A DNA stretch of 64,000 bases. Origin: a virus. This document shows positions 1 through 64,000 of this stretch, piece after piece. How positions within the stretch are numbered: the first letter of the stretch is position 1; every line of letters starts with the position of its first letter. Where the stretch lies: positions 190,268 to 254,267 of IMG/VR virus record IMGVR_UViG_3300022902_000004. The stretch is one strand, 5' to 3'. The notes beneath the pieces were generated by a model. The model was not told the DNA's origin, did not search any database, and saw only the letters and a list, made by a program, of their open reading frames with translations. The position numbers and the translations under genes were made by a program.

Positions 1-409
1 GATCGGTGAAGTTCTCAGTGATGCCATCCAACAATGTGACCAATGCAGGTTCGAGGGCGGTTCCTGACAATATCTGGTTTCCTGATACTGCCAATCGTAG
101 CGAGCCACTCACAATTGTGTTTCCAACCATGTCCATGTTTTTAGTCTGGACGGAACGCATATAGCCACCGGCTTCCAATTCTGGGACGATAACGTCCTGA
201 TATCGATTGTGTGCCTCGAAGAATATTCTGCTTGAAGCATCGCCGGCGAGATTCGGTAAACTCAAGCTTCCAGATTTCTCATAGAATGTATGTGAGTCGG
301 TAAATGTTGCAAAACGAATTCGAAGCTCACCAGTTCCTGCCTGGCGCTTGCCTTCTTGTGTCACGATGAAATCAATCATTCGTTCTTTATTGTTGAGGAT
401 TCCTGCCAT
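1..409 (-). CDS. Hypothetical virion structural protein, 5' part (gene runs off window start)
   Basis: Minus-strand ATG at 409-407. The open frame reads MAGILNNKERMIDFIVTQEG... to position 1. It lies downstream of the tail-fibre genes in the same orientation. Confidence 0.4.
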   Translation of the reverse strand, partial: MAGILNNKERMIDFIVTQEGKRQAGTGELRIRFATFTDSHTFYEKSGSLSLPNLAGDASSRIFFEAHNRYQDVIVPELEAGGYMRSVQTKNMDMVGNTIVSGSLRLAVSGNQILSGTALEPALVTLLDGITENFTD

Positions 410-450
410 GCTTATAAATATTGTACCCTAAAATTCACAAAATGATTCTG

Positions 451-1629
451 TTATGCTTTCGTTTTTGTAACCATTGATCCAGACGGCACGTAAAAGAAGT
501 CAGCGTCATCTCGAGAGCGAAAAAACTCGAATGTCCCATGTAATTTTGATGAACCGCCTGTGTTGTTCACGCCAACGCCAATGCATGAAAGATGTCCTGA
601 TATTGTACGTACTTTTTGCTTAAACCACCCGACACCATCGCCTGAATAATCAAATGAAAATGTTGTTGTGTCGGTTCCTAAATCATAGCTCACACGGATC
701 CTACCGAATACAGTAGCGCCAAGAACAGCGACCGCAGCGTTTGGTGTGGAGCTAGCAAAAGAAGAATAGTTGTTGAATTCTTGTGTGTCAATATAAAATG
801 CGTTTGCTTCTCTAAGCAGGTTTATCGTCCAAATCTTCGATGTTGACGGCGCGGAAACTATATCTGCAGCACCAATCCACAAAAACACCCCTGGATAGTC
901 TGAAAAGTCCTCTGACAACCAACTCCACTTCGACCAAAATGTGTGTTCATAATCAGCTGATTGTGTTGTGAACTGTTTAAACACACCGGCAATCTTGTCG
1001 CCGGCGATGACTGGTTGATCGATCAACAATCCCTGGTTTGTTATTACGGTCGTCATTCCTGATGAACCTGGATCGAATGTCGTCCAGCCGGCCAATGCCG
1101 ATCTAAATTCATCGTCGAGATCGCCTGCCGTTTCTGGCGGTGCCGAAGGATCCCATTTTTCGAACCTTGCACCCGTTGAAGCAATTGTCACGGAACCATT
1201 CGTGCCCGATGTAATCGTTACATTCGAACCTGCCTTCAAGTATGATGTTCCATCATTCAGTAAGGTCAATGAGCCCGTAATGCCCTCCACAACGTCGAGT
1301 GTTCCTGAGATTGCGGCGGAGCCTGTTGTGAATATTGATTGGCTTACCTCAGAGCTCCAAAAGGTTTCTGGGGTTGCGCCACCTCCTCCACCGGTGTCAA
1401 CCGCCGATCCGTTGAAGTAGAGCACATCATCTACTGCATAAAGTGCATTTGTCGTTTTATTCGGTGCAGTGTCCAGGTTCTGCAGGCCAATTCCATGATT
1501 GAAATTCTGTGTCGGCAAACCAACTTGAAGCCCATTTGGAAATATTACCTTTTGAACCTCATCGTTTTGTCCAGAACGAACGATTAGTTTGTCCTTTTTT
1601 CGTAGTTCACCTTGTTCAATTTTCGGCAT
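451..1629 (-). CDS. Tail fibre / receptor-binding-like protein
   Basis: 392 aa, rich in Gly/Ser/Thr with a GGGGG stretch and repeated 'TGS..SV' segments. It is the last gene of the baseplate-fibre operon. Confidence 0.5.
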   Translation of the reverse strand: MPKIEQGELRKKDKLIVRSGQNDEVQKVIFPNGLQVGLPTQNFNHGIGLQNLDTAPNKTTNALYAVDDVLYFNGSAVDTGGGGGATPETFWSSEVSQSIFTTGSAAISGTLDVVEGITGSLTLLNDGTSYLKAGSNVTITSGTNGSVTIASTGARFEKWDPSAPPETAGDLDDEFRSALAGWTTFDPGSSGMTTVITNQGLLIDQPVIAGDKIAGVFKQFTTQSADYEHTFWSKWSWLSEDFSDYPGVFLWIGAADIVSAPSTSKIWTINLLREANAFYIDTQEFNNYSSFASSTPNAAVAVLGATVFGRIRVSYDLGTDTTTFSFDYSGDGVGWFKQKVRTISGHLSCIGVGVNNTGGSSKLHGTFEFFRSRDDADFFYVPSGSMVTKTKA

Positions 1630-1645
1630 AAATCACCATGTCCAA

Positions 1646-4396
1646 TTATGAAATAACAATATCAACGGCGACGAGAGATGTATCAGGATCATCAGCCCTG
1701 TCAACGGTGAGCCCATCGTAGTATGGGAACGACGATGATGCGTGAGTCGATAAGTTCTGTGAATGCGTGTTCTCGGGTGATGCTGTGACACCTTCCCTGC
1801 TCTTGAAAATAATTTCGACCGGGTACTCAACGCTTCCGTTCCGAATTGTCGCCGGGTATTTTCGCTGCTCTAGCATATCTCTAAACTGCCCAAAACGAGA
1901 ACGTCGAAAGCGAGCGTCTGGTGTTGACCCGCCAATGCCTGCAAGGCCATATTTGTAGCCCCGAATTTCAACGTTGTACCCTTTACTAACGACGTCAGTC
2001 AAATCATTTGGAACAAATCTTGGAGTGTTGAATTTGCCATTACCAAACCCAAAAAGTGCCTTGTACGATCGATACGCGGCTTCTGGGCTAGATACACTTC
2101 CATCGTTGTCTCGGACAAAATTCGGCGAAGGAACTAGCCCTGCGTTTGCAGGTATATATAATGCATCGCTTGGATCCGCCGTAAATGTTCCTTGCAGGGT
2201 TCCCGCGGTATTATATGTTGCGTGACTCCCACGAATAAAGTTTCCGACAGAACGTATTGCGGTCTTTTCAAATGCTGGTCGTAACCACCAATGATTATCA
2301 ATGCCCTGAGAGGTTATGCCATCGTCTGGTGCATCGATTGCAACAACGTTGACGGGAGCTCCCCAAGATGATGTCGAAAGTAATCCTAAACCTGTTGATA
2401 CGAATGTTTTTGTAATATCAGGTCCGAAACTATCATATAATGGCCCGGACGAATCGGTCAATCTTACGAACCGCTGCAAACTTCCTGTTGTTCCTGCTGT
2501 TCCATTCGCAACTGAGCTTTGTACCCTTCTTACATTTTGTGCAATGTCGCTGCCCATGGGTGAAACAAGCATTGAGCCAGTTATGATGTTGTCAGAATAT
2601 GAACCGGATAACGTAACTCGCGGTTCTACCTCAAACTGATCCATCACTGGAATATCCCATTTGATGTCCTCATGGACTGCGTTGGACGTCAGAAACTGAT
2701 TTGTCATTGGCTCAATTGGCTTCGTGTTTCGCAAAAGTGAACCGTAAAGTGTTATTTTTGATTCGCCGACTGATAATTCTAGTCTATCACGTTCGAAAAC
2801 ATGATGTTCATTGAACGTATCACTAAACAGTAAATTCGGTGCAATTTGATTTGCCACCGCTAGAACCAAACGATCTGATGGCATCAAAACAAACGGTGCA
2901 TCTTGGTATAGATCTGTATATGTCGGTGTTGAAAACCCTGTTGCATATTGAAATGTTCCTGACGTTTCATTTCCCACGACAGATCTAATGTATGACCGCC
3001 CGCCAGAAAGTGATGACAAACTGGTTCCGCCAAATATATTACCCACAGGATAGGTGTCGCCCAGCAATTCTTGGAGGCGCCGATTTGGGATCATTGGGCT
3101 TATATTTTTCCCGATTCCAATCGATCTGCATGGTGCTGCAATTCTAAACGATCCAGTTGATGGGCCGCCCCAATCGCTGGTCGGAACCCACAAATCAGCG
3201 GACTTCGCAATTTGAATATGTGAGCCGGTTAGCGCCGCAAGTGATGAAAATGCTGACTCTTCATATGTTCCAACTCTACCGAACCACACTATGTCTCGAT
3301 GTTTCGTTTGAGCGTATTCGTTCTCGACGTTTACAATGGTTGTCGGTGGAGCCGCGGTCCAATCTCGGAATGTTGCATCAACGTAATGAGTTTTAGCAAT
3401 ATTCTGGTTTGACTGTCTCATTAGCATAAACGTTTTGATTGCAGGCTCCGTCGGCGAACCAAAAACCTCATCAAACGCTGGGCCGGAGACAGTTCCAGTG
3501 AATTCTAATACAACTTTTTCAACCAAAAATGGATGTGCGATTGATCCTGTTATTTGTTTTGTTTGGCCGGCCGAAGCGTCAAATTTTGATGCGAATGGAA
3601 AACCAAATGTGCTGACTGGTAGTCCCCACGGATTCTGGACATCCAAATCACCGCCGGCTGAATTTGGTTTCGTCGATGGAACCGTACACAAATAAGATCC
3701 TCGCGCGGTTTCATAAAACTCACTCAAGTAATCAACGTTGCTCCCTGTTGTTAGGTCGCCAATTATTTCCCATTTCTTTGAGTTCCAATTATAATACGCC
3801 ACACCGGGATTGACACCGGCGTCGAGTGCTGCGGCAGAACTTGCATATGTCGTATCAACACCGGTTCCGGTACTCCAGTATACCGATGTTGTGACGACCG
3901 GGCTGATGTCTAATGAAAATGACGTTTTCGATGATAGTTTTTGTGAAAATCCTGGGAGTACAGATTCAGATGTTCCAGTTGCGTAGAACGCTGACGTCTC
4001 ATCAATATATAATCGATTTTCGACAAACGGACTAATCGCTGCGGGTTGCTGGAACGTTATGCCTAAATCTGTTAGACCGACACTCCCTGTTCCAGGGCCG
4101 GTGATTCCAAATGATACGCTCGGGGTTGCGACGTTTCCTGACATGTTGTTGCTGCCAACAAGCATATTGTTCGGCCACACCGTTTCGCCCTTACCGAAGG
4201 CTGCCGCTTTTGTATCATCAAACTTGATTAGAGAGTTGCCCAAATAATTCGAGTCACCGGTGCGAATTATTGTAGGATATTGTCCTCGGCGGGCATCCTG
4301 ATCACGTAATTGTATACGAACTGGCAGTGAAAGTACGCCACTGCCAGTGTGCCACCCACGGTTCTGTCCCGATCCTGTTATGAAAATTCTTGCCAT
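1646..4396 (-). CDS. Large tail fibre/baseplate structural protein
   Basis: 916 aa, low complexity and rich in Gly/Ser/Thr. It lies in the contiguous minus-strand structural operon downstream of the gp25/J-like genes. Confidence 0.5.
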   Translation of the reverse strand: MARIFITGSGQNRGWHTGSGVLSLPVRIQLRDQDARRGQYPTIIRTGDSNYLGNSLIKFDDTKAAAFGKGETVWPNNMLVGSNNMSGNVATPSVSFGITGPGTGSVGLTDLGITFQQPAAISPFVENRLYIDETSAFYATGTSESVLPGFSQKLSSKTSFSLDISPVVTTSVYWSTGTGVDTTYASSAAALDAGVNPGVAYYNWNSKKWEIIGDLTTGSNVDYLSEFYETARGSYLCTVPSTKPNSAGGDLDVQNPWGLPVSTFGFPFASKFDASAGQTKQITGSIAHPFLVEKVVLEFTGTVSGPAFDEVFGSPTEPAIKTFMLMRQSNQNIAKTHYVDATFRDWTAAPPTTIVNVENEYAQTKHRDIVWFGRVGTYEESAFSSLAALTGSHIQIAKSADLWVPTSDWGGPSTGSFRIAAPCRSIGIGKNISPMIPNRRLQELLGDTYPVGNIFGGTSLSSLSGGRSYIRSVVGNETSGTFQYATGFSTPTYTDLYQDAPFVLMPSDRLVLAVANQIAPNLLFSDTFNEHHVFERDRLELSVGESKITLYGSLLRNTKPIEPMTNQFLTSNAVHEDIKWDIPVMDQFEVEPRVTLSGSYSDNIITGSMLVSPMGSDIAQNVRRVQSSVANGTAGTTGSLQRFVRLTDSSGPLYDSFGPDITKTFVSTGLGLLSTSSWGAPVNVVAIDAPDDGITSQGIDNHWWLRPAFEKTAIRSVGNFIRGSHATYNTAGTLQGTFTADPSDALYIPANAGLVPSPNFVRDNDGSVSSPEAAYRSYKALFGFGNGKFNTPRFVPNDLTDVVSKGYNVEIRGYKYGLAGIGGSTPDARFRRSRFGQFRDMLEQRKYPATIRNGSVEYPVEIIFKSREGVTASPENTHSQNLSTHASSSFPYYDGLTVDRADDPDTSLVAVDIVIS

Positions 4397-5326
4397 TTAC
4401 TTCAACAAGCCCCCGAATGCAATTGAATCATATCCGTAATTATCATTCTGTGAAAACTGGAACCCATGACCGGACACAACAATCGAACTTCGTAGTGCCT
4501 CGACCGGTGATGCGGTGTATGTTATTGATGCCGACACAAATCCGTTTATCATTGTGTTTCTCATCTCGGTGTCGAGGGTGTCGCTCTTGTAAAGCAGCTC
4601 AGCATCATCCGTGTCGTTGAATGGTGCTAACCGTTTATCAGCATCCGAGAATGCCCCTGGTTGGTCGATTGTTCCGAATGTACCAGCGCTATCCAAAAAT
4701 GGAACCGTACCTGCATCACGTAAATCTGTACTATCACCAACCACAATACTTTCACGTTTTTCGTTGGTGATCGACATACTACCTTTTATGCTCCTAGAAA
4801 TGAAGGGCATTTCGATTGAAGATCTGTCGATTACTTTTCTAATTTCAAATGGTTCAATCGTTCCATTGAATGATGACAATGCTGAAACCTGGACCAATCC
4901 TATTGGCTGGACAAGATCCAAAGGATGTGTCGAAAGAATTGATACGGGATCTTGTGTGTCGACTTCTTCAAACGGCTCGCTACCCACAAATAATGATGTA
5001 GTTCCGAAGTCCCGGGTTTCTACCTCGTGGATGACCTCGATGCCAAGCTTGCCATGGGAATCAAGGTTTACCTGCGAACCCGAGTTCACCTCACCCAGGT
5101 TTTCTGGTGAATATGAGTCATTGAAAAACTGTTGGGATTGAAGGACGTCATCGACCGTTCTACCAAATGATATGTTGCCACGTAGCTTCGGAGAAGTAAA
5201 CGAAAATAGCTGTTGCGGGCTTCTGATTTCCACACCTTGTACAAAGGGTGAAAATGAAGCCGAATACCACGGTGATTCGCCGGTGATGACTTGATTTATT
5301 TTGTCGTTGTTTTCGCTCGGCATCAC
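4397..5326 (-). CDS. Hypothetical structural protein
   Basis: 309 aa. It sits between two giant structural genes, with 4-nt overlaps at both ends. Confidence 0.4.
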   Translation of the reverse strand: MMPSENNDKINQVITGESPWYSASFSPFVQGVEIRSPQQLFSFTSPKLRGNISFGRTVDDVLQSQQFFNDSYSPENLGEVNSGSQVNLDSHGKLGIEVIHEVETRDFGTTSLFVGSEPFEEVDTQDPVSILSTHPLDLVQPIGLVQVSALSSFNGTIEPFEIRKVIDRSSIEMPFISRSIKGSMSITNEKRESIVVGDSTDLRDAGTVPFLDSAGTFGTIDQPGAFSDADKRLAPFNDTDDAELLYKSDTLDTEMRNTMINGFVSASITYTASPVEALRSSIVVSGHGFQFSQNDNYGYDSIAFGGLLK

Positions 5327-8300
5327 ATTTTCCTTATCGTTCCGACGATTTGCTGCATCAGGATTGTTTCTTTTCCGCCTCTATCATTCACCCCCAAATA
5401 CATATCGTAGTACTTGTATGAGAACTTCGGGCGCTCGAGTGCATGTGATTCAATGATATAGCTCGTTCCCAAGAAGATTGAATCGCTCGGAAGCATTTGC
5501 TCCAACAATGTGCCAACCGTATCGTCAAACCATTTGAAGAACTCAAAGAACGACTGGATGTGAATCCGTTCGGTGAGTCTATTGAAATACACCCTTCGCA
5601 GGTTCCTCAAGTTCGGGTACTCTTGTGAAAATACCAACTCAGGACTTCCTATCAGGTTGTCCAATGCATTCAACGTTGAAAAGATATTCATGATGTCTTC
5701 ATTCAGCGCCTGGACGAGTGAAATCTCGATGGCGACGCGTTTATCATCATGAGGTTCTTCTGACTGGTTTATCTCATGCAATGGAGCAAGTGAAGCATCA
5801 AATTTCTCTGCCGTTTCTTCATTCAGGTAACTTCTAATTCGTACCTTATTTGGGTTTTCGCCAGCCTGGAAATTTGGTGACAACACATCGAAATCAAAAC
5901 GTTCTGGTTTTATGACCTCGGTGCTAGCCTGGAAGCCTGATGCTCCAAATGTCAGACTGTTTTGTGAGAAATCAAATAACGCAACATTTCCTGAGGCATC
6001 CGACTTCGTTACGATTTGATGCATCGAAACGTCCTGCCTAATTCTTGCAAAGGATCCTGTCGATGTTGTCACGAAGTTGAAATTTGTCTCTGGATCTGTC
6101 ACACCCAATGATTTGAAGTTCTTGGCATGTGTTTTCGATTCCGCAGGGGACAAACCTTTACTCCAGAATCGAATACCTGACGTTTTTCCTGAGAAATCGG
6201 TCACTCTCGAAAATGACGGTGATGTTGTTGTATTCAGGAAGTTATTCGTTGAAACATTCAGGCTTTGGCTGCCGATCACCGCAAAGGCACCGCTTGTGTT
6301 GTATTCCGCAATGTTTTCGAGGGCGTCGCTTGAACCCTCGTCAAAATAGCTCGCCGTCGTCATAAATTCTTCAAGGCCCGCGGGAGTAAACTTGCCCGCT
6401 CGAAGGAAATATGAAGATGATACATGGGAAGAAATGAAATCATTCCTGTGTCGTCCAAAGGAAACCTGCCACTTTTGTCCATCGAAAACGTTCACACCCG
6501 TGAGCTGCAAATGAAGTGTAGGAGCTGTTGATCCGCTTGATGGGCGACCATAGAAGCTTAAGCTGCCGGTCGTCGATCTAGTTACGCTCGGCTCGAAGGC
6601 AACCAGATTGAATAGCACGCCGTGATTTGCCGCAGATGCATCAGTTCCGGTGGTGTGCAATCGTGCCAAACTCTGGGTGGGAAAATGTGTTGACTTGTTA
6701 TCGAATTTATAGGTACTCTCGAAGGTCCAGGACCCTGATGTGTACAACCCGTCTGATTCGTTGTTGGATACTCCACCCACGAGACTTCCGGCCATTAGAG
6801 GCAACCCTGGTTCACTTCTAGAACCCGATAGATATGAGCCTGAAATCAGTGGTCTCGCGGAATCAACCCCTTGGGCACTCAATGTTCCCGGAGCCCCGAG
6901 TGAACCACTCATATCAAGCATCGCTGCAATTTCATGTCGGCGGATGTACGAATCACCTAGATTTCTATATTTTGAGCCACCGAATTCCCTAATCCTAATT
7001 GGGCCATCTGGGTTTATTCCCATGTTGGCTAAAAGAGAACGAATTGATGAGTGGGTTCCTCTTGTTGACAAAATGAATGGCAAATCAGAGAATATTCTTC
7101 GCCAGAGTGTATTTTGAACCGCCTGCAAAGCAGTTGTGTTTAGTCGATCATTCCTGATGTCTTTTCCGTCAAGAAGCTGGTCAATTGATGCCCCACTGAA
7201 GAAGTTTGGCATTGCAATTCCATAATAGCTTCCCAGCCACGGAAGGAGCTGGTCTGATATTACGTCTTGTGACAAAACGTCGACCTTTAGTAGTCGTTTG
7301 AACTCATCAATGAACATTTTCAATTCATCGAATGTCTCGGCGAAGGTGTACAAGAGTCCTGCAATAATTTGGGGCTGGCCTACTCGAGCACCGCCTGGCT
7401 GGTCATACCTTGAGCTAATTGCGTCGCCAACATCAGCCTTCGCCGTTTCGTAGCCTTCCGCTTCTGCAGCCTCCCTAAGATAATGTGGGGGAATCAGTCG
7501 AGTGACAAGGTTTGGGTTGCTGTAATCGTAATTTGATGCTGATGTCAATAAGTCAGCATTCAACGAAGTAACACCGGCGAATGATGGAAACAAAACAGTC
7601 GAAACCAATGAATTTTCGCCCGATACCGGGGCAGATCCAAACGTTCCGGTGTTTCGTAAACCAATTGAGAAGTTCTGGACAGTCGAATGAAGAGCATTGC
7701 TGCTGTGATCCAAAACAAGGGCAGAACCGCCTCCCGCAAATGAACCGGAAGGCTCGTTGAACCTGTAAAGCAATTGAAGGTTGTCCTGTGCAAACACATC
7801 CAAAAATCGATATTTTTGCAGCTCGTCTTGGGTTCGTGGTGTGTTCCAAACCCTTACCTCATCCAATGCGCCGCTTAGTGTTTCAACAGGAACAAATTCA
7901 AAATATCCAAAATCGTGTGCCGAGCCGCTACCAATCGTGAGTGGTGACGTCTTGAAGTCTATTTCGCCGATAGCGGCCACGGTACTTGAGGAAATTAGCT
8001 CGGCATTACGATACAACCTAATCTGGCCCGGTGAAGATACCTTATCGAAAACAGACGCGCAGTGAACAAATTCTCCCTTGTTGATTTCCATCGATGCAGA
8101 CAGCATCATTGAACCTGAACGGATCATTGTTTGAATGTTTACGGTTCCATTTGGGCTAGTCATAGCTGCTGAGGATGACAGAACATGCGATATGCCATTG
8201 CTTCCGCTCAGTTTTTGAGTTATGACCTGACAATCATTTGTTGAACCGCTTGGGACATAAACGTAGAATTCAGTCGTAAACGACTTCGTCCCGGGATCCA

Positions 8301-8793
8301 ACACTGATCGGCCGGTCGGGTCTTTCGAAAGCACCGGCGAATGTGTGCCCTTGAAATCAAGGACGTTGATATATGTTCCCGGTGATGTCGGAGAGCTTGA
8401 ACCGCTGAATGCCAAATAACCTGTATGTTTTGGAAATTCGTCCAGCACATACTTTTCGAAGCCCGACAACCCATCCACGAACTCATTGAATTCAGTTCTT
8501 GTTCCATCAAATGGGAACTTATTGATGATTTTGTCGAAAGCTTTTTGAACTTTGGCTTCAGCCGAATTGAAGAATGTATGATTCGCGAAGTCAGACCAAT
8601 CAACGAATAATTGTTGGGAGCTCTTCAATGCAGATCCCGGTGAGTCGTACCTGAATGACCCGGTTAGGCTCAATCTCGTATTTCCGGCATCGTTCAGCGT
8701 CATCGACCTAACTGGAGCCGCCGGACGTTTAGTTCGGACAATTCCTGGTCGAAACAATAAGTTTCCCGCTAGGATGTTACGATCTCTTGACAT
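5323..8793 (-). CDS. Giant baseplate/tail-fibre structural protein
   Basis: 1156 aa single ORF in the position of P2 gpH / Mu gp49-like fibre genes. Ser/Gly/Thr-rich beta-type segments. Confidence 0.5.
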   Translation of the reverse strand: MSRDRNILAGNLLFRPGIVRTKRPAAPVRSMTLNDAGNTRLSLTGSFRYDSPGSALKSSQQLFVDWSDFANHTFFNSAEAKVQKAFDKIINKFPFDGTRTEFNEFVDGLSGFEKYVLDEFPKHTGYLAFSGSSSPTSPGTYINVLDFKGTHSPVLSKDPTGRSVLDPGTKSFTTEFYVYVPSGSTNDCQVITQKLSGSNGISHVLSSSAAMTSPNGTVNIQTMIRSGSMMLSASMEINKGEFVHCASVFDKVSSPGQIRLYRNAELISSSTVAAIGEIDFKTSPLTIGSGSAHDFGYFEFVPVETLSGALDEVRVWNTPRTQDELQKYRFLDVFAQDNLQLLYRFNEPSGSFAGGGSALVLDHSSNALHSTVQNFSIGLRNTGTFGSAPVSGENSLVSTVLFPSFAGVTSLNADLLTSASNYDYSNPNLVTRLIPPHYLREAAEAEGYETAKADVGDAISSRYDQPGGARVGQPQIIAGLLYTFAETFDELKMFIDEFKRLLKVDVLSQDVISDQLLPWLGSYYGIAMPNFFSGASIDQLLDGKDIRNDRLNTTALQAVQNTLWRRIFSDLPFILSTRGTHSSIRSLLANMGINPDGPIRIREFGGSKYRNLGDSYIRRHEIAAMLDMSGSLGAPGTLSAQGVDSARPLISGSYLSGSRSEPGLPLMAGSLVGGVSNNESDGLYTSGSWTFESTYKFDNKSTHFPTQSLARLHTTGTDASAANHGVLFNLVAFEPSVTRSTTGSLSFYGRPSSGSTAPTLHLQLTGVNVFDGQKWQVSFGRHRNDFISSHVSSSYFLRAGKFTPAGLEEFMTTASYFDEGSSDALENIAEYNTSGAFAVIGSQSLNVSTNNFLNTTTSPSFSRVTDFSGKTSGIRFWSKGLSPAESKTHAKNFKSLGVTDPETNFNFVTTSTGSFARIRQDVSMHQIVTKSDASGNVALFDFSQNSLTFGASGFQASTEVIKPERFDFDVLSPNFQAGENPNKVRIRSYLNEETAEKFDASLAPLHEINQSEEPHDDKRVAIEISLVQALNEDIMNIFSTLNALDNLIGSPELVFSQEYPNLRNLRRVYFNRLTERIHIQSFFEFFKWFDDTVGTLLEQMLPSDSIFLGTSYIIESHALERPKFSYKYYDMYLGVNDRGGKETILMQQIVGTIRKM

Positions 8794-8794
8794 T

Positions 8795-10339
8795 TTATCC
8801 TCTTACCGTAAAAACCGTGCCTCGGTCTCGAGTCAAATAACTTGAACCTCTTTCAATTATGTAAAAATCAAAAGCGTATGATCGACCAGGAAGGAGTGCC
8901 TGCATCTTGAAATCAAAAAACATGCCGTTCGAGTCTGTCGAAACCCGGGTTGAATCATTCTTGTCGTCATATTTCAGTATGACCTTCTCAGTGACACGAT
9001 CCACAACCTGGTAGTATATTCTATCATAGATAACAGACTTCCGTGAATATTTTCGTTTTCTTGGTGCATCTTCTTCAGCCTCAAGGTCTCTTCCAAATAG
9101 CCTGAATCGTACCGTGTCGTGGACACTGTAATCCGGTGACGCGTTGGTTACAACAATCTGTGGTTCCCTTGAGATAAAATTGCCGGCTCTTCGGTCGGCA
9201 CGTTTCATAACCAAACTGCCTGTATGATAAGCAACAGAGAAGTCAGATGACTGCCAATACGTCGTGAATGTTACTTCACCATTTTTCGCAATCAACTCTG
9301 AGATTTTCTTTGATTTGTCATACAGTCCGTCATTCACAGATGCCAATGCAAAGGATGCTGAATATAAGCCCGTAACATTTGAAGCTGCCGAGCCCTGGGT
9401 GTGTTGACTTCCTGTCACTGAAAAATTGAACCTGCCGTAGTCTAGTTTTAGTACGAAGCAATTCGCACCTGAAACGTCGGTCAACCCGGAACCGCTCACC
9501 AGATTAGACAAAGATGACTGGTTGTAATTCTGCAAAAACAATGTTCCTGAGGTGTCAAAATAGAAATTTTGATGATTGTCATAAATCGTATCGTCGAACC
9601 TTACCACCAATCTTGGACGAAGGAGTGGGTTTGACACATGGCGTGATGCAAATCGCTTGACAAACCTTGATTTAGAATCATTTTCCTCAGAACCCGTAAA
9701 GGACAGGCGTAGCCCTTTGTCCGGAATGATGCCTGCCAAAGTCGCAGAGACGATTTTTGTTACGTCAATCGAAAGATCCTCAGTTCCTTCCGTAAATGTT
9801 TGTGTATACTCGAGTGAAACGACGCCGTTGCCATCGGACAGATTTCCAGATGAAATGTAGTCGATGTCATTCGAGCCCAACAAGCCGGATGCCATAGCAC
9901 CACTAGTGAACCAAACGTTATTTTGAGTTGTGTATGATGCGGTGACATAGTTTGCTGTGTCTACATCATTGAATCTTCCTGTATCGATCCCAACACCTTC
10001 ATCAAATGATTGTGACAATGGAAATGCTGACAATGTAAAGTTTCTAGGAACAGCATGACCTGTCATGATGTCCTTCATTTCTAGGGTCGCCGAGAATCGA
10101 CCGCTATTCAGATTTAGAATGCTCGACGTTAATTCAGTAATCGGTGATAGGTCGAACTTGAGCAGTGCCCGGGAAACCTCTGTTTGGGTTCCGGTGCCTT
10201 CTAGTTTCGTTTCGTTGTAAAGTGTAAACAGATCCAATGTCGAAGCTCGGCCGACGTTAGCATCGGTCACACGAATATTGCCGTTGACAATTTTATCTGT
10301 AATGTATGTGTCGGCACTTGCTGTGCAAATTATAATCAT
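8795..10339 (-). CDS. Baseplate protein (gpI-like position)
   Basis: 514 aa, immediately downstream of the J-like gene. Assigned from the conserved order V-W-J-I-H of P2/Mu baseplate operons. Confidence 0.4.
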   Translation of the reverse strand: MIIICTASADTYITDKIVNGNIRVTDANVGRASTLDLFTLYNETKLEGTGTQTEVSRALLKFDLSPITELTSSILNLNSGRFSATLEMKDIMTGHAVPRNFTLSAFPLSQSFDEGVGIDTGRFNDVDTANYVTASYTTQNNVWFTSGAMASGLLGSNDIDYISSGNLSDGNGVVSLEYTQTFTEGTEDLSIDVTKIVSATLAGIIPDKGLRLSFTGSEENDSKSRFVKRFASRHVSNPLLRPRLVVRFDDTIYDNHQNFYFDTSGTLFLQNYNQSSLSNLVSGSGLTDVSGANCFVLKLDYGRFNFSVTGSQHTQGSAASNVTGLYSASFALASVNDGLYDKSKKISELIAKNGEVTFTTYWQSSDFSVAYHTGSLVMKRADRRAGNFISREPQIVVTNASPDYSVHDTVRFRLFGRDLEAEEDAPRKRKYSRKSVIYDRIYYQVVDRVTEKVILKYDDKNDSTRVSTDSNGMFFDFKMQALLPGRSYAFDFYIIERGSSYLTRDRGTVFTVRG

Positions 10340-10349
10340 TGTGTCAACC

Positions 10350-12194
10350 TTAGAATGCTGTTCCGATAATGTCGTAGTCAGGGTACTTTAGCTCAAAAAT
10401 AGAACCACGGTCGGGCTGGATTAGACCCATTGTCTGGCTTTGTTTGAAATCAAATGTCGATGTGTTATAGCTTCTGTCCTCAACCCAACCAACCCTAGGA
10501 AACACCTGCAAATCCACAATCGAAACCACGAAGTCAGTATTGATGATGACGTTTGTGATGTCATCAACGACGATTGGTTGATCTACGTTGAAAAACTTGC
10601 GATTGAGATTCGTCGCGATTCGAGAGTTTATGTTTTGCACTACTTGCGTTTTGTTAGCGTTTGGTGAGACAAACACACTGTACTTGACACCAAAATTCAC
10701 GACCTTGACATCAAGTACATCAATCGCATCACCGATTAGTCGCAATTCGTTTAGATATGTTTTGATATTTTTCTTCAACGAATCGGGTGAAACAGAGAGC
10801 GATCCTTCTTCATCGAGCGAAACTACATACAACAGAGCCGAAAGAGGATTGACAGGATTATCAGTTACAGACGCCCGGTAAACCCTGCCGAACTCGCTTG
10901 GCATTGTGTAAATTCTTGCCAGCAAATCCTCTCTCGATACGACGCGGCGCTGAGATTTCCGTGCCGACGGAATCAGTTGCTTCAGTTCGTTTAGCGATGG
11001 TGCCGGAGCACCTCCCGATGCACTTTCTGGATTGATAACCTGTATCGATTGACGAACCGTTAGACTGTTGGATGCTGACGGGCTTCGCCTGAACGATAGC
11101 GACAATTCGTCGATTTGTTGCACTTGTTCTGATGCGACATTGTGGCCAAGACCACCGCCGTGACGATATCTTACAGTCAGCGTTGTGTCTTTCGGAGAAA
11201 TACCCAAGGTTTGTGTTTGTAGTAATGACTGAGGGTCAATACTGAATTTCGCAACAGTTGCTTTTCCAAACAGGCTCAACGACAATGCAGACGGATCAGG
11301 CACAATGTCATCATCCAGCGTCGAGGCATTTCCTGAACCGAACCGTAATGTTGTCAATTGCGTAACAGGATCATACCTTCGAATGTACCGGTATGGGGCT
11401 GCGATGACCTGCATATGATTCGGCACAATTGCGTTGTCTGTGTCCGGATTCTTTACCTTCAAAAAGACCGTGTCTTCACTTAGCGATGTGACCTCATAAT
11501 ACACATTCAATTCTGCATCCGTAACGGACAACACTGCAGAAATGTGTTTTTCGTCGAGGGTGATTTCGCGGAAGGGGATGAATGTTGGAGAAACAACAAT
11601 ATTTTGGGTTTTCTCTTCCCCGCTTACCGCGTAAACACTGCGAGTCACGAAGAATGACGCTGGGCTTCCGTCAGCATTCGTCGTTGCAATGATAAAATCG
11701 GCCAGGAAATTGCCGTTGGCATCTTGTTCTGAAAAATCAACATCATCAATTGTCGTAAACGTCACGCCAGAAAACGATGATATACCGGTCGCTGCCAAAA
11801 TAACAGGCATTGCTGATCTGGTCGGTAAATAAACACCGCTAATCGATTCAGAAGGCACGGTCAATTGGAATTTCAGCTCTACGACCGACGGTGCTTTTCC
11901 GTGTATCTCTACACCGGCGTTGCGGAGGTGGGTGATGATATTCTCAGGTTCGACCGCGTTGGTTGGATCTAACTCACGAAATGAATGGTCAAGGTAAAAG
12001 CTAAGTGAGTCGCCCACCGTCGCAGCAAAATCAAGAAACATGCCGCCAACAGAAGCCTCAGAGAAATCCTGAATCTTGTCGGGAAAGTATATTCTCGCCG
12101 TTTCCAGCAATTGGTTTCTGATCGATTCAAAATCCCTTGCAAGGTACGACCGATTTTCTTCTTTTTTTAGTTTTTTCTTGATTTGAAATGCCAT
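10350..12194 (-). CDS. Baseplate J-like (gp6-like) wedge protein
   Basis: 614 aa, directly downstream of the gp25/W-like gene with a 1-nt gap. Call is by synteny, not a motif. Confidence 0.45.
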   Translation of the reverse strand: MAFQIKKKLKKEENRSYLARDFESIRNQLLETARIYFPDKIQDFSEASVGGMFLDFAATVGDSLSFYLDHSFRELDPTNAVEPENIITHLRNAGVEIHGKAPSVVELKFQLTVPSESISGVYLPTRSAMPVILAATGISSFSGVTFTTIDDVDFSEQDANGNFLADFIIATTNADGSPASFFVTRSVYAVSGEEKTQNIVVSPTFIPFREITLDEKHISAVLSVTDAELNVYYEVTSLSEDTVFLKVKNPDTDNAIVPNHMQVIAAPYRYIRRYDPVTQLTTLRFGSGNASTLDDDIVPDPSALSLSLFGKATVAKFSIDPQSLLQTQTLGISPKDTTLTVRYRHGGGLGHNVASEQVQQIDELSLSFRRSPSASNSLTVRQSIQVINPESASGGAPAPSLNELKQLIPSARKSQRRVVSREDLLARIYTMPSEFGRVYRASVTDNPVNPLSALLYVVSLDEEGSLSVSPDSLKKNIKTYLNELRLIGDAIDVLDVKVVNFGVKYSVFVSPNANKTQVVQNINSRIATNLNRKFFNVDQPIVVDDITNVIINTDFVVSIVDLQVFPRVGWVEDRSYNTSTFDFKQSQTMGLIQPDRGSIFELKYPDYDIIGTAF

Positions 12195-12195
12195 T

Positions 12196-12681
12196 TTATC
12201 CTGCCGCGAAGATTATTACTTCGATTGCTTGGTTCGTTAGTGCTAAACCAGGGACGTTGTACATCACCTTGATTTTGCTTCTGATTACATTTTCATCGTT
12301 CGATTTCTCAACGCTTGGTTCAAAAACATCTAGCTCCACAAACGGCATGTACTTTTTGACTGTCTTGATTATTCTGCGGGCAGCTTCTTCGTCTGTATTT
12401 TCGGCCGTGAATTCAAAAGCGAGTGGTAATAGATTTGCGCCGAAGTCGCTCAATGATAAACGTTCGCCATGGTTTGTTGCTAGCAGGTTTCGTAAATTGT
12501 CCTTGATTTGACTTGCAATATCATATGACATATCAAACATTGAATTGCCCGTTGAGGCGAATGATATAGGTGTGCGAATGCCAATTGGCATCTTTACTTC
12601 CAGATCTTCTACGCTTTTATCGTATGTGTCCTGGAGCTGGCCTACCGATTTGAAATCGTATGTTCGTCGAACCTGTGACAT
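12196..12681 (-). CDS. Baseplate wedge protein gp25/GPW family (lysozyme-like fold)
   Basis: 161 aa. Size and composition fit the GPW/gp25 family (…IGIRTPISFASTGNSMFDMSYDIASQIKDNLRNLLATNHGERL…). Position is upstream of the J-like gene. Confidence 0.55.
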   Translation of the reverse strand: MSQVRRTYDFKSVGQLQDTYDKSVEDLEVKMPIGIRTPISFASTGNSMFDMSYDIASQIKDNLRNLLATNHGERLSLSDFGANLLPLAFEFTAENTDEEAARRIIKTVKKYMPFVELDVFEPSVEKSNDENVIRSKIKVMYNVPGLALTNQAIEVIIFAAG

Positions 12682-12745
12682 TACCTACCTCGATACATAA
12701 ATATCAAAAAACATAAGTTGAAACGCATGCGGCAAAAAATAGCGA

Positions 12746-13306
12746 CTATAGTAAAGCCCCAGTTCCTGTGCCTTTTCCAGGACCACTAATAGATGGAAAG
12801 GGAATGGGGGGTGGTGTCGTGGTCAGATACCCGACGACAGGAACTCCGCCGGCGAGTATAATGTTCGTTTGGACGTCAGCTTTTACCGCAAAGTTGTGAA
12901 TGGCCGTTTTCATGTCCGACGCAATCATCCTAATAATCGTATCAGAGCTTGCATGTTTGTCTAGGCCGGCGTCACGGGCCACCTTGAACAGCTTCAATAA
13001 GTCATTTTTCAGAATGGTGAGAGCTGTTGGTTTGAATGAAATACTTCCAGTTCCCGTTGCTGATCCTGGCGCCGAATATATCCCAGCCCCAAACGGGCCT
13101 GCAGCAGATTGTCCCGGTGTGATGATGTCGGTTGTCGTGACATGTGCAGCCACCATATACTTGTGGATCGCATCACCCATTTCAGTCGATAGATTTTTGA
13201 TTATTTCGTCGCTATTCGCGCCTTCTTTTATGCCGGCCATATACACATTCGTGAAAGCGGTGTTTAGGTCGCGAATTAGTAACGGTGCTGCTGATGATAA
13301 CGGCAT
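12746..13306 (-). CDS. Small repeat-containing protein, paralog A (baseplate-associated?)
   Basis: Begins MPLSSAAPLL and contains two internal copies of a GDAIHKYM..A.V.TTD / MKTAIHNFAVKADVQT module, ending in a GTG-rich C-terminal tail. Confidence 0.4.
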   Translation of the reverse strand: MPLSSAAPLLIRDLNTAFTNVYMAGIKEGANSDEIIKNLSTEMGDAIHKYMVAAHVTTTDIITPGQSAAGPFGAGIYSAPGSATGTGSISFKPTALTILKNDLLKLFKVARDAGLDKHASSDTIIRMIASDMKTAIHNFAVKADVQTNIILAGGVPVVGYLTTTPPPIPFPSISGPGKGTGTGALL

Positions 13307-13314
13307 TTGCCCTC

Positions 13315-13575
13315 CTAGGAAAGTGTTCCGGTTCCTGTTCCATTGCCAGTTACCGTGGTGGTACCAGCAGCCGGCAAGTCCGTTTGTCCGGCGTCGGTTG
13401 TATCGGTTGTAGAAACAATTGCTTGCGACATGTATTTGTGAATTGCGTCACCAAGATCCGTCGCAAGTTTTTCTATCGTCTCTGTGTATAGTTCACCTGA
13501 AATCCTGTTCCTAGTTGAAATATATGTTTCCCTTATATCTACGTCAAGTACCGGGGCTGCTGATGAAAGAGGCAT
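13315..13575 (-). CDS. Small repeat-containing protein, paralog B
   Basis: Begins MPLSSAAPVL and carries the same GDAIHKYM module plus a TGNGTGTGT tail. Tandem paralog of 12746..13306. Confidence 0.4.
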   Translation of the reverse strand: MPLSSAAPVLDVDIRETYISTRNRISGELYTETIEKLATDLGDAIHKYMSQAIVSTTDTTDAGQTDLPAAGTTTVTGNGTGTGTLS

Positions 13576-13576
13576 A

Positions 13577-15181
13577 CTATTCTCCGAACATTCTTTTAGA
13601 TTTCAGTGTTGCAATGTCTTGTTTTAGCTTGCTCGATATTTTCGTTTTTAGTTCGGCTGCTGCCTGGTTTAGTTGCGGCGACGGTGCGCCGTACCCGGGT
13701 GTCACATGCGTCAAAACTGTATCGCAAAATGTCACCAATGAATCCATTGTTTCGAACCAAAGATCCTCAAATTGCTTATACTTTATGAAAGGCTGGGCAC
13801 CTCCAGGTCCTGGGCCGGTGGCGTCTCCTCCATCATCTTTACTTCTACCGAAATAGATTGCCTTACCAGATATATGAACAGTTCCGTCAGACTCTATTAT
13901 AATGCCTGCCAAATCATCATCCGGATTCCCCTCTTTTACGATTCGAATTGAACCTGCCACCGAATCAAACTTCTCAGGTAGGTTTCCTGATGAATCCTTT
14001 GTTGGCAATTTTCTTGCCACAATCCTAATATGATCTGATTTTATTGCGATTGCCGGGCCTTCTCTCTGTTCATACTTGTTTTCGAACGGTTTTGGGGCAA
14101 GCTTTCCTAATTTCTTGTCTATCTTCGAATTTGTTGAAACGTATATCCTGGATGCGTCAACAAGAAAATCCGGATCGCCCTCGGCTGGGTTTGTTTTGGC
14201 GTTGCCGGGGGTTGCGGGACCCTCGCCATCGACTTTCCTTTGTGCATCTACATCTTGGACCTGCGCTGGGTCCTTGTCGGTTTCAAATGCACCAAATGAA
14301 TTTTTCGCAATAAATGGCTGTGTACTGTTCTTGACACCTTTCGAAGCTGTACCCTTTCGATTTCGTTTTGTTTCCGACTCGTTATCTTTGAAATACCGGC
14401 CACGACCAACAACAATATCAATTGCTCCTGTTTCTGGCGACTTGACAGTTTCTGACGCTGCGTTTGAAGCATCAGGTGAAACAGGTCGGTCGGTTGCATC
14501 CCAGCCTCTTTCCGTCCCTAGGATGATTGCCGTGTTGTTTGAGCCTTGCAGAACAGTATCCGCTGGGCGCTTTGTCAACCTAGGTACTGCCTCTAGAACA
14601 ATGTTCTTCCCCTCAGCAGAGTTTATAAGTAGTTGCTGGAGGGCTGTGTCATCCCCAGCGATGATTTTTTTGTCATCGTCTCCATTGGGGAACTGTAATG
14701 TCCGATCCAATTTTTCTGAGCCTGTTTGTGTCAAACGATGCGGTCGAGTGAATGCTGTAAAATTTGCATCCTCAAGTGGTAATGAATCTGATATTCGAGT
14801 TACCCAATACGTTCTATCATCGGGCGCGCCGTTCAATATTTTTTGTCGAAAAAGCCAGACCTGTTCGCCTGGCTTCGCCGGCAACGCGATGTGCGATGAA
14901 AAAAACGGGTAAACGACAAGATCGACAGTGTCAGATAAGCCTTCACTTGTTGATATTATACGACAAATCAGCGAATTTCTTGGGGCCAACGAGAACAGTA
15001 TCCTCTGGGGCTCAGAAAGGGTTTCGGGTACTTCTTGGCGAAGGGACACATCGCAAATTGTGTCTATTACAAGGCCTCGCTCGAATATGTTTGTTGTCCT
15101 GATCGAACTTAGATCAGAATCAACGTCGTCAGTCGAACGGACCGCAGCTCCACCATGAATTACCGCCTTTGATGATGTCAT
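13577..15181 (-). CDS. Baseplate hub/central spike-like protein
   Basis: 534 aa gene immediately upstream of the small paralogs and the gp25-like gene, as gpV/gp45-type spikes are. Synteny only. Confidence 0.35.
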   Translation of the reverse strand: MTSSKAVIHGGAAVRSTDDVDSDLSSIRTTNIFERGLVIDTICDVSLRQEVPETLSEPQRILFSLAPRNSLICRIISTSEGLSDTVDLVVYPFFSSHIALPAKPGEQVWLFRQKILNGAPDDRTYWVTRISDSLPLEDANFTAFTRPHRLTQTGSEKLDRTLQFPNGDDDKKIIAGDDTALQQLLINSAEGKNIVLEAVPRLTKRPADTVLQGSNNTAIILGTERGWDATDRPVSPDASNAASETVKSPETGAIDIVVGRGRYFKDNESETKRNRKGTASKGVKNSTQPFIAKNSFGAFETDKDPAQVQDVDAQRKVDGEGPATPGNAKTNPAEGDPDFLVDASRIYVSTNSKIDKKLGKLAPKPFENKYEQREGPAIAIKSDHIRIVARKLPTKDSSGNLPEKFDSVAGSIRIVKEGNPDDDLAGIIIESDGTVHISGKAIYFGRSKDDGGDATGPGPGGAQPFIKYKQFEDLWFETMDSLVTFCDTVLTHVTPGYGAPSPQLNQAAAELKTKISSKLKQDIATLKSKRMFGE

Positions 15182-15561
15182 TGCTTTCCTTCAATCGCCG
15201 CAAATAATTCGTCTGCATCTAGTGTTGCCTGCGCTTCAATTTCTTTCGCGACGACTTGTGCAAGTGCCAGGAGTTGGTCATTCGATTTGCTCATTCGCTC
15301 GAGGTACTTTACCAATGTTCCGCCGAGGGCCATATGCTCAGCGGCACCTTGACCGAGCGCGGCGAAGCACTGCGCCAATAATGCGCATGCGGTGGCTCGG
15401 TCGTTGGCTGCGTTGTTGTAGATTTCCGTCCAAAGATATAATTTTTGCTCTTCGACACCTTCAATCTCTTTCAATATTTTCCCGAACGAGCGAATCTTCA
15501 CCTGCGCGGACTTGTCATCCGCCATCAGCTTGTCAACCTTTTTTATATTCGTTGGCTTCAT
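15178..15561 (-). CDS. Hypothetical protein
   Basis: 127-aa ORF. The real start is probably the internal ATG near 15525, just after the stop of the upstream sigma gene. Confidence 0.4.
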   Translation of the reverse strand: MKPTNIKKVDKLMADDKSAQVKIRSFGKILKEIEGVEEQKLYLWTEIYNNAANDRATACALLAQCFAALGQGAAEHMALGGTLVKYLERMSKSNDQLLALAQVVAKEIEAQATLDADELFAAIEGKQ

Positions 15562-16279
15562 CTCTTCGTTCCTCTGCTACCACCTGGGCATAAATCTTTC
15601 TGATTTTGCTCATCGACTTTGTCACTTGCTTCTTTTCAAACCCAGATATCTCTACTAAATAGACATAAATCGATTGCTTGTTTATAAAATCTAGCTCGTC
15701 AACCTGGTCAAACAAGCCTTCAACTGCCGTCATGACTGTTATGTCACGCGGATCGCGAAGACTCTTCTTGATTTTCTTCACCCTGGCAACTTGTTCGACT
15801 TTCCTTTCCCGGAGAAGCATGAGCTCCTCTGTTGAAGGAAGTTCAACAAAATTGGAAATCTGCTTTTGTGTGTCCCTGGAGAGGTGCAACGTATCATTTA
15901 GATACACGTGTTTATAATACTTCTTTCTGTGACTATTCGTCGTGTTGATTAGGAAGTTTTTTGCAACCACATTGAAATACGAGAATGCTTTCGAACCTCG
16001 ATCGGGATTCCACTTATGTAACGAGTTATACAGTGAGTAGCTGCATTCTTCAATCAGTTCAGCAGCAGACATCAGCGGTGACTTGAACCCATATACATAG
16101 ACCAAGCTCTCCGACAACTTCATTATCGCCGGCTTGATTTTGTCGCCGTAAATAATTTCCCTCTGTCGTGTGTCACTCTCGCCTAAAAATGCAAGAATTG
16201 CAACTTCGGTATTTTTGTCAAAGTATAAAACACTTTTGCGGCCGGGCTTTCTTTTGATACGTTTTTTTCTTTTTATCAT
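15533..16279 (-). CDS. T4 gp55-like late-transcription sigma factor
   Basis: 248 aa. The segment DKIKPAIMKLSESL...SKAFSYFNVVAKNFLINTTNSHRKKYYKHVY parallels the T4 gp55 core (…AIMLIAEGL…[21 protein letters not shown]…, recalled from memory). It sits at the head of the structural operon. Confidence 0.45.
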   Translation of the reverse strand: MIKRKKRIKRKPGRKSVLYFDKNTEVAILAFLGESDTRQREIIYGDKIKPAIMKLSESLVYVYGFKSPLMSAAELIEECSYSLYNSLHKWNPDRGSKAFSYFNVVAKNFLINTTNSHRKKYYKHVYLNDTLHLSRDTQKQISNFVELPSTEELMLLRERKVEQVARVKKIKKSLRDPRDITVMTAVEGLFDQVDELDFINKQSIYVYLVEISGFEKKQVTKSMSKIRKIYAQVVAEERRDEANEYKKG

Positions 16280-16572
16280 GCCTCATTATCCTCTATGTCG
16301 TCTGGAACATCCCTTGTCAGTGTCAATGCCACTGAATGTAATGCAGTTCGAACTGAACCAATGCCTTTCACGACTGAGCGAACCTCCGGGCTGTCAAAAA
16401 ATAATGGACGTTCCAAAATCTCTGTCATTATCTCATACTTCGTATCGATAACATCCAAGCATTCTTCTATTGCATCTTCCATTTTCAGAATTGTCGTGCC
16501 AAGTTGTACATTTTTGTACACTGACATTGTCAATAAAAATGCCAAAATGACGATTATCGAAATGCTAAACAT
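16276..16572 (-). CDS. Small membrane protein
   Basis: 98 aa with a hydrophobic N-terminal helix (MFSISIIVILAFLLTMSVY). Confidence 0.4.
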   Translation of the reverse strand: MFSISIIVILAFLLTMSVYKNVQLGTTILKMEDAIEECLDVIDTKYEIMTEILERPLFFDSPEVRSVVKGIGSVRTALHSVALTLTRDVPDDIEDNEA

Positions 16573-17745
16573 TTATGCCTCCGTGACCGGTAATATACAT
16601 CGCATATACGCTTCAATTATCGCATCGATGCTATGGGTCTTTTTGAGTGTAGATGACAGTTCCTTTGCCGAAACCGTCAGGCTCTCCTTGTTTTTCAGTA
16701 CCTTGACAAGCTTTTTCTTGAAGTTGCCACCGCGGACGTCTGCCCATTTTGCACCGGGAACAAAAATTCGATTGTCAATTCTAGATTGTGGAATGCGTAC
16801 CATATCATAATGCACGCGTTGAAAACTGTCGCCTGACAGGAATTCCGTGTATGCCGACCAATCCGTCGCTACGATTGGTAAACCTGCAACTGCGGCCTCA
16901 ACCATTGGAAGACCAAAGCCTTCTCCACGGGTAGCTGAAATCAGCGCTGTCAGCTTTTCGCTCTTATACAGGTTCGTCATTTCTTCTCTGGTCATGGAAC
17001 CATGAAGCATATACAACTTTGGAAATGATTTCTTGTTTATTGACTTCTTGATTTGACCTAGGAGCTTTCTTACCAACTCTCGATCGATTGTAGTGTCACG
17101 GCCCTTCGTTGTTTTCACAATCAAACCGACATCATCTTTCTCACTGAACGCCTCTAGGAACCACGTAATCGATGCAACAAGATTTTTCCTGTCTGCCGCG
17201 GGGTCATCTGAAATCAGAGTTCCAACGATCAGAAAGTTGTTTGATGTCGGTAATGATTCGAGTGGATCCGACGTTGGAGGAAGAAGAAGCTCAGGAAAGA
17301 ATGCTTCCGGAACAACCTTGATTGGCGTCTTTTCGTTTCCTGTCGAAACCATTATCATCCCGGCTTTTGCATGAGCGCTTGGGACAATCACCAAGTCCAT
17401 CTTTTCTCGACAAACAGTTCCCCATTCGACTGAACATCTGTCTGTTTCTACGCCGGCGGTGATTCCAACATTGAAATGGCCCAGATCGGGATTCCATTCA
17501 TGTGGCAATTGGATCTGGATGGTGATGTCAAATTTCCCTTCCATAGGTTTTGACTTCTCCATGATCCTGCCGTAAATTCCATTTTCAAAATCAGAATTGA
17601 CACACCATGCAGTAATACCCCATGGCAGCACCTCAGTTGTCAGGTTCCAATCGCTTTGGGTTTCACAAAACTGGAAAACCTGGCGGGAATGAACTCCGTA
17701 TCCACTCTGGCTCAACAATGGCGCACGAATCAAAACGTTTTTCAT
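16573..17745 (-). CDS. Glycosyltransferase, GT-B fold (GT4-like)
   Basis: C-terminal EGFGLPMVEAAVAGLPIVATDWS motif (E-x7-E) typical of GT1/GT4 retaining transferases. Confidence 0.7.
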   Translation of the reverse strand: MKNVLIRAPLLSQSGYGVHSRQVFQFCETQSDWNLTTEVLPWGITAWCVNSDFENGIYGRIMEKSKPMEGKFDITIQIQLPHEWNPDLGHFNVGITAGVETDRCSVEWGTVCREKMDLVIVPSAHAKAGMIMVSTGNEKTPIKVVPEAFFPELLLPPTSDPLESLPTSNNFLIVGTLISDDPAADRKNLVASITWFLEAFSEKDDVGLIVKTTKGRDTTIDRELVRKLLGQIKKSINKKSFPKLYMLHGSMTREEMTNLYKSEKLTALISATRGEGFGLPMVEAAVAGLPIVATDWSAYTEFLSGDSFQRVHYDMVRIPQSRIDNRIFVPGAKWADVRGGNFKKKLVKVLKNKESLTVSAKELSSTLKKTHSIDAIIEAYMRCILPVTEA

Positions 17746-18995
17746 TATGCAATCTCCTCAATCGTAAACTTGTTATCAAATTTCCAATCATCGCATAGCT
17801 TTTGTAATGATTCATGCCAAAGGTCGATGGTTGTCTCCAGTTTGAACTCAGACGTCACGTATGCTTTTGCCTTAGTACCCAACACCTTTCGGGCTTCGGG
17901 ACCCATGCTGTACATCTGATGAAGCCCATTGGCCACAGATTCAGTTCCCACATAGTCCTCGTATATATAAGGCACCATCTGAGAGCCTACCAGCGATTGT
18001 GTTTCGACTTCAAGGGCGATGCCGTTTTCTGAGCCATCGCGGTGGTCGATGACCTGTCTTGTCAGACCGCCTGTCTTCACGGCAATAATTGGATTTCCAA
18101 CCTGCATTGATTCGAGGGTTGTCAAACCGAAACCTTCGGCGTACGAAATGTTCAGGCAGCAATCTGTAATGTTGTGCAGAACATTCATTTGTTCAAAGTT
18201 TGTGCGCTGGGTTGAGAACACGACACTGTCAATGATTCCAAACTTCTCGGCGATGACCAGCAGGTTCGGTCCTTCCTGATCCAGCGGGTCAGTATGCATT
18301 AGCAATGTCGCGTCTGATTTCCCTTCTTTCTCAAGCTTCTTCATGAACTTCGACCATGCCTCTAAAACGTCGGCCGGTCTTTTCCGCCTTGCGTTTCTGT
18401 TGGCCCAAAAAACAATGAAGTGATTTTCACGTTCGGCGCCGAGTGTATGTCGTCGGTGTTCCAAGATTTCGTTTTCAGGTAGAGGAAAGAAAATCTCATC
18501 GGGAAGAGCATGAGGAACAAAGTTCGCCTTCCCCGGAATAATCTCGTTTACCATTTCATATGTTAGGTGGCTGTGGCAATTGACCAAATCTGTCGCTTCA
18601 TAAAGAACCCGATTGAATTCTGGAGTTGGGCGGTTATCCCACACATGCCAGTATGCAATCGGGCAAATCTTGTTGATTTCGTCGTGCATCTCCCAGATAT
18701 AAATGAAGAATCGTGGGTCCGTAAAGAGCAGGAGAACGTCTGGTTTTTCGGCAGCCAAGGTTTGAAGAATCAGTTCTCTATTTCCAAAACCGTCGATGGG
18801 CTTGATTATGAAGTCAGGATTCACGACGACAGTTTCATAATTGTCGTGTTTCTGGGCGGCGCCAAACTGCCGAATCGACCAGCACCCTTTTTCCAAAAGG
18901 CCGTTGATCAAAAACCTACTTTGACAACCAACGCCCGAGGAGCTCAAGGCATGATCTGACAACATCAATATTTTCTTTTTTTGTACTTGCATCAA
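17745..18995 (-). CDS. Glycosyltransferase, GT-B fold (GT4-like)
   Basis: EGFGLTTLESMQVGNPIIAVKTGG motif. The track start is a TTG, and the in-frame ATG at 18992 is the more likely start. Confidence 0.7.
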   Translation of the reverse strand: MMQVQKKKILMLSDHALSSSGVGCQSRFLINGLLEKGCWSIRQFGAAQKHDNYETVVVNPDFIIKPIDGFGNRELILQTLAAEKPDVLLLFTDPRFFIYIWEMHDEINKICPIAYWHVWDNRPTPEFNRVLYEATDLVNCHSHLTYEMVNEIIPGKANFVPHALPDEIFFPLPENEILEHRRHTLGAERENHFIVFWANRNARRKRPADVLEAWSKFMKKLEKEGKSDATLLMHTDPLDQEGPNLLVIAEKFGIIDSVVFSTQRTNFEQMNVLHNITDCCLNISYAEGFGLTTLESMQVGNPIIAVKTGGLTRQVIDHRDGSENGIALEVETQSLVGSQMVPYIYEDYVGTESVANGLHQMYSMGPEARKVLGTKAKAYVTSEFKLETTIDLWHESLQKLCDDWKFDNKFTIEEIA

Positions 18996-19080
18996 TACAA
19001 TACTATCTTGCTATTCGATGATAGTAAAATACCGTGTTACATCGCGGCGAGCGTGAATAATATCATAGTAAAGGAGAAAA

Positions 19081-19569
19081 ATGAGAAACTACTTACAGGT
19101 TGACTCAGACATGATATACCACCAAGTCCTGGTCGAGGAACCTACAACAATTTTTCACTGGTCAAGACGTCCCGGTGATTTTCTCGATGAAAAAACAGGG
19201 ATACTTTCGCCAATGATAATGGAGTGGAGCGGGAATGTCCGTGAATGGTACGAAGGTCTAACCGATACTATTTCTCGTGCATTCTGTGATATGACATCGA
19301 ATCTTCATGGTGATGGGATGGCCCGCGGGATCGTCGTATCACCCCTGGCAGCCACAATAATTGAATTTTCTCTAAGTTTCAGGACGGACATCTCGAGTCC
19401 CAAAATCATTAGTCGTGGCAAATTCGCCATGATTGGGTTCCTTCGCGGGGTGCCGGTTTATGTCATAAACACCAGTGATCATGATATATGCACTTTGTTT
19501 GTCATGGGTTGCGATTTGTGTAAAACCATGAAAGTCGGTCGCGTTTCGATTGCCCATATGAATGCCTAG
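19081..19569 (+). CDS. Hypothetical protein (isolated plus-strand gene)
   Basis: A strong SD (AAAGGAG) lies 7 nt upstream of the ATG. The 162-aa ORF fills the gap between minus-strand genes. Confidence 0.55.
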   Translation: MRNYLQVDSDMIYHQVLVEEPTTIFHWSRRPGDFLDEKTGILSPMIMEWSGNVREWYEGLTDTISRAFCDMTSNLHGDGMARGIVVSPLAATIIEFSLSFRTDISSPKIISRGKFAMIGFLRGVPVYVINTSDHDICTLFVMGCDLCKTMKVGRVSIAHMNA

Positions 19570-20447
19570 AACAACTGAACATACCCTTTACAATGCTCGG
19601 TGTTTGCGAACTCGCAGAACTTGCATGAGTATCTGTTCTTCAGCGTGAACTCGGCTTCCATGTTTTTCAACATGTTGATGACCATCTTTTCGGCTTTCGC
19701 CATGACCTTCGGTCCTGATGATACTTCAACCATCGACACTGATTTACCTGGCTTTGCTTCACGGTGGAGAAGAACGTATGCTGTTTTCACATCCCGAGAT
19801 TTCTTTCCTGTGTGGCGCATCCAGAAATGCTTGTAAAGAATGACCTGAGCTAATGTCAAGAAGTCTTGCTTCTTTCTTCGCTGCCAACCATATCGTCCTG
19901 CTGTTTTCCAGTCGATGATGACATGTTTTCCATTGGGAAGTTCAATCACGCAATCGATGTAGCCCTTGAAGTGACCGGTCGTCTTCAAAACGTCAGCATA
20001 CAACATATGTTCCGCTTCGACAGTCTTCCACCCAGGAAATGTCTTTTCCATGAAATCAGGGAGCTGTGTTAGGGCATTCGTTGCCGATTCCAGCCAACCT
20101 GGAAGTTCGACATGTTTGTATTTCCAACCTTGAGCCCTGGCTCTCGCCGTTTGTTCCTTGATCCATTCCTCATCATCAAATCCTCGTTTCTTCCAGGCTT
20201 CCTTGATTTTCTCATGGACTGCCGGGATGTCTATCGTTCTTGTATTGAGGAAACTCTCGCCACCATCGTGGACGATTGTACCATAATCCAAATATGGGCT
20301 TATGATTTCCTCATCTGATGCTGGAATATACAAAAGGTCATGGCGCCATCCACAACCTGCCCAAGTACTAACTTCAGAATATGAGACGTGTGGTTTTCCG
20401 TTTCTTAGCAACGGAAGTGAGGGATCGATTGTTACTTTCTTTTTCAT
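19566..20447 (-). CDS. Cas4/RecB-family PD-(D/E)XK nuclease with Fe-S cysteines
   Basis: Carries GYIDCVIEL and IIDWKTAG (D..E.K / DYKTG-type) nuclease motifs. An N-terminal Cys (AGCGW) plus a C-terminal CKFC…EHC cluster matches the Cas4-like 4-Cys arrangement. Confidence 0.6.
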   Translation of the reverse strand: MKKKVTIDPSLPLLRNGKPHVSYSEVSTWAGCGWRHDLLYIPASDEEIISPYLDYGTIVHDGGESFLNTRTIDIPAVHEKIKEAWKKRGFDDEEWIKEQTARARAQGWKYKHVELPGWLESATNALTQLPDFMEKTFPGWKTVEAEHMLYADVLKTTGHFKGYIDCVIELPNGKHVIIDWKTAGRYGWQRRKKQDFLTLAQVILYKHFWMRHTGKKSRDVKTAYVLLHREAKPGKSVSMVEVSSGPKVMAKAEKMVINMLKNMEAEFTLKNRYSCKFCEFANTEHCKGYVQLF

Positions 20448-20481
20448 ATTTCAATTGTATGAATATGTTGACAACTTTACA

Positions 20482-20847
20482 TTAGTCGCCTTTTTGAATC
20501 CTGTAACTGTCAGAATCGAAGTGCTGTGTTGAAAATTCGTACAACTCAGTGTCCTCGAGGGCAATCATTTGGTGTCGCATCCCTCTCGTCACGTGGAAGT
20601 TATCGCCCTTTTCCAGGATGACCTCGCAGGCATCTTCAACCTCGTCCCATTCCGGCGCAGAATAAAGTACCTTGATTCTCCCGGATTGTACAAAGAAAAC
20701 TTCATCCTTGAGCTTGTGATAATGCCAGGAACATCGTTTCCCTTTCACAAAAAACAGGAGCTTGCCGCAATACTCTTCGCAGTTCACAATCCATTTTTCA
20801 AAGCCCCAGCCTTTTGGGACAAATTTAATCGGCAAAGAATTCGGCAT
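20482..20847 (-). CDS. Small cupin-fold protein (sugar ketoisomerase/epimerase-like)
   Basis: 121 aa with a KGWGFEKW…SWHYH…E.FFV.SG cupin metal-binding pattern. It lies next to sugar-nucleotide genes. Confidence 0.5.
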   Translation of the reverse strand: MPNSLPIKFVPKGWGFEKWIVNCEEYCGKLLFFVKGKRCSWHYHKLKDEVFFVQSGRIKVLYSAPEWDEVEDACEVILEKGDNFHVTRGMRHQMIALEDTELYEFSTQHFDSDSYRIQKGD

Positions 20848-21145
20848 CTTTCATTCCTTTATCGTCAATGTATATGTCACCACTCGGTTTTCCTAGTCGG
20901 AGATCATGAAATTTGACTCCCCAGTCGTACAGTTGAGCCAGTGTCAAATCATAAAACTGCGTTATTGCAGCTACTTGGTTATCTTTGTTGCGGCCCATAC
21001 CTCGGGCCGTATAGATAGTAATGCTATGGCCGGATTCAAACAGCTTATTGACTCGTGCAATTCGGTCCCTGTGTGGACGCGCTACATTGTAATCACCGTC
21101 AGTTGTCGTGCACAGTGTTCCGTCCAGATCAAATACGTAGCGCAT
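20825..21145 (-). CDS. Small HAD-superfamily phosphatase (GmhB-like role)
   Basis: FDLDGTL motif I and GKPSGDIYIDD motif IV. Adjacent to the RfaE-like kinase and nucleotidyltransferase. Confidence 0.6.
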   Translation of the reverse strand: MRYVFDLDGTLCTTTDGDYNVARPHRDRIARVNKLFESGHSITIYTARGMGRNKDNQVAAITQFYDLTLAQLYDWGVKFHDLRLGKPSGDIYIDDKGMKDAEFFAD

Positions 21146-21527
21146 TTATTGCCTCCGTTGATGAATGCGTTCCTATCCTAGGAAAATAGTCGACCTCAGC
21201 CAAATGTGAGCCAACAACCCGCCTTCCGTCATACTCGCTGCCGACAACGATTTTGTCGGCTTTCCAGTTTTCGATTTCTTGGCACATTTCTTCATCCGAG
21301 CCGTAACACACAACGACATCAACACATTCCAATGCACGAAGCATTCTCATCCTGTTCACAAGATCATTGTGGGGTCGGAGGGGTCCCTTGTTTTCAGAGA
21401 CCCTCTCATCGGTATCGACACCAACGACAAGAAATTGGCCTTTGCTTTTTGCGTATTCCAACATTGCAAGATGTCCCACGTGCAAAATATCGAAGCATCC
21501 ATTTGTCCAAATGACGGTTGGGCTCAT
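21129..21527 (-). CDS. Cytidylyltransferase-family nucleotidyltransferase (HldE/RfaE domain II-like)
   Basis: TNGCFDILHVGHL is the HxGH nucleotidyltransferase signature. Size (132 aa) matches the stand-alone RfaE domain II. Confidence 0.7.
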   Translation of the reverse strand: MSPTVIWTNGCFDILHVGHLAMLEYAKSKGQFLVVGVDTDERVSENKGPLRPHNDLVNRMRMLRALECVDVVVCYGSDEEMCQEIENWKADKIVVGSEYDGRRVVGSHLAEVDYFPRIGTHSSTEAINALRI

Positions 21528-22264
21528 ATCGTTGATACCCCTTTTTTCTGGACAACGATTGATGCAATTTCATTTCCCTTTTCAATAGCAGCCTGAACAT
21601 CACCTGTTTCAGTAAATGTCTTTGCGAATGCAGAAACGAATGAGTCACCAGCACCAGCAGAATCAACTCGATTCACCGTTGGCGTTGGATACACAGTTCC
21701 TCGATACATTGCACCACGAGGGCCCAATGTCACGATTAGATTTTCAATGATGTCTTCACCAAGAACTGATTTTGTACGTGCATACTCCGTCTCATTGATT
21801 TTGATGAATGAGATTGAATATGCCCATTCACCAAGAATCTTTTTTGTATCGAGGATTGAGATTTTCGATTTGCGCCCGATGAAGTTGATTTGATTCGTCG
21901 ACAACCAGCCTTTGTCATAATCAGATATCACGACGCAATCATATTTCGAGAAATCAATACCTCGAAGCAGGGCGTTACCATACTTTTCATCGTTCTCGTC
22001 GACCCTGAGGAACATATGATTCGATTTCGTTTCTACGTAACGAATCTTCTTGATACACTCGGCATTATCATTTGTGTATAGCTCCGTATCGCAACCCAAA
22101 ACTCTCATGTTGGCGGCAACATTTGAAGCCATCCCAAGGTTCTCAACACTTTTGATGCTATTGAAAACAGGAACTGGCGACTCCGGGGCGAGTCGCACTA
22201 CGTTGCCGTATACGAAGACGTCCAAACATGATTCACCAATTACTAAAAATTTCATAGCACACAC
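21524..22264 (-). CDS. PfkB-family sugar kinase (HldE/RfaE domain I-like)
   Basis: PfkB signature GAGDSFVSAF near the C-terminus. It overlaps the nucleotidyltransferase gene by 4 nt. Confidence 0.7.
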   Translation of the reverse strand: MCAMKFLVIGESCLDVFVYGNVVRLAPESPVPVFNSIKSVENLGMASNVAANMRVLGCDTELYTNDNAECIKKIRYVETKSNHMFLRVDENDEKYGNALLRGIDFSKYDCVVISDYDKGWLSTNQINFIGRKSKISILDTKKILGEWAYSISFIKINETEYARTKSVLGEDIIENLIVTLGPRGAMYRGTVYPTPTVNRVDSAGAGDSFVSAFAKTFTETGDVQAAIEKGNEIASIVVQKKGVSTI

Positions 22265-23442
22265 TTGACAAGGTCGCAGATTCTATCGATGTCTTCCGTA
22301 CCTAACTCTGGATTGTTGGGTAAAAAGAACCCACAATCATGAATCTCATCTGAAACGGGATGACTAAACTCACCGTATTCCGCCTTCCAGAATGGGTGCT
22401 TTCCTAAGTTTCCTGCGCTGAAGATTCTTGTTTCGACGCCGGCAACCCGTAGCATCTTCACAATTTTCGTTCGTTGTGCCTTGTCTTTTGCCAGGAGACC
22501 AAACGAGATTGAGACCGGCTTGTTGGTTCCCCAATCTTGAAACTTGAAAGTTCCTCGTAGGTTTTCCGCGTAGCGCTTGTGATTTCTCTCTCTGGCCTCT
22601 GATACCCAAGGTGCTTTCTTGACCTGGTCGATTCCAATGAATGCCTGTAAGTCTGTCGCCCTCAAGTTGAATCCTGGAACGAAGAATGTGAACGGTTTGT
22701 GGAAGTCATCAACTCCATTTTCTTCAACCAACCCGTCGTACACTGACTCATCAAGATCCTTTCCCCAGCCGTGACTTCGGAGCATGAGCAACATTTGGTA
22801 TGTTTCGAAATCGTCGGTGTTCACCATACCACCTTCAATTGTCGCCAACTGATGCCCAAAGTAGAATGAGAAGCTCGACATTTTGCCAACCGTTCCCACC
22901 TTCTTGCCGTTTGCATATTCAGCACCGAGAGCTGCGCAGCCGTCCTCAAGCAAAGTGAAGTTGTATTTCTTTGAGAGGGCATGCAATCTTTCAGCGTCAT
23001 GCGGGATACCGAGAACCTGCACAAAAATTACCGTTGCCGGATCCTCTTCGATACACACTTTTTCGAGGTCGTCGAGATCGATTCCATACGTTTTTGCATC
23101 GGCGCCAACCATGATCGGGTCGAAACCAAATTGCATGAATGGTGCGATTGTTGTGACCCATCCCACCGATGGGACGACGACCTTCATGTTTCTTGGCTTT
23201 GCAACCTTTGCGGCGTACGCCATCAGCAGGTTTGCAGAAGAGCCGGAGTTGCAAAACACAGAGTACTTCGTACCGATGTATTTCGCCCATGCTTTCTCAA
23301 ACTTTACCGTTAGTTCGCCCTTTGTCAGGCGAGGATATGTTTTCAGCCAATTGATAAGATTATCGATATCGTGATCGCTAATCGTATCTTTTGCCAGTGG
23401 GTACTCAATTTTATTCATCAATTTTCTCCATCCAATATTCAA
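22252..23442 (-). CDS. DegT/DnrJ/EryC1-family PLP/PMP enzyme, ColD-like 3-dehydratase
   Basis: Fold-type I sugar aminotransferase motif SFSFYFGHQLATIEGG. A His occupies the position of the Schiff-base Lys, as in GDP-4-keto-6-deoxymannose 3-dehydratase ColD and the E1 dehydratases. Gmd lies directly downstream. Confidence 0.6.
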   Translation of the reverse strand: MNIGWRKLMNKIEYPLAKDTISDHDIDNLINWLKTYPRLTKGELTVKFEKAWAKYIGTKYSVFCNSGSSANLLMAYAAKVAKPRNMKVVVPSVGWVTTIAPFMQFGFDPIMVGADAKTYGIDLDDLEKVCIEEDPATVIFVQVLGIPHDAERLHALSKKYNFTLLEDGCAALGAEYANGKKVGTVGKMSSFSFYFGHQLATIEGGMVNTDDFETYQMLLMLRSHGWGKDLDESVYDGLVEENGVDDFHKPFTFFVPGFNLRATDLQAFIGIDQVKKAPWVSEARERNHKRYAENLRGTFKFQDWGTNKPVSISFGLLAKDKAQRTKIVKMLRVAGVETRIFSAGNLGKHPFWKAEYGEFSHPVSDEIHDCGFFLPNNPELGTEDIDRICDLVKCVL

Positions 23443-24409
23443 TCATTTCGTCCAACATAGATTCGAATGTGTACTCAAATTGAAAGTTCGTTTTTGTTGT
23501 TGGGCCTATTTTTCCTAGAAGCTTTGAGGCATCACCTTTTAGGTTGTGCAACTCAAGTGGTCTCACGAACCGTGGGTCAACAACCACATGGTCATTATAA
23601 TTCAAATCTAGGTAATTGAAAACATATTCGCAAAGATGCCTAACTGAATTTGAACGACCGGTGGCCATGACAAAATCGTCACACTCATCCAACTGCAAAA
23701 TCGCATGCATCGCCCTAACATAATCTTTGGCATGACCCCAGTCCCGTGTTGCATCTAGGTTTCCTAAACGGAGCTCTTTCATCAAACCTTTTTTGATTCG
23801 AACTGCACCGATGACGACCTTATTCGTCACGAAATTGGCACCTCGGCGGGGTGACTCATGATTGAACAGAATACCGTTCGACAGAAACATGTTGTACGAT
23901 TCCCTATAGCACCTCATCAATGAGTAGGCCATTTGTTTTGCACAACCGTACGGGCTGACAGGAGACATTGGTGTTGTCTCTCTTTGGAATCCATCCGGAT
24001 CAATGTTGTTGCCAAACATTTCAGAGCTGCTTGCCTGATAAATCTTGGCCGAGGGATAACAGAGTCGCGTCGCTTCCAGCAAATTCATCACGCCCAAACC
24101 AGTTGCCTGGATTGTATACAACGGCTGGTCGAAACTTACCTTCACATGACTTTGAGCCGCCAGATTGTAAATCTCATGAGGTTTCACATCCATCACAACA
24201 CGAACCAACGATGCCATGTCTGTCACATCGGCAAACTGCAGGTTTTCTTTGATTTTTGCGTAAGTTCCGTCGTTCAGACGAGCAGATTGGTTTTCTGCGA
24301 TTGAGTTTCGTTTGAGTGTACCATGAACATTGTACCCCAATTCGAGGAGATATTCGGCAAGATAACTTCCATCTTGCCCGTTGATCCCCGTCACGAGTGC
24401 GCGTTTCAT
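23411..24409 (-). CDS. gmd: GDP-mannose 4,6-dehydratase
   Basis: MKRALVTGINGQDGSYLAEYLLELGYNVHG, GILFNHESPRRG and RDWGHAKDYV are near-identical to bacterial Gmd. Confidence 0.85.
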   Translation of the reverse strand: MKRALVTGINGQDGSYLAEYLLELGYNVHGTLKRNSIAENQSARLNDGTYAKIKENLQFADVTDMASLVRVVMDVKPHEIYNLAAQSHVKVSFDQPLYTIQATGLGVMNLLEATRLCYPSAKIYQASSSEMFGNNIDPDGFQRETTPMSPVSPYGCAKQMAYSLMRCYRESYNMFLSNGILFNHESPRRGANFVTNKVVIGAVRIKKGLMKELRLGNLDATRDWGHAKDYVRAMHAILQLDECDDFVMATGRSNSVRHLCEYVFNYLDLNYNDHVVVDPRFVRPLELHNLKGDASKLLGKIGPTTKTNFQFEYTFESMLDEMIEYWMEKIDE

Positions 24410-25332
24410 TACTTCCTCGCATGCTCAAAGTTTTCTTCAAACCATTTTGAAGTGTTAACAATTGCCCAAACGATTGGTGTCCGTACAAATGTTGGGAACA
24501 AATCATCAAAGTATTCACTTACCGTTTGGCGACGGAGTTGCCCGTTCGGCTTTGACGTATCCCAATCAACACTAACATTGAAATATTCTGCCACCGTCTC
24601 AACCAGCTTCCTGATTTCCAGTTCATCGCCTGACACAATCAGTTTCTGCGGCAAATCATCCACCGACGCTAGCAATTCGAAGCATGCTTCCGCCAAATCA
24701 TCAACGTAGATAAATTCACGACGAGGAGAGCCATCGCCCCATGCTTGCAAACTGGTTCCATTTTCTCTTGCCAAGTATGCCTTATGAATCAAGGATGGCA
24801 CGACATGCCCATGGGCAAAGTCAAAGTTGTCATTCGGGCCGAAGATGTTTCCTGGGATGATCGAGCAGTAGTTTACGCCGTATTGCTTCCTGTAGGCCTC
24901 AATTTGGACATCAACCATTCTCTTGGCATGAGCGTAAGCTCCATGTGCCGGGAAAGGAGGACCATCGTGTAGGACCGATTCTGTCATCGTTTCCACATCA
25001 GGAAAGGCACATACAGATGAAAACGCAATCAACTTTTCGACGCCATGCTTGTAGGCCTCATCAATGATCATCGTGTTCATCATGACATTGTCAAAAAATT
25101 GCTGCGCTGGCGTTTCAAGGTTTTTCGCAATCCCTCCGACACGGGCAGCAGTATGGATGACATAATTTGGCTTATAACAATCAAACATGTCTTTGACACC
25201 ATCTTGCTCTGTCAGATCCCAATTTTCCCGGGCCGCGAAGATTACATCAAATTGAGAATGATAGCCAGCTAACCTTCTGATAGCATTGCCGACCAACCCA
25301 TTACCGCCTGTGACCAATACCAATTTTTTCAT
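24409..25332 (-). CDS. GDP-L-fucose synthase-like epimerase/reductase (Fcl/ColC-like)
   Basis: SDR with VGNAIRR, HTAARVGG and a YAHAK catalytic motif. Collinear with E. coli Fcl. Confidence 0.75.
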   Translation of the reverse strand: MKKLVLVTGGNGLVGNAIRRLAGYHSQFDVIFAARENWDLTEQDGVKDMFDCYKPNYVIHTAARVGGIAKNLETPAQQFFDNVMMNTMIIDEAYKHGVEKLIAFSSVCAFPDVETMTESVLHDGPPFPAHGAYAHAKRMVDVQIEAYRKQYGVNYCSIIPGNIFGPNDNFDFAHGHVVPSLIHKAYLARENGTSLQAWGDGSPRREFIYVDDLAEACFELLASVDDLPQKLIVSGDELEIRKLVETVAEYFNVSVDWDTSKPNGQLRRQTVSEYFDDLFPTFVRTPIVWAIVNTSKWFEENFEHARK

Positions 25333-25964
25333 AATTTCTTTGCCTCAACATTCAACGACATAAGCAGCCCGGTCGATTTATCCATGTGGGGCAAATATGC
25401 CTGACTGTAATCGTCCACATAAAAATGGTCAGTCTTTCGCCAATCGTATCCTTTCACATCACTAAATCCGGCCTGTTCAAGATCATATTTCAATGTATCG
25501 AAGTCCCACCCGTGAAAATGAAAGTCAAAATCGTATTTTTGGCCGCCAAAAAAGAAAGCCTGGACCTCCGCGAGGTTGCCGGTTGCCAAGTATCGATCAC
25601 ACGCAGCACGCATGTTTGGAACGGCCAAACGCAATGTTCCACCTTTACCCAAAGCTTCAAACCAGTCGGCAAGAATGTCCTTGTATGTTGTCGGGGCAAA
25701 TTTTGATGCCTTCAACGGGAAATGTTCCAAAACATGGGCAGCATAAATCACTTTCGCATCAGAAAACTTGGTCGATAACTTTGAAATGTCACAAACAACA
25801 TCGGGTTGAACGTCTGGACGAATATCCACGTTCGTGTAGCCCCACATTTTCCGGTCGCCGCAACCGACGTTGATTTTGCAGCCATTTTTCTTCAAAATAC
25901 TCATTATCCAAATCTCCTGGCCCATTTTTCTGGTTGGCGTATCCAATTGTCGTACCGTATGCAA
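25329..25964 (-). CDS. Class I SAM-dependent methyltransferase
   Basis: Motif I INVGCGDRK and a …VLEHF… motif. The real start is probably the ATG near 25904, a 4-nt overlap with the upstream stop. Confidence 0.6.
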   Translation of the reverse strand: MHTVRQLDTPTRKMGQEIWIMSILKKNGCKINVGCGDRKMWGYTNVDIRPDVQPDVVCDISKLSTKFSDAKVIYAAHVLEHFPLKASKFAPTTYKDILADWFEALGKGGTLRLAVPNMRAACDRYLATGNLAEVQAFFFGGQKYDFDFHFHGWDFDTLKYDLEQAGFSDVKGYDWRKTDHFYVDDYSQAYLPHMDKSTGLLMSLNVEAKKL

Positions 25965-26728
25965 ACTGGACGATGATGTGACGTAAACGCGTGCCCATAA
26001 ATGCTATTGAACAGCGGTAAATCGTTCTGATAGTATGCCGCAATGATTGGGCTATTATTTTGGTCTCTGCCGGGTTCCCAATCGTGCTTTGTTACAAAAT
26101 TGTCTGACGTTATCACTTTTGAACCACTTCTTTGGGCCCGAAAGGCAAAATCGTGCAAATTCAAGTTGAAATGTTCGAACCTGCAGTCCAAACCGCCCAA
26201 ACCTCTGAACCTTTCCACACTCATCATAAACATTAGGCAAATCTTCCAATCTGGATGAACTCCGGGTATCCGGAGACTGTCATGGTGGTGTGCATTCCAA
26301 TAACTTGGCTTGAAATCGGCCAAATTGGCATTGAAATTCTGCCCTTCGGTATATTTCAATGCAATGATGTCTTTTTCGCTGTCATTTTGTTCAAGAAGGT
26401 CAATGCAATTGCTAAATTCCTTCTCGTTGATGATTACATCGTCTGAGGCAGCGGCGATGTACTTTCCTTGTGCAAGCGTGCTTGCTTTTTGAAGACATCG
26501 TGAAGGGCAACCAAAATCCTGCGAATATTGAACATTTGACAGCCCACGTAAATCGGCAGGCATCGGATATGGCGAAACAAACACAATTTCAAATGGGTGA
26601 CGATCGCATGATAGCAACATTTGTTTATAAACGTTGCCCCAGTTATCATTTCTGATACCTGAGACCAAAAGCGACAAAACTGGCTTCACTTGAACCTCCG
26701 AGTCCATACAGTTTCGACATTTTTCCAA
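25904..26728 (-). CDS. GT-A-like glycosyltransferase, tandem paralog 1
   Basis: Shares ~270-aa collinear similarity with 26686..27489 and 29280..30095 (…ERF..LGG(L/F)D..FE…HDFAFR.Q..G…). Confidence 0.5.
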   Translation of the reverse strand: MEKCRNCMDSEVQVKPVLSLLVSGIRNDNWGNVYKQMLLSCDRHPFEIVFVSPYPMPADLRGLSNVQYSQDFGCPSRCLQKASTLAQGKYIAAASDDVIINEKEFSNCIDLLEQNDSEKDIIALKYTEGQNFNANLADFKPSYWNAHHHDSLRIPGVHPDWKICLMFMMSVERFRGLGGLDCRFEHFNLNLHDFAFRAQRSGSKVITSDNFVTKHDWEPGRDQNNSPIIAAYYQNDLPLFNSIYGHAFTSHHRPVCIRYDNWIRQPEKWARRFG

Positions 26729-27489
26729 TTCATTATCTCGGCGGCAATCGATTCATTCTTCGGCCACTCATTATTTCTGTATTTCGCGTGGAGAAGTGGC
26801 TCATCGTGGAATGTTTGACAATTATGAATCGGTTCGTGGTCGCCTGTTGTTCCTGGCATGTGGTCGCAAATCATGCATGCGATTCCTGACATCTTTACGA
26901 TGGCGCCGGCGGCCTGGGCACGGATTGCAAGGTCAGTTTGTGATGACCAGGTCCCTTCGAATTCAGAGTTGAACCCTCCGAGGGCTTCCAAGAACGAACG
27001 GTGCATAAACGCGACGTTGAAGAGCCACCAATCTGGTGGGAGGTACGGTGATGCCGCAGGACCGGCTGCAATCTTGAAATATGAGTCGTCATGTTGCCGA
27101 TCCCTGTCCACACTTCCAACTTGACCTTCCTGGTATTTTGCAATTACCACATTTAGTGGATTTCCGCCCATTTCTCGAAGGATTTTCATGTTTGCATCGA
27201 CAGAACCAGGCAGCATGATTGCATCATCAGCCTGCCATGTCACAATCTCGCCTTCAGCGACGAGAAGTGCAATATTTTGGGCCCGAGTTGGGTGTCCAAA
27301 ATCTCGTACGTACTTTATGTTTCGATATTGCAGCAATTCTTCCGGAAGTGGATTAGGACCGACCACAATTAGCTCAAACTGAAGCGATGTCGACTCACAT
27401 AGCGATTTGTAAAAGCCTGGAAGGCGTTCTGGTCTGATACTCGGCAAAATTACCGATAATTCAGGCTTTTTGTGTTCTGACATATTCAA
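26686..27489 (-). CDS. GT-A-like glycosyltransferase, tandem paralog 2
   Basis: Paralog of 25904..26728 (…SVILPSIRPERL…ELIVVGP…ADD…LGGFNSEFEG…). Confidence 0.5.
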   Translation of the reverse strand: MNMSEHKKPELSVILPSIRPERLPGFYKSLCESTSLQFELIVVGPNPLPEELLQYRNIKYVRDFGHPTRAQNIALLVAEGEIVTWQADDAIMLPGSVDANMKILREMGGNPLNVVIAKYQEGQVGSVDRDRQHDDSYFKIAAGPAASPYLPPDWWLFNVAFMHRSFLEALGGFNSEFEGTWSSQTDLAIRAQAAGAIVKMSGIACMICDHMPGTTGDHEPIHNCQTFHDEPLLHAKYRNNEWPKNESIAAEIMNWKNVETVWTRRFK

Positions 27490-28471
27490 TTACCTCCCTT
27501 ACTGATTCTCGCAACGAAATGTCCGCTGTAAAGCCCAATACATCCGTTGCTTTTTGAACGTCTGGGACCCTCTTCTGTACATCATAGTCAAATGGCTCAT
27601 CATGTTCAAAAAGTAGCGGCCTTGGATCGCCCAATTCTTCCCAAACAACTGTCGCGAGCTCTTTTACTGTTGTTGGTTGTCTCGTTGATATGTTGAAATC
27701 TTCGTTTTCGGCAGCCTGTGACTCAATGGCTACCCGAATTCCTCTTGCGATGTCTTTTCCGTTGGTGTAGCAACGAACCTGGTTTCCCTGGCCTAGCAAA
27801 CGTAGCGGATATTGACCTTTGACAACCTTGTTGATTAGATCAGGCAAAACATGACTCATCATCATCTCAACATTGCCACTTGTGACCACTTCTTCGCCCA
27901 GGGCTTTGTCTTCTCCAACACCGACACAATTGAATGGCCGAATAATCGTGTAGGGAAGGTTGTATTGCTCATTGGCACCCTTGCAAAAGTACTCGCAAGC
28001 CAATTTTTGGAACCCGTAAGTGCTCAAAGGTGGTGGAGTTGTGGCAATTACACTTTCGGGTGTTGGAAACACATCAGTCGATTCGAAAACCATGCTGCTT
28101 GACAGAACCACGATACGCTTGAGCTGTTTTGTTTTGTGCAAGTGGATTGCTGTGTCGAAAATCGACGCCATAATCCTTTCGTTCGTTGCCAGCAGGTCAT
28201 ACGCATATTTGTGGAAATAAGAAATGCCGCCAATCATTGCTGCCATGCCGACAATCACATCGACATCGCCAAATCTGGCCAAATCTCGTTGTTCGAGACC
28301 GATGACATCCTCTTCGTAGAATGTGAAACAGGGATGATCATCGTGTGCCCGAACAATTTTCCCATATTTTGAGTAATTGTCAATTCCTATGACATTGTGA
28401 CCAGCTTTTAGTAGCTCATTGCAAAGGTAACTTCCAATGAAACCTTGCGAACCGGTAATCATGATATTCAT
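27461..28471 (-). CDS. NAD-dependent sugar epimerase/dehydratase (SDR)
   Basis: MNIMITGSQGFIGSYL Rossmann motif and a YxxxK segment (YGFQKLACE). Size fits a UDP-glucuronate decarboxylase or 4-epimerase. Confidence 0.7.
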   Translation of the reverse strand: MNIMITGSQGFIGSYLCNELLKAGHNVIGIDNYSKYGKIVRAHDDHPCFTFYEEDVIGLEQRDLARFGDVDVIVGMAAMIGGISYFHKYAYDLLATNERIMASIFDTAIHLHKTKQLKRIVVLSSSMVFESTDVFPTPESVIATTPPPLSTYGFQKLACEYFCKGANEQYNLPYTIIRPFNCVGVGEDKALGEEVVTSGNVEMMMSHVLPDLINKVVKGQYPLRLLGQGNQVRCYTNGKDIARGIRVAIESQAAENEDFNISTRQPTTVKELATVVWEELGDPRPLLFEHDEPFDYDVQKRVPDVQKATDVLGFTADISLRESVREVIEYVRTQKA

Positions 28472-29271
28472 TTTAGTCGCATTTCTCCGAACACAGTTGT
28501 TTTGTATTTTGTATTTTCATAGTCAATACTCCGAAATAATCCTGCATTGACATTATGCTTTTCTTGTAGTCTGACAATGGCTTTGACATCTTTTGGAAGG
28601 CAAACGCCTCCGTAACCTCTAAAGTTTTCGTTCACGTCGAGGTATTGGTCTGGAACGGTTCCCATTTTGATGAACGCCGCTTTTACATCATTGTATGAAG
28701 CATCCACTGCTTGGCATGTTTCATAAAATTCATTTGCGAATATGACGCGCATGGCGTTGAAGATATTGGAATAGTACTTTACCATCTCGGCCTCGGTCAA
28801 TCCCATTCTTACAATTTGCTTCGGGTAATTTCCATGAAGTTTCTTGATGAACTTGAATGTTTTCTTGTCTTCACATCCGATTGCCAACAGCAAATGATTC
28901 TCGACGAAGTCTGAGGTTGCACATCTTTCCCTTAGGAACTCTGGCACAAAACAGATGTTCATTCCATACCTTTCTCTAAGGCGGCTGGTAGTCCCTGGTT
29001 CAACCGTAGACTTTATGACAATGATTCCACCATACTTGTGCTTTCGGAGCCTCTGGATTGTATCCTCGACCACAGAAACATCACACGTGCCATCTTCCAA
29101 CTGGTCAGTTGGGACACTTATGAAAACAATTGATGTACTTAGGACATCTTTCAGTTTTGAACCATCTTTTATGTCATAATGGACGACGGTGTGTCCTAAT
29201 TTTTCGAACCCAAACTTGCAGGCCAAACCCACTGTTCCCAATCCTATTATTCCGACTGTTTGCTTTTTCAA
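28468..29271 (-). CDS. UDP-glucose/GDP-mannose dehydrogenase-family protein lacking the C-terminal nucleotide-binding domain
   Basis: N-terminal GIIGLGTVGL NAD fold and the catalytic GGVCLPKD Cys motif. Only 267 aa (complete enzymes are ~390-450 aa). Its stop overlaps the next gene's start. Confidence 0.5.
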   Translation of the reverse strand: MKKQTVGIIGLGTVGLACKFGFEKLGHTVVHYDIKDGSKLKDVLSTSIVFISVPTDQLEDGTCDVSVVEDTIQRLRKHKYGGIIVIKSTVEPGTTSRLRERYGMNICFVPEFLRERCATSDFVENHLLLAIGCEDKKTFKFIKKLHGNYPKQIVRMGLTEAEMVKYYSNIFNAMRVIFANEFYETCQAVDASYNDVKAAFIKMGTVPDQYLDVNENFRGYGGVCLPKDVKAIVRLQEKHNVNAGLFRSIDYENTKYKTTVFGEMRLK

Positions 29272-29279
29272 TTTACCCT

Positions 29280-30095
29280 CTAATCGTTGTTGAGCATTTC
29301 TTCGTAGGTTGTTGGTGTTTTACCACCGAACCTGCGTTCCCATCTCGGCGGCGACTGTTTCCAATTATCGAATGAAATTGGTATACGATCAAATGCAGCC
29401 ATCGGCGATTGATACATTTCATGAAAAATTGGAGCATCATGAAAAATTTGTGCATTATGAATCGGCCCATGGTCAATTGTTTCATTCGGATAATGCGTGC
29501 AGTTTATTACTTCATGTGGCGAATGATAAATCTTCCCGCCGGCGGCTTGCAAGCGAAATGCAAAATCATGAAGGGGGTGATTCAAATATTCGAACTGTGC
29601 ATCGAACCCTCCAAGTTCAACAAATCGCTCGCGATCAATAAGGAAATGAAGGGATGTGCGCCATCCCTTCCCAACGCCTGGCAACTGTAACTCTGCGCTT
29701 GACCATGCTCTCCAAAAATCGAGCGGTAATGCTGCACCGCTATAACCCGGGCCTTCCCTATATCGCATGTTTATCATGTCGAGTTTTGAGCATGTAGCGT
29801 CATATAATGTAACAGCCGATTCAATTGAACCAGGATAAAAAAAGCCATCGTCAACGGTATGATACAGAAGCCGGCCGCGAGTGTTGGCAGCGGCAATCTG
29901 TGCACATCGTGTTGGGTTTCCAAAATCTTTGATGACCCGGACGCACTCAACGTTTTTAAGATTGTCAGGCACATCAAATGGGCTCACAATTACAATTTCA
30001 AAACTATACTTTCCGCAAGCTGCAACCGCCGTGCTATACATTTGCTCCCAAAAGTGCGTCCTGATACCTGGCAAGAAAAATGAAACATCAATCAT
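29280..30095 (-). CDS. GT-A-like glycosyltransferase, tandem paralog 3
   Basis: …FEIVIVSPFD…TVDD…RERFVELGGFDAQFEYLNHPLHDFAFRLQAAGG… collinear with paralogs 1 and 2. Confidence 0.5.
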   Translation of the reverse strand: MIDVSFFLPGIRTHFWEQMYSTAVAACGKYSFEIVIVSPFDVPDNLKNVECVRVIKDFGNPTRCAQIAAANTRGRLLYHTVDDGFFYPGSIESAVTLYDATCSKLDMINMRYREGPGYSGAALPLDFWRAWSSAELQLPGVGKGWRTSLHFLIDRERFVELGGFDAQFEYLNHPLHDFAFRLQAAGGKIYHSPHEVINCTHYPNETIDHGPIHNAQIFHDAPIFHEMYQSPMAAFDRIPISFDNWKQSPPRWERRFGGKTPTTYEEMLNND

Positions 30096-31119
30096 TTAGA
30101 ACTCCCACAAAAAATGAATAGTTTGCCATATTTTCATAATCAATAATTTCCTTGCTCAGAAACATATTTTGGGAAAGGAACGCCCGGAGTCTTTCTGGAT
30201 CATTATGCTTTCCTGAGTCATCATACACAGCCTGATTATGCAAAAATACAGAATTTATTTCTTCGTATCCAAATCCGGATTTCCATGCTTCAGGGTTAGA
30301 AAGTATCTTGCGCATGTCTAGGCCCCCAAGCAGGTTGTTCGATGGGTCTTGCCTCAGCCCAACATGACTAAATCCCGACGATGCGCCGTCGATTCCCCTG
30401 TCATGTTCAACAATCGAATCTTTAAGAATTGCCCAGCGCTTTCCGACAGAGGCAGCAAAAAACGTGAATGTTGATTCTGTGCAATACGCCGCAAAAATGT
30501 CGGGCTGCAGCCTCCCGTCAAACCCGTCGAATATGGCTTGGCTAAAAATATGAATATGGCTGTTACAAGCTTTGCCAACTGGAATCACGTGATTTTCATT
30601 CGTCACAAAACCCTTGAAACCCAACCATGCTTCGAAGCCGTTATCGTTTGAAGCTTGGATTGACAGGATTCCGTAATCATTCTTGACCAGCTCATTATAT
30701 CCTTTTGATAATACATCTGTCTGATCTGCGAAGTTCATTCCGGAATCAATGTAAACATATGCTGCGAAGTTTGTGCCATGTTGTCTCACCGCTTCTAGCG
30801 CCGCAAAATTACACGAAATATTAACCGGAACAACAGAATCTAAAAAACAGTAAGATATTCTGTCACCGAATGTGCCTTTTACTTTCTGTCTTGTCAACTG
30901 CGTATTACAGCAACTAGACATTACCAAATGAATGTTAGCGTCTTGTCGTAGTATCGAATCTATACTTTTTATGTACCAATCACTGTTTTCTTTTCCTGAC
31001 AACCCGCATGTATTGTATATCACAAGAAGTTTTTCATTTTTCATTATGGAAGTCGCCCCACTCAACAAGCACTGTCGATTTGCCGTCCTGTCTTTCGTAT
31101 GCAGTCTTATATGCGTCAA
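30088..31119 (-). CDS. Hypothetical protein (possible glycosyltransferase-like)
   Basis: 343 aa. The likely start is an internal ATG near 31044 (MKNEKLLVIYNTCG…). N-terminal Rossmann-like beta-alpha pattern. Confidence 0.35.
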   Translation of the reverse strand: MTHIRLHTKDRTANRQCLLSGATSIMKNEKLLVIYNTCGLSGKENSDWYIKSIDSILRQDANIHLVMSSCCNTQLTRQKVKGTFGDRISYCFLDSVVPVNISCNFAALEAVRQHGTNFAAYVYIDSGMNFADQTDVLSKGYNELVKNDYGILSIQASNDNGFEAWLGFKGFVTNENHVIPVGKACNSHIHIFSQAIFDGFDGRLQPDIFAAYCTESTFTFFAASVGKRWAILKDSIVEHDRGIDGASSGFSHVGLRQDPSNNLLGGLDMRKILSNPEAWKSGFGYEEINSVFLHNQAVYDDSGKHNDPERLRAFLSQNMFLSKEIIDYENMANYSFFVGVLND

Positions 31120-31582
31120 AAATTTGTTCTGGTGTGTCGAGTCTTATTATGTCTGTGTTAGTTAACATCATGCGATACGCGTCTGTAAAATCACCGATGT
31201 GCTGATGTTGTGGATGAAGGGGTCGTTCCGATCCAATCCCAACCCTGATGATGCACTTTGGTGCATAACGGCCCGCAGAAAAAGCCTGCAGTTTATCTAA
31301 GTGATTAACGAGCTGGTTTGTTGCAAGCAATAAAAAATTCCACCTTGGATATATCGAAACAGGAACTGAACCATCGACGGCCATCCCAATTGTGATTCCC
31401 ATTTGCATTTCCTCCGACACCGGCATTTCTATCTTTTTGTTATCAGGAACATCAATTAATGTTCCTGTCATCGATGTTCCTGGTGATGCCACCGCTTGAC
31501 CAATAAAAACCGTATCGGACTGCGAACCCAACCACGTCATGGCCCGTGTTAACTCGTCTCGATATTTCATTGATTTAGTCAA
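31034..31582 (-). CDS. E1-beta/transketolase pyrimidine-binding-domain protein (TPP enzyme small subunit, pair B)
   Basis: 182 aa. …VFIGQAVASPGTSMTGTL… resembles the 2-oxoacid dehydrogenase E1-beta N-domain. 4-nt overlap with the E1-alpha-like gene upstream. Confidence 0.5.
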   Translation of the reverse strand: MTKSMKYRDELTRAMTWLGSQSDTVFIGQAVASPGTSMTGTLIDVPDNKKIEMPVSEEMQMGITIGMAVDGSVPVSIYPRWNFLLLATNQLVNHLDKLQAFSAGRYAPKCIIRVGIGSERPLHPQHQHIGDFTDAYRMMLTNTDIIRLDTPEQIFDAYKTAYERQDGKSTVLVEWGDFHNEK

Positions 31583-32253
31583 AACTGGACTCGCTTGCCG
31601 GCGCCGGCATGTGGGTATTTAATTAAATTATATGCATAATAACGTACATGTTTATCATTTCTGTTTGCATACGTTGGTGTGTACATTCCCCAAGCCTTTT
31701 TTGTGTCTGTGCAAACTGACTTTTGATTGTCTTCAACAATGTATGTTATCGGAAGATCAAAGTTTGTAGCATATTTTATACATTCATGCGCTATTCCTGT
31801 TTCACTTGTCATGTCGCCAATAAAACACCAAACATGCTCACTTCCTTCACGAAGTTTAATATTTAATGCAGTGCCTAGTGCTATTGGTATAGTTCCAGCA
31901 ACAATTCCAGAGCACATAATCTTGTGCGATGAATAACACAATGAAATTGAGCGGCCTGCGATAATATCACGCATAAGATCGGCTGGATCGACACCCTTTA
32001 ATAAACAATGATAATGACTCCTCCAGCTAGAAAAAATCCAATCTTTATGTTTTACATCACTAAAAATGTCAAGTAATTGATCTTCATTTCCATTATGAAG
32101 ATGTATAGGTGCTAAAATATTTGATGCATTAAATGATTCCGCGACTTTATTCTCAAATTCAATTAATTCTTTTTTCGATAGCATTGTTTTTATCCTGTAA
32201 AGTCGCAATAACATGTTTTGTAATATCAGCGGCACTCGGTGGTAAATTGTCAA
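31579..32253 (-). CDS. E1-alpha-like thiamine-diphosphate-binding protein (pair B)
   Basis: …HKIMCSGIVAGTIPIALGTA…VWCFIGDMTSETGIAHECIKYATNFDLPITYIVEDNQ… matches the GDG-x25-N TPP motif of E1-alpha/transketolase. The likely start is the ATG near 32184. Confidence 0.6.
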   Translation of the reverse strand: MTIYHRVPLILQNMLLRLYRIKTMLSKKELIEFENKVAESFNASNILAPIHLHNGNEDQLLDIFSDVKHKDWIFSSWRSHYHCLLKGVDPADLMRDIIAGRSISLCYSSHKIMCSGIVAGTIPIALGTALNIKLREGSEHVWCFIGDMTSETGIAHECIKYATNFDLPITYIVEDNQKSVCTDTKKAWGMYTPTYANRNDKHVRYYAYNLIKYPHAGAGKRVQF

Positions 32254-33106
32254 CTGCAGGATGAAATCCTGCAGTTTTGTCAGCTAGGCCCAGCACGCTC
32301 ATTGATGCATGTGTAATTGCCATCATGTCGAAAGCCAAATTTTTTGCAATGCCGTCGCGATAATCATCATCAATGACAACTCCGCGGCCAGCGGCTGATA
32401 AATCGTTTAATACATCACGTGATGGTTCAAAGGGTTTGATTTGCCAAATATGACTTACGGCCGCCTTAATCCCTAGGCACAAAAGTCGCCTTGACGCTTC
32501 GATTGCAGCGAATCGCGTGATAGATATTGGGAACAAAATAATATCCGGATTGTCAAAAATGACGTCATCCAAATCATCAGTGTTGTCGTATGAACCTCGA
32601 TGTTCAGATACATAATACACATCATCGTCGTCCATAAACATGTTATATGTTGCTGTGTATTCAGACGATGACATTGGAGCATATATTTTCACACCTGGCA
32701 TCCGATAGTATAACGAATGATGTGAAGAACCGGCGACTGGGCCAATTCCGCCTTCCATGGCTATTGATCTTATGAACATCGGGCATGGTCTATTCCAAAT
32801 TTCTTTAGATTTGCATGCGTAATTAATAATAATGGGTGCATTAAACCAGTTAAAACCTTGATATCGAATTACATACATTGGCCGTTTTCCAGCTAAGGCA
32901 GCACCGACGACAAATCCACTGCCGGCGACGTCAGCCATTGGAAGCTCCACCATACCGTCTTCTTCATATAATTCTGGTAACGTACCGCCTACCCAGCCTA
33001 CAGCCGTTAAACACTGGCCCATTGCAACTCCATCATTGTTCAAAAGATGTAATTGTACTGTGTTTTTTATTGTATTTCTAAGTGTTTTTGGCATTTTCCC
33101 AAACAT
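32159..33106 (-). CDS. E1-beta-like TPP enzyme subunit (pair A)
   Basis: …ELPMADVAGSGFVVGAALAGKRPMYVIRYQGFNWFNAPIIINYACK… matches the E1-beta Pyr domain. 315 aa, so it includes the C-terminal domain. Confidence 0.6.
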   Translation of the reverse strand: MFGKMPKTLRNTIKNTVQLHLLNNDGVAMGQCLTAVGWVGGTLPELYEEDGMVELPMADVAGSGFVVGAALAGKRPMYVIRYQGFNWFNAPIIINYACKSKEIWNRPCPMFIRSIAMEGGIGPVAGSSHHSLYYRMPGVKIYAPMSSSEYTATYNMFMDDDDVYYVSEHRGSYDNTDDLDDVIFDNPDIILFPISITRFAAIEASRRLLCLGIKAAVSHIWQIKPFEPSRDVLNDLSAAGRGVVIDDDYRDGIAKNLAFDMMAITHASMSVLGLADKTAGFHPAVDNLPPSAADITKHVIATLQDKNNAIEKRIN

Positions 33107-34469
33107 CCTTTACAAAACGTGCTGCAGTTGTAATCCGGCTAGCACCAAATTTCTTCAAAAATTGATCTTGTCGATCAAATGTAGTAGGATCATCAATACC
33201 TGCTCCGGCATGCCAAAACTTTCTATGTGTTTTAACATTTAGAAGTGCAGGTTTCGATAAATCAAGCTTTGAAAGAGTTTCCCAAAGTTGGGTCGGGTCA
33301 TCTGTCACATTGCATGATTGGAGACCAAATGATTTTGCTATATCACTAATATCCCAGCTGCGACGTACTTTTTTCTCAGTTAATATTGAAAAATTATTAT
33401 CTTCAACAATGAATAATATTGGTAACCCTTTCGTTGCTGCCCATCCCAAAGAAGCCAAAAAATAATCTTCTTCAGCAGCTGCATCACCGGCGAAACACAG
33501 CGTAAATATCCTATTAGTAAAACACATGCCTGTAGCGATAGGGGCTTGTGAACCCATAAGCCCGTCATGACCGTATATCTGCTTTTCTTTTGAATGAATA
33601 GATGCTGAGCCGCCCATACCTCCGGCGCACCCATTTTTATGCCCAAGCAATTCTAGGACTAATTTTTCAGGATCACCACCGAATGAAAGATATGTCGAAT
33701 GACCTCGATGTTGAATAAAAATCTGCCTTTTTGTAGGACCATGATGATCTAAAAATACAGAAAGTGTTGCGGCGATGTATTCTTGGCCAGCTGATAAATA
33801 CGTCGGTATACTAATCGTTTTATTTTTTAATTGATTAAATGCATATTCTTCGAATGCACGACTTGTTGCAGCAAGTTCAAATATTTTTAATTCTTGTTCA
33901 TTAGTCAATTTCTTGGTTTGTAATTTTCTATTTATTGCCGGTAATCCTGTATTGCCAAACATGTTTGTATAATCAAAAACCATTGCCGTATTCACAACAG
34001 GCACACCAATTGCAGAAACCTCAGCTAAGTATTTTGTATCATCATCAAAAAAAACTGCTTTTTGAGTTTTCGCTATTAGCGGAAAATGCTCCGCCTTATT
34101 CTGCGTTTTATATAAAAGTATTCTATCGCCGTTAAATAAATGCGTTAGACCAAATGTCGACAATAACATAACTGACGGTTGGTTTGTGTTATGTAATCCA
34201 TGGACGGCTCCGCCTGACAAATATGAAACAACTTTTTTATTACTATGAAGAAATTCTAGCATATCTCGCACGCCGATTCTAAGCTTACAAATATTGCCAA
34301 CGTCATCGATGATTGTGTCAGTTGTTTTTTCAGTTAACGCGTTGACATTATGAATGTGGTATGGTGGAAGTGTCTGTTTCGCCCAAATTGGTCTACCGGT
34401 AGGATCGACAATATCCCATAAAGTTCTGTCTAGATCGAATACGAAATGCTCAAAAATATTAAAGTTCAT
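33078..34469 (-). CDS. HAD-phosphatase domain fused to E1-alpha-like TPP-binding domain (pair A)
   Basis: N-terminal FDLDRTLWD and FFDDD HAD motifs. C-terminal …YLSAGQEYIAATL…HRGHS…GCAGGMGGSASIH…GSQAPIATGM…CFAGDAAAEEDYFLASLGWAATKGLPILFIVEDNN… is a classic E1-alpha (pyruvate/acetoin dehydrogenase) signature. Confidence 0.6.
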   Translation of the reverse strand: MNFNIFEHFVFDLDRTLWDIVDPTGRPIWAKQTLPPYHIHNVNALTEKTTDTIIDDVGNICKLRIGVRDMLEFLHSNKKVVSYLSGGAVHGLHNTNQPSVMLLSTFGLTHLFNGDRILLYKTQNKAEHFPLIAKTQKAVFFDDDTKYLAEVSAIGVPVVNTAMVFDYTNMFGNTGLPAINRKLQTKKLTNEQELKIFELAATSRAFEEYAFNQLKNKTISIPTYLSAGQEYIAATLSVFLDHHGPTKRQIFIQHRGHSTYLSFGGDPEKLVLELLGHKNGCAGGMGGSASIHSKEKQIYGHDGLMGSQAPIATGMCFTNRIFTLCFAGDAAAEEDYFLASLGWAATKGLPILFIVEDNNFSILTEKKVRRSWDISDIAKSFGLQSCNVTDDPTQLWETLSKLDLSKPALLNVKTHRKFWHAGAGIDDPTTFDRQDQFLKKFGASRITTAARFVKDVWENAKNT

Positions 34470-35154
34470 CCAAGCTTATCCTGTTAATAGAAAGTAGTGT
34501 TGTATTGGGCATTATTCCAAATTTTGTCGACAAAAAACTCATCGTATGACCAGCAACTACATCACCGGCCTGGATAATAACATCACCCGACGGAGTCGTA
34601 AGGCCACCTCGAAGGACAACTAAAACTTCTTCATACGGGCGATTATGCAACTCTGCTGTTAATTTAACGTTTTTTATCACAAAGTTGCAATTAAACAAAT
34701 TTATAGATGTTATAGCATCATCGACAGGATCATCTAACCACAAAGAGTCTGCTGACTTTGCTCGCTCATGTTTATTTCCCTCATACGGAAGATGTGTCCT
34801 TCCATATTTATCCTCCAGCCTTACAAGGTCATGTTTATCTTGCGGGCATTCCACTTCCAAAACAAATGAGGATGTCAAAGCTTTGGTCGAATGAAATCTA
34901 CCTCTAAAAATCATGATTTTATCGAGACCACGGAGTGTAATACTATTTTTTAAAAATGAAACCTGAACATTTCCGTCTAAACAAATCAGGCCGGTATTTT
35001 TTTTAGGATGACAATGCATTGATGTTTGTTTTTCATCATCAATTCGAAGCAGCCAAATACCTAGGTTTTCATTTTGATATGCTAAATATTCATGTCCCCA
35101 TGGTTTATTGACAATAACATCTTTATAGTCTTTCTTTTCTAGAATATGCATCAA
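34459..35154 (-). CDS. Bicupin protein (sugar ketoisomerase/epimerase-like)
   Basis: Two cupin modules (KPWGHEYL…SMHCHPKK…LICLDG and a second C-terminal barrel). Confidence 0.5.
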   Translation of the reverse strand: MMHILEKKDYKDVIVNKPWGHEYLAYQNENLGIWLLRIDDEKQTSMHCHPKKNTGLICLDGNVQVSFLKNSITLRGLDKIMIFRGRFHSTKALTSSFVLEVECPQDKHDLVRLEDKYGRTHLPYEGNKHERAKSADSLWLDDPVDDAITSINLFNCNFVIKNVKLTAELHNRPYEEVLVVLRGGLTTPSGDVIIQAGDVVAGHTMSFLSTKFGIMPNTTLLSINRISLDEL

Positions 35155-35656
35155 TCGCCTCCTTCATCCACTCCCCCATCCAATTATAATGAGGAGATGA
35201 AATGATGTTGTCAGACATAACGACAGGCTCTCGCGAATAAACAGCACCTGCGTTTGTAATGTCATCTTCAAGACTGTAATAGCCAGAAATATCTCTTCCC
35301 TTTACAACCTTCGCGGATATTAATAATTGCGCGCCATGACATGTACTAGCGATTATTTTTCCGGCAGCATCCCATTCATGAACAAATCTAAGTATTTTTT
35401 TATCTTGTCGTAATTTTTCCAACGCCTTAACACCGCCTGGCAAAATTAAAAAATCATATTTATTAAAAATCTCGTCATACCTCACTGACAAGTCAGACAC
35501 GTTTAGGTCTGCATTCATTTTCGTGCCCATAATGCCAAAAATCACTTCCTTGTTTGCCATAATTGAAACGTTTGGCGTTTCTTCTCGGCACCTATAATAA
35601 GGATAAATTACTTCGTGATCCTGGTATCCTTCCCATGTAATAATCAATGCTTTCAT
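35123..35656 (-). CDS. DJ-1/PfpI-family protein
   Basis: Collinear with Pyrococcus PfpI: YPYYRCREE, LILPGG, the nucleophile elbow IASTCHGAQLLISA, then KGR and ITNAG. Confidence 0.75.
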   Translation of the reverse strand: MKALIITWEGYQDHEVIYPYYRCREETPNVSIMANKEVIFGIMGTKMNADLNVSDLSVRYDEIFNKYDFLILPGGVKALEKLRQDKKILRFVHEWDAAGKIIASTCHGAQLLISAKVVKGRDISGYYSLEDDITNAGAVYSREPVVMSDNIISSPHYNWMGEWMKEAIDAYSRKERL

Positions 35657-35658
35657 AT

Positions 35659-37182
35659 TTACTTTTCATCCCCAAGCAGTTTTCGCTTTAGTTTTATTTT
35701 CGATGTTTCTTCTACATCATTTCTTGCTTTTATACCAAATTTTTGTTCAAGTAATTCCAGATATGGTTTATGTTTGTGATATTTCATCCAAGCTTTATCA
35801 CGAAAATCCAAAATTTCAGATGCCGTCAAATTGTCAGTCGCCAAATTTAATGTATTATATGAATGTTGGCTATAGCCATCATATGAGTTAGGCAAGCATA
35901 GTTCATTCTTTTTTGCGTCCATGTAAAGAGGGCTTCCAGGATATGCCATGGCAGAATATACGTTTACCATCTCTGTGAGATTTTCCATGGCAAAGTCCAA
36001 GGTTTCTTGCATCGATTCAGCAGTATCCATTGGCAGTCCAAAAATATAATTTGCGCCAATATTGATTCCGGCGTTGCGCATGTCAGTCATGACATCATTG
36101 ATTCTTACTTCCTTAAAGCTATCTTTATGCACATATTTTCGCAAAACCGTATTTGGATTTTCAATTCCCAAGCCCAGCCAATTTATACCGGCACGTTTTA
36201 ATTTGTCAAGATATTTCGGTTTGCATGTGTCTATTCGCGAATATGCCCAAATATTAAACTTATAACCACGTGAAATGATAAGATCGCAGATTGCTTCAAA
36301 GTGTCGTGGGTTTAAAACAAATAGTTCATCTGCGATCTTAACGTTCTTAACGCCCATTTTAGCAAAATAATCGAATTGCTCAATAATAAAATTAGGATCC
36401 CAATATCTAAACTTATTGCTGTCAGCGCTAGTAATGCCGGCACGATTGTCTGTCCTGTTAATAATATTAATCATACAAAATGAACATCGGTACGGACAGC
36501 CCAATGATGTATATAGTGCGGCGAAGGGTGTTTTGTCAGAATCATTTGACCATGAGTGCCATCCTGCAGTTCTATATTTAGAAAAATCAGGTAGTAGATC
36601 CCATGCCATACCAGGCAAATCTGTTTCCATTAATGCTTGTGGAACAATTCTGGACGCACGATTTATAACAATATTATTCTCGACATTACGAAAGCCAAGA
36701 CCTGACACTTTCTCTAGCTGTTTTTCATCCTTTAGGTTTGTTACAGCCAATAAATCGCGGATTGCATATACACCCTCATTTAAACAGATTGCATTAATGG
36801 CAGGCTCGTCAATGAGGCTTTTCGTAGGCAGCGCGGCTACATGGCCCCCTACAAATAAAATGAACGAATTCGGATCTTCGTTTCTTAAGCTAGCAGCCAC
36901 AGCTGTGGCTGCTGACATATTCTGTGAAGATGCACTAGGTTGCTGGCCGTAAACAACAAAACAAACAATCCTGGAATTATATTCGATAATCTGTGCAACT
37001 GTCTCTTTATCAGTCAATTGGTTTACTTCAGCATCCAAAATTGCTGGTGAAAAACCAACTGATCGGACAGAGTTTGCTAAAAGAGCAGCCCATATCGGGG
37101 GTTCAATTGCAGAATGTCGCGAACTTAAATCTTGATATACTATCTTCGAAGAATTTGTATGTACAAATAAAATATCAATCAC
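35659..37182 (-). CDS. Cobalamin-binding radical SAM enzyme (class B)
   Basis: N-terminal B12-binding-like domain followed by a GCPYRCSFC CxxxCxxC radical-SAM cluster motif. 507 aa. Confidence 0.75.
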   Translation of the reverse strand: MIDILFVHTNSSKIVYQDLSSRHSAIEPPIWAALLANSVRSVGFSPAILDAEVNQLTDKETVAQIIEYNSRIVCFVVYGQQPSASSQNMSAATAVAASLRNEDPNSFILFVGGHVAALPTKSLIDEPAINAICLNEGVYAIRDLLAVTNLKDEKQLEKVSGLGFRNVENNIVINRASRIVPQALMETDLPGMAWDLLPDFSKYRTAGWHSWSNDSDKTPFAALYTSLGCPYRCSFCMINIINRTDNRAGITSADSNKFRYWDPNFIIEQFDYFAKMGVKNVKIADELFVLNPRHFEAICDLIISRGYKFNIWAYSRIDTCKPKYLDKLKRAGINWLGLGIENPNTVLRKYVHKDSFKEVRINDVMTDMRNAGINIGANYIFGLPMDTAESMQETLDFAMENLTEMVNVYSAMAYPGSPLYMDAKKNELCLPNSYDGYSQHSYNTLNLATDNLTASEILDFRDKAWMKYHKHKPYLELLEQKFGIKARNDVEETSKIKLKRKLLGDEK

Positions 37183-37919
37183 TGCTTGTCTCCAATTGCT
37201 TGTTTAAGTTTCTCAATTGATGCTTGGCGCTCTGCAACCATTTCGTCAGACCTGAATAGCATTTCATTGTTATCATTTCTTCTGCGCAATTCAGCCAACA
37301 TTGTTGTTTCATCCACAGCGCTCTTCCCTTGCGTCCAATGCATATGTTCTATAACAAGATCTTTTACGAAAATGTTTCTATTCACAGCTTTTGCTAATTC
37401 AAACATCCATGCGTCTGACCAGTCAGCTGTGAAATACGGAGGTGATGCATACCCTAATAACTCTATCCAGTTCCTATGTAAGCCGTAATGTGTTGCAAAG
37501 CCCTCATCATGCACGCCATCGCAACCATAAACTAATGCCAATCGATCATCATATTTTTCAAACGCTTCGTCAATTAATAAATCCCATCCTTTAGTTCTCA
37601 TAATTGTGTCATCACCAAATTGCATCATAACATCAACGTCAGAATTATTGAAAAGAACATTATATGTGTCAGAAAGTGGCCTTACATCATGCTTGTCAAT
37701 AAATAGGTGAATTGGAATCGATGATTGGGGACCAACTTTTTTAATGAAATTTATTGTCGCTTCATCGTCATTGTCAATGTATAAATGAAATGAAATGCGT
37801 TCCGGCTTGGCTGCTAATGAAACAACACTATCCATCAATCGAGCCAACATTTTGACACGTTTTCTTGTAGGACAAAAAATCCCAATTTTGAAATTAGTAG
37901 TTGGCATACCATGGCTCAT
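37179..37919 (-). CDS. Hypothetical protein (possible GT-A-like, DxD)
   Basis: 246 aa with YIDNDDE and DxD-like segments. Weak call. Confidence 0.35.
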   Translation of the reverse strand: MSHGMPTTNFKIGIFCPTRKRVKMLARLMDSVVSLAAKPERISFHLYIDNDDEATINFIKKVGPQSSIPIHLFIDKHDVRPLSDTYNVLFNNSDVDVMMQFGDDTIMRTKGWDLLIDEAFEKYDDRLALVYGCDGVHDEGFATHYGLHRNWIELLGYASPPYFTADWSDAWMFELAKAVNRNIFVKDLVIEHMHWTQGKSAVDETTMLAELRRRNDNNEMLFRSDEMVAERQASIEKLKQAIGDKQ

Positions 37920-38871
37920 CTAAAATATCATATGCTGACTGAACCTGTTTGATTCCCGTCTTCAAATCGATCTTGCACTCAAATCCTAAATCGTAGATTT
38001 TCTGGCTGCTGACGATGTAATCACGTTTGTCTGGATCTTTGAAATTCTCATTCACGTAAATCTCGCACGGAATAACTTCGGCAATTTGTTTTGCCAATTC
38101 CATTTTTGTGCAATTTAGGGCATCGTTGCCGACATTGAACACTTGGTCTTTGCATTCAGCCCAGTTATCAACAACGAACCTGAACGCTGCACAAACATCT
38201 TGGATATGCACATAGTTTCGCTTGAATGAGTCCTCATAAAGAACAAGCGCTTTTTCCTTCATTGCCTTCAACGTAAAATTGTTGATAAGCAAATCTGATC
38301 GCATTCTTGGAGAGGGTCCATATACTGTTGCTAGACGAAGTGTTGTGCACCCCGGGGTTGCAATAAAGGCCTTTTCCGCGTCGACCTTCGTCGTGCCGTA
38401 TAACGTAATTGGTGTCATCGGTGACTCTTCAGTACAAACCTCGCCCGCATTGGCGTTTCCGTAACCAGAATTTGTGCATGGGTATACAACAATTTGATTA
38501 GGTTGCTTAATTGATGCAATGAATGTGTTTGCCGTTGCATTAATCTCGACGGCACCTCTTTCGTCATCGCGACATAGCGGAAAGCCGACTAATGCAGCCA
38601 ATGGAACAATGATGTCTGCATCATTAACTAGTTTCGTTAATAATTTAGTGTCGCGGACGTCACCCTTCACAAATTCGAAATTTTTATGTGTTAAGTACGG
38701 AAGAAGACTAGTTTTATCATACATTAATGAGTCGATGACCGTGACCTTATGATCATGCAGGAACCATGGAATCAACGAACTGCCAATGTATCCTGCTCCA
38801 CCTGTAATAAGTACTTTTTTCATTGTTTCCCCCAGCTGATTTCCCAGTCTTTGAAGTCTGCTGCAAGACAA
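37894..38871 (-). CDS. NAD-dependent sugar epimerase (SDR; HldD/GalE-like)
   Basis: MKKVLITGGAGYIGSSL Rossmann motif and YGTTKVDAEK (YxxxK). Confidence 0.7.
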   Translation of the reverse strand: MSCSRLQRLGNQLGETMKKVLITGGAGYIGSSLIPWFLHDHKVTVIDSLMYDKTSLLPYLTHKNFEFVKGDVRDTKLLTKLVNDADIIVPLAALVGFPLCRDDERGAVEINATANTFIASIKQPNQIVVYPCTNSGYGNANAGEVCTEESPMTPITLYGTTKVDAEKAFIATPGCTTLRLATVYGPSPRMRSDLLINNFTLKAMKEKALVLYEDSFKRNYVHIQDVCAAFRFVVDNWAECKDQVFNVGNDALNCTKMELAKQIAEVIPCEIYVNENFKDPDKRDYIVSSQKIYDLGFECKIDLKTGIKQVQSAYDILDEPWYANY

Positions 38872-39233
38872 TCGATTTTGTAGTCTTTACGTCCGCCCAC
38901 TTTTTCCTGGATTTTGTTTTTTGCTGTGTTTCTAATCCCGTTCAGGCCATGGGTCAATTCAAGGTCATTCCCTTCACCAATCCCTTTCCTGTAATTTGTT
39001 TCATTGTGCCAAATATGTAAATTCATTTGTGACAAAACTACAATAGCACGAACAACGTCGGCAGAGAACTTCAGATCCTCATTTTCAGCCAACAATTGAA
39101 TGTCGTGCAAAATGTCGCTAATCTCATCTGCATACTCTGCTTTGTGTTCGACAATGAACACCTCTTTTAGTTGTGCGATTGACAACCTGTCAACCAACTC
39201 AGAAAGTGTTGGAAGATATTTCCTATCCGTCAT
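38820..39233 (-). CDS. Hypothetical protein
   Basis: 137-aa ORF in the operon. No recognisable motif. Confidence 0.35.
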   Translation of the reverse strand: MTDRKYLPTLSELVDRLSIAQLKEVFIVEHKAEYADEISDILHDIQLLAENEDLKFSADVVRAIVVLSQMNLHIWHNETNYRKGIGEGNDLELTHGLNGIRNTAKNKIQEKVGGRKDYKIDCLAADFKDWEISWGKQ

Positions 39234-40212
39234 CTTGACCCCTTATTTTGTCTAGTAGTGTATGAACGTTTTTACGGTATTCTGCATGCGAAAATCGTGT
39301 GGAGGATTGATGTTGGACCCTCTCATTCAAATTTAACTCTCGCAGGATTGCGTTCATTGTATTATAGTAATCACTTACGACCGTTTTTTCATCTTTCCAT
39401 TCGATCCATTCATTCATAACCTGCGAATTCTTACAAATAGCTTCATCGGCGACAGGAATTGTGAGATTATATGGTGTCCCGATCACACAGGAACCCAGGT
39501 TTTGGGCTTCCATCTGGGCAAGACTGCAATAGTCCTCGATACAGAACCATGCCGTTACTTTTGCGTTTGAACAGGCCCGGAGATAATCTTCATTTTCGTA
39601 CGACCCATAATTGATAATTTTGTATGTGAGACCGTCATGCTCAAGTTTTTCGCAGAACATCGTCGCCATTTTGAATGATTTACCATCATTGACCCTGTCT
39701 TTCACATAAACCAAAACGTCGATATCACGGGACTTGTTTACAGGCTGAATCATCGGAAGTTCATAGCAATATTCCAGGGTTTCGCAGCGTTTGATACCCT
39801 TGGCGAATTGCTTCACGTGGTTTGTGTAGTAATCGGCAACATTGAGATTCACATCGGCACCGGATTCTTCCAGGTACCATCGTTCCCAGTCATCAGTGAT
39901 GCCCTTGTCAGCACGTTCCATCACAACATTAGGACCGCCGATGAAAGGAATTCCAGCTTCTTTAGCTCGTGCCAAGATGATTGGCTGGAATCTCACGTAG
40001 GCCCATACAAAATCAAATTTTGAGAAACCGTTTGGGTCGTCCCAAATATCCTGTGTCAAATCAACCAGCTCGAAATCCGGATGATTCAGAGCCTGAGCAT
40101 GATGTGAATACCCGACGCCTGGTCCAAAGGTGGTTGGTTTTGAAACGGCCAAGATCCTAATCTTCTTTTTCACATCTCCTCCTTGTTGGTGGATGTGTTT
40201 CTGCGGTAGCAA
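39223..40212 (-). CDS. Glycosyltransferase-like protein (GT-B fold)
   Basis: C-terminal EDYCSLAQMEAQNLGSCVIGT resembles the GT4 E-x7-E motif. Confidence 0.45.
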   Translation of the reverse strand: MLPQKHIHQQGGDVKKKIRILAVSKPTTFGPGVGYSHHAQALNHPDFELVDLTQDIWDDPNGFSKFDFVWAYVRFQPIILARAKEAGIPFIGGPNVVMERADKGITDDWERWYLEESGADVNLNVADYYTNHVKQFAKGIKRCETLEYCYELPMIQPVNKSRDIDVLVYVKDRVNDGKSFKMATMFCEKLEHDGLTYKIINYGSYENEDYLRACSNAKVTAWFCIEDYCSLAQMEAQNLGSCVIGTPYNLTIPVADEAICKNSQVMNEWIEWKDEKTVVSDYYNTMNAILRELNLNERVQHQSSTRFSHAEYRKNVHTLLDKIRGQDDG

Positions 40213-40913
40213 TATAGTTTTTCATTCAGGATGACTGTTCGGCCCACAAGTGCCGTGGCCCTGAAATTGAAATCTGAGTCTTCGCTTAGGAGCACTCGTG
40301 TTTTTGTTCCTGGCGGATTGAACCTGATGCCTACATCCCAAAGTCCACGAACAAACATTGCCGATGCACCTGCTGTTTCGTATGGGCCGGTGTAGAAATG
40401 GTTGATGCCTGGTGTGCTGAGGCCTGTGAGCACGTGCTGGCGGACTTCATCAGCTTCAATTATGTTCAGAACCGGATCCTGGTTTATTTTCTTTGACCAG
40501 CACCTATCTATGTCTTCCTGACTCCAACAATGATAAAAGCCTGTCAGGACATGCTGTGTATTTGGGACAGTCATAAACACACGGACTTGCCTTTCAATCC
40601 TGTCTGCCAGACATATGTCGTCGGCGTCTAGTGTTGTGATAAGCGTGCAACCTGTTTTTTCGATTGCATAATTTAGTGCATACCATTTTCCGCGATTTTC
40701 TGGGAGTTCATGATAAACAATCCTGTCATCCAAATGCATAAACGCTTCGACCATTTTGCGGACAATAGGTTGATCGTCAGATCCATCGTCGACAACGACA
40801 ATTTCAAGATCTTTGTGTGTTTGATCTCGGGCTGACTGGATGCTTTCATCGAGGTACTGTGAGTGATTATAGTTTGCAATGATAATACAGACTTTCATCG
40901 TACGCCTTCCCAT
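40170..40913 (-). CDS. Family-2 glycosyltransferase (GT-A)
   Basis: MKVCIIIANYNHSQYLDESIQSARDQTHKDLEIVVVDDGSDD is the canonical GT2 N-terminus with DxD. Confidence 0.7.
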   Translation of the reverse strand: MGRRTMKVCIIIANYNHSQYLDESIQSARDQTHKDLEIVVVDDGSDDQPIVRKMVEAFMHLDDRIVYHELPENRGKWYALNYAIEKTGCTLITTLDADDICLADRIERQVRVFMTVPNTQHVLTGFYHCWSQEDIDRCWSKKINQDPVLNIIEADEVRQHVLTGLSTPGINHFYTGPYETAGASAMFVRGLWDVGIRFNPPGTKTRVLLSEDSDFNFRATALVGRTVILNEKLYCYRRNTSTNKEEM

Positions 40914-41131
40914 GCTGATGTGTCAATTCTTTCGCCCTCTCTAAGGATCCTGATGTTATGTTTTTTCTCTAAATCTCTCAGTCGTGCATCTTCTTTTCGG
41001 GTTTTTGTGGCTTCTCGTTCATACTTTATATTATAACAAAAACGTTCTAGCTTGCGGAAATCATTTGGGTTCATAGTCGAGATCCATTTTTGTTCTAATA
41101 GGTTGAACTCTTTTTGTTGTGCTTCATCCAT
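40895..41131 (-). CDS. Small hypothetical protein
   Basis: 78-aa ORF bridging two glycosyltransferase genes. Confidence 0.3.
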   Translation of the reverse strand: MDEAQQKEFNLLEQKWISTMNPNDFRKLERFCYNIKYEREATKTRKEDARLRDLEKKHNIRILREGERIDTSAWEGVR

Positions 41132-43076
41132 TATTATTTTCCATTATCTTTGGATGTCCGCACTCAACCGTTATTGACGGCGTCGGCTTTGAGAAGTCTA
41201 CCGGATTATGGAAAACCCATCCTCCCATTTTCTCCTCGAGTTCTTTGGCCAACGAGGTAATCTCTTCGTCAGAAACTTCAGCCCATGGCTTCTGGAAGAA
41301 CATATTGTTCTCCGCCGTGTCTTCCTGTTTGACATTATACAATGATTGCCAATGTGAGCTCCAATAATCACGGTACGTTCGAATTTTCCTTTCCAGGTTT
41401 CGCCATGAGTAATGGTGGACACCAGGCAGCAATTCTGTGCAACGATTGAACCATTCAGCATACGCCGCCAATGCATCAACATTTCCTTGTAAGGCTGCGA
41501 CTCTGGCATTGTGAGCACCTTCATTGTAGAAGCTGGCATGTGGAATCAGTTCGAGCGTGTCTTTATGAATGAAATCGCAACCGTCACTGCCTGGGAGTGA
41601 GTACAAATCTCCTGCTTCATCGGTTTGTCTTAGGTTGCCAGGAATACCGTGTGTGATGTGTGGTAGGTTCCTTGACAAGCGCCATTTCCACGGGTTGACA
41701 TCAATGCGGACCTTTCCTCCACTACCCCAATATTCTGTGACCGGTAATGAAACCAAATCCGTGTAGTTGGGGAAATTTAGAACTGTTTTTCTGATTTTGT
41801 CGTAATCGTTTTCATGGACGATCTCGTCGGCATCTTGTTGCCAACAGAAATCACCTGTGCAGAGACTTCGAGCCCTTGCCTTTTGTTCGCCGTCGAAGAC
41901 TGCAAATCGTGGATGATCCCAATCTAACTTTTTCTGCTTGACAGTAAGTCCGTTGGTGTGCCTTGCCCATGTGGAAAGCTCATGCCACGTATCGTCTGTT
42001 GAGCCGCCGTCTACAACAATTACTTCGTCACAGAAATTGAGCATTGACAGAATAGCCTCACGGAATGGGTAACCCTGACGGAAACAGTCTTTCGTTGTCA
42101 TGTAGCCTGAAATTGTTGGCTTGTAGTTCATTTCGTCTTGGATCTGCTTCCAAAACAAATCGCGGGAGGCGTATAGATATTCTTCGATCTCCAGTATATT
42201 ATCTGTTGCGAACCATTCCTCGTCTCGGTGCTGAACATATTCGTTGAGTACCAACTCGCAGCCCAACAATTTTGCTTCGATGACCATTCTCGGGCATGTA
42301 TCTTTTCCTCGTGGTAGATATACGAACCCCTTTGCCTCTGAAAGTTTGAGGAGTGTTTCGTGGTGAGACAGACCCCAAACTACTTCGTATTCATGCCCTT
42401 GATCGATACACCACTGCTTTGCCTGATCGGCACCCTTCACCCATGAGCCTGAGCCTAACACGATCCATTTTGTTCTGTTTTTGTTCTTGGAACCGTGCCT
42501 GATGAGTTTGAAGTTGACGAACGTTTCATCATCGAAAACTGAGCTCAGCACGCAGTTCTTTTTCTGCGCCAAAAATGGAAACTTACTAAAATAGTGGTTC
42601 TGCTGAGCTTCGCTCATCCACCAAAGTGACTTGGCACCAAAGTAGAATGCTGAAATCATCTTTCCAACTTCAGCTTCATGACAGTTACATTCTTCCTGTT
42701 CAGCAAAAAGATGTTTTTCTGGTGATCTGTATCTGCAATATTTGTAGTCGTATTCTAGGACACTGTATTTCAGGTTTGCGACGATGGTAGGAACCAACCT
42801 GACATCTAGCGCAGCAAAGTTTCCAAAAATCCAGTATTTTGAGGCACCGTCTTTCAGAAGATCAATGTCAACATCTCTCGACAATATTTTCTGAGTCTTC
42901 ATTGGAGCGTTTTTGATTAGAGCCTCAGTTGTCAGCTCAGCTCCGCCTGAGTATGTTTCAACGAACATATCCGCTACAAAGATTACCTCAGTTTCATCAT
43001 TGATTGAGACTGCTTTTTTGTTGTTGCCAAAAGGACTGATCAACTGCATATTAGTTTCCCTAAAGTTAGTATACAC
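41124..43076 (-). CDS. Two-domain glycosyltransferase (N-terminal GT-B-like + C-terminal GT2)
   Basis: 650 aa. The C-terminal half has a GT2 signature (EVIVVDGGSTDDTWHEL…DxD). The N-terminal ~330 aa has a Rossmann-like GT-B character. Confidence 0.6.
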   Translation of the reverse strand: MYTNFRETNMQLISPFGNNKKAVSINDETEVIFVADMFVETYSGGAELTTEALIKNAPMKTQKILSRDVDIDLLKDGASKYWIFGNFAALDVRLVPTIVANLKYSVLEYDYKYCRYRSPEKHLFAEQEECNCHEAEVGKMISAFYFGAKSLWWMSEAQQNHYFSKFPFLAQKKNCVLSSVFDDETFVNFKLIRHGSKNKNRTKWIVLGSGSWVKGADQAKQWCIDQGHEYEVVWGLSHHETLLKLSEAKGFVYLPRGKDTCPRMVIEAKLLGCELVLNEYVQHRDEEWFATDNILEIEEYLYASRDLFWKQIQDEMNYKPTISGYMTTKDCFRQGYPFREAILSMLNFCDEVIVVDGGSTDDTWHELSTWARHTNGLTVKQKKLDWDHPRFAVFDGEQKARARSLCTGDFCWQQDADEIVHENDYDKIRKTVLNFPNYTDLVSLPVTEYWGSGGKVRIDVNPWKWRLSRNLPHITHGIPGNLRQTDEAGDLYSLPGSDGCDFIHKDTLELIPHASFYNEGAHNARVAALQGNVDALAAYAEWFNRCTELLPGVHHYSWRNLERKIRTYRDYWSSHWQSLYNVKQEDTAENNMFFQKPWAEVSDEEITSLAKELEEKMGGWVFHNPVDFSKPTPSITVECGHPKIMENNNG

Positions 43077-43157
43077 TGATCACGATGTTTTTTCAATCAG
43101 TGTCTATAACATATTGGTAGTTGCTAATCTGTTAAAAGATACTTCTCAGCTCTTAAA

Positions 43158-43193
43158 GCAACATATATCTGAGTTCACGAAGATATATGTTGC
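43158..43193. promoter_or_regulatory. Perfect 13-bp inverted repeat (GCAACATATATCT-N10-AGATATATGTTGC) in a 235-bp intergenic gap
   Basis: Read directly from the sequence. It lies between the fibre-gene stop (43312) and the start (43076) of the first gene of the glycan island. A short direct repeat CTTGGTA(ATC/GTC) follows at 43201-43221. Confidence 0.5.
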
Positions 43194-43311
43194 TGAAACC
43201 TTGGTAATCTTGGTAGTCAGTTTTTTAGTAGTATTAGAATTTTGCGTGGGTTTCTTTGTTTTTCCATAAACATTTTATAGCTCATTTTGAGCAGATGTAC
43301 AAAACTATTTT

Positions 43312-45513
43312 CTAGAGCGAGGTCGCGAACATACTCAGCCTTTTGAATGTTATTGCTGTGTTGTTACTTTCAACCCATAATTCTAGGAATCCACCGCCCT
43401 CTGGAACGTCGATAATTCCGGCTGCCGAGACACTCATGGCACTTCCAACCTGGTTTAGCACCGTCTGTGCAGCAATATGATTTTGAATTTCGGCGCCGAA
43501 TCTACATTCAAGATTTACTACAGATTCCGCTGTCCCTGAAAATGATGCGTTAAAACTTACATTCCATGGGCCAGGCTGTGTTATCGCAATATTATTTGAA
43601 ACAATGTCAGGCGAAGCACCAAAAGCCGAACCTGACATTTCAGATGCATTCAGAGCACCCCAATCAACGATTTCAGGAGTGTTCGCAACTAAAGTTTGTT
43701 CAGAACCCGTAGTGTACGCATACATGCCGCCATATGCGCTGCCGCCAGTTCGTGATCCTGATATATGGACATCACCTGTAAATTCAGTAACCCCGCGAGT
43801 TGACGAGTTTTTTGATCCCTGTGTACCCTGCAAAACAATTGCGACGTCATCACCATACTCACCTAATTGTGAGCTGTGCATAGCAATCACGTCAGATCTC
43901 AAATTAAGCAAACGAGTTCCAGGACCAAACGGATTCTCGCCGCCATAAATTGCGCCTGATACAACTACATGACCACCGAATGTTGTTATGTGTGGTGTGT
44001 CGCCGTCTATTTGATCTTCTGTACTGCCTGACACCCAAAAATTTGTGTCTAAGCCGGCTCCTAATTGTGCAGCTTCAACTCCAGAACCCCCTGAAATTGC
44101 AACAGTTCCTGTCGTGTACGTCGCAACAAACCCGGCCGTATCCTCAAACCAATATGAACTTCCGCCTCCGCCGGCGGCATCAAACGTAACATCGCCGTTG
44201 GTTCCGGTTGTAAGTGTCATGTTTGTACCGGCTACCATATATGATGAACCGTTAGTCAACTTTGTGATAGAGCCCGTGATGCCATTCAGGGCATGCATGT
44301 TTCCGGAGACGACAAGATCGCCGCCAAAGACAGATGTCGTCGCTGTACCACCATCTTTTGCTCCAATACTGCCAGACACAAAATAAAACGAATCAGCACC
44401 CGGCATCGGCGGAATTTCCCAATTATATTCTAAACTGAGGTTTCCAAACCTGACGTCTGATGCAGTTACTGCAATAACCGATGCCCCATTTAGAATTCCA
44501 AGTTCAATATATGATCCAACTACTTCAATATGTCCGGCGGCCGATTGCGTCACATACGTTCCACCGCCCGTTCCGCCGACCTCGAACCTGCTTGCCCTAA
44601 TCGGAACGACAGTCATCGCCGACACATCACCTCCTGCAATCCCGCCGGCTTCGACGTCTAATTTTCCGGCACCCCATGTGTCGTTTCCGACTCGACCGAA
44701 AACTAAAGCCTGATCTGTGGTGTTCGATCCTGACGCGATCGCGAGGCCGCCGTTTTGATTAGACGACGTATTACCAGATGCGATGTAAACGAGTGGATCT
44801 TTCACGACAAGATTGTCTGAGTTTACCGTCGTCGTTGTTCCGTTGACAGTAAGATCTCCGGTGACTGTTAAGTTGTCGCCGATGGTAGTTTCAGATGTAG
44901 CATGCCCAAGTGTAACAGGAACGTTAGCAACATTTCCAACGACGATTCCGACAGTTGTATCATTTGTCGTGACAACAACACTACCCGCCGAATCGCCTCC
45001 ATCTGCAGTAATTGCAATCGTTGCGCCACCAATGATCATCGAAGAATCAGAATCCAGCGTCAGTGTTCCTGTCGCAGGTGAGACTGTTGGTGTCAAAACG
45101 CTTCCGCCGACCGTTAAATCCCAGCCTCCTTTTGCGTATGACATACCGGTATCACCACCAAATGTCCCGCCGTCGTTAAACTGAACCTGTGTCGTGGACC
45201 CGCCTGGCTGTACATTAGCGCTAGCCGTTATAACACCATCAGGTGTCACGATATTACCGGAGACAAATATATCGCCGCCAAACATTGTGATGCCGGGTGT
45301 TTGTGTTCCTTGAGAGCCACTTGTTCCGGAGACAAATACGAATACGTCCTGCCCAACATTTGCCATCAATACAGCATTTGTCATTCCGGATCCGTCGAAA
45401 TCGACGCCGGGTGATGATGCGCTAGCAACAATTAAGCTCGGTTTATTGAGCGTTGAGCCAGATGCGATAATTTGTGCGGTTCTTATTTGGCTAGCTCTAA
45501 AATCTTTTGACAT
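43312..45513 (-). CDS. Gly/Thr/Ser-rich fibre-like structural protein
   Basis: 733 aa, dominated by G/T/S/V repeats (…GGTGGGTYVTQSAAG…, …TGTNGDVTFDAAGGGG…), typical of beta-helical fibres. Confidence 0.5.
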   Translation of the reverse strand: MSKDFRASQIRTAQIIASGSTLNKPSLIVASASSPGVDFDGSGMTNAVLMANVGQDVFVFVSGTSGSQGTQTPGITMFGGDIFVSGNIVTPDGVITASANVQPGGSTTQVQFNDGGTFGGDTGMSYAKGGWDLTVGGSVLTPTVSPATGTLTLDSDSSMIIGGATIAITADGGDSAGSVVVTTNDTTVGIVVGNVANVPVTLGHATSETTIGDNLTVTGDLTVNGTTTTVNSDNLVVKDPLVYIASGNTSSNQNGGLAIASGSNTTDQALVFGRVGNDTWGAGKLDVEAGGIAGGDVSAMTVVPIRASRFEVGGTGGGTYVTQSAAGHIEVVGSYIELGILNGASVIAVTASDVRFGNLSLEYNWEIPPMPGADSFYFVSGSIGAKDGGTATTSVFGGDLVVSGNMHALNGITGSITKLTNGSSYMVAGTNMTLTTGTNGDVTFDAAGGGGSSYWFEDTAGFVATYTTGTVAISGGSGVEAAQLGAGLDTNFWVSGSTEDQIDGDTPHITTFGGHVVVSGAIYGGENPFGPGTRLLNLRSDVIAMHSSQLGEYGDDVAIVLQGTQGSKNSSTRGVTEFTGDVHISGSRTGGSAYGGMYAYTTGSEQTLVANTPEIVDWGALNASEMSGSAFGASPDIVSNNIAITQPGPWNVSFNASFSGTAESVVNLECRFGAEIQNHIAAQTVLNQVGSAMSVSAAGIIDVPEGGGFLELWVESNNTAITFKRLSMFATSL

Positions 45514-45514
45514 T

Positions 45515-45826
45515 TTATCCTCCGGGAACGGTGCTATTCATGATCGATATAAAACTTGATTTCGCTGTTCCTATCGGGCGCGTTCCTAAGCTTTGTGTAA
45601 TAGATAATTCTGTTTCAGTGCTTACGTATGCCGTATTGTAGGCATGTACGTTGCCGTACGGCGATTCAGTGTCTTCATTCCCAAAGTTCGATGAAAATGT
45701 ATATCGCTGATCTGGATGAGACTCAAGTGAAACATCTGTCGGCGAAACAGAGCCGGTAGAAATTAATTCTTCGTCTGTTTCATTTGCGGCGTTGCCGGCG
45801 AGTATTGTGAAGTTATTTAGCCTCAT
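45515..45826 (-). CDS. Hypothetical protein
   Basis: 103-aa ORF with a 4-nt overlap to the next gene. Confidence 0.35.
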   Translation of the reverse strand: MRLNNFTILAGNAANETDEELISTGSVSPTDVSLESHPDQRYTFSSNFGNEDTESPYGNVHAYNTAYVSTETELSITQSLGTRPIGTAKSSFISIMNSTVPGG

Positions 45827-46167
45827 CCTGTTTTCACCGCAAAAACATCGACAATTCCTGTGAACTTCGCAGAGGCTCGTACAAGAACAGCGCGATCTGA
45901 GCTCCCGGCAGAATCAATGTATATGTTTACGTTAACTCCTGACGCTTCGCCAGTGTCACGTGCTGCAATGACAACTTGGTACGAATCGTCCAAGAAAGGC
46001 ACCTCGAACGCTAGCGTGCCAGAATCAGCATCGGCGAATGTTATTGAACCAACTTCAATCGAGACGCTTTCGGTTCCTAGGTAAGACAAACGTTTCGGTG
46101 CCCTAATCAAAGGATACCGTTTCGCATATCTATTCCTATCAATCAATCGAGCTCTAAGACTTCCCAT
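45823..46167 (-). CDS. Hypothetical protein
   Basis: 114-aa ORF. Confidence 0.35.
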   Translation of the reverse strand: MGSLRARLIDRNRYAKRYPLIRAPKRLSYLGTESVSIEVGSITFADADSGTLAFEVPFLDDSYQVVIAARDTGEASGVNVNIYIDSAGSSDRAVLVRASAKFTGIVDVFAVKTG

Positions 46168-46208
46168 GAAACTGCACCTCTGGGACTAAATATCCGCCCA
46201 GAGAAATT

Positions 46209-47522
46209 TCAAAGCAATTGGCTCGCTTCTGATGCGATGGTTGACCTGATACCGACAGGCAGGTGAATATGTGCCGTGTGGAGTGACTCGCGCATCTTTT
46301 TAGCAACAATTGAAAGGCCATTCGTCTCTTTATTGATATACGGAGTATCGATCTGGTCCGTATCACCCATCAAAATAATTTTGCTGCCTTCACCAACACG
46401 AGTGATAACCGTTTTCAGTTCGTGGATTGTGGCATTCTGGGCCTCATCCAAAATGATGAATGCGTTGGTGAATGTTCGGCCACGAATGAATGACATTGGG
46501 GCAACTTCGATCAGTCCATTCGTTTGCAGCATTTCGAACATTTTCTTGTCTTTGAAATGGTTGCGAAGATTGTCGATTGCAGGTGCCATCCATGGAGCCA
46601 TCTTGTCATTCGCATCGCCTGGCAGGAATCCCATTTCTTTTCCAACAGGCTGAATGTTTCTTGTGATCACAATTCTATCAAACTTTCCAGACTGAACCTG
46701 ACTAATTCCTGCAAGAAGACTCATAAATGTTTTTCCTGATCCTGCAAGACCTGACATTGTAACCAACGAGACATTTTCGTCCATGAGAACCTGCATTGCG
46801 AATCGTTGTTCTTTATTTTTTGCAGAAAACCCGCCATTCTCAGCGCCGCCTGTCTTGATATTCAAATCTTGAAGCAAGCTCAATTTTGAAGCCCTAGCAT
46901 CCCAGATACAAAGTGCTGACTGTTTTGATTGACTTCCTTTTGCGACAACAAACGTGTTATGACTCATAACAGCATCGTCAAGAATTGCGCATTTTGAAGC
47001 GTACAACCTATCGATACCATCACCAGGCAGAACAATTCGCTCAACACCATCCCATTTTTCTGGAAGATCAATGTAGTCGCTGTAGTAATCTTCGGCGGTC
47101 AGCTCCAAAGCATCAGCTTTTACGCGCAGGTTTATGTCTTTTGAAACGATTACGACATCCCTGCCATCCGAAACTCTTTTCAACTCAAGAGCCTCCAACA
47201 GGATTTTGTTGTCGTTGTCGTTCACATCCAGTGGAAAGTTTTCAGGTGCTTTGCCGCACATTAATCGAACTGCTACTGTTTGGTCATTACCAACATCAAC
47301 GCCCTCATGAAGTGGCGAGATTTTTCTTAGCTCGTCCAGGCGACGATTGATATGCCGGGCGTTTTCTCCTAGTAGGCCGGGCTTACCTTTGAAGTTATCC
47401 AGTTCATCAAGAACAACCAAAGGAAGGATTACATCACATCCTGGGAAGTTCTCTAGGGCAGCTCCGTCGTACAGCAAAACGCTGGTATCGAGCACTTTTA
47501 TTTTTCGATTTGATTTTTTCAT
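46209..47522 (-). CDS. phoH: PIN-domain/PhoH-like ATPase (PhoH2/YlaK type)
   Basis: N-terminal PIN (KVLDTSVLLYDG…LPLVVLDELD) and a C-terminal PhoH P-loop (GLAGSGKTFMSLLAG). Confidence 0.8.
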   Translation of the reverse strand: MKKSNRKIKVLDTSVLLYDGAALENFPGCDVILPLVVLDELDNFKGKPGLLGENARHINRRLDELRKISPLHEGVDVGNDQTVAVRLMCGKAPENFPLDVNDNDNKILLEALELKRVSDGRDVVIVSKDINLRVKADALELTAEDYYSDYIDLPEKWDGVERIVLPGDGIDRLYASKCAILDDAVMSHNTFVVAKGSQSKQSALCIWDARASKLSLLQDLNIKTGGAENGGFSAKNKEQRFAMQVLMDENVSLVTMSGLAGSGKTFMSLLAGISQVQSGKFDRIVITRNIQPVGKEMGFLPGDANDKMAPWMAPAIDNLRNHFKDKKMFEMLQTNGLIEVAPMSFIRGRTFTNAFIILDEAQNATIHELKTVITRVGEGSKIILMGDTDQIDTPYINKETNGLSIVAKKMRESLHTAHIHLPVGIRSTIASEASQLL

Positions 47523-47538
47523 TGAAAACTTTGACTCC

Positions 47539-47547
47539 TGTTATAAT
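47539..47547 (+). promoter_or_regulatory. Extended -10 promoter element TGTTATAAT for the plus-strand sigma region-4 gene
   Basis: TGnTATAAT match about 25 nt upstream of ATG 47573. An AGGA Shine-Dalgarno sits at 47561-47564. Confidence 0.4.
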
Positions 47548-47572
47548 AATAATCTTAATTAGGATGGTAAGA

Positions 47573-47749
47573 ATGAAAAGGAGAAAAGAGAAGAAGGGTT
47601 CGTCAATCAAAAAATCGATGCGTGACAGCTCATTGCAAGAGATTGGTGACAAGCTTGGATTGACCAGAATGAGGATTTGTCAAATCGAAAAGGCAATCCT
47701 CGAAAAGATAAGAAAGACAGGTAAGTTGGACGTTTTCGACGCCAACTAA
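47573..47749 (+). CDS. Stand-alone sigma-70 region 4.2 (HTH) mini-protein
   Basis: …SLQEIGDKLGLTRMRICQIEKAILEKIRK matches the sigma-70 r4.2 consensus (TLeEvG..lgvTrERIRQIEakALrKLR). Only ~59 aa from the SD-preceded ATG. Confidence 0.55.
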   Translation: MKRRKEKKGSSIKKSMRDSSLQEIGDKLGLTRMRICQIEKAILEKIRKTGKLDVFDAN

Positions 47750-47800
47750 TGAAAAGGGCCGAGCATAAGCCCGACCCAGTTCAAATAGCTATATTTTAGC

Positions 47801-48010
47801 TCAGTTGGACTTTCGGTTTTTGTCCTCAGAGATAGTCAACTTGACTAGCTGCGCAGTTTTGCCCTTTAGCAAGCGAAGGGCACGACGAGCGCGAACTCCT
47901 GCTGCCGAGTTTCCGTTGGCGTTCTTGAGAACGTCGACCTCAGCCTCGTTGATCAGTGCCTTAACTTCGCCCCATGCCTCTAAAATAGTTCCTTCTGTAC
48001 TCTCACTCAT
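47801..48010 (-). CDS. Small basic protein (possible DNA-binding)
   Basis: 69 aa with an R/K-rich segment GVRARRALRLLKGK. Convergent with the sigma-r4 gene. Confidence 0.35.
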   Translation of the reverse strand: MSESTEGTILEAWGEVKALINEAEVDVLKNANGNSAAGVRARRALRLLKGKTAQLVKLTISEDKNRKSN

Positions 48011-48019
48011 TTCACACTC

Positions 48020-48286
48020 CTATGTGTATATTTTCGTCTGCCCACTTTCTAGATCGGCATTTCCCTCAACTGCGAACCTTTCGCTTTCTCGAATTACATC
48101 ATTCAAACATTGCATTAGCTCCGCGTCCTCTAATTCTAACGACAACAGCCGTATAATGTAAAGGATTTGCGATTGACTAACACCAAAGTTCAAAATCTCT
48201 GACACAATTTCTCGTGATTTGATTCGATGCAAAACATCATTCTTTTCAGCTCTCGTCAGCTCTGGTTTTTCTTCCTGGTTTTTCAT
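48020..48286 (-). CDS. Small protein with putative HTH
   Basis: The SD GAGGTGGA precedes the internal ATG at 48286 (MKNQEEKPELTRAEKNDVLHRIKSREIVSEILNFGVSQSQILYIIRLL…). The track ORF extends to 48391. Confidence 0.35.
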   Translation of the reverse strand: MKNQEEKPELTRAEKNDVLHRIKSREIVSEILNFGVSQSQILYIIRLLSLELEDAELMQCLNDVIRESERFAVEGNADLESGQTKIYT

Positions 48287-48296
48287 AATTTCCACC

Positions 48297-48758
48297 TCAG
48301 ACCGATTCTGTCCTAGAAAAGGGTTCAACACGAAACCTTTCTTCTGATATGAACCGCAAGACCTTACCTTCCTGCTGATCACCCTCTGCATCGACTGTCA
48401 AGACAATGGTTGCATCCCACATTTTGTTCTCTAAAATGAACCTGGCATGCTGATAGTCTGGCAAATCCAATTTGTAATTCGCAAAAAGCTCGACGAGTGA
48501 TGATGGAAGCGACATGCTGATGTCCTCTTTCAGCTCGATTGCTCGAGATTCATCTTTCCCAGTCATTATTTCTGACTTACAAATGTCGATGATTTTATGT
48601 ACCGTTCCGCAACTATTGCATTGTGCTAACGATGAAATTACCGTGTCGCTGTCGTCGATAATTGAGAATGCAGTGAATTTATGGTACACCACATCTTTTT
48701 TATTTCTGAATTGCGGAAGAACACAATGACATTCAATCAGGTGCTTATAACCCTGCAT
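48297..48758 (-). CDS. Cys-rich hypothetical protein (possible zinc-binding)
   Basis: 153 aa with CHC…C.SCG cysteine clusters. Confidence 0.4.
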   Translation of the reverse strand: MQGYKHLIECHCVLPQFRNKKDVVYHKFTAFSIIDDSDTVISSLAQCNSCGTVHKIIDICKSEIMTGKDESRAIELKEDISMSLPSSLVELFANYKLDLPDYQHARFILENKMWDATIVLTVDAEGDQQEGKVLRFISEERFRVEPFSRTESV

Positions 48759-48761
48759 TTG

Positions 48762-48974
48762 TCAGCCTGCAAACTGTTTTGACACATTGGTTAGAAGTCC
48801 GCTTGTATGAACATCGAACACATGCGCCACAGCATTCTGTAAAGACACTTTCTCGTCGTATGATATTCCTTCTGGTAGTTGTTCCAACAGCGCATTCAAA
48901 ATTTGATTTTTCATGACGTCGTGCCTATCGATAATCGACCGACAGATTTTACCCTCTGATACTTTGTTTGACAT
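48762..48974 (-). CDS. Small hypothetical protein
   Basis: A perfect SD (GGAGGAAAAATG) precedes the internal ATG at 48974. The track ORF runs to 49061 and overlaps the upstream gene. Confidence 0.3.
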   Translation of the reverse strand: MSNKVSEGKICRSIIDRHDVMKNQILNALLEQLPEGISYDEKVSLQNAVAHVFDVHTSGLLTNVSKQFAG

Positions 48975-48984
48975 TTTTCCTCCA

Positions 48985-50142
48985 TTATCTGTTTGATGTG
49001 ATGACTCCACCCATACTTTGTAAAATGTTGTCCATACTGTCTTTGGCTCTGGTGCCAACAATTACTGACGAATGTGGTACGGTGAGCTGACAATCATTCA
49101 CATCAAATTTCGTGATGCCAGACCTCGCCGCGAACCGACCTAATGCCAAGAGCGTTTTTGTTCTGTCGATTGAAATACCTTTCAGGGAACCCAAATCCAT
49201 CCCGAACGAAACTGACATTTTCGATTTTGTATTCTTGACAGCCTGATATGTGATTCGGTCGGTGTCAATGCTCATTTTGATGAGCCTTTGCAGTCGTGCC
49301 TTCCTGATTTCGTTACCCATTGCATAAGAAACGCACTCGAATCCAGACTCGACCAAATCTAAAAAATTCCTGTTGCCCCAGTCCGATATTACAAACGGGA
49401 TGACTTTGAGTTTCCCTGACAGCCAGTTCTCAAGCAATGTATTCGATACATCAGGAAGAAAGCCTCGTGCTGCGATTACGATTCCATTATTCCCAGCGGC
49501 ATCGAGCATTTTGTGAATTTGTGCGACGCTTTCAACAATACCATCGATGGCAACTCCATAAAAGTCGCCGCTCTCGTTGGGCACGTCAGCTCGACTGTTG
49601 AATAGCGGGTCAATACTTCCAAAAATCTCTTCACCGGAGACGACCTTGACAACCGTTCCGAAATGATTTCCTTCGACCAGGCTAACATGGCTTCCGCAGG
49701 CACCCATTTGTATCAGCTTTTTTGCGATGGTTCCTGACATTCCATCTCTTGACCATGATGAGATAATTTCATCAACATCGCCTGCAAGTGCATACGATCC
49801 TTGCCTTTTCTTGCCTTTGACATCATCCAGTGAAATTCTGCCCGTCCACAAGAGGCAGGAGATGAGTCCTGAGCCACCCAGGTTGACCTCTGTTGAATAC
49901 AAACAGCTTAGGATGGTGTTTCTTATTGCCACACTGCTTCGGGACGTCTGGGGCCAACGTGAGAGACACCGGTGGAAGTCCAGCGGAACCGCGGTGCAGA
50001 CCTTCCCATCATAATTCAAGGCAATTTTGCCACCAAAAATATCATCGCAAATCTGCCCCAATTCTTGGCGGGCAATCTCTATCGATTTTTTTATCTCTTT
50101 CTGGTTGATACAAGCGCTAGTGGACTGTCTGTTGTTTCTCAT
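48985..50142 (-). CDS. Divergent chaperonin (GroEL/Cpn60)-like protein, truncated
   Basis: 385 aa. …GNNGIVIAARGFLPDVSNTLLENWLSGKLKVIPFVISDWGNRNFLDLVESGFECVS… follows the GroEL apical/intermediate pattern …[56 protein letters not shown]… (from memory). It lacks the GDGTTT ATP motif and the C-terminal equatorial segment. Confidence 0.35.
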   Translation of the reverse strand: MRNNRQSTSACINQKEIKKSIEIARQELGQICDDIFGGKIALNYDGKVCTAVPLDFHRCLSRWPQTSRSSVAIRNTILSCLYSTEVNLGGSGLISCLLWTGRISLDDVKGKKRQGSYALAGDVDEIISSWSRDGMSGTIAKKLIQMGACGSHVSLVEGNHFGTVVKVVSGEEIFGSIDPLFNSRADVPNESGDFYGVAIDGIVESVAQIHKMLDAAGNNGIVIAARGFLPDVSNTLLENWLSGKLKVIPFVISDWGNRNFLDLVESGFECVSYAMGNEIRKARLQRLIKMSIDTDRITYQAVKNTKSKMSVSFGMDLGSLKGISIDRTKTLLALGRFAARSGITKFDVNDCQLTVPHSSVIVGTRAKDSMDNILQSMGGVITSNR

Positions 50143-50368
50143 GACCTTTTTGATTTTCCAATGAGTTGGCGGCCCGACTGATGCTTGCGACGATGTTATG
50201 AAATCCCAGGATTATGTCATTCTTGACTTTCTTGTCCTCGGCTTCCAATGCGAATCGAACGAACCCGCACAGCGCACCCAAAATTAGCAAGATACATCCT
50301 AGCCACGCTTCATGGGTGTATAAATACGCCCCACAAATTACAAGGACCTCTGACATTTTGCCTTTCAT
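50117..50368 (-). CDS. Small membrane protein
   Basis: 83 aa with one long hydrophobic helix. Confidence 0.35.
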   Translation of the reverse strand: MKGKMSEVLVICGAYLYTHEAWLGCILLILGALCGFVRFALEAEDKKVKNDIILGFHNIVASISRAANSLENQKGHEKQQTVH

Positions 50369-52305
50369 TACGAATCACGCCATAGGTTGTTAGAAGCATA
50401 TGTCAAGATTTCTTCGGCACTGTCTTCGTTGTAACCGTATTCCTTGATCATCACACCAACCATCTCGCCGTATTTCTTCTGCTGGTCCTTGTCGCGTGTC
50501 TTCGACTTCGTCACAATTCTTGAGATGTCACGGACAGAGTTGATAAGGTATGATTCGATAGCTTCCTTCAATGGCTCATAGGCCTTGAAATTCACCTTCT
50601 CACCACGACGCATCTTGGCAAACATGTAAGCCGTCACATCACTTCTGAAACCATCACGAGCACTCCCGGTGATACCGATTTGCTCCTCGATGGACGTCAT
50701 GAATTTCTCATCAGGCTTCCGCTCTTCTTGTGTAATACGGTCACGCATTCGTTGGTGGGTCGTGTAAGCTTCAGCATTGTCAAGATAGCTATCAAACAAT
50801 GCCTGAGCCTGCTCCTCATATGCCGCGATGAATGCCTTTGCAATCTCCGTATCGAGGATTTTCAGGTATTCTTCGCGGACAACCTTCTGGATAAGCTCAA
50901 GGCAAGAGTATTTGAATTCCTCATCAGCAATCTGCTCTTTTACACAAGCTGTCAGCGACTCAATCAGCGAAACCGGTGTAATCATATTCTTGTCACTACG
51001 AACGAGTGCCATGTCGATTGCCTTCGTGATGAACCGTGTGGAAATTCCGCTCATGCCTTCATGACGGGCCTCTTCCTTCAAGTCACGGAGATCAACCTTC
51101 TTGACGCGGCCTTTCTCAACAACCTCTTCACCGTTGTAGATTTTCATCTTGGTAACCGGGTCGCATTTAGCCGAAGCCTTCAGGCGGGACATAACACTGA
51201 ACATCGAGGCAACACGCAATGTATGTGGAGCAATGTGGGCGTCAAAATCAGACAGGCCGAGCATTTTCTCGTAAATCTTTATTTCCTGATTCAATTCGAG
51301 ACAGTATGGAACATCAATCTTTACGACACGGTCGATGATTGCTTCATTCGTATGCTCCGACTGGAATCGATTCCACTCAGCTTCATTACAGTGAGCCAAG
51401 ATAACACCATCGAAATGGAGCATATCGTTCTTGCCCGGCGATGGAATTCGCTTTTCCTGTGTTGCCGTGATGATTGTGTGGAGGAACTCAATTTCATTCT
51501 TGAAAACCTCGACCAACTCAACAATTCCACGGTTACCAACATTGAATGCACCATTCAAAGACAGCGCCCTAGGATCATCCTCAGCGTATTTGTCTAATTT
51601 GGAAATGTCAACTGAGCCGATGAGCACCGATACATCCTGACTGTTGGCATCCATTGGGGGAACTGATGCGATTCCTCGGCGGCCTCGTTGTGAGAACGTC
51701 GTTTCTTCAATTTCGAAGTTTTCATATTCGCCACCGAGTTCCTTGAGAAGCTTATGACGAGCGACTGGGCTGATGTCACCATCGATTTTTACGTTCAGGG
51801 CCTTCTCAAATGTCTCACGCAAGCTACGTGGGATCAACTGGAGTGGTTCGCCGCGGTGTGGGTCATTCTTCAGGTAAAAGTATTTCTCGCCCTCAATTGA
51901 GGCTTTGATGTGCTCAACCAACGCAGACTTGCCGGCACCAACAGGGCCCATAAGCAGAAGTACCTGGCGTGATTCTTCACCACGATGAGCTGCTGAGTGT
52001 AGGAATGCCATCACATTTTCAATGACACGCTCCATCCCGAAAAAATGCGGCTCGAAGTAGTCGTAGACCTTGATTGCGTCACCGTCGAAAATCCTGTTTT
52101 TTCTTGGGTCACTATCAGGCATTTTTTTAACGCCTGGGCCAGAGAGTGCTTCATACAAACGACGTTGTGCCGTCTTGGCAAGATGTGGATTTTCTTCCAA
52201 CAGCTTGATGTAATCTGCGAAAGTTCCTGAAAACTTCTGTACCGCCTTGCTTTTTACACGCTGACTTTTGATCGCTGCCAAAAGACTCTTTACATTTTTG
52301 CTCAT
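50368..52305 (-). CDS. prkA: PrkA-family serine protein kinase (AAA+ N-domain)
   Basis: 645 aa, the size of YeaG/PrkA. Walker A LLLMGPVGAGKSAL. It is the third gene of a yhbH-spoVR-prkA array. Confidence 0.8.
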   Translation of the reverse strand: MSKNVKSLLAAIKSQRVKSKAVQKFSGTFADYIKLLEENPHLAKTAQRRLYEALSGPGVKKMPDSDPRKNRIFDGDAIKVYDYFEPHFFGMERVIENVMAFLHSAAHRGEESRQVLLLMGPVGAGKSALVEHIKASIEGEKYFYLKNDPHRGEPLQLIPRSLRETFEKALNVKIDGDISPVARHKLLKELGGEYENFEIEETTFSQRGRRGIASVPPMDANSQDVSVLIGSVDISKLDKYAEDDPRALSLNGAFNVGNRGIVELVEVFKNEIEFLHTIITATQEKRIPSPGKNDMLHFDGVILAHCNEAEWNRFQSEHTNEAIIDRVVKIDVPYCLELNQEIKIYEKMLGLSDFDAHIAPHTLRVASMFSVMSRLKASAKCDPVTKMKIYNGEEVVEKGRVKKVDLRDLKEEARHEGMSGISTRFITKAIDMALVRSDKNMITPVSLIESLTACVKEQIADEEFKYSCLELIQKVVREEYLKILDTEIAKAFIAAYEEQAQALFDSYLDNAEAYTTHQRMRDRITQEERKPDEKFMTSIEEQIGITGSARDGFRSDVTAYMFAKMRRGEKVNFKAYEPLKEAIESYLINSVRDISRIVTKSKTRDKDQQKKYGEMVGVMIKEYGYNEDSAEEILTYASNNLWRDS

Positions 52306-52363
52306 AAATTCCCCTGTATAATTTTGACTATAACCATGTCTCTTGGTTTATAAACCTATTCGT

Positions 52364-53734
52364 TCAAATATCCCAAGCATCACCCTCGATCATCGTGTGG
52401 AATTCTATGTTATTTCCCCATAATGACTTGACGTGCTGGATTGTTTTGTCGGCATATTCCAGCTCTAGATCTCTTCCGTCATGCTCATGATGTAAAATCA
52501 ACGTGCCGTTATCTTCCAAAAGATCAACCTTAATAACTGGAATTCCGGCCGCACCGATTGAACGACACAATGCCTCTCTGACTTTCTTCCAGCCATCTTT
52601 GTCTGAGATGTCATCAATTGACCAAGCATATTTCTTTTCACTCCAACTGAAGAGTCCAAGATCCATCGCCAGATCATGTGTGAGGTACTGCCTAATGAAA
52701 GAAACATCGTTCAGTGATTCCCTGGCAACGAAACATTCTTCCAAACCAAAACGCTCTTTGATGTCCTGGAAAATCTTGAAACCAAGATGGTAAGGGTTCA
52801 ATCCACCGATATGCGGCCGAATTACTCCGTTGTGTGATTTCAGTATTGGAAGGTGGTACTCTGAATCCAGCTCTAAATCGTGACAGATTGTATAGTGCCA
52901 AAAACTAGCCCAACCCTCATTCATGATTTTCGTTTGAATCTGGGGCATAAAGTAACACGATTCGTCTCGCACAACCTCAATAATGTCACGTTTCCAATCG
53001 GGCATTTTCCCATGCTCAGCGATGAAGCCCAGGACATCAGGATCAGGTTCTAGAGGAATAACATCGATGTCGTAAACAATATAGCACCCATCTTCACCCT
53101 TCTCGGCGAGCGAACGATACCACTCGACCATTTCTTTATGCGACCGTCGCTCAGCTCCGGTTCTGTTGATTTGATACTGTAATGCATGACATGAATCGAT
53201 TACTGCTTCCACACGATCAATACCGATTCTCGGATCCTCAACATATTCCTTGATTCTCTTTTTTGCTGCACGAAATCGTCCGATGACTGAGTCAGCTCGG
53301 GTTGAAGCAAACATTCTGTTGTTTTTGAAGAAGTCGCTATGTCCTACGCAGTGTGCCATAATAAGGATCTGCAAATATAGCGGGTTCTCGCGCATCAGGT
53401 ATGCAATCGATGGGTTTGAGTTGATGATGAGCTCGTATGGAAGACCTGACACTCCTGCATTGTACGATTGGTGTGTTCTCTCAAACGATTTTCCATATGA
53501 CCAATGATCATAATGCGTCGGCATACCATGATATGACATGTGGCCAATCATCGAGTAGTAATCACAGATTTCATAATTGATCGGGTACCAATCTAATCCA
53601 TAACCTTCAGCGATCTTTTTGATTTTCTCGTCCCACATTTGTAGGTCTTCAATTGCCCATGTCATATTATGCTCCCCTGTTTCCAAACATGACCTTGAAC
53701 GCCGGCCATACATCTTCTTTCGATGCAATTTCAA
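52364..53734 (-). CDS. spoVR: SpoVR/YcgB-family protein
   Basis: ~450 aa, sitting between DUF444 and PrkA. The likely start is the ATG near 53665 (MTWAIEDL…), 2 nt after the upstream stop. Confidence 0.65.
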   Translation of the reverse strand: MKLHRKKMYGRRSRSCLETGEHNMTWAIEDLQMWDEKIKKIAEGYGLDWYPINYEICDYYSMIGHMSYHGMPTHYDHWSYGKSFERTHQSYNAGVSGLPYELIINSNPSIAYLMRENPLYLQILIMAHCVGHSDFFKNNRMFASTRADSVIGRFRAAKKRIKEYVEDPRIGIDRVEAVIDSCHALQYQINRTGAERRSHKEMVEWYRSLAEKGEDGCYIVYDIDVIPLEPDPDVLGFIAEHGKMPDWKRDIIEVVRDESCYFMPQIQTKIMNEGWASFWHYTICHDLELDSEYHLPILKSHNGVIRPHIGGLNPYHLGFKIFQDIKERFGLEECFVARESLNDVSFIRQYLTHDLAMDLGLFSWSEKKYAWSIDDISDKDGWKKVREALCRSIGAAGIPVIKVDLLEDNGTLILHHEHDGRDLELEYADKTIQHVKSLWGNNIEFHTMIEGDAWDI

Positions 53735-54836
53735 CGAGCTTCATATTACTTGAAGCGATTGTTGCAAGGTGTTTTGACAACCTGTCATCACTTGCCCATG
53801 ACATCTCATCGTCAGGGGCAATTTCACAGTATCCGAAAAGCTGGCTAACATTTTTTAGCTTCTCGCCGGCGGTGAGCATGTCGTTTGTATCATACCCAAA
53901 ATTGTCGCCATCTGAACAATGGAAAGTGTAGACGTTCCACAACGAAGGATGAAACCTTTTTTCTATGATTTCCATTGCAAGTTGGTATGCGGTTGAGACA
54001 ACTGTTCCGCCGCTGGACCTTCGAGAAAAGAACTGCTCTTCGTTTACCTCACGAGCTTCAGCATCGTGGGCAATGAAAACGATTTCAACAGAGTCATACT
54101 TTGAACGAATAAACTGGTACAACAGGAAGAAAAAGCTCCGTGCAAGGAATTTCTTTTTCTTCGACATCGACCCAGAGACGTCCATCATCATAACGATTAC
54201 GGCGTTGGTGCTCTCTTTGGATTTGTTTTTGTAGTTTCGGTAGACCAAGTCACCGTCATGAAACGATGTGCTCTTCTCTTCTTCATCTTCGCCATCATTT
54301 TTGCGGCGCTCTTGAGCTTTCAACCTTTTGATTCGGTTGATCGCAGACTTTTTCTTGTCTAGGCGAGGAATTATGCCTTGTGGGCGGTAACCAGAACGCT
54401 TGAGACGATCCGATTTGATTTTTACAAGGGCTTTACGTTCCAAATCTGGAAGTTCAAGTTCATCAAATAGGTACTTGGCAAGTTCGTCAAGGGTAATTTC
54501 AACCTCGTAAACATCATCACCGGCCTTATTTCCGGCCTTCTGGCCTTCCCCTTTCTTACCATCCTTTCTTTTGATGATTTGTTTGCGATCAAGATCACGC
54601 CCGGGAGCCGAACCGACTTTTTTGTTTTGCTCGTTTGAGCCATAAACAAAGCGGTACTCCTTGATTCCCTTCACGGGAATGCGGAATTTCTTCTTACCAT
54701 CTTGGCCGATAATAGATTCATCGGCAACAATATCATGAATTCCTTCACGTATTGCTTTTTCAATTTTTTGTTTATGGCGCTTACGATCTGATGCAGACCG
54801 GTCGGCAATCGTCTTGTGATGTGAGAAAACTGACAT
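53667..54836 (-). CDS. yhbH: YhbH/YeaH-family DUF444 protein with vWA-like MIDAS motif
   Basis: 389 aa with a MIDAS-type DVSGSM motif. A -10 TATAAT and a GGAG Shine-Dalgarno sit in the 54837-54885 gap. Confidence 0.75.
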   Translation of the reverse strand: MSVFSHHKTIADRSASDRKRHKQKIEKAIREGIHDIVADESIIGQDGKKKFRIPVKGIKEYRFVYGSNEQNKKVGSAPGRDLDRKQIIKRKDGKKGEGQKAGNKAGDDVYEVEITLDELAKYLFDELELPDLERKALVKIKSDRLKRSGYRPQGIIPRLDKKKSAINRIKRLKAQERRKNDGEDEEEKSTSFHDGDLVYRNYKNKSKESTNAVIVMMMDVSGSMSKKKKFLARSFFFLLYQFIRSKYDSVEIVFIAHDAEAREVNEEQFFSRRSSGGTVVSTAYQLAMEIIEKRFHPSLWNVYTFHCSDGDNFGYDTNDMLTAGEKLKNVSQLFGYCEIAPDDEMSWASDDRLSKHLATIASSNMKLVEIASKEDVWPAFKVMFGNRGA

Positions 54837-54885
54837 ATAATCTCCAGGATATAGGTATCCTAGATCATTATATTACAATCGTCGA

Positions 54886-56490
54886 TTAGAGAAACTCTGG
54901 GCCGAACAATGCCTTGTTTTTGTTGAAAAACCTTTCCCATGAACTGTCTAAAATGTATGTGACAGCGGTGTCAGTTTCGCTTCGAACAGACCGCCCAACC
55001 GACTGAATAATTGTCTTGGCGGTTTGCAGATCATACCACCAATCCCACTTATTCATCTTCTTACGGATGAGTTTATCGCCGAGGAATGGAAAGGGAACCT
55101 TACAAACAATCTGGAACCTACTCAAATCACCCTTCAGGTCAACACCCTCAGTCATTGACGGCGAGAGCAAAATTGTTGGTTTCGTTGACGAGATGTGTTG
55201 CTGAAGAACCTCGTCACGATTTGAACTGTCGTGGATAAGGAATCGTGAGCTCCTGATGTTCCTTTTGATGTACCATGCGATTTTGTACGACCTGCAATGG
55301 ATGATCCCCTTATCATTTTTGTGTTCGTCCATGATGGCTTTCACCGTCTTGACAAGCTTTGGCAACGTTTTGTCAATCTCGCGAGCTGACATTTTACCGG
55401 CACCAGAATAAATGATTGGCCGGTTCTCAATTGGGAACGGGCACGGAATCTTTATAGACCCAGCTTTGCCGGTAATACCGCACAACTGCGAGAACCGGTC
55501 AACATCAACAATGGTTGCTGACATTAGCAACGTGTATTCGCCCAACTTGAACAAGTAATCATGAGCATATGGTGCAATATCGATCGGTTTGAATTCAACC
55601 TTCCGGCTGGTCCTCTCCTCCGCTGGGATTTCTGACATCAGCCAGTTATCCTTATCATACAGTTTCAAAAATGTCTGCACCTTCAGGTCATGACCCGTCA
55701 GGATCTCCAACTGCCGAGATAGTTTCGAGAACTCGCCCGATTCAACCCGTGATTTGAGTGATGTGAATTTCTCCAGACCAATCCTGAAATCAAGGATTTT
55801 CTTTGCCAACACAGGATAGTACTTTTCAGTGATCCATTTGACAAATGCTGCCGGGGTGATGTGTTCTGGGAGCTCGATTCCAACAAACGATTTTGCGAAC
55901 CGGTCAGAGAACGTAACCTCAATGAACCTGCTAAGTTCATCAGGGGTATTGTGAGCTTCGTCGATGACAAGCAATGATGTCCTCGGGATCTTACCAGAGT
56001 ACCGAGTCTCAGTCAGAAAATATGCGAAGTTTGTGACCCCGTAAGGTTCCTTGATGAATTTTTCCTTTGCTTTTTTGTATGTGCAATTGAACATGCAGTT
56101 TTTCCAAAACCGAGTGTTCTTCTCTTCAGTCTTCAATAGCTTTCTAGAATCATTGCAGGACAACTTTTTGTGGTGCCCGCATCCGTAATTCGTCGATGAT
56201 TTCAACGAATTGATGTCGACATAGTCCTTTTCATATTGAGCCTGCAACAGTTTCTGGGTCGTGATGATGTTACTCCCCTGCTTCGTTTCAGGACCGCAGT
56301 TCCCAAAGTGTGCCTTTATATATCGACCCACCGTTACGGCAATGGCGGATTTGCCGACACCTGTACCTGCTTCAAGGACAAAAATCTTTTTGCCCCCTTC
56401 AAATGAGTCTAGAATCGCGTTGATCGCAAGCGTTTGTTCGTCCCGGACTGTTTTGTGTGGGAAGAAGCATTTCCAATCATGGTTAGGCAT
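54886..56490 (-). CDS. Rad3/XPD/DinG-family Fe-S DNA helicase
   Basis: Walker A LEAGTGVGKS, a DEAH box LLVIDEAHN, and four Cys (…YGCGHHKKLSC…CMFNC…) in the Fe-S domain position. Confidence 0.75.
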   Translation of the reverse strand: MPNHDWKCFFPHKTVRDEQTLAINAILDSFEGGKKIFVLEAGTGVGKSAIAVTVGRYIKAHFGNCGPETKQGSNIITTQKLLQAQYEKDYVDINSLKSSTNYGCGHHKKLSCNDSRKLLKTEEKNTRFWKNCMFNCTYKKAKEKFIKEPYGVTNFAYFLTETRYSGKIPRTSLLVIDEAHNTPDELSRFIEVTFSDRFAKSFVGIELPEHITPAAFVKWITEKYYPVLAKKILDFRIGLEKFTSLKSRVESGEFSKLSRQLEILTGHDLKVQTFLKLYDKDNWLMSEIPAEERTSRKVEFKPIDIAPYAHDYLFKLGEYTLLMSATIVDVDRFSQLCGITGKAGSIKIPCPFPIENRPIIYSGAGKMSAREIDKTLPKLVKTVKAIMDEHKNDKGIIHCRSYKIAWYIKRNIRSSRFLIHDSSNRDEVLQQHISSTKPTILLSPSMTEGVDLKGDLSRFQIVCKVPFPFLGDKLIRKKMNKWDWWYDLQTAKTIIQSVGRSVRSETDTAVTYILDSSWERFFNKNKALFGPEFL

Positions 56491-56526
56491 TTGCCCTCCA
56501 AATATAAATTGTTAGTGGTGATTTAC

Positions 56527-57201
56527 TTAGCAGATTTCGTCAACGAACCCTAGCTCAAGACATTTTTCGGCCGTAAGCCACAGCTCATGTGTGAGCATTT
56601 CGTCGAGCACCTCGGCATCTTTCACTGCTGTTGTATCGAGATAGATTTGTGTAACCGCCTTATACACGTTTTTCTGGTTTTCGATTTCGTCAACAAACTC
56701 GTCGTGCTTCCCACGAAACATAATCTGCGGTTGGTGCACGAGAATGAACGAGTTCTTCGTGATGAACCTTTTTGTTCCGCAACAACTAATCATCGTCGCT
56801 GCCGATGCTGCCGAGCCCTCGATGTATGTGTAGACATCTGTTTTGCAACTGTTGATTGCATCACAAATATTGAGTCCCGAGAAAATGTCTCCTCCTGGGC
56901 TCTGGATATGCAAATGAATCGGCGGGTTCTTTTCCAAACCAATTCGCGCAGCCAAATATTCCATCTCGATGTCCAGGCGACGGATAATCCGTACAAGCTC
57001 TAGGCCCTCTCGCTCCATAACTGGGCAGTAGAAGTAGACATGGTTTTCTTCGACCTCGATTCCAGCGGGAGCCCGATCTTTCTCATCGCCCATTTGCAAT
57101 ATTACATCGCCATGCTGGTGTTCGGGCTCATCGTTCATGCCATATCGACTCATTTTTCGTCGATTGGAAAATTGCCGAAAGGTGTTTTTACTGTTACGCA
57201 T
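56527..57201 (-). CDS. clpP: ClpP-family serine protease (possible prohead protease)
   Basis: SPGGDIFSGLNICDAI…GSAASAATMI…LVHQP is collinear with the ClpP Ser/His/Asp regions. The likely start is the ATG at 57153. Confidence 0.8.
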   Translation of the reverse strand: MRNSKNTFRQFSNRRKMSRYGMNDEPEHQHGDVILQMGDEKDRAPAGIEVEENHVYFYCPVMEREGLELVRIIRRLDIEMEYLAARIGLEKNPPIHLHIQSPGGDIFSGLNICDAINSCKTDVYTYIEGSAASAATMISCCGTKRFITKNSFILVHQPQIMFRGKHDEFVDEIENQKNVYKAVTQIYLDTTAVKDAEVLDEMLTHELWLTAEKCLELGFVDEIC

Positions 57202-57578
57202 TTTACTCCGTGAGATGCCAAATCTGGCAACTCTTTTGCATTTATAACTAAAATCTCAACCCGAATGAGAACTTTCAAATAATCTTGGTCATTATCAATA
57301 TTTGTGACCGTATGTTCAGCGGTAAGTCGTAAAAGGTTTCTTACACCTTGATTCCATGCCGGTGAGTGTAAATCTGGTTGATGACCCTGCCATATTTGCC
57401 AGCATGATGGGTTCCTTTTGGGATGCGGCCCCACGGAAATCATTTCGCTGGCGAATGCCAAGCATTCTGGGAAAATGTCAACGTCCGAGTCTTTTGGAAC
57501 CAATCCTTCAAAATCCTTCTCTAGGACCACGATGTCCAATGGGGAAAATAATGTCTCAAGTTTGGTTCTGATACTCAT
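57150..57578 (-). CDS. Hypothetical protein
   Basis: 142-aa ORF preceded by a promoter-like TAGAAT and an AAGGATG Shine-Dalgarno. Confidence 0.4.
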   Translation of the reverse strand: MSIRTKLETLFSPLDIVVLEKDFEGLVPKDSDVDIFPECLAFASEMISVGPHPKRNPSCWQIWQGHQPDLHSPAWNQGVRNLLRLTAEHTVTNIDNDQDYLKVLIRVEILVINAKELPDLASHGVKCVTVKTPFGNFPIDEK

Positions 57579-57622
57579 AGTGCACGCATCCTTATGATCA
57601 TTCTAACACAAGTATGGGCGTT

Positions 57623-57907
57623 TTACACATTTTCGGACTTATTCATTACCTCTACACGATATTTGTCGACAATCATTCGTGCTCGGTGTTGGGCATCCTG
57701 CTCATTGTTGTACCTTTCCATTGGGGCAATCTTCTCTCCCCTAAACTCAATGTCCAACAAACACGATTCATCATCCTGCGGGTAGTAGCTGATGTTGAAA
57801 TCTTCAAATGAGTCCCATGTGTTTGGCGTCGTATCGACGGACCGCATATTACCGTGTTGCTCGCGGAGCACCATTCGGACGATTTCACGGACGATTGATT
57901 TTTTCAT
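57623..57907 (-). CDS. Hypothetical protein
   Basis: 94-aa ORF. Confidence 0.35.
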   Translation of the reverse strand: MKKSIVREIVRMVLREQHGNMRSVDTTPNTWDSFEDFNISYYPQDDESCLLDIEFRGEKIAPMERYNNEQDAQHRARMIVDKYRVEVMNKSENV

Positions 57908-58365
57908 TATGTGCTCGCGACGAACAGCTCGATATCGACCGCCGCCGTGTCTGCGGTTGCTTTCATTGTGTCAAAATCTGAAAACGAGTTGAATGTTGAG
58001 CCGACATTAGAGCCAGACATGCTTGGGCTTGTAAAAATAGCTGTTCGTTTGGCTGGCAGTTTCATGTCATACCGATTTCCTGCTCCGCCAGAACCTGACA
58101 GGAACGAAAGGCGCACGAAATTCGTATCGTCAAGGTTGGACACACGGATGTACTGGACATTTGATGAGATGTAGCCACCGCCGATAGAGGATGTTGACAG
58201 CGTTAAAATGGAAACCTCAGATGTTGCCACCGTCATTACACGGCGGGATGCCTCGTTGATTGCCCCAATCGTTTGCACGATTTTGCTGCCCACTTGATAC
58301 CCGTTTAGCTTCACATCCTCATTTACGGTTATCGTAAGGGTTGCATTGTCAATTGTTGATGCCAT
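57907..58365 (-). CDS. Hypothetical beta-rich (possibly virion-associated) protein
   Basis: 152 aa, Ser/Thr/Val-rich. Confidence 0.35.
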   Translation of the reverse strand: MASTIDNATLTITVNEDVKLNGYQVGSKIVQTIGAINEASRRVMTVATSEVSILTLSTSSIGGGYISSNVQYIRVSNLDDTNFVRLSFLSGSGGAGNRYDMKLPAKRTAIFTSPSMSGSNVGSTFNSFSDFDTMKATADTAAVDIELFVAST

Positions 58366-58374
58366 TGTTTTCTC

Positions 58375-59850
58375 CTAAAGCCCGTTCGGGATAACATTTT
58401 CCCAGTATTTTTCTGGCCATTCATCTAAATTCGTACCGATCAATGATCCGAACATGTTGCCACGGGTGTCGTTCCACATAACTTCCCAACTATCTTCTTC
58501 ATCGCCTGACAACATGTCATCCTCACCATAGCCACCGGGAGTGTAGCTCATATCAGGTACAATGTAGTTGGCGTTTATCATGTGCGATGGAAGATACCCA
58601 TGGATGATAAACCCTTCCCCTGTCACAAACGCAGGCTTTTCAAGGTGTCCAACGGAGAAGAAAATGCCGTATGTTCCCTCAACGTAACCATCAGCTTCGA
58701 TTCCTACCATATTCTCGGATGGCGTCTCATGAGTCACCGGTAATCCCCGCGGGCCTGCCATTTTTTTTAGTGCGTTTATCACCACAGCCTCATGATACGG
58801 CCGCCTAGACTCCGACATAACGGCTCTTGTAACAAACTCTTTGAGTACGGCCATGTCTTTTCTTTTCCGCGATTCCTGGGTCTTTTTCTTGCCAATTTTT
58901 GTTCGATACGATGGTTTCTCCGGAGAGGCACCGTCAGCAAACTCATAATTGAAAATGTTCAGGTCGCGCCCAGCCATTTCCTCATCATCCTCTAATCCTT
59001 GGACAGCTCTTGCGTTCTTTGCATCATCATCGTAGAAATATATGTCATCAATTCCGCTACCGGTGCCCCCACCGGATCCACCAACGATGTTCTTGATGAT
59101 TTTGCGTTTGTTGTCGGCGACACTGTTTCCAAAATCTGCCGCGCCGAAGACGTAGTCAGGGTGTTCACCAGCTTCGTCGCCCATGAAATCCTTGATGTCT
59201 TCAACATTCGTTGCAACGACCTCTTTACCACCGAATGTCCCCATTCCTGTCTGGCCTTTTCGGGCTGTGACGACTGCCGTGATGTCACCTGCGGCCTCCC
59301 GCTCAGCGAATTTTGCCAGTGTTGCTTCAATCGGTTCAGCATCACCCAGACCGCTCGATGGTGAGAAGTCGACAGCATGGATCTCTCCGGGCTTGCCATT
59401 CATTTTCGCAGCAGCTTTCTTCACCAGCTCTTCAACGTTACCGTTTGGGTAAACGAGGGGACGAGTCGGGTCGGACAGCCCGCTCATATATTTCGCTTTC
59501 CAGATTTTGTATTGGTCTGTATTCAAAACAACAGCCTGTGAACCTTGTAGGTAATCTGGCGATGCTATGAATCTGTCGCCAGAGAGACCGTCGGTCGTGA
59601 TGTCAGCCTGCGTTGATGTTCTTACTTTACCGGTTCCGCTTTTCCCAATTCGTGCCGATAAATCTGTAACAGGCGAATACGATTCAGGATCATTTACATC
59701 TCCTCCGTTGTAATCGAAAGCAATGTGTATCGTTGCGCTTTTGGTGATACCCAGTGTATCATCGAAATCGAAAACATGCAAATCCTTTTTTTGCTCGGTA
59801 ACCACCCCGGCGAGACGGCACCAACGTTCCATGATTAAATCTTGCTTCAT
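58375..59850 (-). CDS. HAD-superfamily hydrolase-domain protein
   Basis: VFDFDDTLG (DxDxT) near the N-terminus and a later YFYDDDAKN (DD motif). 491 aa. The C-terminal domain is unknown. Confidence 0.45.
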   Translation of the reverse strand: MKQDLIMERWCRLAGVVTEQKKDLHVFDFDDTLGITKSATIHIAFDYNGGDVNDPESYSPVTDLSARIGKSGTGKVRTSTQADITTDGLSGDRFIASPDYLQGSQAVVLNTDQYKIWKAKYMSGLSDPTRPLVYPNGNVEELVKKAAAKMNGKPGEIHAVDFSPSSGLGDAEPIEATLAKFAEREAAGDITAVVTARKGQTGMGTFGGKEVVATNVEDIKDFMGDEAGEHPDYVFGAADFGNSVADNKRKIIKNIVGGSGGGTGSGIDDIYFYDDDAKNARAVQGLEDDEEMAGRDLNIFNYEFADGASPEKPSYRTKIGKKKTQESRKRKDMAVLKEFVTRAVMSESRRPYHEAVVINALKKMAGPRGLPVTHETPSENMVGIEADGYVEGTYGIFFSVGHLEKPAFVTGEGFIIHGYLPSHMINANYIVPDMSYTPGGYGEDDMLSGDEEDSWEVMWNDTRGNMFGSLIGTNLDEWPEKYWENVIPNGL

Positions 59851-59900
59851 TTCACACCCTTGTAAATACTTATACAGGACTAAATATCGGATAACACTAC

Positions 59901-60575
59901 ATGTACCTACTTGAGAAAAAACGAATTGGGCGCGAGCTAGAAAGCTTGGCCAGAAAGTACAGTCGAACAGTAATGAAAACGATTACTACGAAAGAGAATA
60001 TCAAAACTCTCAAGGCCGGTAAAATCATTGATGATTACATAGAGTTGCGCCCACTTGGGCTAGACAGGCCAAATCTTATTGGAATTGAGCTGGAAATTGA
60101 TAGCAACCTCGATGTGAATGGGATATACGCCTCTGGGGCCTTCCAGATGGTCCCTGGGGAGCCGGAAATCTCTTACATTAGGGTTACTGCCTCTCTGCCA
60201 TCTCCGTTCACCAGGCGTCATCTGGCACGTTTCTATGATGAGCTAATCGAAATCATGCGACATGAGATTGAGCACTCAACACAAGATCCTGAAAGGATTG
60301 ATCAAATCGCAGATAACACTGATGACCCATTTGGTTCCAAAGAAAACATGTTGAATTATTACGCATCTCCTGAGGAGATTGCAGGTCATGTGACAGGCTG
60401 GATGAAACGGGCGAAGAAACGCCGGGAGCCAGTCAAGGACACTATTTCAAGGGAAGTGGGTTATATTGCCCAGCAGGCCGAAAGAGAGGGCATGTCAAAA
60501 AAAGATGCCAACGCCGCCGGGGCGGAACTTCTTAGAAAGTTTGTGGAATATGCTGTGGATCGTTACGGGGCTTAG
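59901..60575 (+). CDS. Putative zinc metallopeptidase (HExxH)
   Basis: Plus-strand 224-aa ORF with MRHEIEHST (HExxH). Divergent from the HAD-domain gene. Confidence 0.45.
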   Translation: MYLLEKKRIGRELESLARKYSRTVMKTITTKENIKTLKAGKIIDDYIELRPLGLDRPNLIGIELEIDSNLDVNGIYASGAFQMVPGEPEISYIRVTASLPSPFTRRHLARFYDELIEIMRHEIEHSTQDPERIDQIADNTDDPFGSKENMLNYYASPEEIAGHVTGWMKRAKKRREPVKDTISREVGYIAQQAEREGMSKKDANAAGAELLRKFVEYAVDRYGA

Positions 60576-60943
60576 CGCCTTTTCGACGGCCTAGCATCGG
60601 CGACGGCATCGCCTAATGCATCCCTGAGCACGTATTTGATGCTGGTCTCATTCCGTGATCCTGTATTCCCAGCAATGTACTTTTTCGCAGCTTCTACATC
60701 ACGTGGATCAGCACTGTGCAAGGCAGCATCACCGAGATCATATGCAACGTCATAAAGCGAATATGAGTCCTCACCACCATCAATCGGGTTGTCCTCAAGC
60801 CAGTCTTCGCCCATTTCCTTTGCCAATTTCATAAGACGCTTGAAGCCTTGTTCTGCACCACCACCGACGTGGTTTCCTGGCACGTTTCGGAGCAGCAGCT
60901 TCTGGTAACCAGCGCACATCATCACCATACTTTCTAAAGGCAC
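60572..60943 (-). CDS. Acidic hypothetical protein (possibly the frameshifted C-terminal part of 60795..61016)
   Basis: GTG-initiated ORF with a protein-like acidic composition. The overlapping other-frame ORF 60795..61016 carries an N-terminus paralogous to the neighbouring gene. Confidence 0.35.
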   Translation of the reverse strand: MPLESMVMMCAGYQKLLLRNVPGNHVGGGAEQGFKRLMKLAKEMGEDWLEDNPIDGGEDSYSLYDVAYDLGDAALHSADPRDVEAAKKYIAGNTGSRNETSIKYVLRDALGDAVADARPSKRR

Positions 60944-61016
60944 CGGCGCCGCCGAGACCGAATGGGTCTGACGCTTCTCGAACGAGCTTCCGCAAATTTG
61001 TTTTAGTAATTTTCAT

Positions 61017-61400
61017 TTAGTACTCATCATCGCCACGCGGATCAGCGGGGCTGTAGTCATAGTCATCGTAAGTGTCATCGGTGTTCATTGCGTCTTGCAT
61101 GTAGGCATCAACATCCCGACGATTCGAACGCATCGCTGCATCGCCTGTCGCATCATGTGCCTGAATCTCGCCTGCAACAGCAATCCTTACAGCCTCAATT
61201 GAGTCCTGCATGGTGCGCATTGCCTCTCTTACGGCCGGGCTTCTGAATGCCAACGAGTTCCTGAGAACATCAACAGCTATCTCTACACCCTGCACTTTCT
61301 TTTCGAATGACCGTGGATCGAAGTTATCGATTGCCCAAGACTCGTTGATTAGTCTTCGCAGGTTTCTCTTGGTGATTTTCATGTAATACCGTCCTTTCAC
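61017..61400 (-). CDS. Small acidic protein, MKITKxNLRxL family
   Basis: 127 aa with an acidic DYDY-rich C-terminus. Shares an N-terminal motif with ORF 60795..61016. Confidence 0.4.
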   Translation of the reverse strand: MKGRYYMKITKRNLRRLINESWAIDNFDPRSFEKKVQGVEIAVDVLRNSLAFRSPAVREAMRTMQDSIEAVRIAVAGEIQAHDATGDAAMRSNRRDVDAYMQDAMNTDDTYDDYDYSPADPRGDDEY

Positions 61401-61415
61401 AAACTAAATATCATG

Positions 61416-61907
61416 CTAGACAGGAAAAACCTGTTTGAAAGTAGCTTGCACGAAAAACGGCTCAATTTTCTGCCATTTTTTGATTTTCGCAGCCTTATAC
61501 GGTTTGACACTGCTGGTTTTTAGAAGTGCCGTGACATGCGGAACACCAGACTTCGCAGACAGTCCTGCAGGGGCAACAACCTGCCAGGCGGCAACACCAG
61601 AGACCTTGTCACGCCCGAACCCCACAACCTCCAGTGATAGAGGTTCATCGAGGCGCTCGATCAACGGACTGGAAGGCTTCAGGGCTCCAATCTTGACTGT
61701 CATGTGATGGCTGAGCTGCTGGTTACCATGCATACCGCTAATGTTTGAGTCCAGCCAGCCGTCTGGGTTCAAACCGAGCCCGGCAATCTTGGTTCGCAAC
61801 ATGTCGCCATCATTTTCGTTGATGACAATTGCCGTGTAGAGTGCCTTCGGCTCCTTGGCCAGCGTTTCCTCTACAACTTCTTTCAATAATTTGCGACTCA
61901 TGTTCAC
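61416..61907 (-). CDS. Hypothetical protein
   Basis: 163-aa ORF. Confidence 0.4.
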   Translation of the reverse strand: MNMSRKLLKEVVEETLAKEPKALYTAIVINENDGDMLRTKIAGLGLNPDGWLDSNISGMHGNQQLSHHMTVKIGALKPSSPLIERLDEPLSLEVVGFGRDKVSGVAAWQVVAPAGLSAKSGVPHVTALLKTSSVKPYKAAKIKKWQKIEPFFVQATFKQVFPV

Positions 61908-61916
61908 CTCATTTAG

Positions 61917-62663
61917 TTATGCTGCAACTCGAAGCAGCGTTTTGAACCCAGTTTTCTTGAGCTCAAGGAAGTATTTGTGGCCAGCACCACCGAAACGATT
62001 CTTGGTCGTCTCGAGCATACGCATTCCGTACAGCTCAGAGCTGGGATTTAGCTCGATGGAAAGCTCGATCATGGCATCAACCATGTGTTTCAGGACGTTT
62101 TTGCCTGAGAATTTGCCATCTTTACCAACCTGGCCAATCACGAAAGCAATCGAATTGGTTTCCTTACACCAATCTGTAATCATGCTCAAGCAACGCTCAG
62201 GGGACTTGCCGTTTGTGATTCCAGGACCGTACTTGCCATCATTCACAGCCTGAAGGCTGTCAACGACCAAGATAAACTGCTTTTTTGGATGCTGGAGTCG
62301 AAGCTCCTCACACTGGCGAAGCAGCTCGGGAACCATCTCCTCTTCACCTACAGCGAAGCCATGCTTGATATTCAGGCGCTCTGCAACGAGTTTGACCTGA
62401 AACAGACTCTCCTCGGCGGTATTGAAGGCAACATTGTGACCTAGACTCGACAGGCTTTCGCAAAGTTCGAGCATCATCGTGGATTTACCGGCACCAGGTG
62501 TTCCAGTGAACAAAGTGCATGTGCTTGGGGTGAGTCCAAGACCGCCCATTGCACCATCGATGTAATCCCGACCAGTTTTAACTTTCACACGGAGTGCAGC
62601 CGGAACAACAACGTTGTTGATGTTGGTACCGAAAGCGAAGCCTTTGCGAGTTGACAATTTCAT
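61917..62663 (-). CDS. RecA-fold ATPase (Sak4/KaiC/RadA-like)
   Basis: 248 aa with Walker A FTGTPGAGKST and a RecA-like core. An AAGGA Shine-Dalgarno and a conserved promoter motif lie upstream. Confidence 0.6.
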   Translation of the reverse strand: MKLSTRKGFAFGTNINNVVVPAALRVKVKTGRDYIDGAMGGLGLTPSTCTLFTGTPGAGKSTMMLELCESLSSLGHNVAFNTAEESLFQVKLVAERLNIKHGFAVGEEEMVPELLRQCEELRLQHPKKQFILVVDSLQAVNDGKYGPGITNGKSPERCLSMITDWCKETNSIAFVIGQVGKDGKFSGKNVLKHMVDAMIELSIELNPSSELYGMRMLETTKNRFGGAGHKYFLELKKTGFKTLLRVAA

Positions 62664-62722
62664 GTGATTTAATCCTTGATCAGGCTGAGTTATGACTCGT
62701 TACCATCCCCGGCAACATATAT

Positions 62723-62752
62723 ATTATACCACGATTTTCGGACTCTTACACG
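62723..62752 (-). promoter_or_regulatory. Conserved promoter-like motif copy A (minus strand: CGTGTAAGAGTCCGAAAATCGTGGTATAAT)
   Basis: Extended -10 TGGTATAAT on the minus strand about 65 nt upstream of the RecA-like ATG. Near-identical copy at 63876..63905. Confidence 0.5.
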
Positions 62753-62756
62753 TAAT

Positions 62757-63050
62757 CTACTTAACGTTGCAAAGAATTTCTGGTTTGACGGCGCCGTCTG
62801 GCAACGCTACGACACAATGGACGCTGGCATTTGAGATGTGCGATTTATGGGCCCGCCGGCGATCCTGTGGCGAATCGAAGAACCCTCCCCATGTCAGCAC
62901 CCCTAGGACAAGCGCAGTGCCGAAAAGGCTCGCGAAGAAGTTGGTCTTAGTTTCTTTTCCATGCAACGTCATGACGACAAAAAGGCTGACGACGGTGAGA
63001 CATAGATAAATAATTGCCGCTGCGCTCATTTGTTTTTCCTCTTTTTCCAT
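62757..63050 (-). CDS. Small membrane protein
   Basis: 97 aa with two hydrophobic helices. Confidence 0.4.
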   Translation of the reverse strand: MEKEEKQMSAAAIIYLCLTVVSLFVVMTLHGKETKTNFFASLFGTALVLGVLTWGGFFDSPQDRRRAHKSHISNASVHCVVALPDGAVKPEILCNVK

Positions 63051-63517
63051 GCAATGAATTGATCCAACTCATCGCTGCTAATGTTTTTCACTATTTCCTG
63101 TTTGGCTTCCCACTCGGCAAGCTCCCTCGTATACTTCTTGTCTGCTTTCTTACAATCTCGCTCGAACCGCTTGTAATTTTTGAGCTGCTCATCGTAATCC
63201 GGATTTTCGAGTTCAACTGAGACGTTTACCTCGACCTCAACGCTGACCTCTTCGTCCTCATCCCATGGCCGCTGAGTCTCGATCAGGACATCTGGATCAT
63301 TAATTCGAATGAACCCAGGCCGATCTCTCCACAATTCTGCATCTTCTAGAACAGTCTGCTTTCGCTCTTCAAGCTCCCCGAAATCAATAGTTGATTCTCC
63401 GTTGAATGAAAAAACTGGGGAGCGCACGATTACAACACTTGTTTTTGAGGGACTCTGGACAAGTTTGATAAGCGTGCGCTTTGGGCGCAGCCCTTTTGGG
63501 CCTAATGCGAGTTTCAT
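63026..63517 (-). CDS. Hypothetical protein
   Basis: 163-aa ORF rich in charged residues. Confidence 0.4.
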   Translation of the reverse strand: MKLALGPKGLRPKRTLIKLVQSPSKTSVVIVRSPVFSFNGESTIDFGELEERKQTVLEDAELWRDRPGFIRINDPDVLIETQRPWDEDEEVSVEVEVNVSVELENPDYDEQLKNYKRFERDCKKADKKYTRELAEWEAKQEIVKNISSDELDQFIAWKKRKNK

Positions 63518-63538
63518 TTTATTTCTCCGTTCTCAAAA

Positions 63539-63608
63539 TGGTTCCCAACCGGGGAGTCGAACCCCGCGTCCCGCCTGCAGTTCAGGACCTACGCCAAAAT
63601 TATTGGGA
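63539..63608 (-). tRNA. tRNA-like element (canonical T-arm + acceptor stem + CCA; body non-canonical) - partial tRNA or att-site-like
   Basis: Minus strand reads TCCCAAT…CGGGG-TTCGACT-CCCCG-GTTGGGA-A-CCA. That gives a T-loop TTCGACT, a 5-bp T-stem and a 7-bp acceptor pairing with the 5' TCCCAAT. I could not hand-fold the D and anticodon arms canonically. Total length is 70 nt. Confidence 0.4.
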
Positions 63609-63654
63609 AAACGTCAAACTTTATCTTTTTCCTAACATTCCATGTTTTTTGATG

Positions 63655-63684
63655 CCCTAGGTCGACGCCGACCTTAACTTAGGG
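63655..63684. promoter_or_regulatory. Nested hairpin CCCTA-…GGTCG-ACGC-CGACC…-TAGGG
   Basis: Inverted repeats read from the sequence, just upstream (in minus-strand terms) of the tRNA-like element. Confidence 0.35.
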
Positions 63685-63799
63685 CTGGTCTCGGATGCGA
63701 TTCATTACGCCCTCCTGACGATGTCTAGCTTTGTAATCACACAATTTATTCCGTTCATGTTATTTTCGCCGCCCCCGGCAGTGGGTCACATTTTCGGGG

Positions 63800-63830
63800 G
63801 CCCTCGTGGGCTTGGCATTATTTTGCTCCA
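63800..63830. promoter_or_regulatory. GC-clamp hairpin GCCCCCG-N17-CGGGGGC containing two ATTTTCG(G) motif copies
   Basis: 7-bp GC stem with a 17-nt loop. It lies downstream of promoter motif copy B in the leader preceding the tRNA-like element. Confidence 0.4.
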
Positions 63831-63875
63831 TTTAGTTTATTGACTGTTTTAGAGTCGCATCCCGGTGACATATCC

Positions 63876-63905
63876 ATTATACCACGATTTTCGGTGCTTT
63901 ACACG
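63876..63905 (-). promoter_or_regulatory. Conserved promoter-like motif copy B (minus strand: CGTGTAAAGCACCGAAAATCGTGGTATAAT)
   Basis: Matches copy A at 26 of 30 positions, and the -10 is TGGTATAAT. It overlaps the last codons of the partial upstream gene. Confidence 0.5.
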
Positions 63906-64000
63906 CGATGATGACAAACTCTTCAGGGTAAAACGCAGCGACGAATCCGTCAATGAGCACGTCATAAATCGGGTCATGGGTCTCCCCGGCGATCTTACCT
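63877..64000 (-). CDS. 3' end of a minus-strand gene entering from beyond the window
   Basis: An open minus-strand frame from 64000 ends …EEFVIIACKAPKIVV at TAA 63879-63877. Only 41 codons are visible. Confidence 0.3.
   Translation of the reverse strand, partial: GKIAGETHDPIYDVLIDGFVAAFYPEEFVIIACKAPKIVV

What the first reader, a model, noticed from the sequence alone, without database searches (positions are those of the whole stretch)
31034..37182. Two E1-alpha/beta-like thiamine-diphosphate enzyme pairs (one fused to a HAD phosphatase) with B12-radical SAM, DJ-1/PfpI and bicupin: branched-chain / C-alkylated sugar tailoring block
Pair A is 33078..34469 (a HAD domain plus an E1-alpha domain with the CFAGDAAAEEDY…LPILFIVEDNN TPP motif) together with 32159..33106 (E1-beta). 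Pair B is 31579..32253 (E1-alpha-like, CFIGDMTSETG…ITYIVEDNQ) together with 31034..31582 (an E1-beta N-domain only).

Pyruvate-dehydrogenase-like E1-alpha/beta pairs attach two-carbon side chains to sugars in the avilamycin (AviB1/B2) and aldgarose pathways. Cobalamin radical-SAM enzymes (CPYRCSFC) are the usual sugar C-methyltransferases or epimerases.

The fusion of a HAD phosphatase to an E1-alpha subunit, and the duplication of the pair, are not arrangements I recognise from described pathways. This block implies the phage makes a branched-chain and/or C-methylated rare sugar.
Basis: partly seen in the sequence, partly recalled or inferred. Interest (0 to 1): 0.78.

Follow-up and report, generated by a model that had tools for sequence, protein, structure and literature searches.

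The report
Phage copy of bacterial sugar-branching cassette
This stretch of a large phage genome carries an uncharacterised sugar-modifying gene cassette, built around two thiamine-dependent enzyme pairs and a B12 radical-SAM enzyme. The same cassette occurs in many aquatic bacteria, including SAR11, and in hundreds of viral contigs, and it probably makes a branched deoxy-sugar.

Summary
In detail: all seven ORFs, domains and quoted motifs are present. The "novel arrangement" reading needs revision.

- **Two families, not a duplication.** The pairs are anciently diverged (28% identity). The short pair (α ~201 aa, β ~178 aa) is a full-length, highly conserved family, not a truncation. The long pair always travels with DJ-1 and a cupin.
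- **Conserved order.** rSAM–DJ-1–cupin–longα–longβ–shortα–shortβ recurs in SAR11 single-cell genomes and other phage contigs.
- **HAD–E1α fusion.** It is real (16 independent contigs) but simply joins two genes that are neighbours in relatives.
- **ColD-like partner.** Both pairs are tightly linked to a ColD-like PMP 3-dehydratase and to GDP-mannose or GDP-heptose genes. The window also encodes GMD and ColD-like and ColC-like enzymes.

This supports, without proving, ThDP-dependent C-branching of a GDP-4-keto-3,6-dideoxy sugar. That is yersiniose/YerE logic carried out by E1-type enzymes so far described only in actinomycete antibiotic pathways.

- **rSAM.** It is class B but not assignable to methyltransferases.
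- **Long β oddity.** Asp replaces the cofactor-activating Glu in 73 of 73 members.

Verdict: a new variant of a known kind. Function is inferred only.

The parts
35659..37182 (-). Class B (B12-binding) radical SAM enzyme, 507 aa, with CPYRCSFC cluster motif
   Evidence: Pfam B12-binding plus Radical_SAM. Best NCBIfam matches are HpnJ (126.8 bits, cut-off 577.6) and BchE. Best solved relatives are TokK and AprD4, both weak. It sits immediately upstream of the short alpha in 60 of 80 viral loci.
35123..35656 (-). DJ-1/PfpI family protein, 177 aa, Cys-His nucleophile elbow intact (STCHGA)
   Evidence: Pfam 1.3e-31. The Cys is invariant in 70 of 70 homologues. Present in 80 of 80 viral loci carrying the long alpha.
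34459..35154 (-). Metal-binding cupin, mannose-6-phosphate-isomerase-like, probably a bicupin, 231 aa
33960..34469 (-). HAD phosphatase domain (MDP-1/Acid_PPase type) at the N-terminus of the 463-aa fusion; DLDRT and FFDDD motifs intact
   Evidence: Pfam Acid_PPase 7.2e-6 and NCBIfam MDP-1 1.3e-7. 42% identical to the separate 177-aa HAD gene of L008. A separate gene in all 32 other loci that have it.
33078..33920 (-). Long E1-alpha-like ThDP (PP) domain at the C-terminus of the fusion; GDA-X-EDNN motif and WHAGAGID C-terminal motif
   Evidence: E1_dh 4.6e-20. Human PDH E1alpha 5.9e-17. More than 2000 homologues of about 275-282 aa at 57-66% identity. Invariant ThDP motif.
32159..33106 (-). 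Long E1-beta-like subunit (Pyr domain plus C-terminal domain), 315 aa, with Asp (MADVA) at the position of the cofactor-activating Glu
   Evidence: Transket_pyr. Aligns to G. stearothermophilus E1beta residues 14-278. Asp in 73 of 73 family members, and in 50%-identity representatives down to about 31% identity.
31579..32184 (-). Short E1-alpha-like ThDP (PP) subunit, 201 aa (the ORF can be read from a TTG at 32253); GDMTSETG...EDNQ motif and YPHAGAGKRVQF C-terminus
   Evidence: E1_dh 1.1e-14, weaker DXP_synthase_N. 7952 homologues, all about 198-210 aa, at 57-74% identity. 70 invariant columns.
31034..31570 (-). Short E1-beta-like subunit, Pyr domain only, about 178 aa, canonical Glu kept (PVSEE)
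   Evidence: Transket_pyr 5.9e-9. PDB alignments. Follows the short alpha in 79 of 80 bacterial and 78 of 80 viral loci. Glu present in 89 of 89 homologues.
37894..38871 (-). SDR nucleotide-sugar dehydratase/epimerase/reductase; orthologue of the cassette's SDR
   Evidence: Epimerase 2.7e-26. 40% identical to the SDR of the T4-like cassette. Present in 61 of 80 bacterial and 66 of 80 viral short-pair loci.
22252..23442 (-). ColD-like PMP-dependent 3-dehydratase (annotated by Pfam as a DegT aminotransferase)
   Evidence: Best solved relative is ColD (2gms), E 1.5e-55. His aligns with ColD His188 in place of the usual Lys (FYFGHQ).
23411..25332 (-). GDP-mannose 4,6-dehydratase (23411-24409) and GDP-fucose-synthase/ColC-like SDR (24409-25332)
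   Evidence: GDP_Man_Dehyd 6.4e-106 and Epimerase 4.5e-51.

Best explanation
The block is a phage-borne copy of a widespread, uncharacterised GDP-sugar tailoring cassette.

**Proposed pathway (steps marked shown or inferred)**
1. GDP-mannose is converted by the window's GMD to GDP-4-keto-6-deoxymannose. *The enzyme's identity is shown by homology.*
2. The ColD-like PMP enzyme converts that to GDP-4-keto-3,6-dideoxymannose. *The enzyme's identity is shown by homology.*
3. At least one E1-type ThDP heteromer acts as a non-oxidative carboligase. It decarboxylates a 2-oxo acid, most likely pyruvate, and adds the acyl anion to the C4 ketone. The product is a 4-C-acyl tertiary alcohol. *Inferred.* This is the chemistry of YerE and of the actinomycete E1-type pairs AlmDI/DII, AviB1/B2 and KbDH.
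4. An SDR then reduces or epimerises the product. *Inferred.*
5. The B12 radical-SAM enzyme performs a further radical alkylation or rearrangement on an unactivated carbon. *Inferred; the reaction type is unknown.*
6. The many glycosyltransferases in the same gene array install the sugar on a glycan. *Inferred.*

**Roles of the two modules**
- The short pair with the rSAM is the core unit in this phage type.
- DJ-1, the cupin, the HAD and the long pair form an accessory module inserted between them.
- The accessory module's specific roles are unknown. Possibilities are a different donor, a second C-C bond, or processing of the side chain.
- The HAD fusion is a local gene-fusion event.
For: **Enzymes look functional**
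- ThDP/Mg motifs are invariant in both alpha families.
- The short beta keeps the catalytic Glu in 89 of 89 homologues.
- Identity is 55-74% across thousands of homologues.

**Not a dehydrogenase complex**
- Scores are far below the PDH E1 equivalog cut-offs.
- No E2, E3 or lipoyl proteins were found among about 40 ORFs scanned.
- The short beta lacks the C-terminal domain.

**Context**
- A ColD-like gene is present in 70 of 80 bacterial short-pair loci, 70 of 80 viral short-pair loci and 68 of 80 viral long-pair loci.
- It lies immediately downstream of the short beta in 43 of 80 bacterial loci.
- These 'DegT' proteins have ColD as their best solved relative (E about 1e-54) and His in place of Lys.

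**Minimal loci.** Some have only the pair plus GMD, a ColD-like enzyme and an fcl-like SDR. These are L012 and L123, L126 and L144. They parallel the yersiniose set DdhB / E1 / YerE / YerF.

**Two entry routes**
- GHMP kinase (best match HddA), nucleotidyltransferase (best match HddC) and GmhA point to GDP-heptose.
- GMD points to GDP-mannose. GHMP and GMD never occur together in the 80 long-pair viral loci.

**Published precedents**
- A C3-dehydratase acting on GDP-heptose: PMC10440746.
- YerE: PMC9306805.
- E1-type alphaKADH2 keto-sugar branching: PMC12247030.

**Same gene order elsewhere.** It is found in SAR11 loci L048, L069 and L080 and in the phage contig L008.
Against: - No biochemical data exist for any member of either pair family.
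- No sequence comparison with characterised branching enzymes (AviB1/B2, AlmDI/DII, KbDH) could be made.
- The long beta has Asp instead of the canonical cofactor-activating Glu, so its ThDP chemistry may differ.
- A PMI-like cupin, a HAD phosphatase and the frequent adjacency of a GHMP kinase would equally fit a role at the sugar-phosphate level.
- In the window the ColD-like gene lies about 9 kb from the pairs, though in the same co-directional array.
- Nothing explains why two pairs are needed.
- Neither the donor substrate nor the position of attack is known.
Confidence: 0.5

Rival explanations
1. **Chain-building at the sugar-phosphate level.** The ThDP pairs act like transketolase or DXP synthase and make a higher or 1-deoxy ketose phosphate. 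The cupin (PMI-like) isomerises it. The GHMP kinase phosphorylates C1, and the HAD removes the distal phosphate. A nucleotidyltransferase then activates the sugar. This is the logic of the heptose and lincosamide-octose pathways.
For: - The short alpha also hits DXP_synthase_N and DXS/transketolase models weakly.
- The cupin family hits PF01050 mannose-6-P isomerase in 12 of 12 members.
- The HAD has an intact DxDxT motif.
- A GHMP kinase lies immediately upstream of the short alpha in 32 of 80 bacterial loci and immediately downstream of the short beta in 36 of 80 viral loci.
Against: - Both pairs also occur in loci that start from GDP-mannose (GMD plus a ColD-like enzyme) and have no kinase or nucleotidyltransferase. 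These are L012, L123, L126, L144 and the window itself.
- GHMP and GMD are mutually exclusive, yet the pairs stay.
- GmhA already supplies the isomerase step where heptose genes are present.
- The best family matches are to E1_dh, not Transketolase_N.
Confidence: 0.2
2. **Side-chain supply.** One pair, most likely the long one with DJ-1 and the cupin, does not touch the sugar ring. It makes or trims a small acyl or aldehyde unit that is then attached to the sugar as an N- or O-substituent. Alternatively, it processes the branch installed by the other pair.
For: - The long pair is strictly coupled to DJ-1 (80 of 80) and the cupin (78 of 80), enzymes typical of small carbonyl or isomerase chemistry.
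- The long beta has an atypical Asp.
- Loci with both pairs exist.
Against: - In T4-like phage cassettes and in L001 the long pair is the only ThDP enzyme present, and it occupies the same position next to the GHMP and ColD-like genes. This suggests it can substitute for the short pair.
- No acyltransferase is consistently linked to it.
Confidence: 0.15
3. **Ordinary metabolism or decay.** The genes are a host-derived pyruvate or acetoin dehydrogenase E1, or transketolase halves carried as a central-metabolism auxiliary gene, or decaying fragments.
For: Best named hits are the PDH E1 alpha and beta models.
Against: - Scores are 39-107 bits against cut-offs of 321-411.
- No E2 or E3 genes were found.
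- Subunits are shorter than canonical ones but conserved at exactly those lengths in thousands of sequences.
- They are embedded in nucleotide-sugar and glycosyltransferase genes in every locus examined.
- The motifs are intact.
Confidence: 0.03

Closest known systems
E1-type (alphaKADH2) ThDP keto-sugar branching enzymes of actinomycete antibiotic pathways: AlmDI/DII (aldgarose), AviB1/B2 (eurekanate), KbDH-alpha/beta (kibdelomycin), and the paulomycin and trioxacarcin homologues (PMC12247030, PMC4753412)
   Same: - A heteromeric alpha (PP domain) and beta (Pyr domain) of the PDH-E1 lineage.
- No E2 or E3 partner.
- Encoded inside deoxy-keto-sugar pathways.
- Expected to transfer a C2 acyl anion to a sugar ketone.
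   Different: - The characterised examples come from secondary-metabolite clusters. This cassette sits in GDP-sugar glycan loci of Gram-negative and other aquatic bacteria, and in phages.
- The subunits are much smaller: 201 + 178 aa with no beta C-terminal domain, or 275 + 305 aa with Asp for Glu.
- It is coupled to a ColD-like dehydratase and a B12-rSAM.
- Sequence relationship to the characterised members was not tested.
YerE/YerF yersiniose pathway and its relatives ErwE and MygE (PMC9306805)
   Same: - The same pathway logic: nucleotidyltransferase, 4,6-dehydratase, PMP-dependent 3-dehydratase, ThDP carboligase acting on the 3,6-dideoxy-4-keto sugar, then a reductase.
- A surface-glycan context.
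   Different: - YerE is a single-chain decarboxylase-family (acetolactate-synthase-like) flavoprotein-type ThDP enzyme acting on CDP-sugars.
- Here the enzymes are split E1-type proteins, and the context points to GDP-sugars.
Colitose pathway and C. jejuni GDP-3,6-dideoxyheptose pathway (ColB/ColD/ColC; PMC10440746)
   Same: - GMD or a GDP-heptose 4,6-dehydratase, followed by a ColD-type C3-dehydratase and an fcl/ColC-type SDR.
- The window encodes all three.
- Related cassettes carry HddA-, HddC- and GmhA-like genes.
   Different: These known pathways end with reduction. They contain no ThDP enzyme, rSAM, DJ-1 or cupin.
Class B radical SAM enzymes acting on sugars or small alcohols (GenK, Fom3, TokK methyltransferases; AprD4 dehydratase; HpnJ)
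   Same: - An N-terminal B12-binding domain and a CxxxCxxC radical SAM core.
- Encoded in a sugar pathway.
   Different: - It reaches no curated family cut-off.
- The nearest curated families, HpnJ and BchE, are not methyltransferases.
- The reaction type is open.

Membership tests
E1-type (alphaKADH2) ThDP keto-sugar branching enzymes | Alpha subunit with PP domain and GD(G)-X(~28)-NN ThDP/Mg2+ motif | tested here: met
   Long alpha has GDAAAEEDY...EDNN and short alpha has GDMTSETG...EDNQ. D, E-D-N and the flanking residues are invariant in alignments A1 and A2. E1_dh hits at 4.6e-20 and 1.1e-14.
E1-type (alphaKADH2) ThDP keto-sugar branching enzymes | Beta subunit Pyr domain with the cofactor-activating Glu (short pair) | tested here: met
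   PVSEE aligns with the Glu of the E1beta structures 1ik6 and 1um9. Glu is present in 89 of 89 homologues.
E1-type (alphaKADH2) ThDP keto-sugar branching enzymes | Beta subunit Pyr domain with the cofactor-activating Glu (long pair) | tested here: not met
   PMADVA aligns Asp with the Glu of PLAES in 3duf_B. Asp is present in 73 of 73 homologues and in 50%-identity representatives down to about 31% identity. Glu reappears only in more distant ones.
E1-type (alphaKADH2) ThDP keto-sugar branching enzymes | Beta subunit C-terminal (Transketolase_C-like) domain | tested here: inconclusive
   The long beta aligns to E1beta through residue 278 of 325, and homologues carry a weak Transketolase_C hit. 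The short beta (178 aa) has only the Pyr domain.
E1-type (alphaKADH2) ThDP keto-sugar branching enzymes | Encoded within a deoxy-keto nucleotide-sugar pathway, without E2/E3 | tested here: met
   GMD, ColD-like and SDR genes lie in the window. A ColD-like gene is present in 68-70 of 80 loci per set. No lipoyl or E2 domains were found among the ORFs scanned.
E1-type (alphaKADH2) ThDP keto-sugar branching enzymes | Transfers a C2 unit from pyruvate to a sugar ketone | not testable with these tools
   Needs an enzyme assay.
E1-type (alphaKADH2) ThDP keto-sugar branching enzymes | Clusters phylogenetically with AviB1/B2, AlmDI/DII and KbDH | not tested
2-oxo acid dehydrogenase complex E1 (PDH / BCKDH / acetoin DH) | Reaches curated equivalog scores; E2/E3 partners present | tested here: not met
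   TIGR03182 scored 107 and 91.6 bits against a cut-off of 393.85. PRK09212 scored 39.6 and 39.2 bits against 321. No E2 or E3 genes were found.
Transketolase (split N/C subunits) | Transketolase_N-type PP domain, and Pyr plus C-terminal domains | tested here: not met
   There is no Transketolase_N hit. Transketolase NCBIfam models score 15-19 bits against cut-offs of 488-575.
Class B (cobalamin-binding) radical SAM | N-terminal B12-binding domain plus CxxxCxxC radical SAM core | tested here: met
   PF02310 at 36.4 bits and PF04055 at 63.5 bits, both above cut-off. CPYRCSFC is present.
Class B radical SAM C-methyltransferases (GenK/Fom3/TokK type) | Sequence membership in a methyltransferase subfamily | tested here: inconclusive
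   The best NCBIfam matches are HpnJ at 126.8 and BchE at 109.9 bits. Methyltransferase families score lower (PhpK 79.8, KedN5 59.6). All are far below cut-off. TokK in the PDB scores 39.7 bits.
ColD/E1-type PMP-dependent 3-dehydratase (window 22252-23442 and the cassette 'DegT') | His replaces the Schiff-base Lys; closest to ColD | tested here: met
   FYFGHQ and FYYAHH align with ColD FYSHH; the H188N mutant 3b8x marks the position. E-values are 1.5e-55 and 7.2e-54.
DJ-1/PfpI | Flavodoxin-like fold with a nucleophile-elbow Cys | tested here: met
   PF01965 scores 110 bits against a cut-off of 26.6. The Cys is invariant in 70 of 70 homologues. The score is below the NCBIfam PfpI subfamily cut-off (116 against 139).
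HAD phosphatase, MDP-1/subfamily IIIC type | DxDxT motif I and DD motif IV | tested here: met
   FDLDRTLW and FFDDD are present. Acid_PPase scores 26.4 bits against a cut-off of 27, which is marginal. MDP-1 scores 31.9 bits against 53.75.

The most novel reading that the evidence does not exclude
The short (201 + 178 aa) and long (Asp-variant) heteromers are two new architectures of E1-type ThDP carboligase. Together with a dedicated B12 radical-SAM enzyme, they build a so-far undescribed class of C-branched, C-alkylated 3,6-dideoxy hexoses or heptoses. These sugars would decorate the surface of SAR11 and many other aquatic bacteria. Large phages would carry the pathway to remodel host or virion glycans. 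In loci with both pairs, two separate C-C bonds would be made on one sugar.
Probability: 0.3. Interest if true: 0.8.

Novelty: new variant of a known kind. Interest (0 to 1): 0.62.

Why it matters
If the inference holds, several things follow.

- **Reach of the chemistry.** E1-type ThDP sugar branching would no longer be a curiosity of actinomycete antibiotics. It would be a common feature of environmental surface glycans. The cassette is in 244 GTDB species representatives, including many Pelagibacteraceae, and in at least 330 IMG/VR contigs.
- **A tractable enzyme.** The 201 + 178 aa heteromer would be the smallest E1-type ThDP enzyme architecture so far, which makes it attractive for biocatalysis of tertiary alcohols.
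- **A natural experiment.** The family-wide Asp-for-Glu substitution bears directly on how the ThDP cofactor is activated.
- **Phage biology.** Phage carriage of the whole pathway suggests that rare-sugar remodelling of host or virion surfaces is a recurrent strategy in aquatic phage-host conflict.
- **Testability.** The window supplies every enzyme needed to make the proposed acceptor from GDP-mannose.

Tried and rejected
- **No close phage relative.** Megablast of the block against GenBank phages found nothing. tblastn of a large structural ORF found nothing. tblastn of the fusion protein found only distant acoA genes at 26% identity. No isolate relative exists in that collection.
- **Erwiniose idea dropped.** I considered that the rSAM methylates C7 of a 3,6-dideoxyheptose to give erwiniose- or caryophyllose-type sugars. 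Published work explains those sugars by YerE-like enzymes using longer 2-oxo acids (PMC9306805), so I dropped it as an identification.
- **Phosphonate pathway rejected.** I considered PEP mutase, phosphonopyruvate decarboxylase and Fom3/PhpK. No PEP mutase is present in any locus. The ThDP proteins are E1-type, not the PnPy- or sulfopyruvate-decarboxylase type.
- **MEP-like pathway rejected.** I considered DXS, IspD and IspE. The kinase's best match is HddA and the nucleotidyltransferase's best match is HddC.
- **No other fusions.** A search for other HAD-E1alpha fusions found none in 32 loci.
- **Cupin not resolved.** The cupin fold search returned only generic cupin matches, so it did not settle isomerase versus epimerase versus dioxygenase.
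- **No family hits.** Pfam and PHROGs gave nothing for ORFs 37179-37919, 38820-39233, 39223-40212, 30088-31119 and 29280-30095.
- **No literature.** Searches for the cassette in phage or SAR11 papers found only a passing mention of 'radical SAM cassettes' in pelagimyophages (PMC7029224).

Full report

Yes. The window's genes run almost entirely on the minus strand.

Pfam confirms each domain call:
- 31034-31582: Transket_pyr only.
- 31579-32253: the N-terminal two-thirds of E1_dh, with weaker DXP_synthase_N and TPP_enzyme_C hits.
- 32159-33106: Transket_pyr.
- 33078-34469: an Acid_PPase/MDP-1-type HAD domain (residues 9-160) followed by E1_dh (residues 201-431).
- 34459-35154: a weak cupin.
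- 35123-35656: DJ-1/PfpI.
- 35659-37182: B12-binding plus Radical_SAM.

The quoted motifs are all there.

The window is viral. It encodes a head maturation protease, baseplate wedge subunits, a phage-type helicase and a late sigma factor. An identical copy of the fusion protein lies on contigs up to 184 kb, and a cluster member lies on a 318-kb contig. The source is therefore a large phage.

GC content drops to 0.37-0.39 across 32-38 kb, against about 0.45 elsewhere. That is consistent with the block having been acquired horizontally.

**2. The two pairs are two old families, not a duplication.**

*The long alpha.* The E1 domain of the fusion has over 2000 homologues. Almost all are stand-alone proteins of 270-287 aa at 57-66% identity. 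The ThDP motif GDAAAEEDY...EDNN and a C-terminal WHAGAGID motif are invariant.

*The short alpha.* Read from the ATG at 32184, it is 201 aa. It has at least 7952 homologues, all 198-210 aa long, at 57-74% identity over their full length. There are 70 invariant columns, including the motif GDMTSETG...EDN and the C-terminus YPHAGAGKRVQF. It is not a truncated gene.

*Relationship.* A profile-profile comparison of the two alpha families gives 98% probability but only 28% identity over 157 columns.

*The short beta.* Its family length is about 178 aa and it has only the Pyr domain. It follows the short alpha in 79 of 80 bacterial loci and 78 of 80 viral loci.

*Catalytic residues.*
- The short beta keeps the cofactor-activating Glu in 89 of 89 homologues.
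- The long beta has Asp at that position (PMADVA against PLAES of G. stearothermophilus E1beta). This holds in 73 of 73 family members.
- It also holds in 50%-identity representatives down to about 31% identity. Glu reappears only in more distant relatives.

None of the four proteins approaches the curated PDH-E1 or transketolase cut-offs. No E2 or E3 genes were found among the roughly 40 ORFs scanned.

Neither is met.

**3. The arrangement is a conserved cassette.**

*Related phage contigs.*
- L008 is syntenic with the window. Its order is SDR, an unknown ORF, rSAM, DJ-1, cupin, HAD (a separate 177-aa gene), E1alpha (278 aa), E1beta (305 aa), short alpha, short beta.
- Simpler relatives of the same phage type (L006, L009-L011) have the rSAM followed directly by the short pair.
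- T4-like contigs (L002-L005) carry rSAM, DJ-1, long alpha, long beta, GHMP kinase, 'DegT' and SDR, next to gp23, UvsY and UvsW.

*Bacterial genomes.*
- A scan of one genome per GTDB species found 244 loci with the short alpha. Hosts include Pelagibacteraceae, SAR116, Verrucomicrobiota, Burkholderiales, Planctomycetes and CPR bacteria. Cultured Massilia and Herbaspirillum strains are among them.
- SAR11 single-cell genomes L048, L069 and L080 have rSAM, DJ-1, cupin, long alpha, long beta, short alpha, short beta, GHMP, ColD-like and SDR. That is the window's order.

*Viral contigs.* IMG/VR holds 84 contigs with the long alpha and 246 with the short alpha.

*Co-occurrence by tblastn in 80-locus sets.*

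| Anchor and set | Partner genes found (loci out of 80) |
|---|---|
| Short alpha, bacterial | ColD-like 70, GHMP 62, SDR 61, nucleotidyltransferase 53, rSAM 52 |
| Short alpha, viral | ColD-like 70, rSAM 69 (immediately upstream in 60) |
| Long alpha, viral | DJ-1 80, cupin 78, long beta 78, ColD-like 68, rSAM 48, HAD 31 |

GHMP (30 loci) and GMD (32 loci) never occur together in the long-alpha viral set.

**4. The HAD fusion.**

The exact 463-aa fusion is encoded on 16 contigs from independent ENA, JGI and Logan assemblies. It is not an assembly artefact.

In all 32 other loci that have the HAD, it is a separate gene. In about 13 of them it lies directly upstream of the long alpha, in another reading frame.

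The window protein aligns as the L008 HAD (42% identity), then a linker of about 15 residues, then the L008 E1alpha (62% identity). It is a local fusion of neighbouring genes.

HAD presence tracks rSAM presence: 28 of 31 loci with the HAD have the rSAM, against 20 of 49 without it. This is unexplained.

**5. What the neighbours say about chemistry.**

*The 'DegT' proteins are 3-dehydratases.*
- They are not ordinary aminotransferases.
- Their best solved relative is ColD, the GDP-4-keto-6-deoxymannose 3-dehydratase, at E about 1e-54 to 1e-55. CDP-4-keto-6-deoxyglucose 3-dehydrase comes next.
- His sits where aminotransferases have the Schiff-base Lys.
- This holds for the cassette copies and for the window's copy at 22252-23442.

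*The window encodes the GDP-mannose route.* The ColD-like gene lies next to GMD (23411-24409) and an fcl/ColC-like SDR (24409-25332). The window can therefore make GDP-4-keto-3,6-dideoxymannose.

*The alternative entry is GDP-heptose.*
- In the heptose-type loci the GHMP kinase's best match is HddA. The nucleotidyltransferase's best match is HddC. The SIS protein is GmhA.
- C. jejuni shows that a 4,6-dehydratase followed by a PLP C3-dehydratase works on GDP-heptose (PMC10440746).

*A 3,6-dideoxy-4-keto nucleotide sugar is the known acceptor for ThDP branching.*
- It is exactly the acceptor that YerE branches with pyruvate in yersiniose biosynthesis (PMC9306805).
- E1-type alpha/beta pairs (alphaKADH2) are the branching enzymes in the aldgamycin, avilamycin, paulomycin, kosinostatin and kibdelomycin sugars. 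KbDH-alpha/beta has been shown in vitro to add pyruvate-derived C2 units to cyclic ketones (PMC12247030).

*Minimal loci mirror the yersiniose gene set.* They contain only a pair plus GMD, a ColD-like enzyme and an fcl-like SDR. Examples are L012, L123, L126 and L144.

**6. Most likely mechanism, and what is inferred.**

*Shown by homology and context:*
- Intact ThDP enzymes of the E1 lineage, with no dehydrogenase-complex partners.
- Intact class B rSAM, DJ-1 (Cys invariant), HAD (DxDxT) and metal-binding cupin.
- A GDP-3,6-dideoxy-4-keto-sugar supply route encoded in the same gene array.

*Inferred:*
- At least one pair adds a 2-oxo-acid-derived acyl anion to the sugar ketone.
- An SDR then reduces the product.
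- The rSAM performs a radical alkylation or rearrangement.
- The glycosyltransferases (at least six in 16-43 kb) install the product.

*Not resolved:*
- Why two pairs are present.
- What DJ-1, the cupin and the HAD do.
- Which carbon is attacked.
- What glycan is decorated: host LPS or capsule, virion or DNA.

*The rSAM.* Its closest curated families are HpnJ and BchE, not methyltransferases, and all matches are far below cut-off. TokK and AprD4 are the closest solved structures, and both are weak.

**7. Rivals.**

*Main rival: ThDP chemistry at the sugar-phosphate level (transketolase or DXS-like).*
- For it: the PMI-like cupin, the HAD, the adjacent GHMP kinase and the weak DXS hits.
- Against it: the pairs persist in GMD-type loci that lack any kinase or nucleotidyltransferase, including this window.

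*Second rival.* The long pair with DJ-1 and the cupin makes or processes a side chain rather than branching the ring.

*Ordinary E1, transketolase or pseudogene readings.* These are effectively excluded.

**8. Novelty.**

I found no paper describing this cassette. The pelagimyophage survey mentions only 'radical SAM cassettes' and LPS genes (PMC7029224). Reviews list E1-type sugar branching only for secondary metabolites (PMC12247030).

The kind, ThDP keto-sugar branching, is known. What is new:
- The minimal 201 + 178 aa architecture.
- The Asp variant of the long beta.
- The coupling to a ColD-like dehydratase and a B12-rSAM.
- The GDP-sugar context.
- The very wide environmental and viral distribution.

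These were the HAD fusion and the 'duplication'.

I score interest at 0.62. This is a well-defined, widespread and directly testable unknown, but its function is inferred only.

Noticed in passing
window 22252-25332 (-): A ColD-like PMP 3-dehydratase, GMD and an fcl/ColC-like SDR sit together. This is a colitose-type GDP-3,6-dideoxyhexose trio in a phage. Pfam labels the first protein only as a DegT aminotransferase.
   Followed up: yes
window 32159-33106 (-) and homologues in L001-L175: The whole long E1-beta family has Asp where ThDP enzymes normally have the cofactor-activating Glu. This holds in 73 of 73 members and persists in representatives down to about 31% identity.
   Followed up: partly
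window 38820-39233 (-): A small 137-aa protein has no family hit. It accompanies the cassette in 39 of 80 and 37 of 80 viral loci, but in 0 of 80 bacterial loci. An Mpo1-like (DUF962) gene shows the same virus-only pattern in relatives, though it is absent from the window.
   Followed up: partly
window 50368-54836 (-): PrkA serine kinase, SpoVR and DUF444 (YeaH) form a complete triad encoded by a phage.
   Followed up: no
window 46209-47522 (-): A PIN-domain plus PhoH fusion protein. The same protein sits near the glycan cluster in the related contig L009.
   Followed up: no
window 28468-29271 (-): A UDP-glucose/GDP-mannose dehydrogenase-like protein of only 267 aa, with the N-terminal and central domains but no C-terminal domain. 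It is conserved at 261-265 aa in L006, L008 and L009, so it is not a fragment.
   Followed up: no
window 21524-22264 (-): Only the last 80 or so residues of this 246-aa ORF match the PfkB sugar-kinase family. There is a weak T4 beta-glucosyltransferase hit upstream (E 0.004).
   Followed up: no
window 30000-38000: GC content falls to 0.37-0.42, against about 0.45 in the rest of the window. This suggests the ThDP / rSAM / DJ-1 / cupin block was acquired from a lower-GC donor.
   Followed up: no
viral loci L096-L175: The HAD gene tracks the radical SAM gene: 28 of 31 loci with the HAD have the rSAM, against 20 of 49 without it. GHMP-kinase-type and GMD-type cassettes are mutually exclusive.
   Followed up: partly
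P0404, P0419, P0410: Some relatives of the long beta are 453-628 aa, with the beta part at the C-terminus. They are probably alpha-beta single-chain fusions.
   Followed up: no

Follow-up and report, generated by a model that had tools for sequence, protein, structure and literature searches.

The window, by which we mean the whole 64-kb stretch of DNA that was analysed, carries three adjacent genes on the minus strand which code, head-to-tail, for homologues of YhbH/YeaH (DUF444), SpoVR/YcgB and PrkA/YeaG. The ORF calls confirm the complete trio described in an earlier note on this DNA, with three full-length and co-oriented genes (Table 1). The SpoVR homologue is shorter than the length of about 450 aa given there. 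Its raw ORF (53734..52364, 456 aa) starts at an upstream TTG within the DUF444 gene, and the start was placed at ATG 53665, which gives 433 aa; independent calls on other contigs gave the same 433-aa protein (P0121, 100% identical). Since this ATG lies 1 nt past the DUF444 stop codon (TAA, 53669-53667), the translation of DUF444 and SpoVR is probably coupled. The hydrophobic ORF that follows prkA is doubtful: it was called by one pipeline, is absent from the calls of another on identical sequence and gave no tblastn match across related loci.

Table 1. Features of the trio locus, in window coordinates
Feature	Coordinates	Strand	Remarks
yhbH/yeaH homologue (DUF444, vWA-type MIDAS)	53667..54836	-	389 aa; first gene of the trio
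spoVR/ycgB homologue	52364..53665	-	433 aa; middle gene of the trio
prkA/yeaG homologue (AAA+ ATPase and PrkA C-terminal domain)	50368..52305	-	645 aa; third gene of the trio
SpoVR-PrkA spacer	52306..52363	-	58 nt; weak promoter-like TTTATA-16-TATAGT and GGGG ribosome site
Doubtful hydrophobic ORF	50117..50368	-	83 aa; ATG overlaps the PrkA stop (TAATG)
orf385, short chaperonin-fold protein	48985..50142	-	385 aa; downstream of prkA
Inverted repeat/RNA hairpin in the helicase-DUF444 gap	54835..54873	-	RNA fold

Hairpin upstream of the first gene

On the minus strand, the gap between the helicase and DUF444 genes (54837-54885) reads TAA tcgacgattgtaaTATAATgatcTAGGATAcctaTATCCTGGAGattatATG. The trio had been credited in the earlier note with its own promoter-like TATAAT in this gap, together with a hairpin. 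TATAAT (54872-54867), the AGGATA-CCTA-TATCCT stem and GGAG are all present, and the hairpin stands; a promoter is not supported. All three elements belong to one extended hairpin, which also includes the first two bases of the ATG. Within this predicted structure, TATAAT forms part of the 5′ arm and is paired with the ATTATAT that enters the start codon; the inner stem holds GGAG. The RNA fold of 54885..54825 has a minimum free energy of -20.5 kcal/mol (z = -4.05), and 0/200 shuffles were equally stable. A scan for sigma-70-like sites between 48 and 58 kb remained at chance level, with 18 sites against 14.6 +/- 3.5 in shuffles, and the TATAAT box was not among the sites listed. The promoter-like element of the SpoVR-PrkA spacer reaches 9/12 matches in this chance-level scan, and no conserved element is evident in the same spacer of the relatives.

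Because the hairpin is predicted to bury both the ribosome-binding site and the start codon of the first gene, it suggests that translation of the trio may be gated at this point. Hairpins of different sequence which bury the Shine-Dalgarno site were found in the relatives L022 (z -3.95) and L071 (z -1.5); such a structure is absent upstream in L004, L005, L021 and L029, and it is present in three of the seven related regions that were folded.

Protein families and motifs

The profile searches proposed in the earlier note were run, and all three proteins match their Pfam families far beyond chance, with the profiles covered over their full length. PrkA matches AAA_PrkA (PF08298, E=5.8e-135, profile positions 2-357 of 358) and the C-terminal PrkA domain (PF06798, E=4.7e-77, positions 1-255 of 255), SpoVR matches SpoVR (PF04293, E=6.3e-124) and SpoVR_C (PF24755, E=9.6e-10), and the DUF444 protein matches PF04285 (E=2.2e-106) as well as phrog_19072 (E=1.3e-84). 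Further matches of PrkA are a solved relative named 'Serine protein kinase' (PDB 9xip/9xiq/9xir, E=6e-92) and, weakly, the Pfam families bpMoxR and AAA_5 (E about 8e-4). In the PADLOC defence models the trio was not matched beyond a weak DolB hit at the PrkA N-terminus (E=1.7e-5), with zero matches for SpoVR or DUF444.

The conserved residues of the three families are in place. PrkA has a Walker A motif at residues 120-127 (GPVGAGKS, with G120, K126 and S127), the lysine of which is invariant in a 7-sequence alignment and at least 95% conserved in 88 sequences; E263/E266 are conserved across the family. The corresponding lysine of Bacillus subtilis PrkA (K108) is required for ATP binding and function (PMC9512850). 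The MIDAS of the DUF444 protein (D219-x-S221-x-S223, T278, D309/D311) is intact, its residues being at least 95% conserved in 83 family members, and the invariant SpoVR residues H54, E78, H105, H109, E250 and NPY290-292 are all present. SpoVR proteins share the motif A-H-[V/C/A]-x-G-H and, downstream of it, N-E-G-W-A with an invariant Glu. SpoVR was not assigned to the zincin peptidases, since an HExxH motif with its catalytic Glu after the first His is missing in 79/79 sequences.

Judged by its score against the enterobacterial YeaG equivalog (NCBIfam NF011999, 390.9 bits, cut-off 576), PrkA is a member of the family from a subfamily other than that of enterobacterial YeaG. The DUF444 protein comes nearest to the NCBIfam model spore_yhbH (388.6 bits, equivalog cut-off 467.95), and SpoVR reaches 296.7 against the 679 of the YcgB equivalog. 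The designation of PrkA as an AAA+ Ser kinase in the earlier note is a contested label: the protein was reported as a protease in one study (PMC9512850), and in another it showed negligible protease and kinase activity and was placed in AAA+ clade III (PMC13001217).

The product of orf385 is a divergent short or mini chaperonin-fold protein, which was recognized as such in a test for membership of the fold. It has no Pfam hit at E<=1, its distant relatives likewise lack Pfam hits, and neither Cpn60_TCP1 nor any chain in the PDB was matched at the level of sequence. With 385 aa and no Pfam match, it was rejected as a three-domain subunit of about 545 aa of the Cpn60_TCP1 family; the GroEL-like chaperonins of jumbo phages (phage EL gp146, OBP gp246), in contrast, have this length of about 545 aa.

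Genome context and origin of the trio

The window is DNA of a tailed phage (Caudoviricetes, myovirus-like and jumbo): it carries genes for baseplate proteins, a DinG-like helicase and PIN-PhoH, and its relatives include viral contigs of over 200 kb. The baseplate wedge genes belong to phrog_219 and phrog_261 and gave tblastn matches to Flavobacterium and Microcystis phages (E=4e-65 to 9e-75), the helicase matches phrog_2488 (E=7e-101), and a ClpP-like protein matches PHROG families of head maturation proteases. Nearly every ORF of the window lies on one strand. Capsid and terminase genes were not found within the 64-kb window, and neither were tRNAs. An identical SpoVR protein is present on a 318-kb contig, and an identical gene content on a 184-kb contig. 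In IMG/VR we found 194 relatives on contigs of up to 361 kb. Relatives come from Tara Oceans, other marine metagenomes and many further metagenome samples; no cultured relative of this phage was found.

The earlier note had named a bacterial chromosomal segment as the finding that would overturn its phage reading. Such a segment, or a chimeric assembly, has practically no probability left and is for practical purposes already refuted. It is true that members of the clade were deposited in bacterial MAGs, for example on a 305-kb contig of 'Methylococcaceae bacterium TMED69', and that clade proteins carry the labels Porticoccaceae or Halobacteriovorax. However, the TMED69 contig has the phage gene order and phage synteny (helicase, orf153, PhoH), and the MAGs with these three labels are cases of mis-binning. 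Moreover, the baseplate and other phage genes and the single-strand layout speak for a phage, none of the ORFs scanned belongs to a bacterial housekeeping family, and the same gene string was assembled independently in several samples and occurs on 80 IMG/VR contigs.

As the earlier note had remarked, the gene order differs from that of bacteria. In the phage clade, 78/78 related IMG/VR loci have the order DUF444->SpoVR->PrkA, whereas all 55 co-oriented bacterial loci have PrkA->DUF444->SpoVR and none of them has the phage order. The gaps between the phage genes are short, mostly -8..+9 nt between DUF444 and SpoVR and mostly 4-67 nt between SpoVR and PrkA. The trio also occurs in a second genomic context without the helicase, orf385 and PhoH neighbours. 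Of the genes in this neighbourhood, PrkA is conserved best, with a median identity of 71% across 80 related loci against 52% for the helicase and 47% for PhoH, and lies above both in 30/30 loci, a relative conservation that is inflated by the retrieval of these loci through PrkA similarity.

The phylogenetic comparison suggested in the earlier note turned out in favour of a phage clade and not of a recent capture. In trees built by NJ on corrected distances, not by maximum likelihood, the phage clade is monophyletic for each of the three proteins (200/200 bootstraps). For PrkA it groups with bacteria of a Clostridia/'delta' type in 180/200 bootstraps; in the NJ tree, the bacteria that are sister to the phage PrkA proteins are Gram-negative and do not sporulate. 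The same grouping was obtained in 5/200 bootstraps for SpoVR and 10/200 for DUF444, with the exact sister unresolved for both. The nearest relatives of all three proteins belong to the same bacterial subfamily (Clostridia/Negativicutes and 'delta'/Binatia/Bdellovibrionales types), at identities to the nearest bacterial loci of 50-58% for PrkA, 40-47% for DUF444 and 37-48% for SpoVR.

Because all three proteins are monophyletic, share a nearest bacterial subfamily and kept their order in every phage-clade locus, the comparison points to one old en-bloc capture, then a rearrangement and then strong conservation. In an ancestor phage, a single event would have brought in all three genes from a bacterium whose operon was of the nearest-subfamily type; prkA would afterwards have shifted from the first to the last position, and from then on the trio may have descended vertically, with strong purifying selection acting on it. 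That the genes are recent arrivals, carried as passengers without use to the phage, is an extremely unlikely explanation, which we regard as already largely refuted. Other phage lineages do seem to have acquired the module independently: RsoM2USA and megaphages of ~600 kb retain the bacterial order, and the SpoVR of RsoM2USA was reported to be 56% identical to a Vibrio protein. In the clade of the window, however, each of the three proteins is monophyletic, bacterial PrkA is distant even at its nearest and PrkA is better conserved than helicase and PhoH; despite deep divergence within the clade, with PrkA distances of up to 0.53, none of the members retrieved is missing a trio gene.

Proposed role and known systems

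In six bacteria, yeaG, yeaH and ycgB have a co-fitness of r>0.7; they mostly make up a single operon, and the bacterial phenotypes of the module differ between species (bioRxiv 10.1101/072470). On the basis of this tight co-fitness, we propose that the three proteins act as one machine. PrkA would be its ATP-driven AAA+ motor, DUF444 a MIDAS/vWA adaptor gripping a protein client and SpoVR a metal-binding partner, possibly with a zincin-like fold. Given the two biochemical reports on PrkA (PMC9512850, PMC13001217), an ATP-dependent remodelling or processing of target proteins would be a likelier output than classical Ser/Thr kinase signalling. By analogy to the bacterial genetics (bioRxiv 10.1101/072470), a manipulation of host starvation physiology is plausible: with a copy made during infection, the phage and not the host would set the adaptation to starvation and stationary phase that the module provides, and such control could enable a large, slowly replicating phage to complete its cycle in nutrient-poor water. 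Taken as a whole, a predicted functional PrkA-YhbH-SpoVR copy in a jumbo-myophage lineage, gained by one capture and working as a joint machine that sets the host starvation response, is our best explanation, to which we give slightly better than even chances.

A possible but clearly less probable role is that of a proteostasis or assembly machine, in which the PrkA motor, the DUF444 adaptor, a putative zincin-fold SpoVR and the mini-chaperonin process the virion or replication proteins of the phage itself and the host is not re-programmed. Pairs of an AAA+ and a vWA protein generally serve in protein remodelling, and the trio of the Thermus phages sits between portal/minor-head genes and terminase. 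In 46/73 loci, prkA is immediately followed by the chaperonin-fold gene, but the linkage of this gene to the trio is a trait of one phage sub-lineage, and the gene is missing from an entire sub-lineage that retains the trio. In the window, a gene for a ClpP-like protein is found two genes upstream; among the 78 loci, just 15 have one in their flanks. The bacterial module, furthermore, has regulatory and physiological phenotypes which are unconnected with viruses.

Control of sporulation, by which the phage would drive, delay or hijack the sporulation of an endospore-forming host via yhbH/spoVR/prkA, is very unlikely. Endospore formers are expected to be rare in samples such as the marine and other metagenomes from which the relatives come. 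The labels of the mis-binned MAGs and the non-sporulating sister group of PrkA do not favour such a host either, and the family is found widely, and functions, in bacteria that do not form spores. Clostridia are nevertheless among the nearest bacterial relatives, and among NCBIfam models the DUF444 protein fits spore_yhbH best, although its score is under the equivalog cut-off. In addition, viral spoVR has been classed as a sporulation AMG (PMC8940887), and Bacillus prkA and spoVR mutants are sporulation-defective (PMC9512850, PMC13001217).

Going beyond the preferred reading of a joint machine that sets the starvation response, we can only tentatively, and with low confidence, suggest that YeaG/YeaH/YcgB is a three-part ATP-dependent protein-processing machine with no kinase cascade. 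SpoVR would do the work as a zincin-derived, metal-dependent subunit, with DUF444 as the MIDAS adaptor and PrkA as the AAA+ motor, and in this phage lineage the machine would be teamed with a mini-chaperonin not recognised before. Over a long infection, the phage would use it on specific host or phage proteins, which would be remodelled or destroyed.

PrkA/YeaG, YhbH/YeaH and SpoVR/YcgB are among the most widespread bacterial three-gene systems with an unsettled biochemistry, for which kinase, protease and neither activity have been reported. In a lineage of uncultured aquatic jumbo phages that is very large and has a global distribution, the complete module is retained, and its genes are the best conserved of their neighbourhood. 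As a consequence, the three proteins would be sufficient as a unit, with no need of bacterial neighbours, and thousands of divergent natural sequences become usable for co-variation and structure work. Counts of viral 'spoVR' in marine viromes should be read as members of the module and not as sporulation genes. The trio provides a concrete, testable case of a phage that may carry a starvation-linked host system into infection.

Compared with the bacterial prkA-yhbH-spoVR operon (E. coli yeaG-yeaH and ycgB; B. subtilis prkA-yhbH, spoVR), the trio has the same three Pfam families, architecture and lengths, shares the Walker A, MIDAS and SpoVR invariant residues and is, as in most bacteria, contiguous and co-oriented. 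It differs in being virus-borne and circularly permuted, with prkA in the last and not the first place, in its identity (~32% to E. coli; in the nearest bacterial subfamily 50-58% for PrkA and 37-48% for the other two), and in that all three proteins score under the NCBIfam equivalog cut-offs. In MoxR-type AAA+/vWA pairs (RavA-ViaA, CbbQ-CbbO), an AAA+ ATPase is likewise encoded beside a MIDAS-containing vWA protein; unlike in these, there is a C-terminal domain particular to PrkA, and SpoVR comes in as a third obligate partner.

Among phages, the Thermus phages phiYS40, TMA, phiLo and Lalka8, with thermophile hosts and genomes of 70-180 kb, carry the trio in the same permuted order as the window, with the GenBank labels 'conserved bacterial protein / SpoVR / serine kinase'. 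Their PrkA is about 31% identical to that of the window, and these phages never group with its clade (0/200 bootstraps), which argues for an independent origin, and phiYS40 differs further by an extra 617-aa ORF between SpoVR and PrkA. In the Ralstonia jumbo phage RsoM2USA and the ~600-kb megaphages (LR745206, LR756502, LR756504, LR756511), PrkA adjoins DUF444 and the order is, unlike in the window, PrkA->DUF444->SpoVR, at 29-34% identity to the window PrkA. SpoVR was detected in RsoM2USA, LR745206, LR756504 and LR756511 and not at the LR756502 locus. In the alignment, RsoM2USA PrkA goes with the YeaG type of E. coli, whose insertions it shares, and PrkA and SpoVR are noted in the paper on this phage (PMC8504454). 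PHROGs hold families for all three trio proteins, and spoVR was the most abundant sporulation-related AMG detected in viromes of marine oxygen-minimum zones (PMC8940887). With phage copies already annotated in phiYS40 and its relatives, RsoM2USA, the megaphages, PHROGs and marine viromes, the novelty is lower than the earlier note had implied: the trio of the window is not a new kind of system, and phages with these genes are already on record.

The three genes and their phage setting

Three consecutive ORFs occupy positions 50368-54885 on the minus strand. Full Pfam matches to DUF444 (yhbH/yeaH), SpoVR (spoVR/ycgB) and PrkA (prkA/yeaG), with E=4.7e-77 or lower for the main domains, confirm the trio that had been proposed in an earlier note from the sequence alone. 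The 645-aa protein covers both the AAA_PrkA and the PrkA C-terminal profile over their whole length. The sizes named at that time hold for PrkA and DUF444 (389 aa); SpoVR comprises 433 aa and not about 450. A mechanical call yields a SpoVR ORF of 456 aa from a TTG overlapping DUF444, which was not taken as the real start. The start is the ATG listed in the table, preceded by a GGAG at a distance of 8 nt, and the resulting protein is called identically by independent pipelines on other contigs. Only 1 nt separates the TAA of DUF444 from the ATG of SpoVR, the spacer between SpoVR and PrkA is 58 nt, and the TAA of PrkA is overlapped by the ATG of an unconserved 83-aa ORF.

Positions of the trio and of further features in the window and in related loci
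Feature	Position	Strand	Remarks
DUF444 gene	54836..53667	minus	389 aa; Pfam DUF444 E=2.2e-106
SpoVR gene	ATG at 53665	minus	433 aa; Pfam SpoVR E=6.3e-124 and SpoVR_C
PrkA gene	52305..50368	minus	645 aa; AAA_PrkA E=5.8e-135; PrkA C-terminal domain E=4.7e-77
DinG-like helicase	54886-56490	minus	directly upstream of the trio; phrog_2488 E=7e-101
PIN domain fused to PhoH	46209-47522	minus	PF13638 and PF02562
69-aa protein	47801-48010	minus	chlamydial histone H1-like Hc1, PF07432 E=9e-8
Late-sigma-like 248-aa ORF	15533-16279	minus	weak match, phrog_234 E=8e-5
58-aa ORF, Sigma70_r4 match	locus L166, 15917-16093	window plus strand	between Hc1-like and PhoH genes
Box 'ACTTATAAT(C)'	8-15 nt upstream of DUF444 ATG		related loci L006-L010, L018, L022, L023, L028

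The functional residues are intact in all three proteins: the Walker A motif GPVGAGKS (K126) in PrkA, the MIDAS residues D219/S221/S223/T278/D309-311 in DUF444, and the family-invariant H54, E78, H105, H109, E250 and NPY290-292 in SpoVR. Since all three score below the NCBIfam equivalog cut-offs, they represent a distinct subfamily. A 692-aa relative of PrkA has a deposited structure (9xip/9xiq/9xir, E=6e-92), for which no describing paper was found in the literature. The Foldseek comparison of the SpoVR model with the PDB gave no match, nor did profile searches of PDB sequences that started from the alignments of SpoVR and orf385 (orf385 being the 385-aa chaperonin-fold gene downstream of prkA). 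The PADLOC defence models detected nothing for the trio; the helicase upstream of it also matches the PADLOC model of the type IV CRISPR-associated DinG (E=2e-60).

The contig is a phage genome, as had been assumed, and not a piece of bacterial chromosome. It encodes baseplate-wedge proteins (phrog_219, phrog_261), for which tblastn finds counterparts in myophages of Flavobacterium and Microcystis (E=4e-65 to 9e-75), besides the helicase and PIN-PhoH, and one strand holds nearly all long ORFs of the window. The Hc1-like protein may be a phage-encoded DNA-compacting protein, and the two ORFs with sigma-factor matches are possible transcription factors. Between ~16500 and 43100 there is a long minus-strand run of back-to-back ORFs of 200-500 aa. 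The three scanned (16573-17745, 17745-18995, 41124-43076) match glycosyltransferases, and GC falls from ~0.45 to 0.37-0.39 in the run, being lowest at 32000-38000; the phage genome may here contain a large island for glycan synthesis or modification. No tRNA genes were found, so none could be used for host inference.

The window belongs to an uncultured jumbo-myophage lineage. Contigs of up to 318 kb encode an identical SpoVR protein, and the gene string of the window was assembled in several samples. At least 194 relatives of PrkA are present in IMG/VR; the best 80 are 64-82% identical and lie on contigs up to 361 kb. When the 4.5-kb region was compared as DNA with 50,697 phage records, no near-identical match emerged, which indicates that there is no cultured close relative; cultured phages match only at the protein level with ~30% identity, all below 35%. 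Relatives come from Tara Oceans, other marine metagenomes and many other environmental samples. One of them, NHDW01000006.1 (305,838 bp), is deposited as 'MAG: Methylococcaceae bacterium TMED69' and belongs to the phage clade; its PrkA is 72% identical, its gene order is that of the phages, and it shows helicase/trio/orf153/PhoH synteny (orf153 being a further downstream neighbour). It probably represents a jumbo-phage genome, close to complete, that was wrongly binned with a bacterial MAG. NCBI lists further proteins of the clade under the names Porticoccaceae and Halobacteriovorax.

Gene order, conservation and descent

The gene order had been described as unusual, and this turned out to be general. 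All 78 related viral loci containing the three genes show DUF444→SpoVR→PrkA, whereas PrkA→DUF444→SpoVR was found in 55/55 bacterial loci with three co-oriented neighbouring genes (one genome per species scanned, 80 loci returned). In the viral loci, the gaps are mostly -8 to +9 nt between DUF444 and SpoVR and mostly 4-67 nt between SpoVR and PrkA. The block occurs in two contexts: with the helicase upstream and orf385, orf153 and PIN-PhoH downstream, or, in the sub-lineage of loci L006-L028 and L033, without these four. PIN-PhoH is kept downstream in most of the clade with 41-65% identity. A ClpP-like protease is encoded in the window as well; it was rejected as a fourth partner, since no more than 15 of the 78 loci have it in their flanks. 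PrkA shows the highest median identity of the neighbourhood (71%; helicase 52%, PhoH 47%, orf385 26%) and exceeds both helicase and PhoH in 30/30 loci, a ranking to be read with the caveat that these loci were retrieved through PrkA. The phage trio is an intact module, inherited within the lineage and maintained by selection.

For all three proteins, the nearest bacterial sequences belong to one shared set of genomes, comprising Clostridia, Negativicutes, Syntrophomonas and 'delta'-type, Binatia, Bdellovibrionales and Udaeobacter MAGs. The identities to this set are 50-58% for PrkA, 40-47% for DUF444 and 37-48% for SpoVR; identity to Bacillus/Paenibacillus types is ~37% and to proteobacterial YeaG types 32-35%. 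In neighbour-joining trees (Kimura-corrected distances, 200 bootstraps), the phylogeny suggested in the earlier note, the phage versions form a clade of their own in 200/200 replicates for each protein. This clade was never grouped with the Thermus phages; for PrkA, it joins the nearest bacterial subfamily in 180/200. The simplest history would be one old en-bloc capture, followed by transposition of prkA to the end and vertical descent.

The region upstream of DUF444

The trio was thought to have its own promoter, and the sequences cited for it, TATAAT, AGGATA-CCTA-TATCCT and GGAG, are all present in the gap between helicase and DUF444 (54837-54885). Rather than separate signals, they are parts of one extended hairpin, which is formed by the 61 nt that precede and enter the DUF444 start codon (-20.5 kcal/mol, z=-4.05); its stability is reached by 0/200 shuffles. 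Within this fold, the partner of TATAAT is ATTATAT, a pairing that takes in the A and U of the ATG, and GGAG forms part of the inner stem. A scan for sigma-70-type sites in the surrounding 10 kb gave 18 sites against 14.6±3.5, which is chance level. As the gap signals form one hairpin and the scan is at chance, the promoter is unsupported. With modest confidence, a translation-gating structure or a protein-binding palindrome would be the better-supported reading. Two of the three closest relatives, L022 (z=-3.95) and L071 (z=-1.5), possess hairpins of different sequence in which the ribosome site is likewise buried; four other relatives have no such hairpin.

The TATAAT-containing box was searched for in the window, both exactly and with 3 mismatches, and its matches remained at chance level. 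Among the upstream regions of distinct relatives, a 'ACTTATAATC'-like or 'ACTTATAAT(C)' box precedes the DUF444 ATG by 8-15 nt in 21/67 (within 2 mismatches), and the same box precedes PrkA in 8/67. The 'GATACCTATATCC' of the window aligns with it, but is degenerate. As a clade-wide promoter, the 'ACTTATAATC'-like box is a weak lead; with 'ACTTATAAT(C)' as a -10 element, the transcript would have almost no leader. Between 47.5 and 57.5 kb, Rfam yielded only a sub-threshold SorY match outside the region.

Function and comparison with other phages

Mutants in yeaG, yeaH and ycgB, usually located in one operon, have near-identical fitness profiles (r>0.7) in six species, with phenotypes concerning nitrogen-source and amino-acid use (bioRxiv 10.1101/072470). 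Sporulation and osmotic-stress survival of Bacillus require prkA. The label 'kinase' given to PrkA is disputed: ATP-dependent proteolysis depending on the Walker A lysine was reported (PMC9512850), and negligible protease and kinase activity was found in another study, which assigns PrkA to AAA+ clade III (PMC13001217). In the best-supported reading, the trio would be a three-protein, ATP-driven remodelling or processing machine with PrkA as AAA+ motor, DUF444 as MIDAS adaptor and SpoVR as metal-binding partner. By expressing it, the phage would itself determine the starvation and stationary-phase adaptation that is under control of this module in bacteria. The joint action of the phage proteins is carried over from bacteria by analogy, and we likewise infer their physiological role and targets.

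The main rival, that the machine serves folding or assembly of the phage's own proteins, appears rather unlikely to us. It is kept because a chaperonin-fold gene lies directly downstream of prkA in 46/73 loci and because the trio of Thermus phages is located among head and packaging genes. Pfam searches with ten distant orf385 relatives revealed no link to Cpn60. The value of the phage trio is that nature has here provided an experiment on a bacterial system which is poorly understood, and it corrects the interpretation of viral spoVR as a 'sporulation AMG'.

The trio, or most of it, is found in at least three further phage lineages. The Thermus phages phiYS40, TMA, phiLo and Lalka8 (three of them compared here as L002, phiYS40; L003, Lalka8; L173, phiLo) share the permuted order with the window, yet their trio is of independent origin. 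In Thermus aquaticus, gene numbering puts prkA two genes before spoVR (PMC4605624). Since the Thermus phages are unrelated to our clade and none of the 55 bacterial loci has this order, both phage lineages have thus reached the prkA-last arrangement convergently. In contrast to the window, the Ralstonia jumbo phage RsoM2USA and four uncultured megaphages of ~600 kb follow the bacterial arrangement; the locus retrieved for megaphage LR756502 yielded no SpoVR match. The YeaG-YeaH pair at 1-3308, the record start of Enterobacter phage LAU1 (MN688132.1, a 30.8-kb 'complete phage genome'), is most likely host chromosome beside a prophage and not part of the phage.

We found no paper analysing the trio in phages, jumbo or marine phages included. 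The mentions found are PrkA and SpoVR in the gene table of RsoM2USA (PMC8504454) and spoVR, reported to rank first in abundance among the sporulation-related AMGs detected in oxygen-minimum-zone viromes (PMC8940887); a survey of 224 jumbo phages mentions none of the three proteins (PMC7824862). PHROGs contains one family for each. Neither of the two conditions named in the earlier note as refuting it, a bacterial chromosomal contig or missing profile matches, came true. The interpretation in that note stands for the trio, its phage context and its order, but not for the promoter, the 'kinase' or the degree of novelty, as phage-borne PrkA/YhbH/SpoVR were already on record in Thermus phages, RsoM2USA, megaphages and PHROGs. 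To this record, the lineage of the window is a very large and well-conserved addition.

Follow-up and report, generated by a model that had tools for sequence, protein, structure and literature searches.

Two 30-base repeats on the minus strand of a 64,000-nucleotide stretch of viral DNA, here called the window, are interpreted as belonging to a family of compact cassettes for early-gene expression in a large uncultured marine phage, a reading to which we give a probability of about 0.78. The cassettes are predicted to set a bacterial-type early promoter before nearly every early gene of this phage. A cassette would set in where the gene before it ends, at the stop codon or overlapping with it, and would continue with a promoter of the bacterial housekeeping-sigma type (GTGTAA at -35, a variable 17-bp spacer, TG at -15/-14 and TATAAT at -10). 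This promoter would be followed by a start region with T at -1 and a purine at +1, in which a 5-7-bp hairpin often appears to rise from the first or second transcribed nucleotide, and the cassette would end in a Shine-Dalgarno sequence and a start codon about 40 nt past the -10. Geometry and context suggest that the host RNA polymerase holoenzyme most likely fires the cassettes right after infection. Being about 50 nt long and recurring about once per kb, the cassettes would also act as homology patches for recombination.

The repeat pair and its family

The pair reported in the preliminary description was borne out: on the minus strand, 62752-62723 (copy 1) and 63905-63876 (copy 2) are identical at 26 of 30 positions. 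Both 30-mers consist of CGTGTAA, a variable spacer (14 nt in copy 2) and, as their 3' end, TGGTATAAT, which is the TGnTATAAT extended -10 that had been noticed. Their similarity exceeds 30 nt, reaching 82% identity over 45 nt and extending downstream into ATATGTnnCCGGG. The 19-mer common to both, CCGAAAATCGTGGTATAAT, occurs exactly twice in the window, even with three mismatches allowed, and was matched in none of 100 dinucleotide-preserving shuffles. The two 30-mers are thereby confirmed as real, far beyond chance.

In copy 2, which precedes copy 1 in the direction of transcription, the GTGTAA box lies at 63904-63899 and the extended -10 at 63884-63876, with the predicted +1 being the G at 63869. 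Its 5' hairpin, GTCACCGGGATGCGAC (63854..63869, minus strand), has only -1.6 kcal/mol and is the weakest among the 11 strong copies described below. In copy 1 the box is at 62751-62746, TGGTATAAT at 62731-62723 and the predicted +1 is the G at 62716, where a 5'-terminal hairpin of -8.4 kcal/mol begins (GTTGCC-GGGGAT-GGTAAC, 62699..62716, minus strand). Copy 1 is the predicted promoter of a KaiC/RadA-like P-loop ATPase gene (61917..62663, minus strand), formerly called RecA-like; the distance of about 65 nt given earlier fits the 59 nt measured from the end of the -10 to the ATG. The promoter before the ATPase gene is retained in seven relatives whose proteins are 51-98% identical, with unrelated spacers.

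A third, weak member of the family, TGTGTAA-N14-TGTTAGAAT, is present at 57629-57600 on the minus strand. It lacks the hairpin, is kept in a close relative, and the ATG of gene 57578-57150 stands 21 nt past its -10. The element suspected near 57.6 kb therefore exists, but it is not permuted, being collinear with the other two and sharing their register.

Members of the family follow the motif CGTGTAA-N14-TGGTATAAT: GTGTAA takes the -35 position and is separated by a 17-bp spacer from the extended -10, position -1 is T and position +1 a purine. The motif search that had been proposed found, within 16 kb of a contig of the same genome deposited in ENA (L002; contig ERZ27250255 k141_352318), 11 strong copies and a weak one, all of them on the coding strand. 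The predicted start sites of all 12 are intergenic, although only 11.6% of this DNA is intergenic (p about 5e-11 for the placement of the 11 strong copies). Eleven cassettes occur within 11 kb of small genes without Pfam matches: in the first 11 kb of the contig there are 12 gaps of 40 nt or more, and all but one of them hold a cassette. In 10 of the 11 strong copies an ATG follows the -10 at 37-59 nt. The rest of the window (57 kb) contains only one weak copy. When marine metagenomes were searched with a 19-base pattern, at least 113 stretches matched, versus an estimated expectation of about 4, and at least 145 distinct family copies were collected.

Chance resemblance, or a simple local duplication without function, could be suspected from the window itself, which shows just two or three copies. 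This explanation has a negligible probability and is refuted by the shuffles, by the number of copies in the genome and in the metagenomes, and by a placement that is strictly intergenic and co-oriented with the genes.

The suggestion of a phage promoter family was partly right, in that the extended -10 and a conserved upstream element are supported but a ATTTTCGG/CCGAAAAT core is not. A binding site formed by GTGTAA and CCGAAAAT around the ATTTTCGG core had been envisaged. However, CCGAAAAT falls in the variable spacer, where the information content is below 0.3 bit; it is present in four of the 145 family members and is wholly replaced in the orthologous promoters of relatives. As a motif of its own it was rejected, being conserved neither in the family nor in those promoters and not enriched in the window (6 copies versus 4.08 expected; 18 of 100 shuffles do as well). 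Beside the 57.6-kb element it occurs upstream of the box, at another position than in the two 30-mers. A leader hairpin, previously placed at 63800-63830, does have CCGAAAAT, but its location is 63801-63771. CCGAAAAT is merely a spacer variant carried by these two copies. The first reading is corrected in that this element is incidental, the functional parts probably being the GTGTAA box, the extended -10, the start region and the RNA hairpin. The conserved start region and the 5' hairpin had been missed, as had the bracketing of a module by the two copies.

Regarding the identity of the phage, a megablast of the region against deposited phages gave no match, and protein matches are at most 33% identical. 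There are matches to baseplate wedge families and weak ones to late sigma factors; the T4-type late promoter motif, TATAAATA, is not enriched. Further along the contig only large proteins without informative family matches were seen. The exact 19-mer has a single match in IMG/VR (L001), which falls within coding sequence of an AT-rich contig that is unrelated; this match is ascribed to chance. A host clue from cellular genomes was likewise discarded: the five matches are at about the estimated chance level, none has the cassette hairpin or start region, and three of them are Tenacibaculum copies of one homologous site. In the literature, the motif strings were found only as unrelated primer sequences.

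The GTGTAA box and its recognition

Conservation extends outside the search pattern to a pyrimidine-purine step before TG, a purine at +1 (99%) and a T after +1. T is found at -1 in 88% of the copies, a position that lies inside the TAT of the pattern and is thus partly ascertained. Extended -10 promoters (TGnTATAAT) are used by bacterial housekeeping sigma factors and include strong phage early promoters. The cassettes resemble them in having TG one base upstream of a perfect TATAAT, a 17-bp spacer, a pyrimidine at -1 and a purine at +1. Promoters of this type usually tolerate a degenerate -35, whereas here a specific non-consensus hexamer is invariant. A simple sigma-70 scan did not list the cassette sites; GTGTAA matches TTGACA at only three of six positions, below the 4-of-6 rule of the scan. 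The preliminary remark that this is no plain sigma-70 -35 was fair.

The box is invariant in every TGGTATAAT copy of L002. The looser pattern GTGYAA-N16-18-TAnAAT is enriched on the coding strand in distant AT-rich relatives; for instance, one of them (L011) has 9 copies versus 0.13 expected. The box is conserved across phages of 30-51% GC, which probably have different hosts, and GTG(T/C)AA is retained even in the absence of the TG extension and the hairpin. Since GTGTAA is invariant in spite of being non-consensus, it may be read by a factor other than an ordinary host sigma. We would give a low probability to the idea that GTG(T/C)AA at -35 is a lineage-specific recognition code in a cosmopolitan marine phage clade spanning 30-51% GC. 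Under such a code, the phages may carry or inject their own -35-reading factor, a sigma appropriation unrelated to MotA/AsiA, or the housekeeping sigma of the host group may prefer GTGTAA over TTGACA.

A related proposal, modelled on the T4 MotA/AsiA middle promoters, is that the promoters need a phage factor: GTGTAA would be bound by an encoded or injected activator, or by a sigma-remodelling protein, while the host sigma reads the -10. The cassettes do share with MotA middle promoters a conserved non-canonical box in place of the -35, upstream of a good -10. The invariance of a box unlike TTGACA, its retention in relatives of such different GC content and its absence from the sigma-70 list would all suit this proposal. 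However, the MotA box is of the TGCTT type and about 12 bp from the -10, whereas GTGTAA is 17 bp away, exactly at the -35 hexamer position and with the optimal spacer. Hexamer positions 2 and 3, among the most important of the -35 element, are still T and G, and a perfect TATAAT with the TG extension should need no helper. Nearly all genes of the ORFan-rich region examined are preceded by a cassette; if this region is transcribed first, no phage protein would be ready unless injected. The nearby ORFs that were checked gave no Pfam/PHROG match to a transcription factor, and the MotA/AsiA families had no match among the ORFs scanned against Pfam/PHROGs. A requirement for a phage factor is accordingly considered improbable, and recognition by the host holoenzyme is preferred. 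Two weak matches hint at a late sigma factor of the phage; such a factor would imply that the host core enzyme is used. PmSLs have been mentioned alongside T4 middle promoters (PMC4122927).

The 5' hairpin and the likeness to PeSLs

As far as sequence can tell, the cassettes match the PeSL (promoter-early stem-loop) cassettes of T4-like phages, which are known from the T4-like myoviruses RB49/phi1, PST/T4 and nt-1/KVP40 (Arbiol et al. 2010, PMC2839356; Comeau et al. 2014, PMC4122927). PeSL promoter and terminator activity, as well as mini-circles, have been shown experimentally (PMC2839356; PMC4122927). Both types are short repeated intergenic cassettes composed of a sigma-70-type early promoter (N17), a G/C-rich stem-loop, a Shine-Dalgarno sequence and an ATG. 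The promoter likeness is at the sequence level only and concerns GTGTAA-N17-TATAAT with the TG extension, the -35 box being non-consensus at three of six positions. In both, a stable stem-loop adjoins or overlaps the promoter, and one described PeSL subclass likewise has it downstream of the -10. Both are dense in a variable, ORFan-rich early region, directly upstream of small genes. However, the -35 box here is GTGTAA, whereas PeSLs have TTGACA, TTTACW or TTGYVH, and there is no AT-rich tract upstream of it: the ten positions before the box carry at most 0.16 bit, with no A/T bias beyond background. The stem-loop also differs, as it lacks terminator features, starts at the predicted +1 and appears to behave as an RNA element. 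Finally, PeSL carriers are T4-like myoviruses; the present phage belongs to an uncultured marine lineage that may or may not be T4-like.

The hairpins of L002 have a mean of -8.95 kcal/mol, versus -5.23 (sd 0.65) in shuffles and -2.89 in random genomic windows. The difference holds for the whole family (-6.15 versus -3.51, p = 4e-18), although only about 50% of its members reach -6 kcal/mol or better. In 61 of the 145 copies the structure begins at +1 or +2. Folding is better in the sense than in the antisense strand (99 to 36, p = 1.7e-8), which points to RNA, and compensatory stem changes are seen. Distant relatives retain the promoter but not the hairpin.

The hairpins are G/C-rich, with CCGGGG cores. 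They might be parts of promoter-terminator composites, as has been proposed for the original PeSLs, with the main task of blocking or attenuating transcription that reads through from upstream cassettes, instead of stabilising the RNA downstream. This is unlikely in our estimation, in spite of the shared G/C-richness and of the report that PeSL stem-loops cut reporter expression as much as a strong terminator (PMC2839356). Among the hairpins inspected in L002 and its close relative, none is followed by a T run, as would be expected from an intrinsic (Rho-independent) terminator with its U tract, and the stems have just 5-7 bp and about -9 kcal/mol; the sequence therefore argues against intrinsic termination. 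A terminator scan listed nothing at the cassette hairpins. Moreover, since the hairpin follows the -10 and is part of the cassette's own transcript, it would attenuate its own promoter too.

To judge from its position, the hairpin would instead act in RNA, most plausibly by shielding the 5' end from 5'-end-dependent decay. Emory, Bouvet and Belasco reportedly described in 1992 a 5'-terminal stem-loop that stabilises mRNA, in the E. coli ompA 5' UTR. The present hairpins are likewise located at the very 5' end with few or no unpaired nucleotides and are more stable in the sense strand. In contrast to ompA, they are part of a repeated promoter cassette, and their stabilising effect is a prediction.

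The module between the two cassettes

The DNA between the two copies (62753..63875, minus strand; repeat period 1,153 bp) is an accessory module composed of a 358-nt leader, ORF163 and ORF97. The relative contig Ga0307989_1000322 lacks it and has at this site a single chimeric cassette, whose upstream flank is that of copy 2 and whose spacer, hairpin and downstream flank are those of copy 1; the alignment junction there overlaps by 48 nt. One chimeric cassette in the relative versus two here indicates that the pair flanks a 1,153-bp accessory module. The comparison of the two genomes shows that the pair brackets an insertion/deletion module and fits either an insertion here or a deletion in the relative. 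A cassette pair bracketing a module that is absent from a relative is already known from T4-like phages, and the location at indel junctions of close relatives, where one phage has two cassettes and the other a chimeric one, is a further likeness to PeSLs. Another indel, at L002 8474-9021, includes a cassette together with its ORFs and begins about 30 nt upstream of that cassette. A general test of similarity between neighbours was negative: neighbouring cassettes are not on the whole closer to each other than distant ones are (permutation test, p = 0.7), and the idea that they are recent duplicates was rejected.

The leader follows copy 2 (63518..63875, minus strand) and contains mini-ORFs, the hairpin mentioned above and a tRNA-like element (63608-63539). 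As a conserved structured RNA it was rejected: it was found only in identical copies of the phage and is not unusually structured overall (folding z = -0.72). In IMG/VR no exact match to its 3' end was found, and an Rfam search of the window gave no family at gathering score. Only a 17-nt T-arm fragment scored, and ARAGORN in standard mode found no tRNA. The first module gene, ORF163 (63026..63517, minus strand), has no Pfam or PHROGs match; the second, ORF97 (62757..63050, minus strand), matches phrog_5479, a family of unknown function. Save for one weak ORF97-like match, no copies of either gene that might indicate mobility of the module were found elsewhere.

The repeats might also be primarily DNA recombination sites for a dedicated recombinase, similar to integron attC sites, their resemblance to promoters being secondary. 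The cassettes do flank an indel, single-stranded DNA could form the hairpin, and the PeSL authors speculated on a stem-loop-binding protein. Nevertheless, this is very improbable, since conservation falls exactly on the promoter elements and the start site, start codons follow at a fixed distance, and the strand bias of folding points to RNA. Distant relatives keep the promoter and lose the hairpin, and no recombinase family match was obtained among the early-region genes looked at.

Being searchable by sequence, these cassettes provide a means of marking early transcription units in a marine phage lineage that is abundant and uncultured. Something new about host or phage control of RNA polymerase could come from one feature alone, the invariant non-consensus -35 box; if the recognition code is true, the motif could tag the early genes of the clade, and perhaps its hosts, directly from metagenomes. 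The cassettes also extend the PeSL idea to phages other than cultured T4-like coliphages and vibriophages; in this idea, promoter cassettes are at the same time recombination linkers through which accessory genes are shuffled.

The repeat pair and its predicted promoter family

Two repeats of about 30 bp are present on the minus strand of the window, copy 1 (CGTGTAAGAGTCCGAAAATCGTGGTATAAT) at 62752-62723 and copy 2 (CGTGTAAAGCACCGAAAATCGTGGTATAAT) at 63905-63876, and they are identical at 26 of 30 positions, as the preliminary description had reported. Even when three mismatches are tolerated, the window contains exactly two instances of the 19-mer common to both copies, and none of 100 dinucleotide-preserving shuffles of the window yielded a match. 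A repeat finder delimits the repeat as 45 nt with 82% identity and sets its period at 1,153 bp; the likeness extends 3' of TATAAT into ATATGTnnCCGGG. The element at 57.6 kb, formerly described as permuted, is collinear with copies 1 and 2 (TGTGTAA-N14-TGTTAGAAT at 57629-57600). CCGAAAAT, which had been put forward as a recurrent element, is not enriched within the window (6 copies versus 4.08 expected) and occupies the position originally assigned to it in 4 of 145 family copies.

These repeats are members of a family of cassettes, each a predicted promoter composed of CGTGTAA, a 14-nt spacer and an extended -10, often with a hairpin starting from the predicted +1. The same phage genome was recovered by exact-protein look-up as a 184.5-kb ENA contig (L002, k141_352318), which adds about 9.5 kb past the right edge of the window. 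In L002, CGTGTAA sits 14 nt upstream of every TGGTATAAT. There are 11 strong copies within 11 kb and the weak 57.6-kb member, all on the coding strand and all 12 with intergenic predicted start sites; since intergenic DNA constitutes 11.6% of the stretch, the placement of the 11 strong copies has p ~5e-11. Within the first 11 kb, 12 gaps measure 40 nt or more, and 11 of them contain a cassette. In 10 of the 11 strong copies the start codon comes 37-59 nt beyond the -10, with a Shine-Dalgarno sequence; the single exception is copy 2, which is followed by a 358-nt leader. Packing is extremely compact: in three cassettes (L002 7631-7637, 8504-8510 and 15889-15895) the TAA of the box is also the stop codon of the upstream gene. 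The last of these corresponds to window 57629-57623, where the box is TGTGTAA instead of the CGTGTAA found elsewhere.

A pattern of 19 specified bases matched at least 113 stretches of marine metagenomes, from TARA and a large number of JGI ocean samples, against about 4 expected by chance according to our estimate, and three further stretches in IMG/VR. The resulting collection comprises 145 distinct copies from 115 loci. Among 185,579 cellular genomes the same pattern gave 5 matches, about chance level by our estimate; three of them are copies of one homologous site in Tenacibaculum, and the cassette hairpin or start region is found in none of the five.

A position profile was built on the family copies, some positions being preset by the search pattern. 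Outside the preset positions, a pyrimidine and then a purine immediately precede TG. The seventh nucleotide after the -10 is a purine in 99% of copies and is followed by T, and some 8 nt beyond lie G-rich positions. At -3 to -1, T-A-T is conserved (T at -1 in 88%), partly by ascertainment because these positions belonged to the search pattern. The first 12 positions of the spacer carry less than 0.3 bit. Exactly 17 bp separate GTGTAA and TATAAT, and therefore the geometry is that of a bacterial housekeeping-sigma promoter of the extended -10 type, the box occupying -35, TG -15/-14, the hexamer -12 to -7, a pyrimidine -1 and a purine +1. Only 3 of the 6 bases of GTGTAA agree with TTGACA, and a simple sigma-70 scan did not list the cassette sites.

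Diverged relatives, including AT-rich ones in which the TG extension and the hairpin are absent, are strongly enriched in GTG(T/C)AA-N16-18-TAnAAT on their coding strand. For instance, a relative of 37% GC (L011) has 9 copies versus 0.13 expected. The gene downstream of copy 1, formerly called RecA-like, encodes a KaiC/RadA-like ATPase, and a promoter directly upstream of it is present in relatives whose ATPases are 98, 73, 66, 66, 55, 53 and 51% identical. In the two closest cases, this promoter begins 4 nt away from where the preceding gene ends (L002) or overlaps that end by about 29 nt (L045, from a close relative). The orthologous promoters retain the -35 box and the -10 but their spacers (GAGTCCGAAAATCG, GTTTGGTCTGGGCG, GTACGCTCTACATG, CTCGGAGCAGGCTG) are mutually unrelated, so that the conserved ATTTTCGG core proposed earlier has to be abandoned. 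The comparison offers good evidence for the box and the -10 being the functional parts. That GTGTAA stays constant in phages whose GC content ranges from 30 to 51% could be due to a factor borne by the phages or to an unusual host sigma.

The 5' hairpin

In the 11 L002 copies, the 26 nt from the predicted +1 fold with a mean of -8.95 kcal/mol, compared with -5.23 (sd 0.65) for shuffles and -2.89 (sd 0.72) for random genomic windows. Over all 145 copies (28 nt from the predicted +1) the mean is -6.15 versus -3.51 kcal/mol for shuffles (Wilcoxon p = 4e-18), and about half reach -6 kcal/mol or better. The sense strand is the more stable in 99 copies and the antisense in 36 (p = 1.7e-8), which is what an RNA hairpin containing G·U pairs would show. 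The hairpin of copy 1 (62716-62699, minus strand) is good, at -8.4 kcal/mol, and that of copy 2 is weak (-1.6 kcal/mol).

Stems vary in sequence while keeping complementarity (GTCACC/GGTGAC, GTCGCC/GGCGAC, GTCCCC/GGGGAC, GCCGG/CCGGC, GGCGG/CCGCC, CCTGG/CCAGG, GTTCC/GGAAC). Ten examples in the same register, folded to a consensus, have compensatory changes at two pairs; this is illustrative only because the examples were hand-picked. None of the hairpins printed for L002 and the close relative is followed by a T run, and therefore none resembles an intrinsic terminator. Of the 145 copies, 61 have a structure that begins at +1 or +2. A hairpin without a 5' overhang is a known protection of bacterial mRNAs against 5'-end-dependent decay, and the cassette hairpin might shield the transcript in this way.

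The module between the two copies

The close relative on contig Ga0307989_1000322 (L028 and L045) is syntenic with this phage, with proteins 53-98% identical. In the nucleotide alignment it lacks L002 9658-10761, and both sides of the missing segment align to overlapping parts (48 nt) of one cassette. This single cassette is chimeric: its upstream flank is that of copy 2, and its spacer (GAGTCAGAAAATCG), hairpin and downstream flank are those of copy 1. Copies 1 and 2 therefore flank an accessory module of 1,153 bp, containing the leader, ORF163 and ORF97. Recombination within the cassette would have either inserted the module here or deleted it in the relative. A second indel (L002 8474-9021) includes a cassette and its ORFs and begins about 30 nt before that cassette, and a third, 252 bp long, ends some 17 nt ahead of a cassette (L002 versus Ga0307989_1000322). 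Neighbouring cassettes do not in general have more similar spacers than distant ones (p = 0.7), and spacer variants recur at non-orthologous positions, such as GAGTCCGAAAATCG at L028 1670.

In another relative (L022, Ga0209128_1000767, 51% GC), two pairs of adjacent minus-strand cassettes, 1196/1631 and 3434/4677, have nearly identical spacers (1 mismatch each) and enclose segments of 435 bp and 1,243 bp, which may be additional cassette-flanked modules.

The 358-nt leader ends with a tRNA-like element of 70 nt (63608-63539, minus strand). Its acceptor stem is 7 bp long (TCCCAAT/GTTGGGA) and its T arm canonical (CGGGG-TTCGACT-CCCCG); a discriminator A and an encoded CCA are present, but a proper D arm is missing. 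ARAGORN detects it solely in metazoan-mitochondrial mode or with a relaxed threshold, and the Rfam match covers the T arm only; it might represent a tRNA, either decayed or minimal, or else a processing signal. At its start, the leader has a 10-codon proline-rich mini-ORF (MPSPRGPPKM; 63827-63795, minus strand) preceded by a Shine-Dalgarno sequence, whose end is overlapped by a 7-bp G/C hairpin (GCCCCCG...CGGGGGC; 63801-63771, minus strand). Two more mini-ORFs with Shine-Dalgarno sequences follow, and the arrangement could be a leader-peptide style regulator.

The phage and the comparison with PeSLs

Nearly all long ORFs of the window are on the minus strand. Recognisable genes encode baseplate wedge proteins, glycosyltransferases, sugar-modifying enzymes, a B12-binding radical SAM enzyme, a PIN-PhoH protein, a ClpP-like protease and a helicase. 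A contiguous DUF444(YeaH)-PrkA-SpoVR trio is located at 48985-53734 (minus strand); such genes are normally bacterial and associated with stress or sporulation, and their closest homologues in phages, about 31-34% identical, come from Thermus phages, Ralstonia phage RsoM2USA and huge uncultured phages. A 248-aa ORF at 15533-16279 (minus strand) has two independent weak sigma-factor matches, to phrog_234 'late sigma transcription factor' (E = 7.6e-5) and to Pfam Sigma70_r2 (E = 0.0027, below cutoff), and may be a phage late sigma factor. Among deposited phages there are no nucleotide-level matches, and protein matches reach at most 33% identity.

GATATTTA has 5 window copies versus 2.0 expected, always on the coding strand (12705-12698, 46194-46187, 59888-59881, 61412-61405 and 33510-33503, minus strand), four of them within short gaps between genes, immediately ahead of start codons; it is a candidate for a second promoter class, middle or late. 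Past the left edge of the window, a GIY-YIG/NUMOD3 homing-endonuclease-like gene lies amid large tail-fibre-like genes (20760-21179 of L135, a further stretch of k141_352318).

The cassettes follow the pattern of the promoter-early stem-loops (PeSLs) of T4-like phages, in which a repeated strong sigma-70-type promoter is combined with a G/C-rich stem-loop, located downstream of the -10 in one subclass (PMC2839356; PMC4122927). PeSLs cluster ahead of ORFans in hyperplastic regions, occupy the junctions of indels that distinguish close relatives and are able to excise mini-circles, and their promoter consensus differs among groups (TTGACA, TTTACW, TTGYVH) (PMC2839356; PMC4122927). In contrast to PeSLs, the box at the -35 position is here GTGTAA, the position profile contains no AT-rich tract upstream of it, and the hairpin resembles a 5'-terminal RNA element and not a terminator. 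The carrier is an uncultured marine lineage that is not demonstrably T4-like. With a function deduced from their sequence only, the cassettes of this phage are classed with the PeSLs, an already described kind of element.
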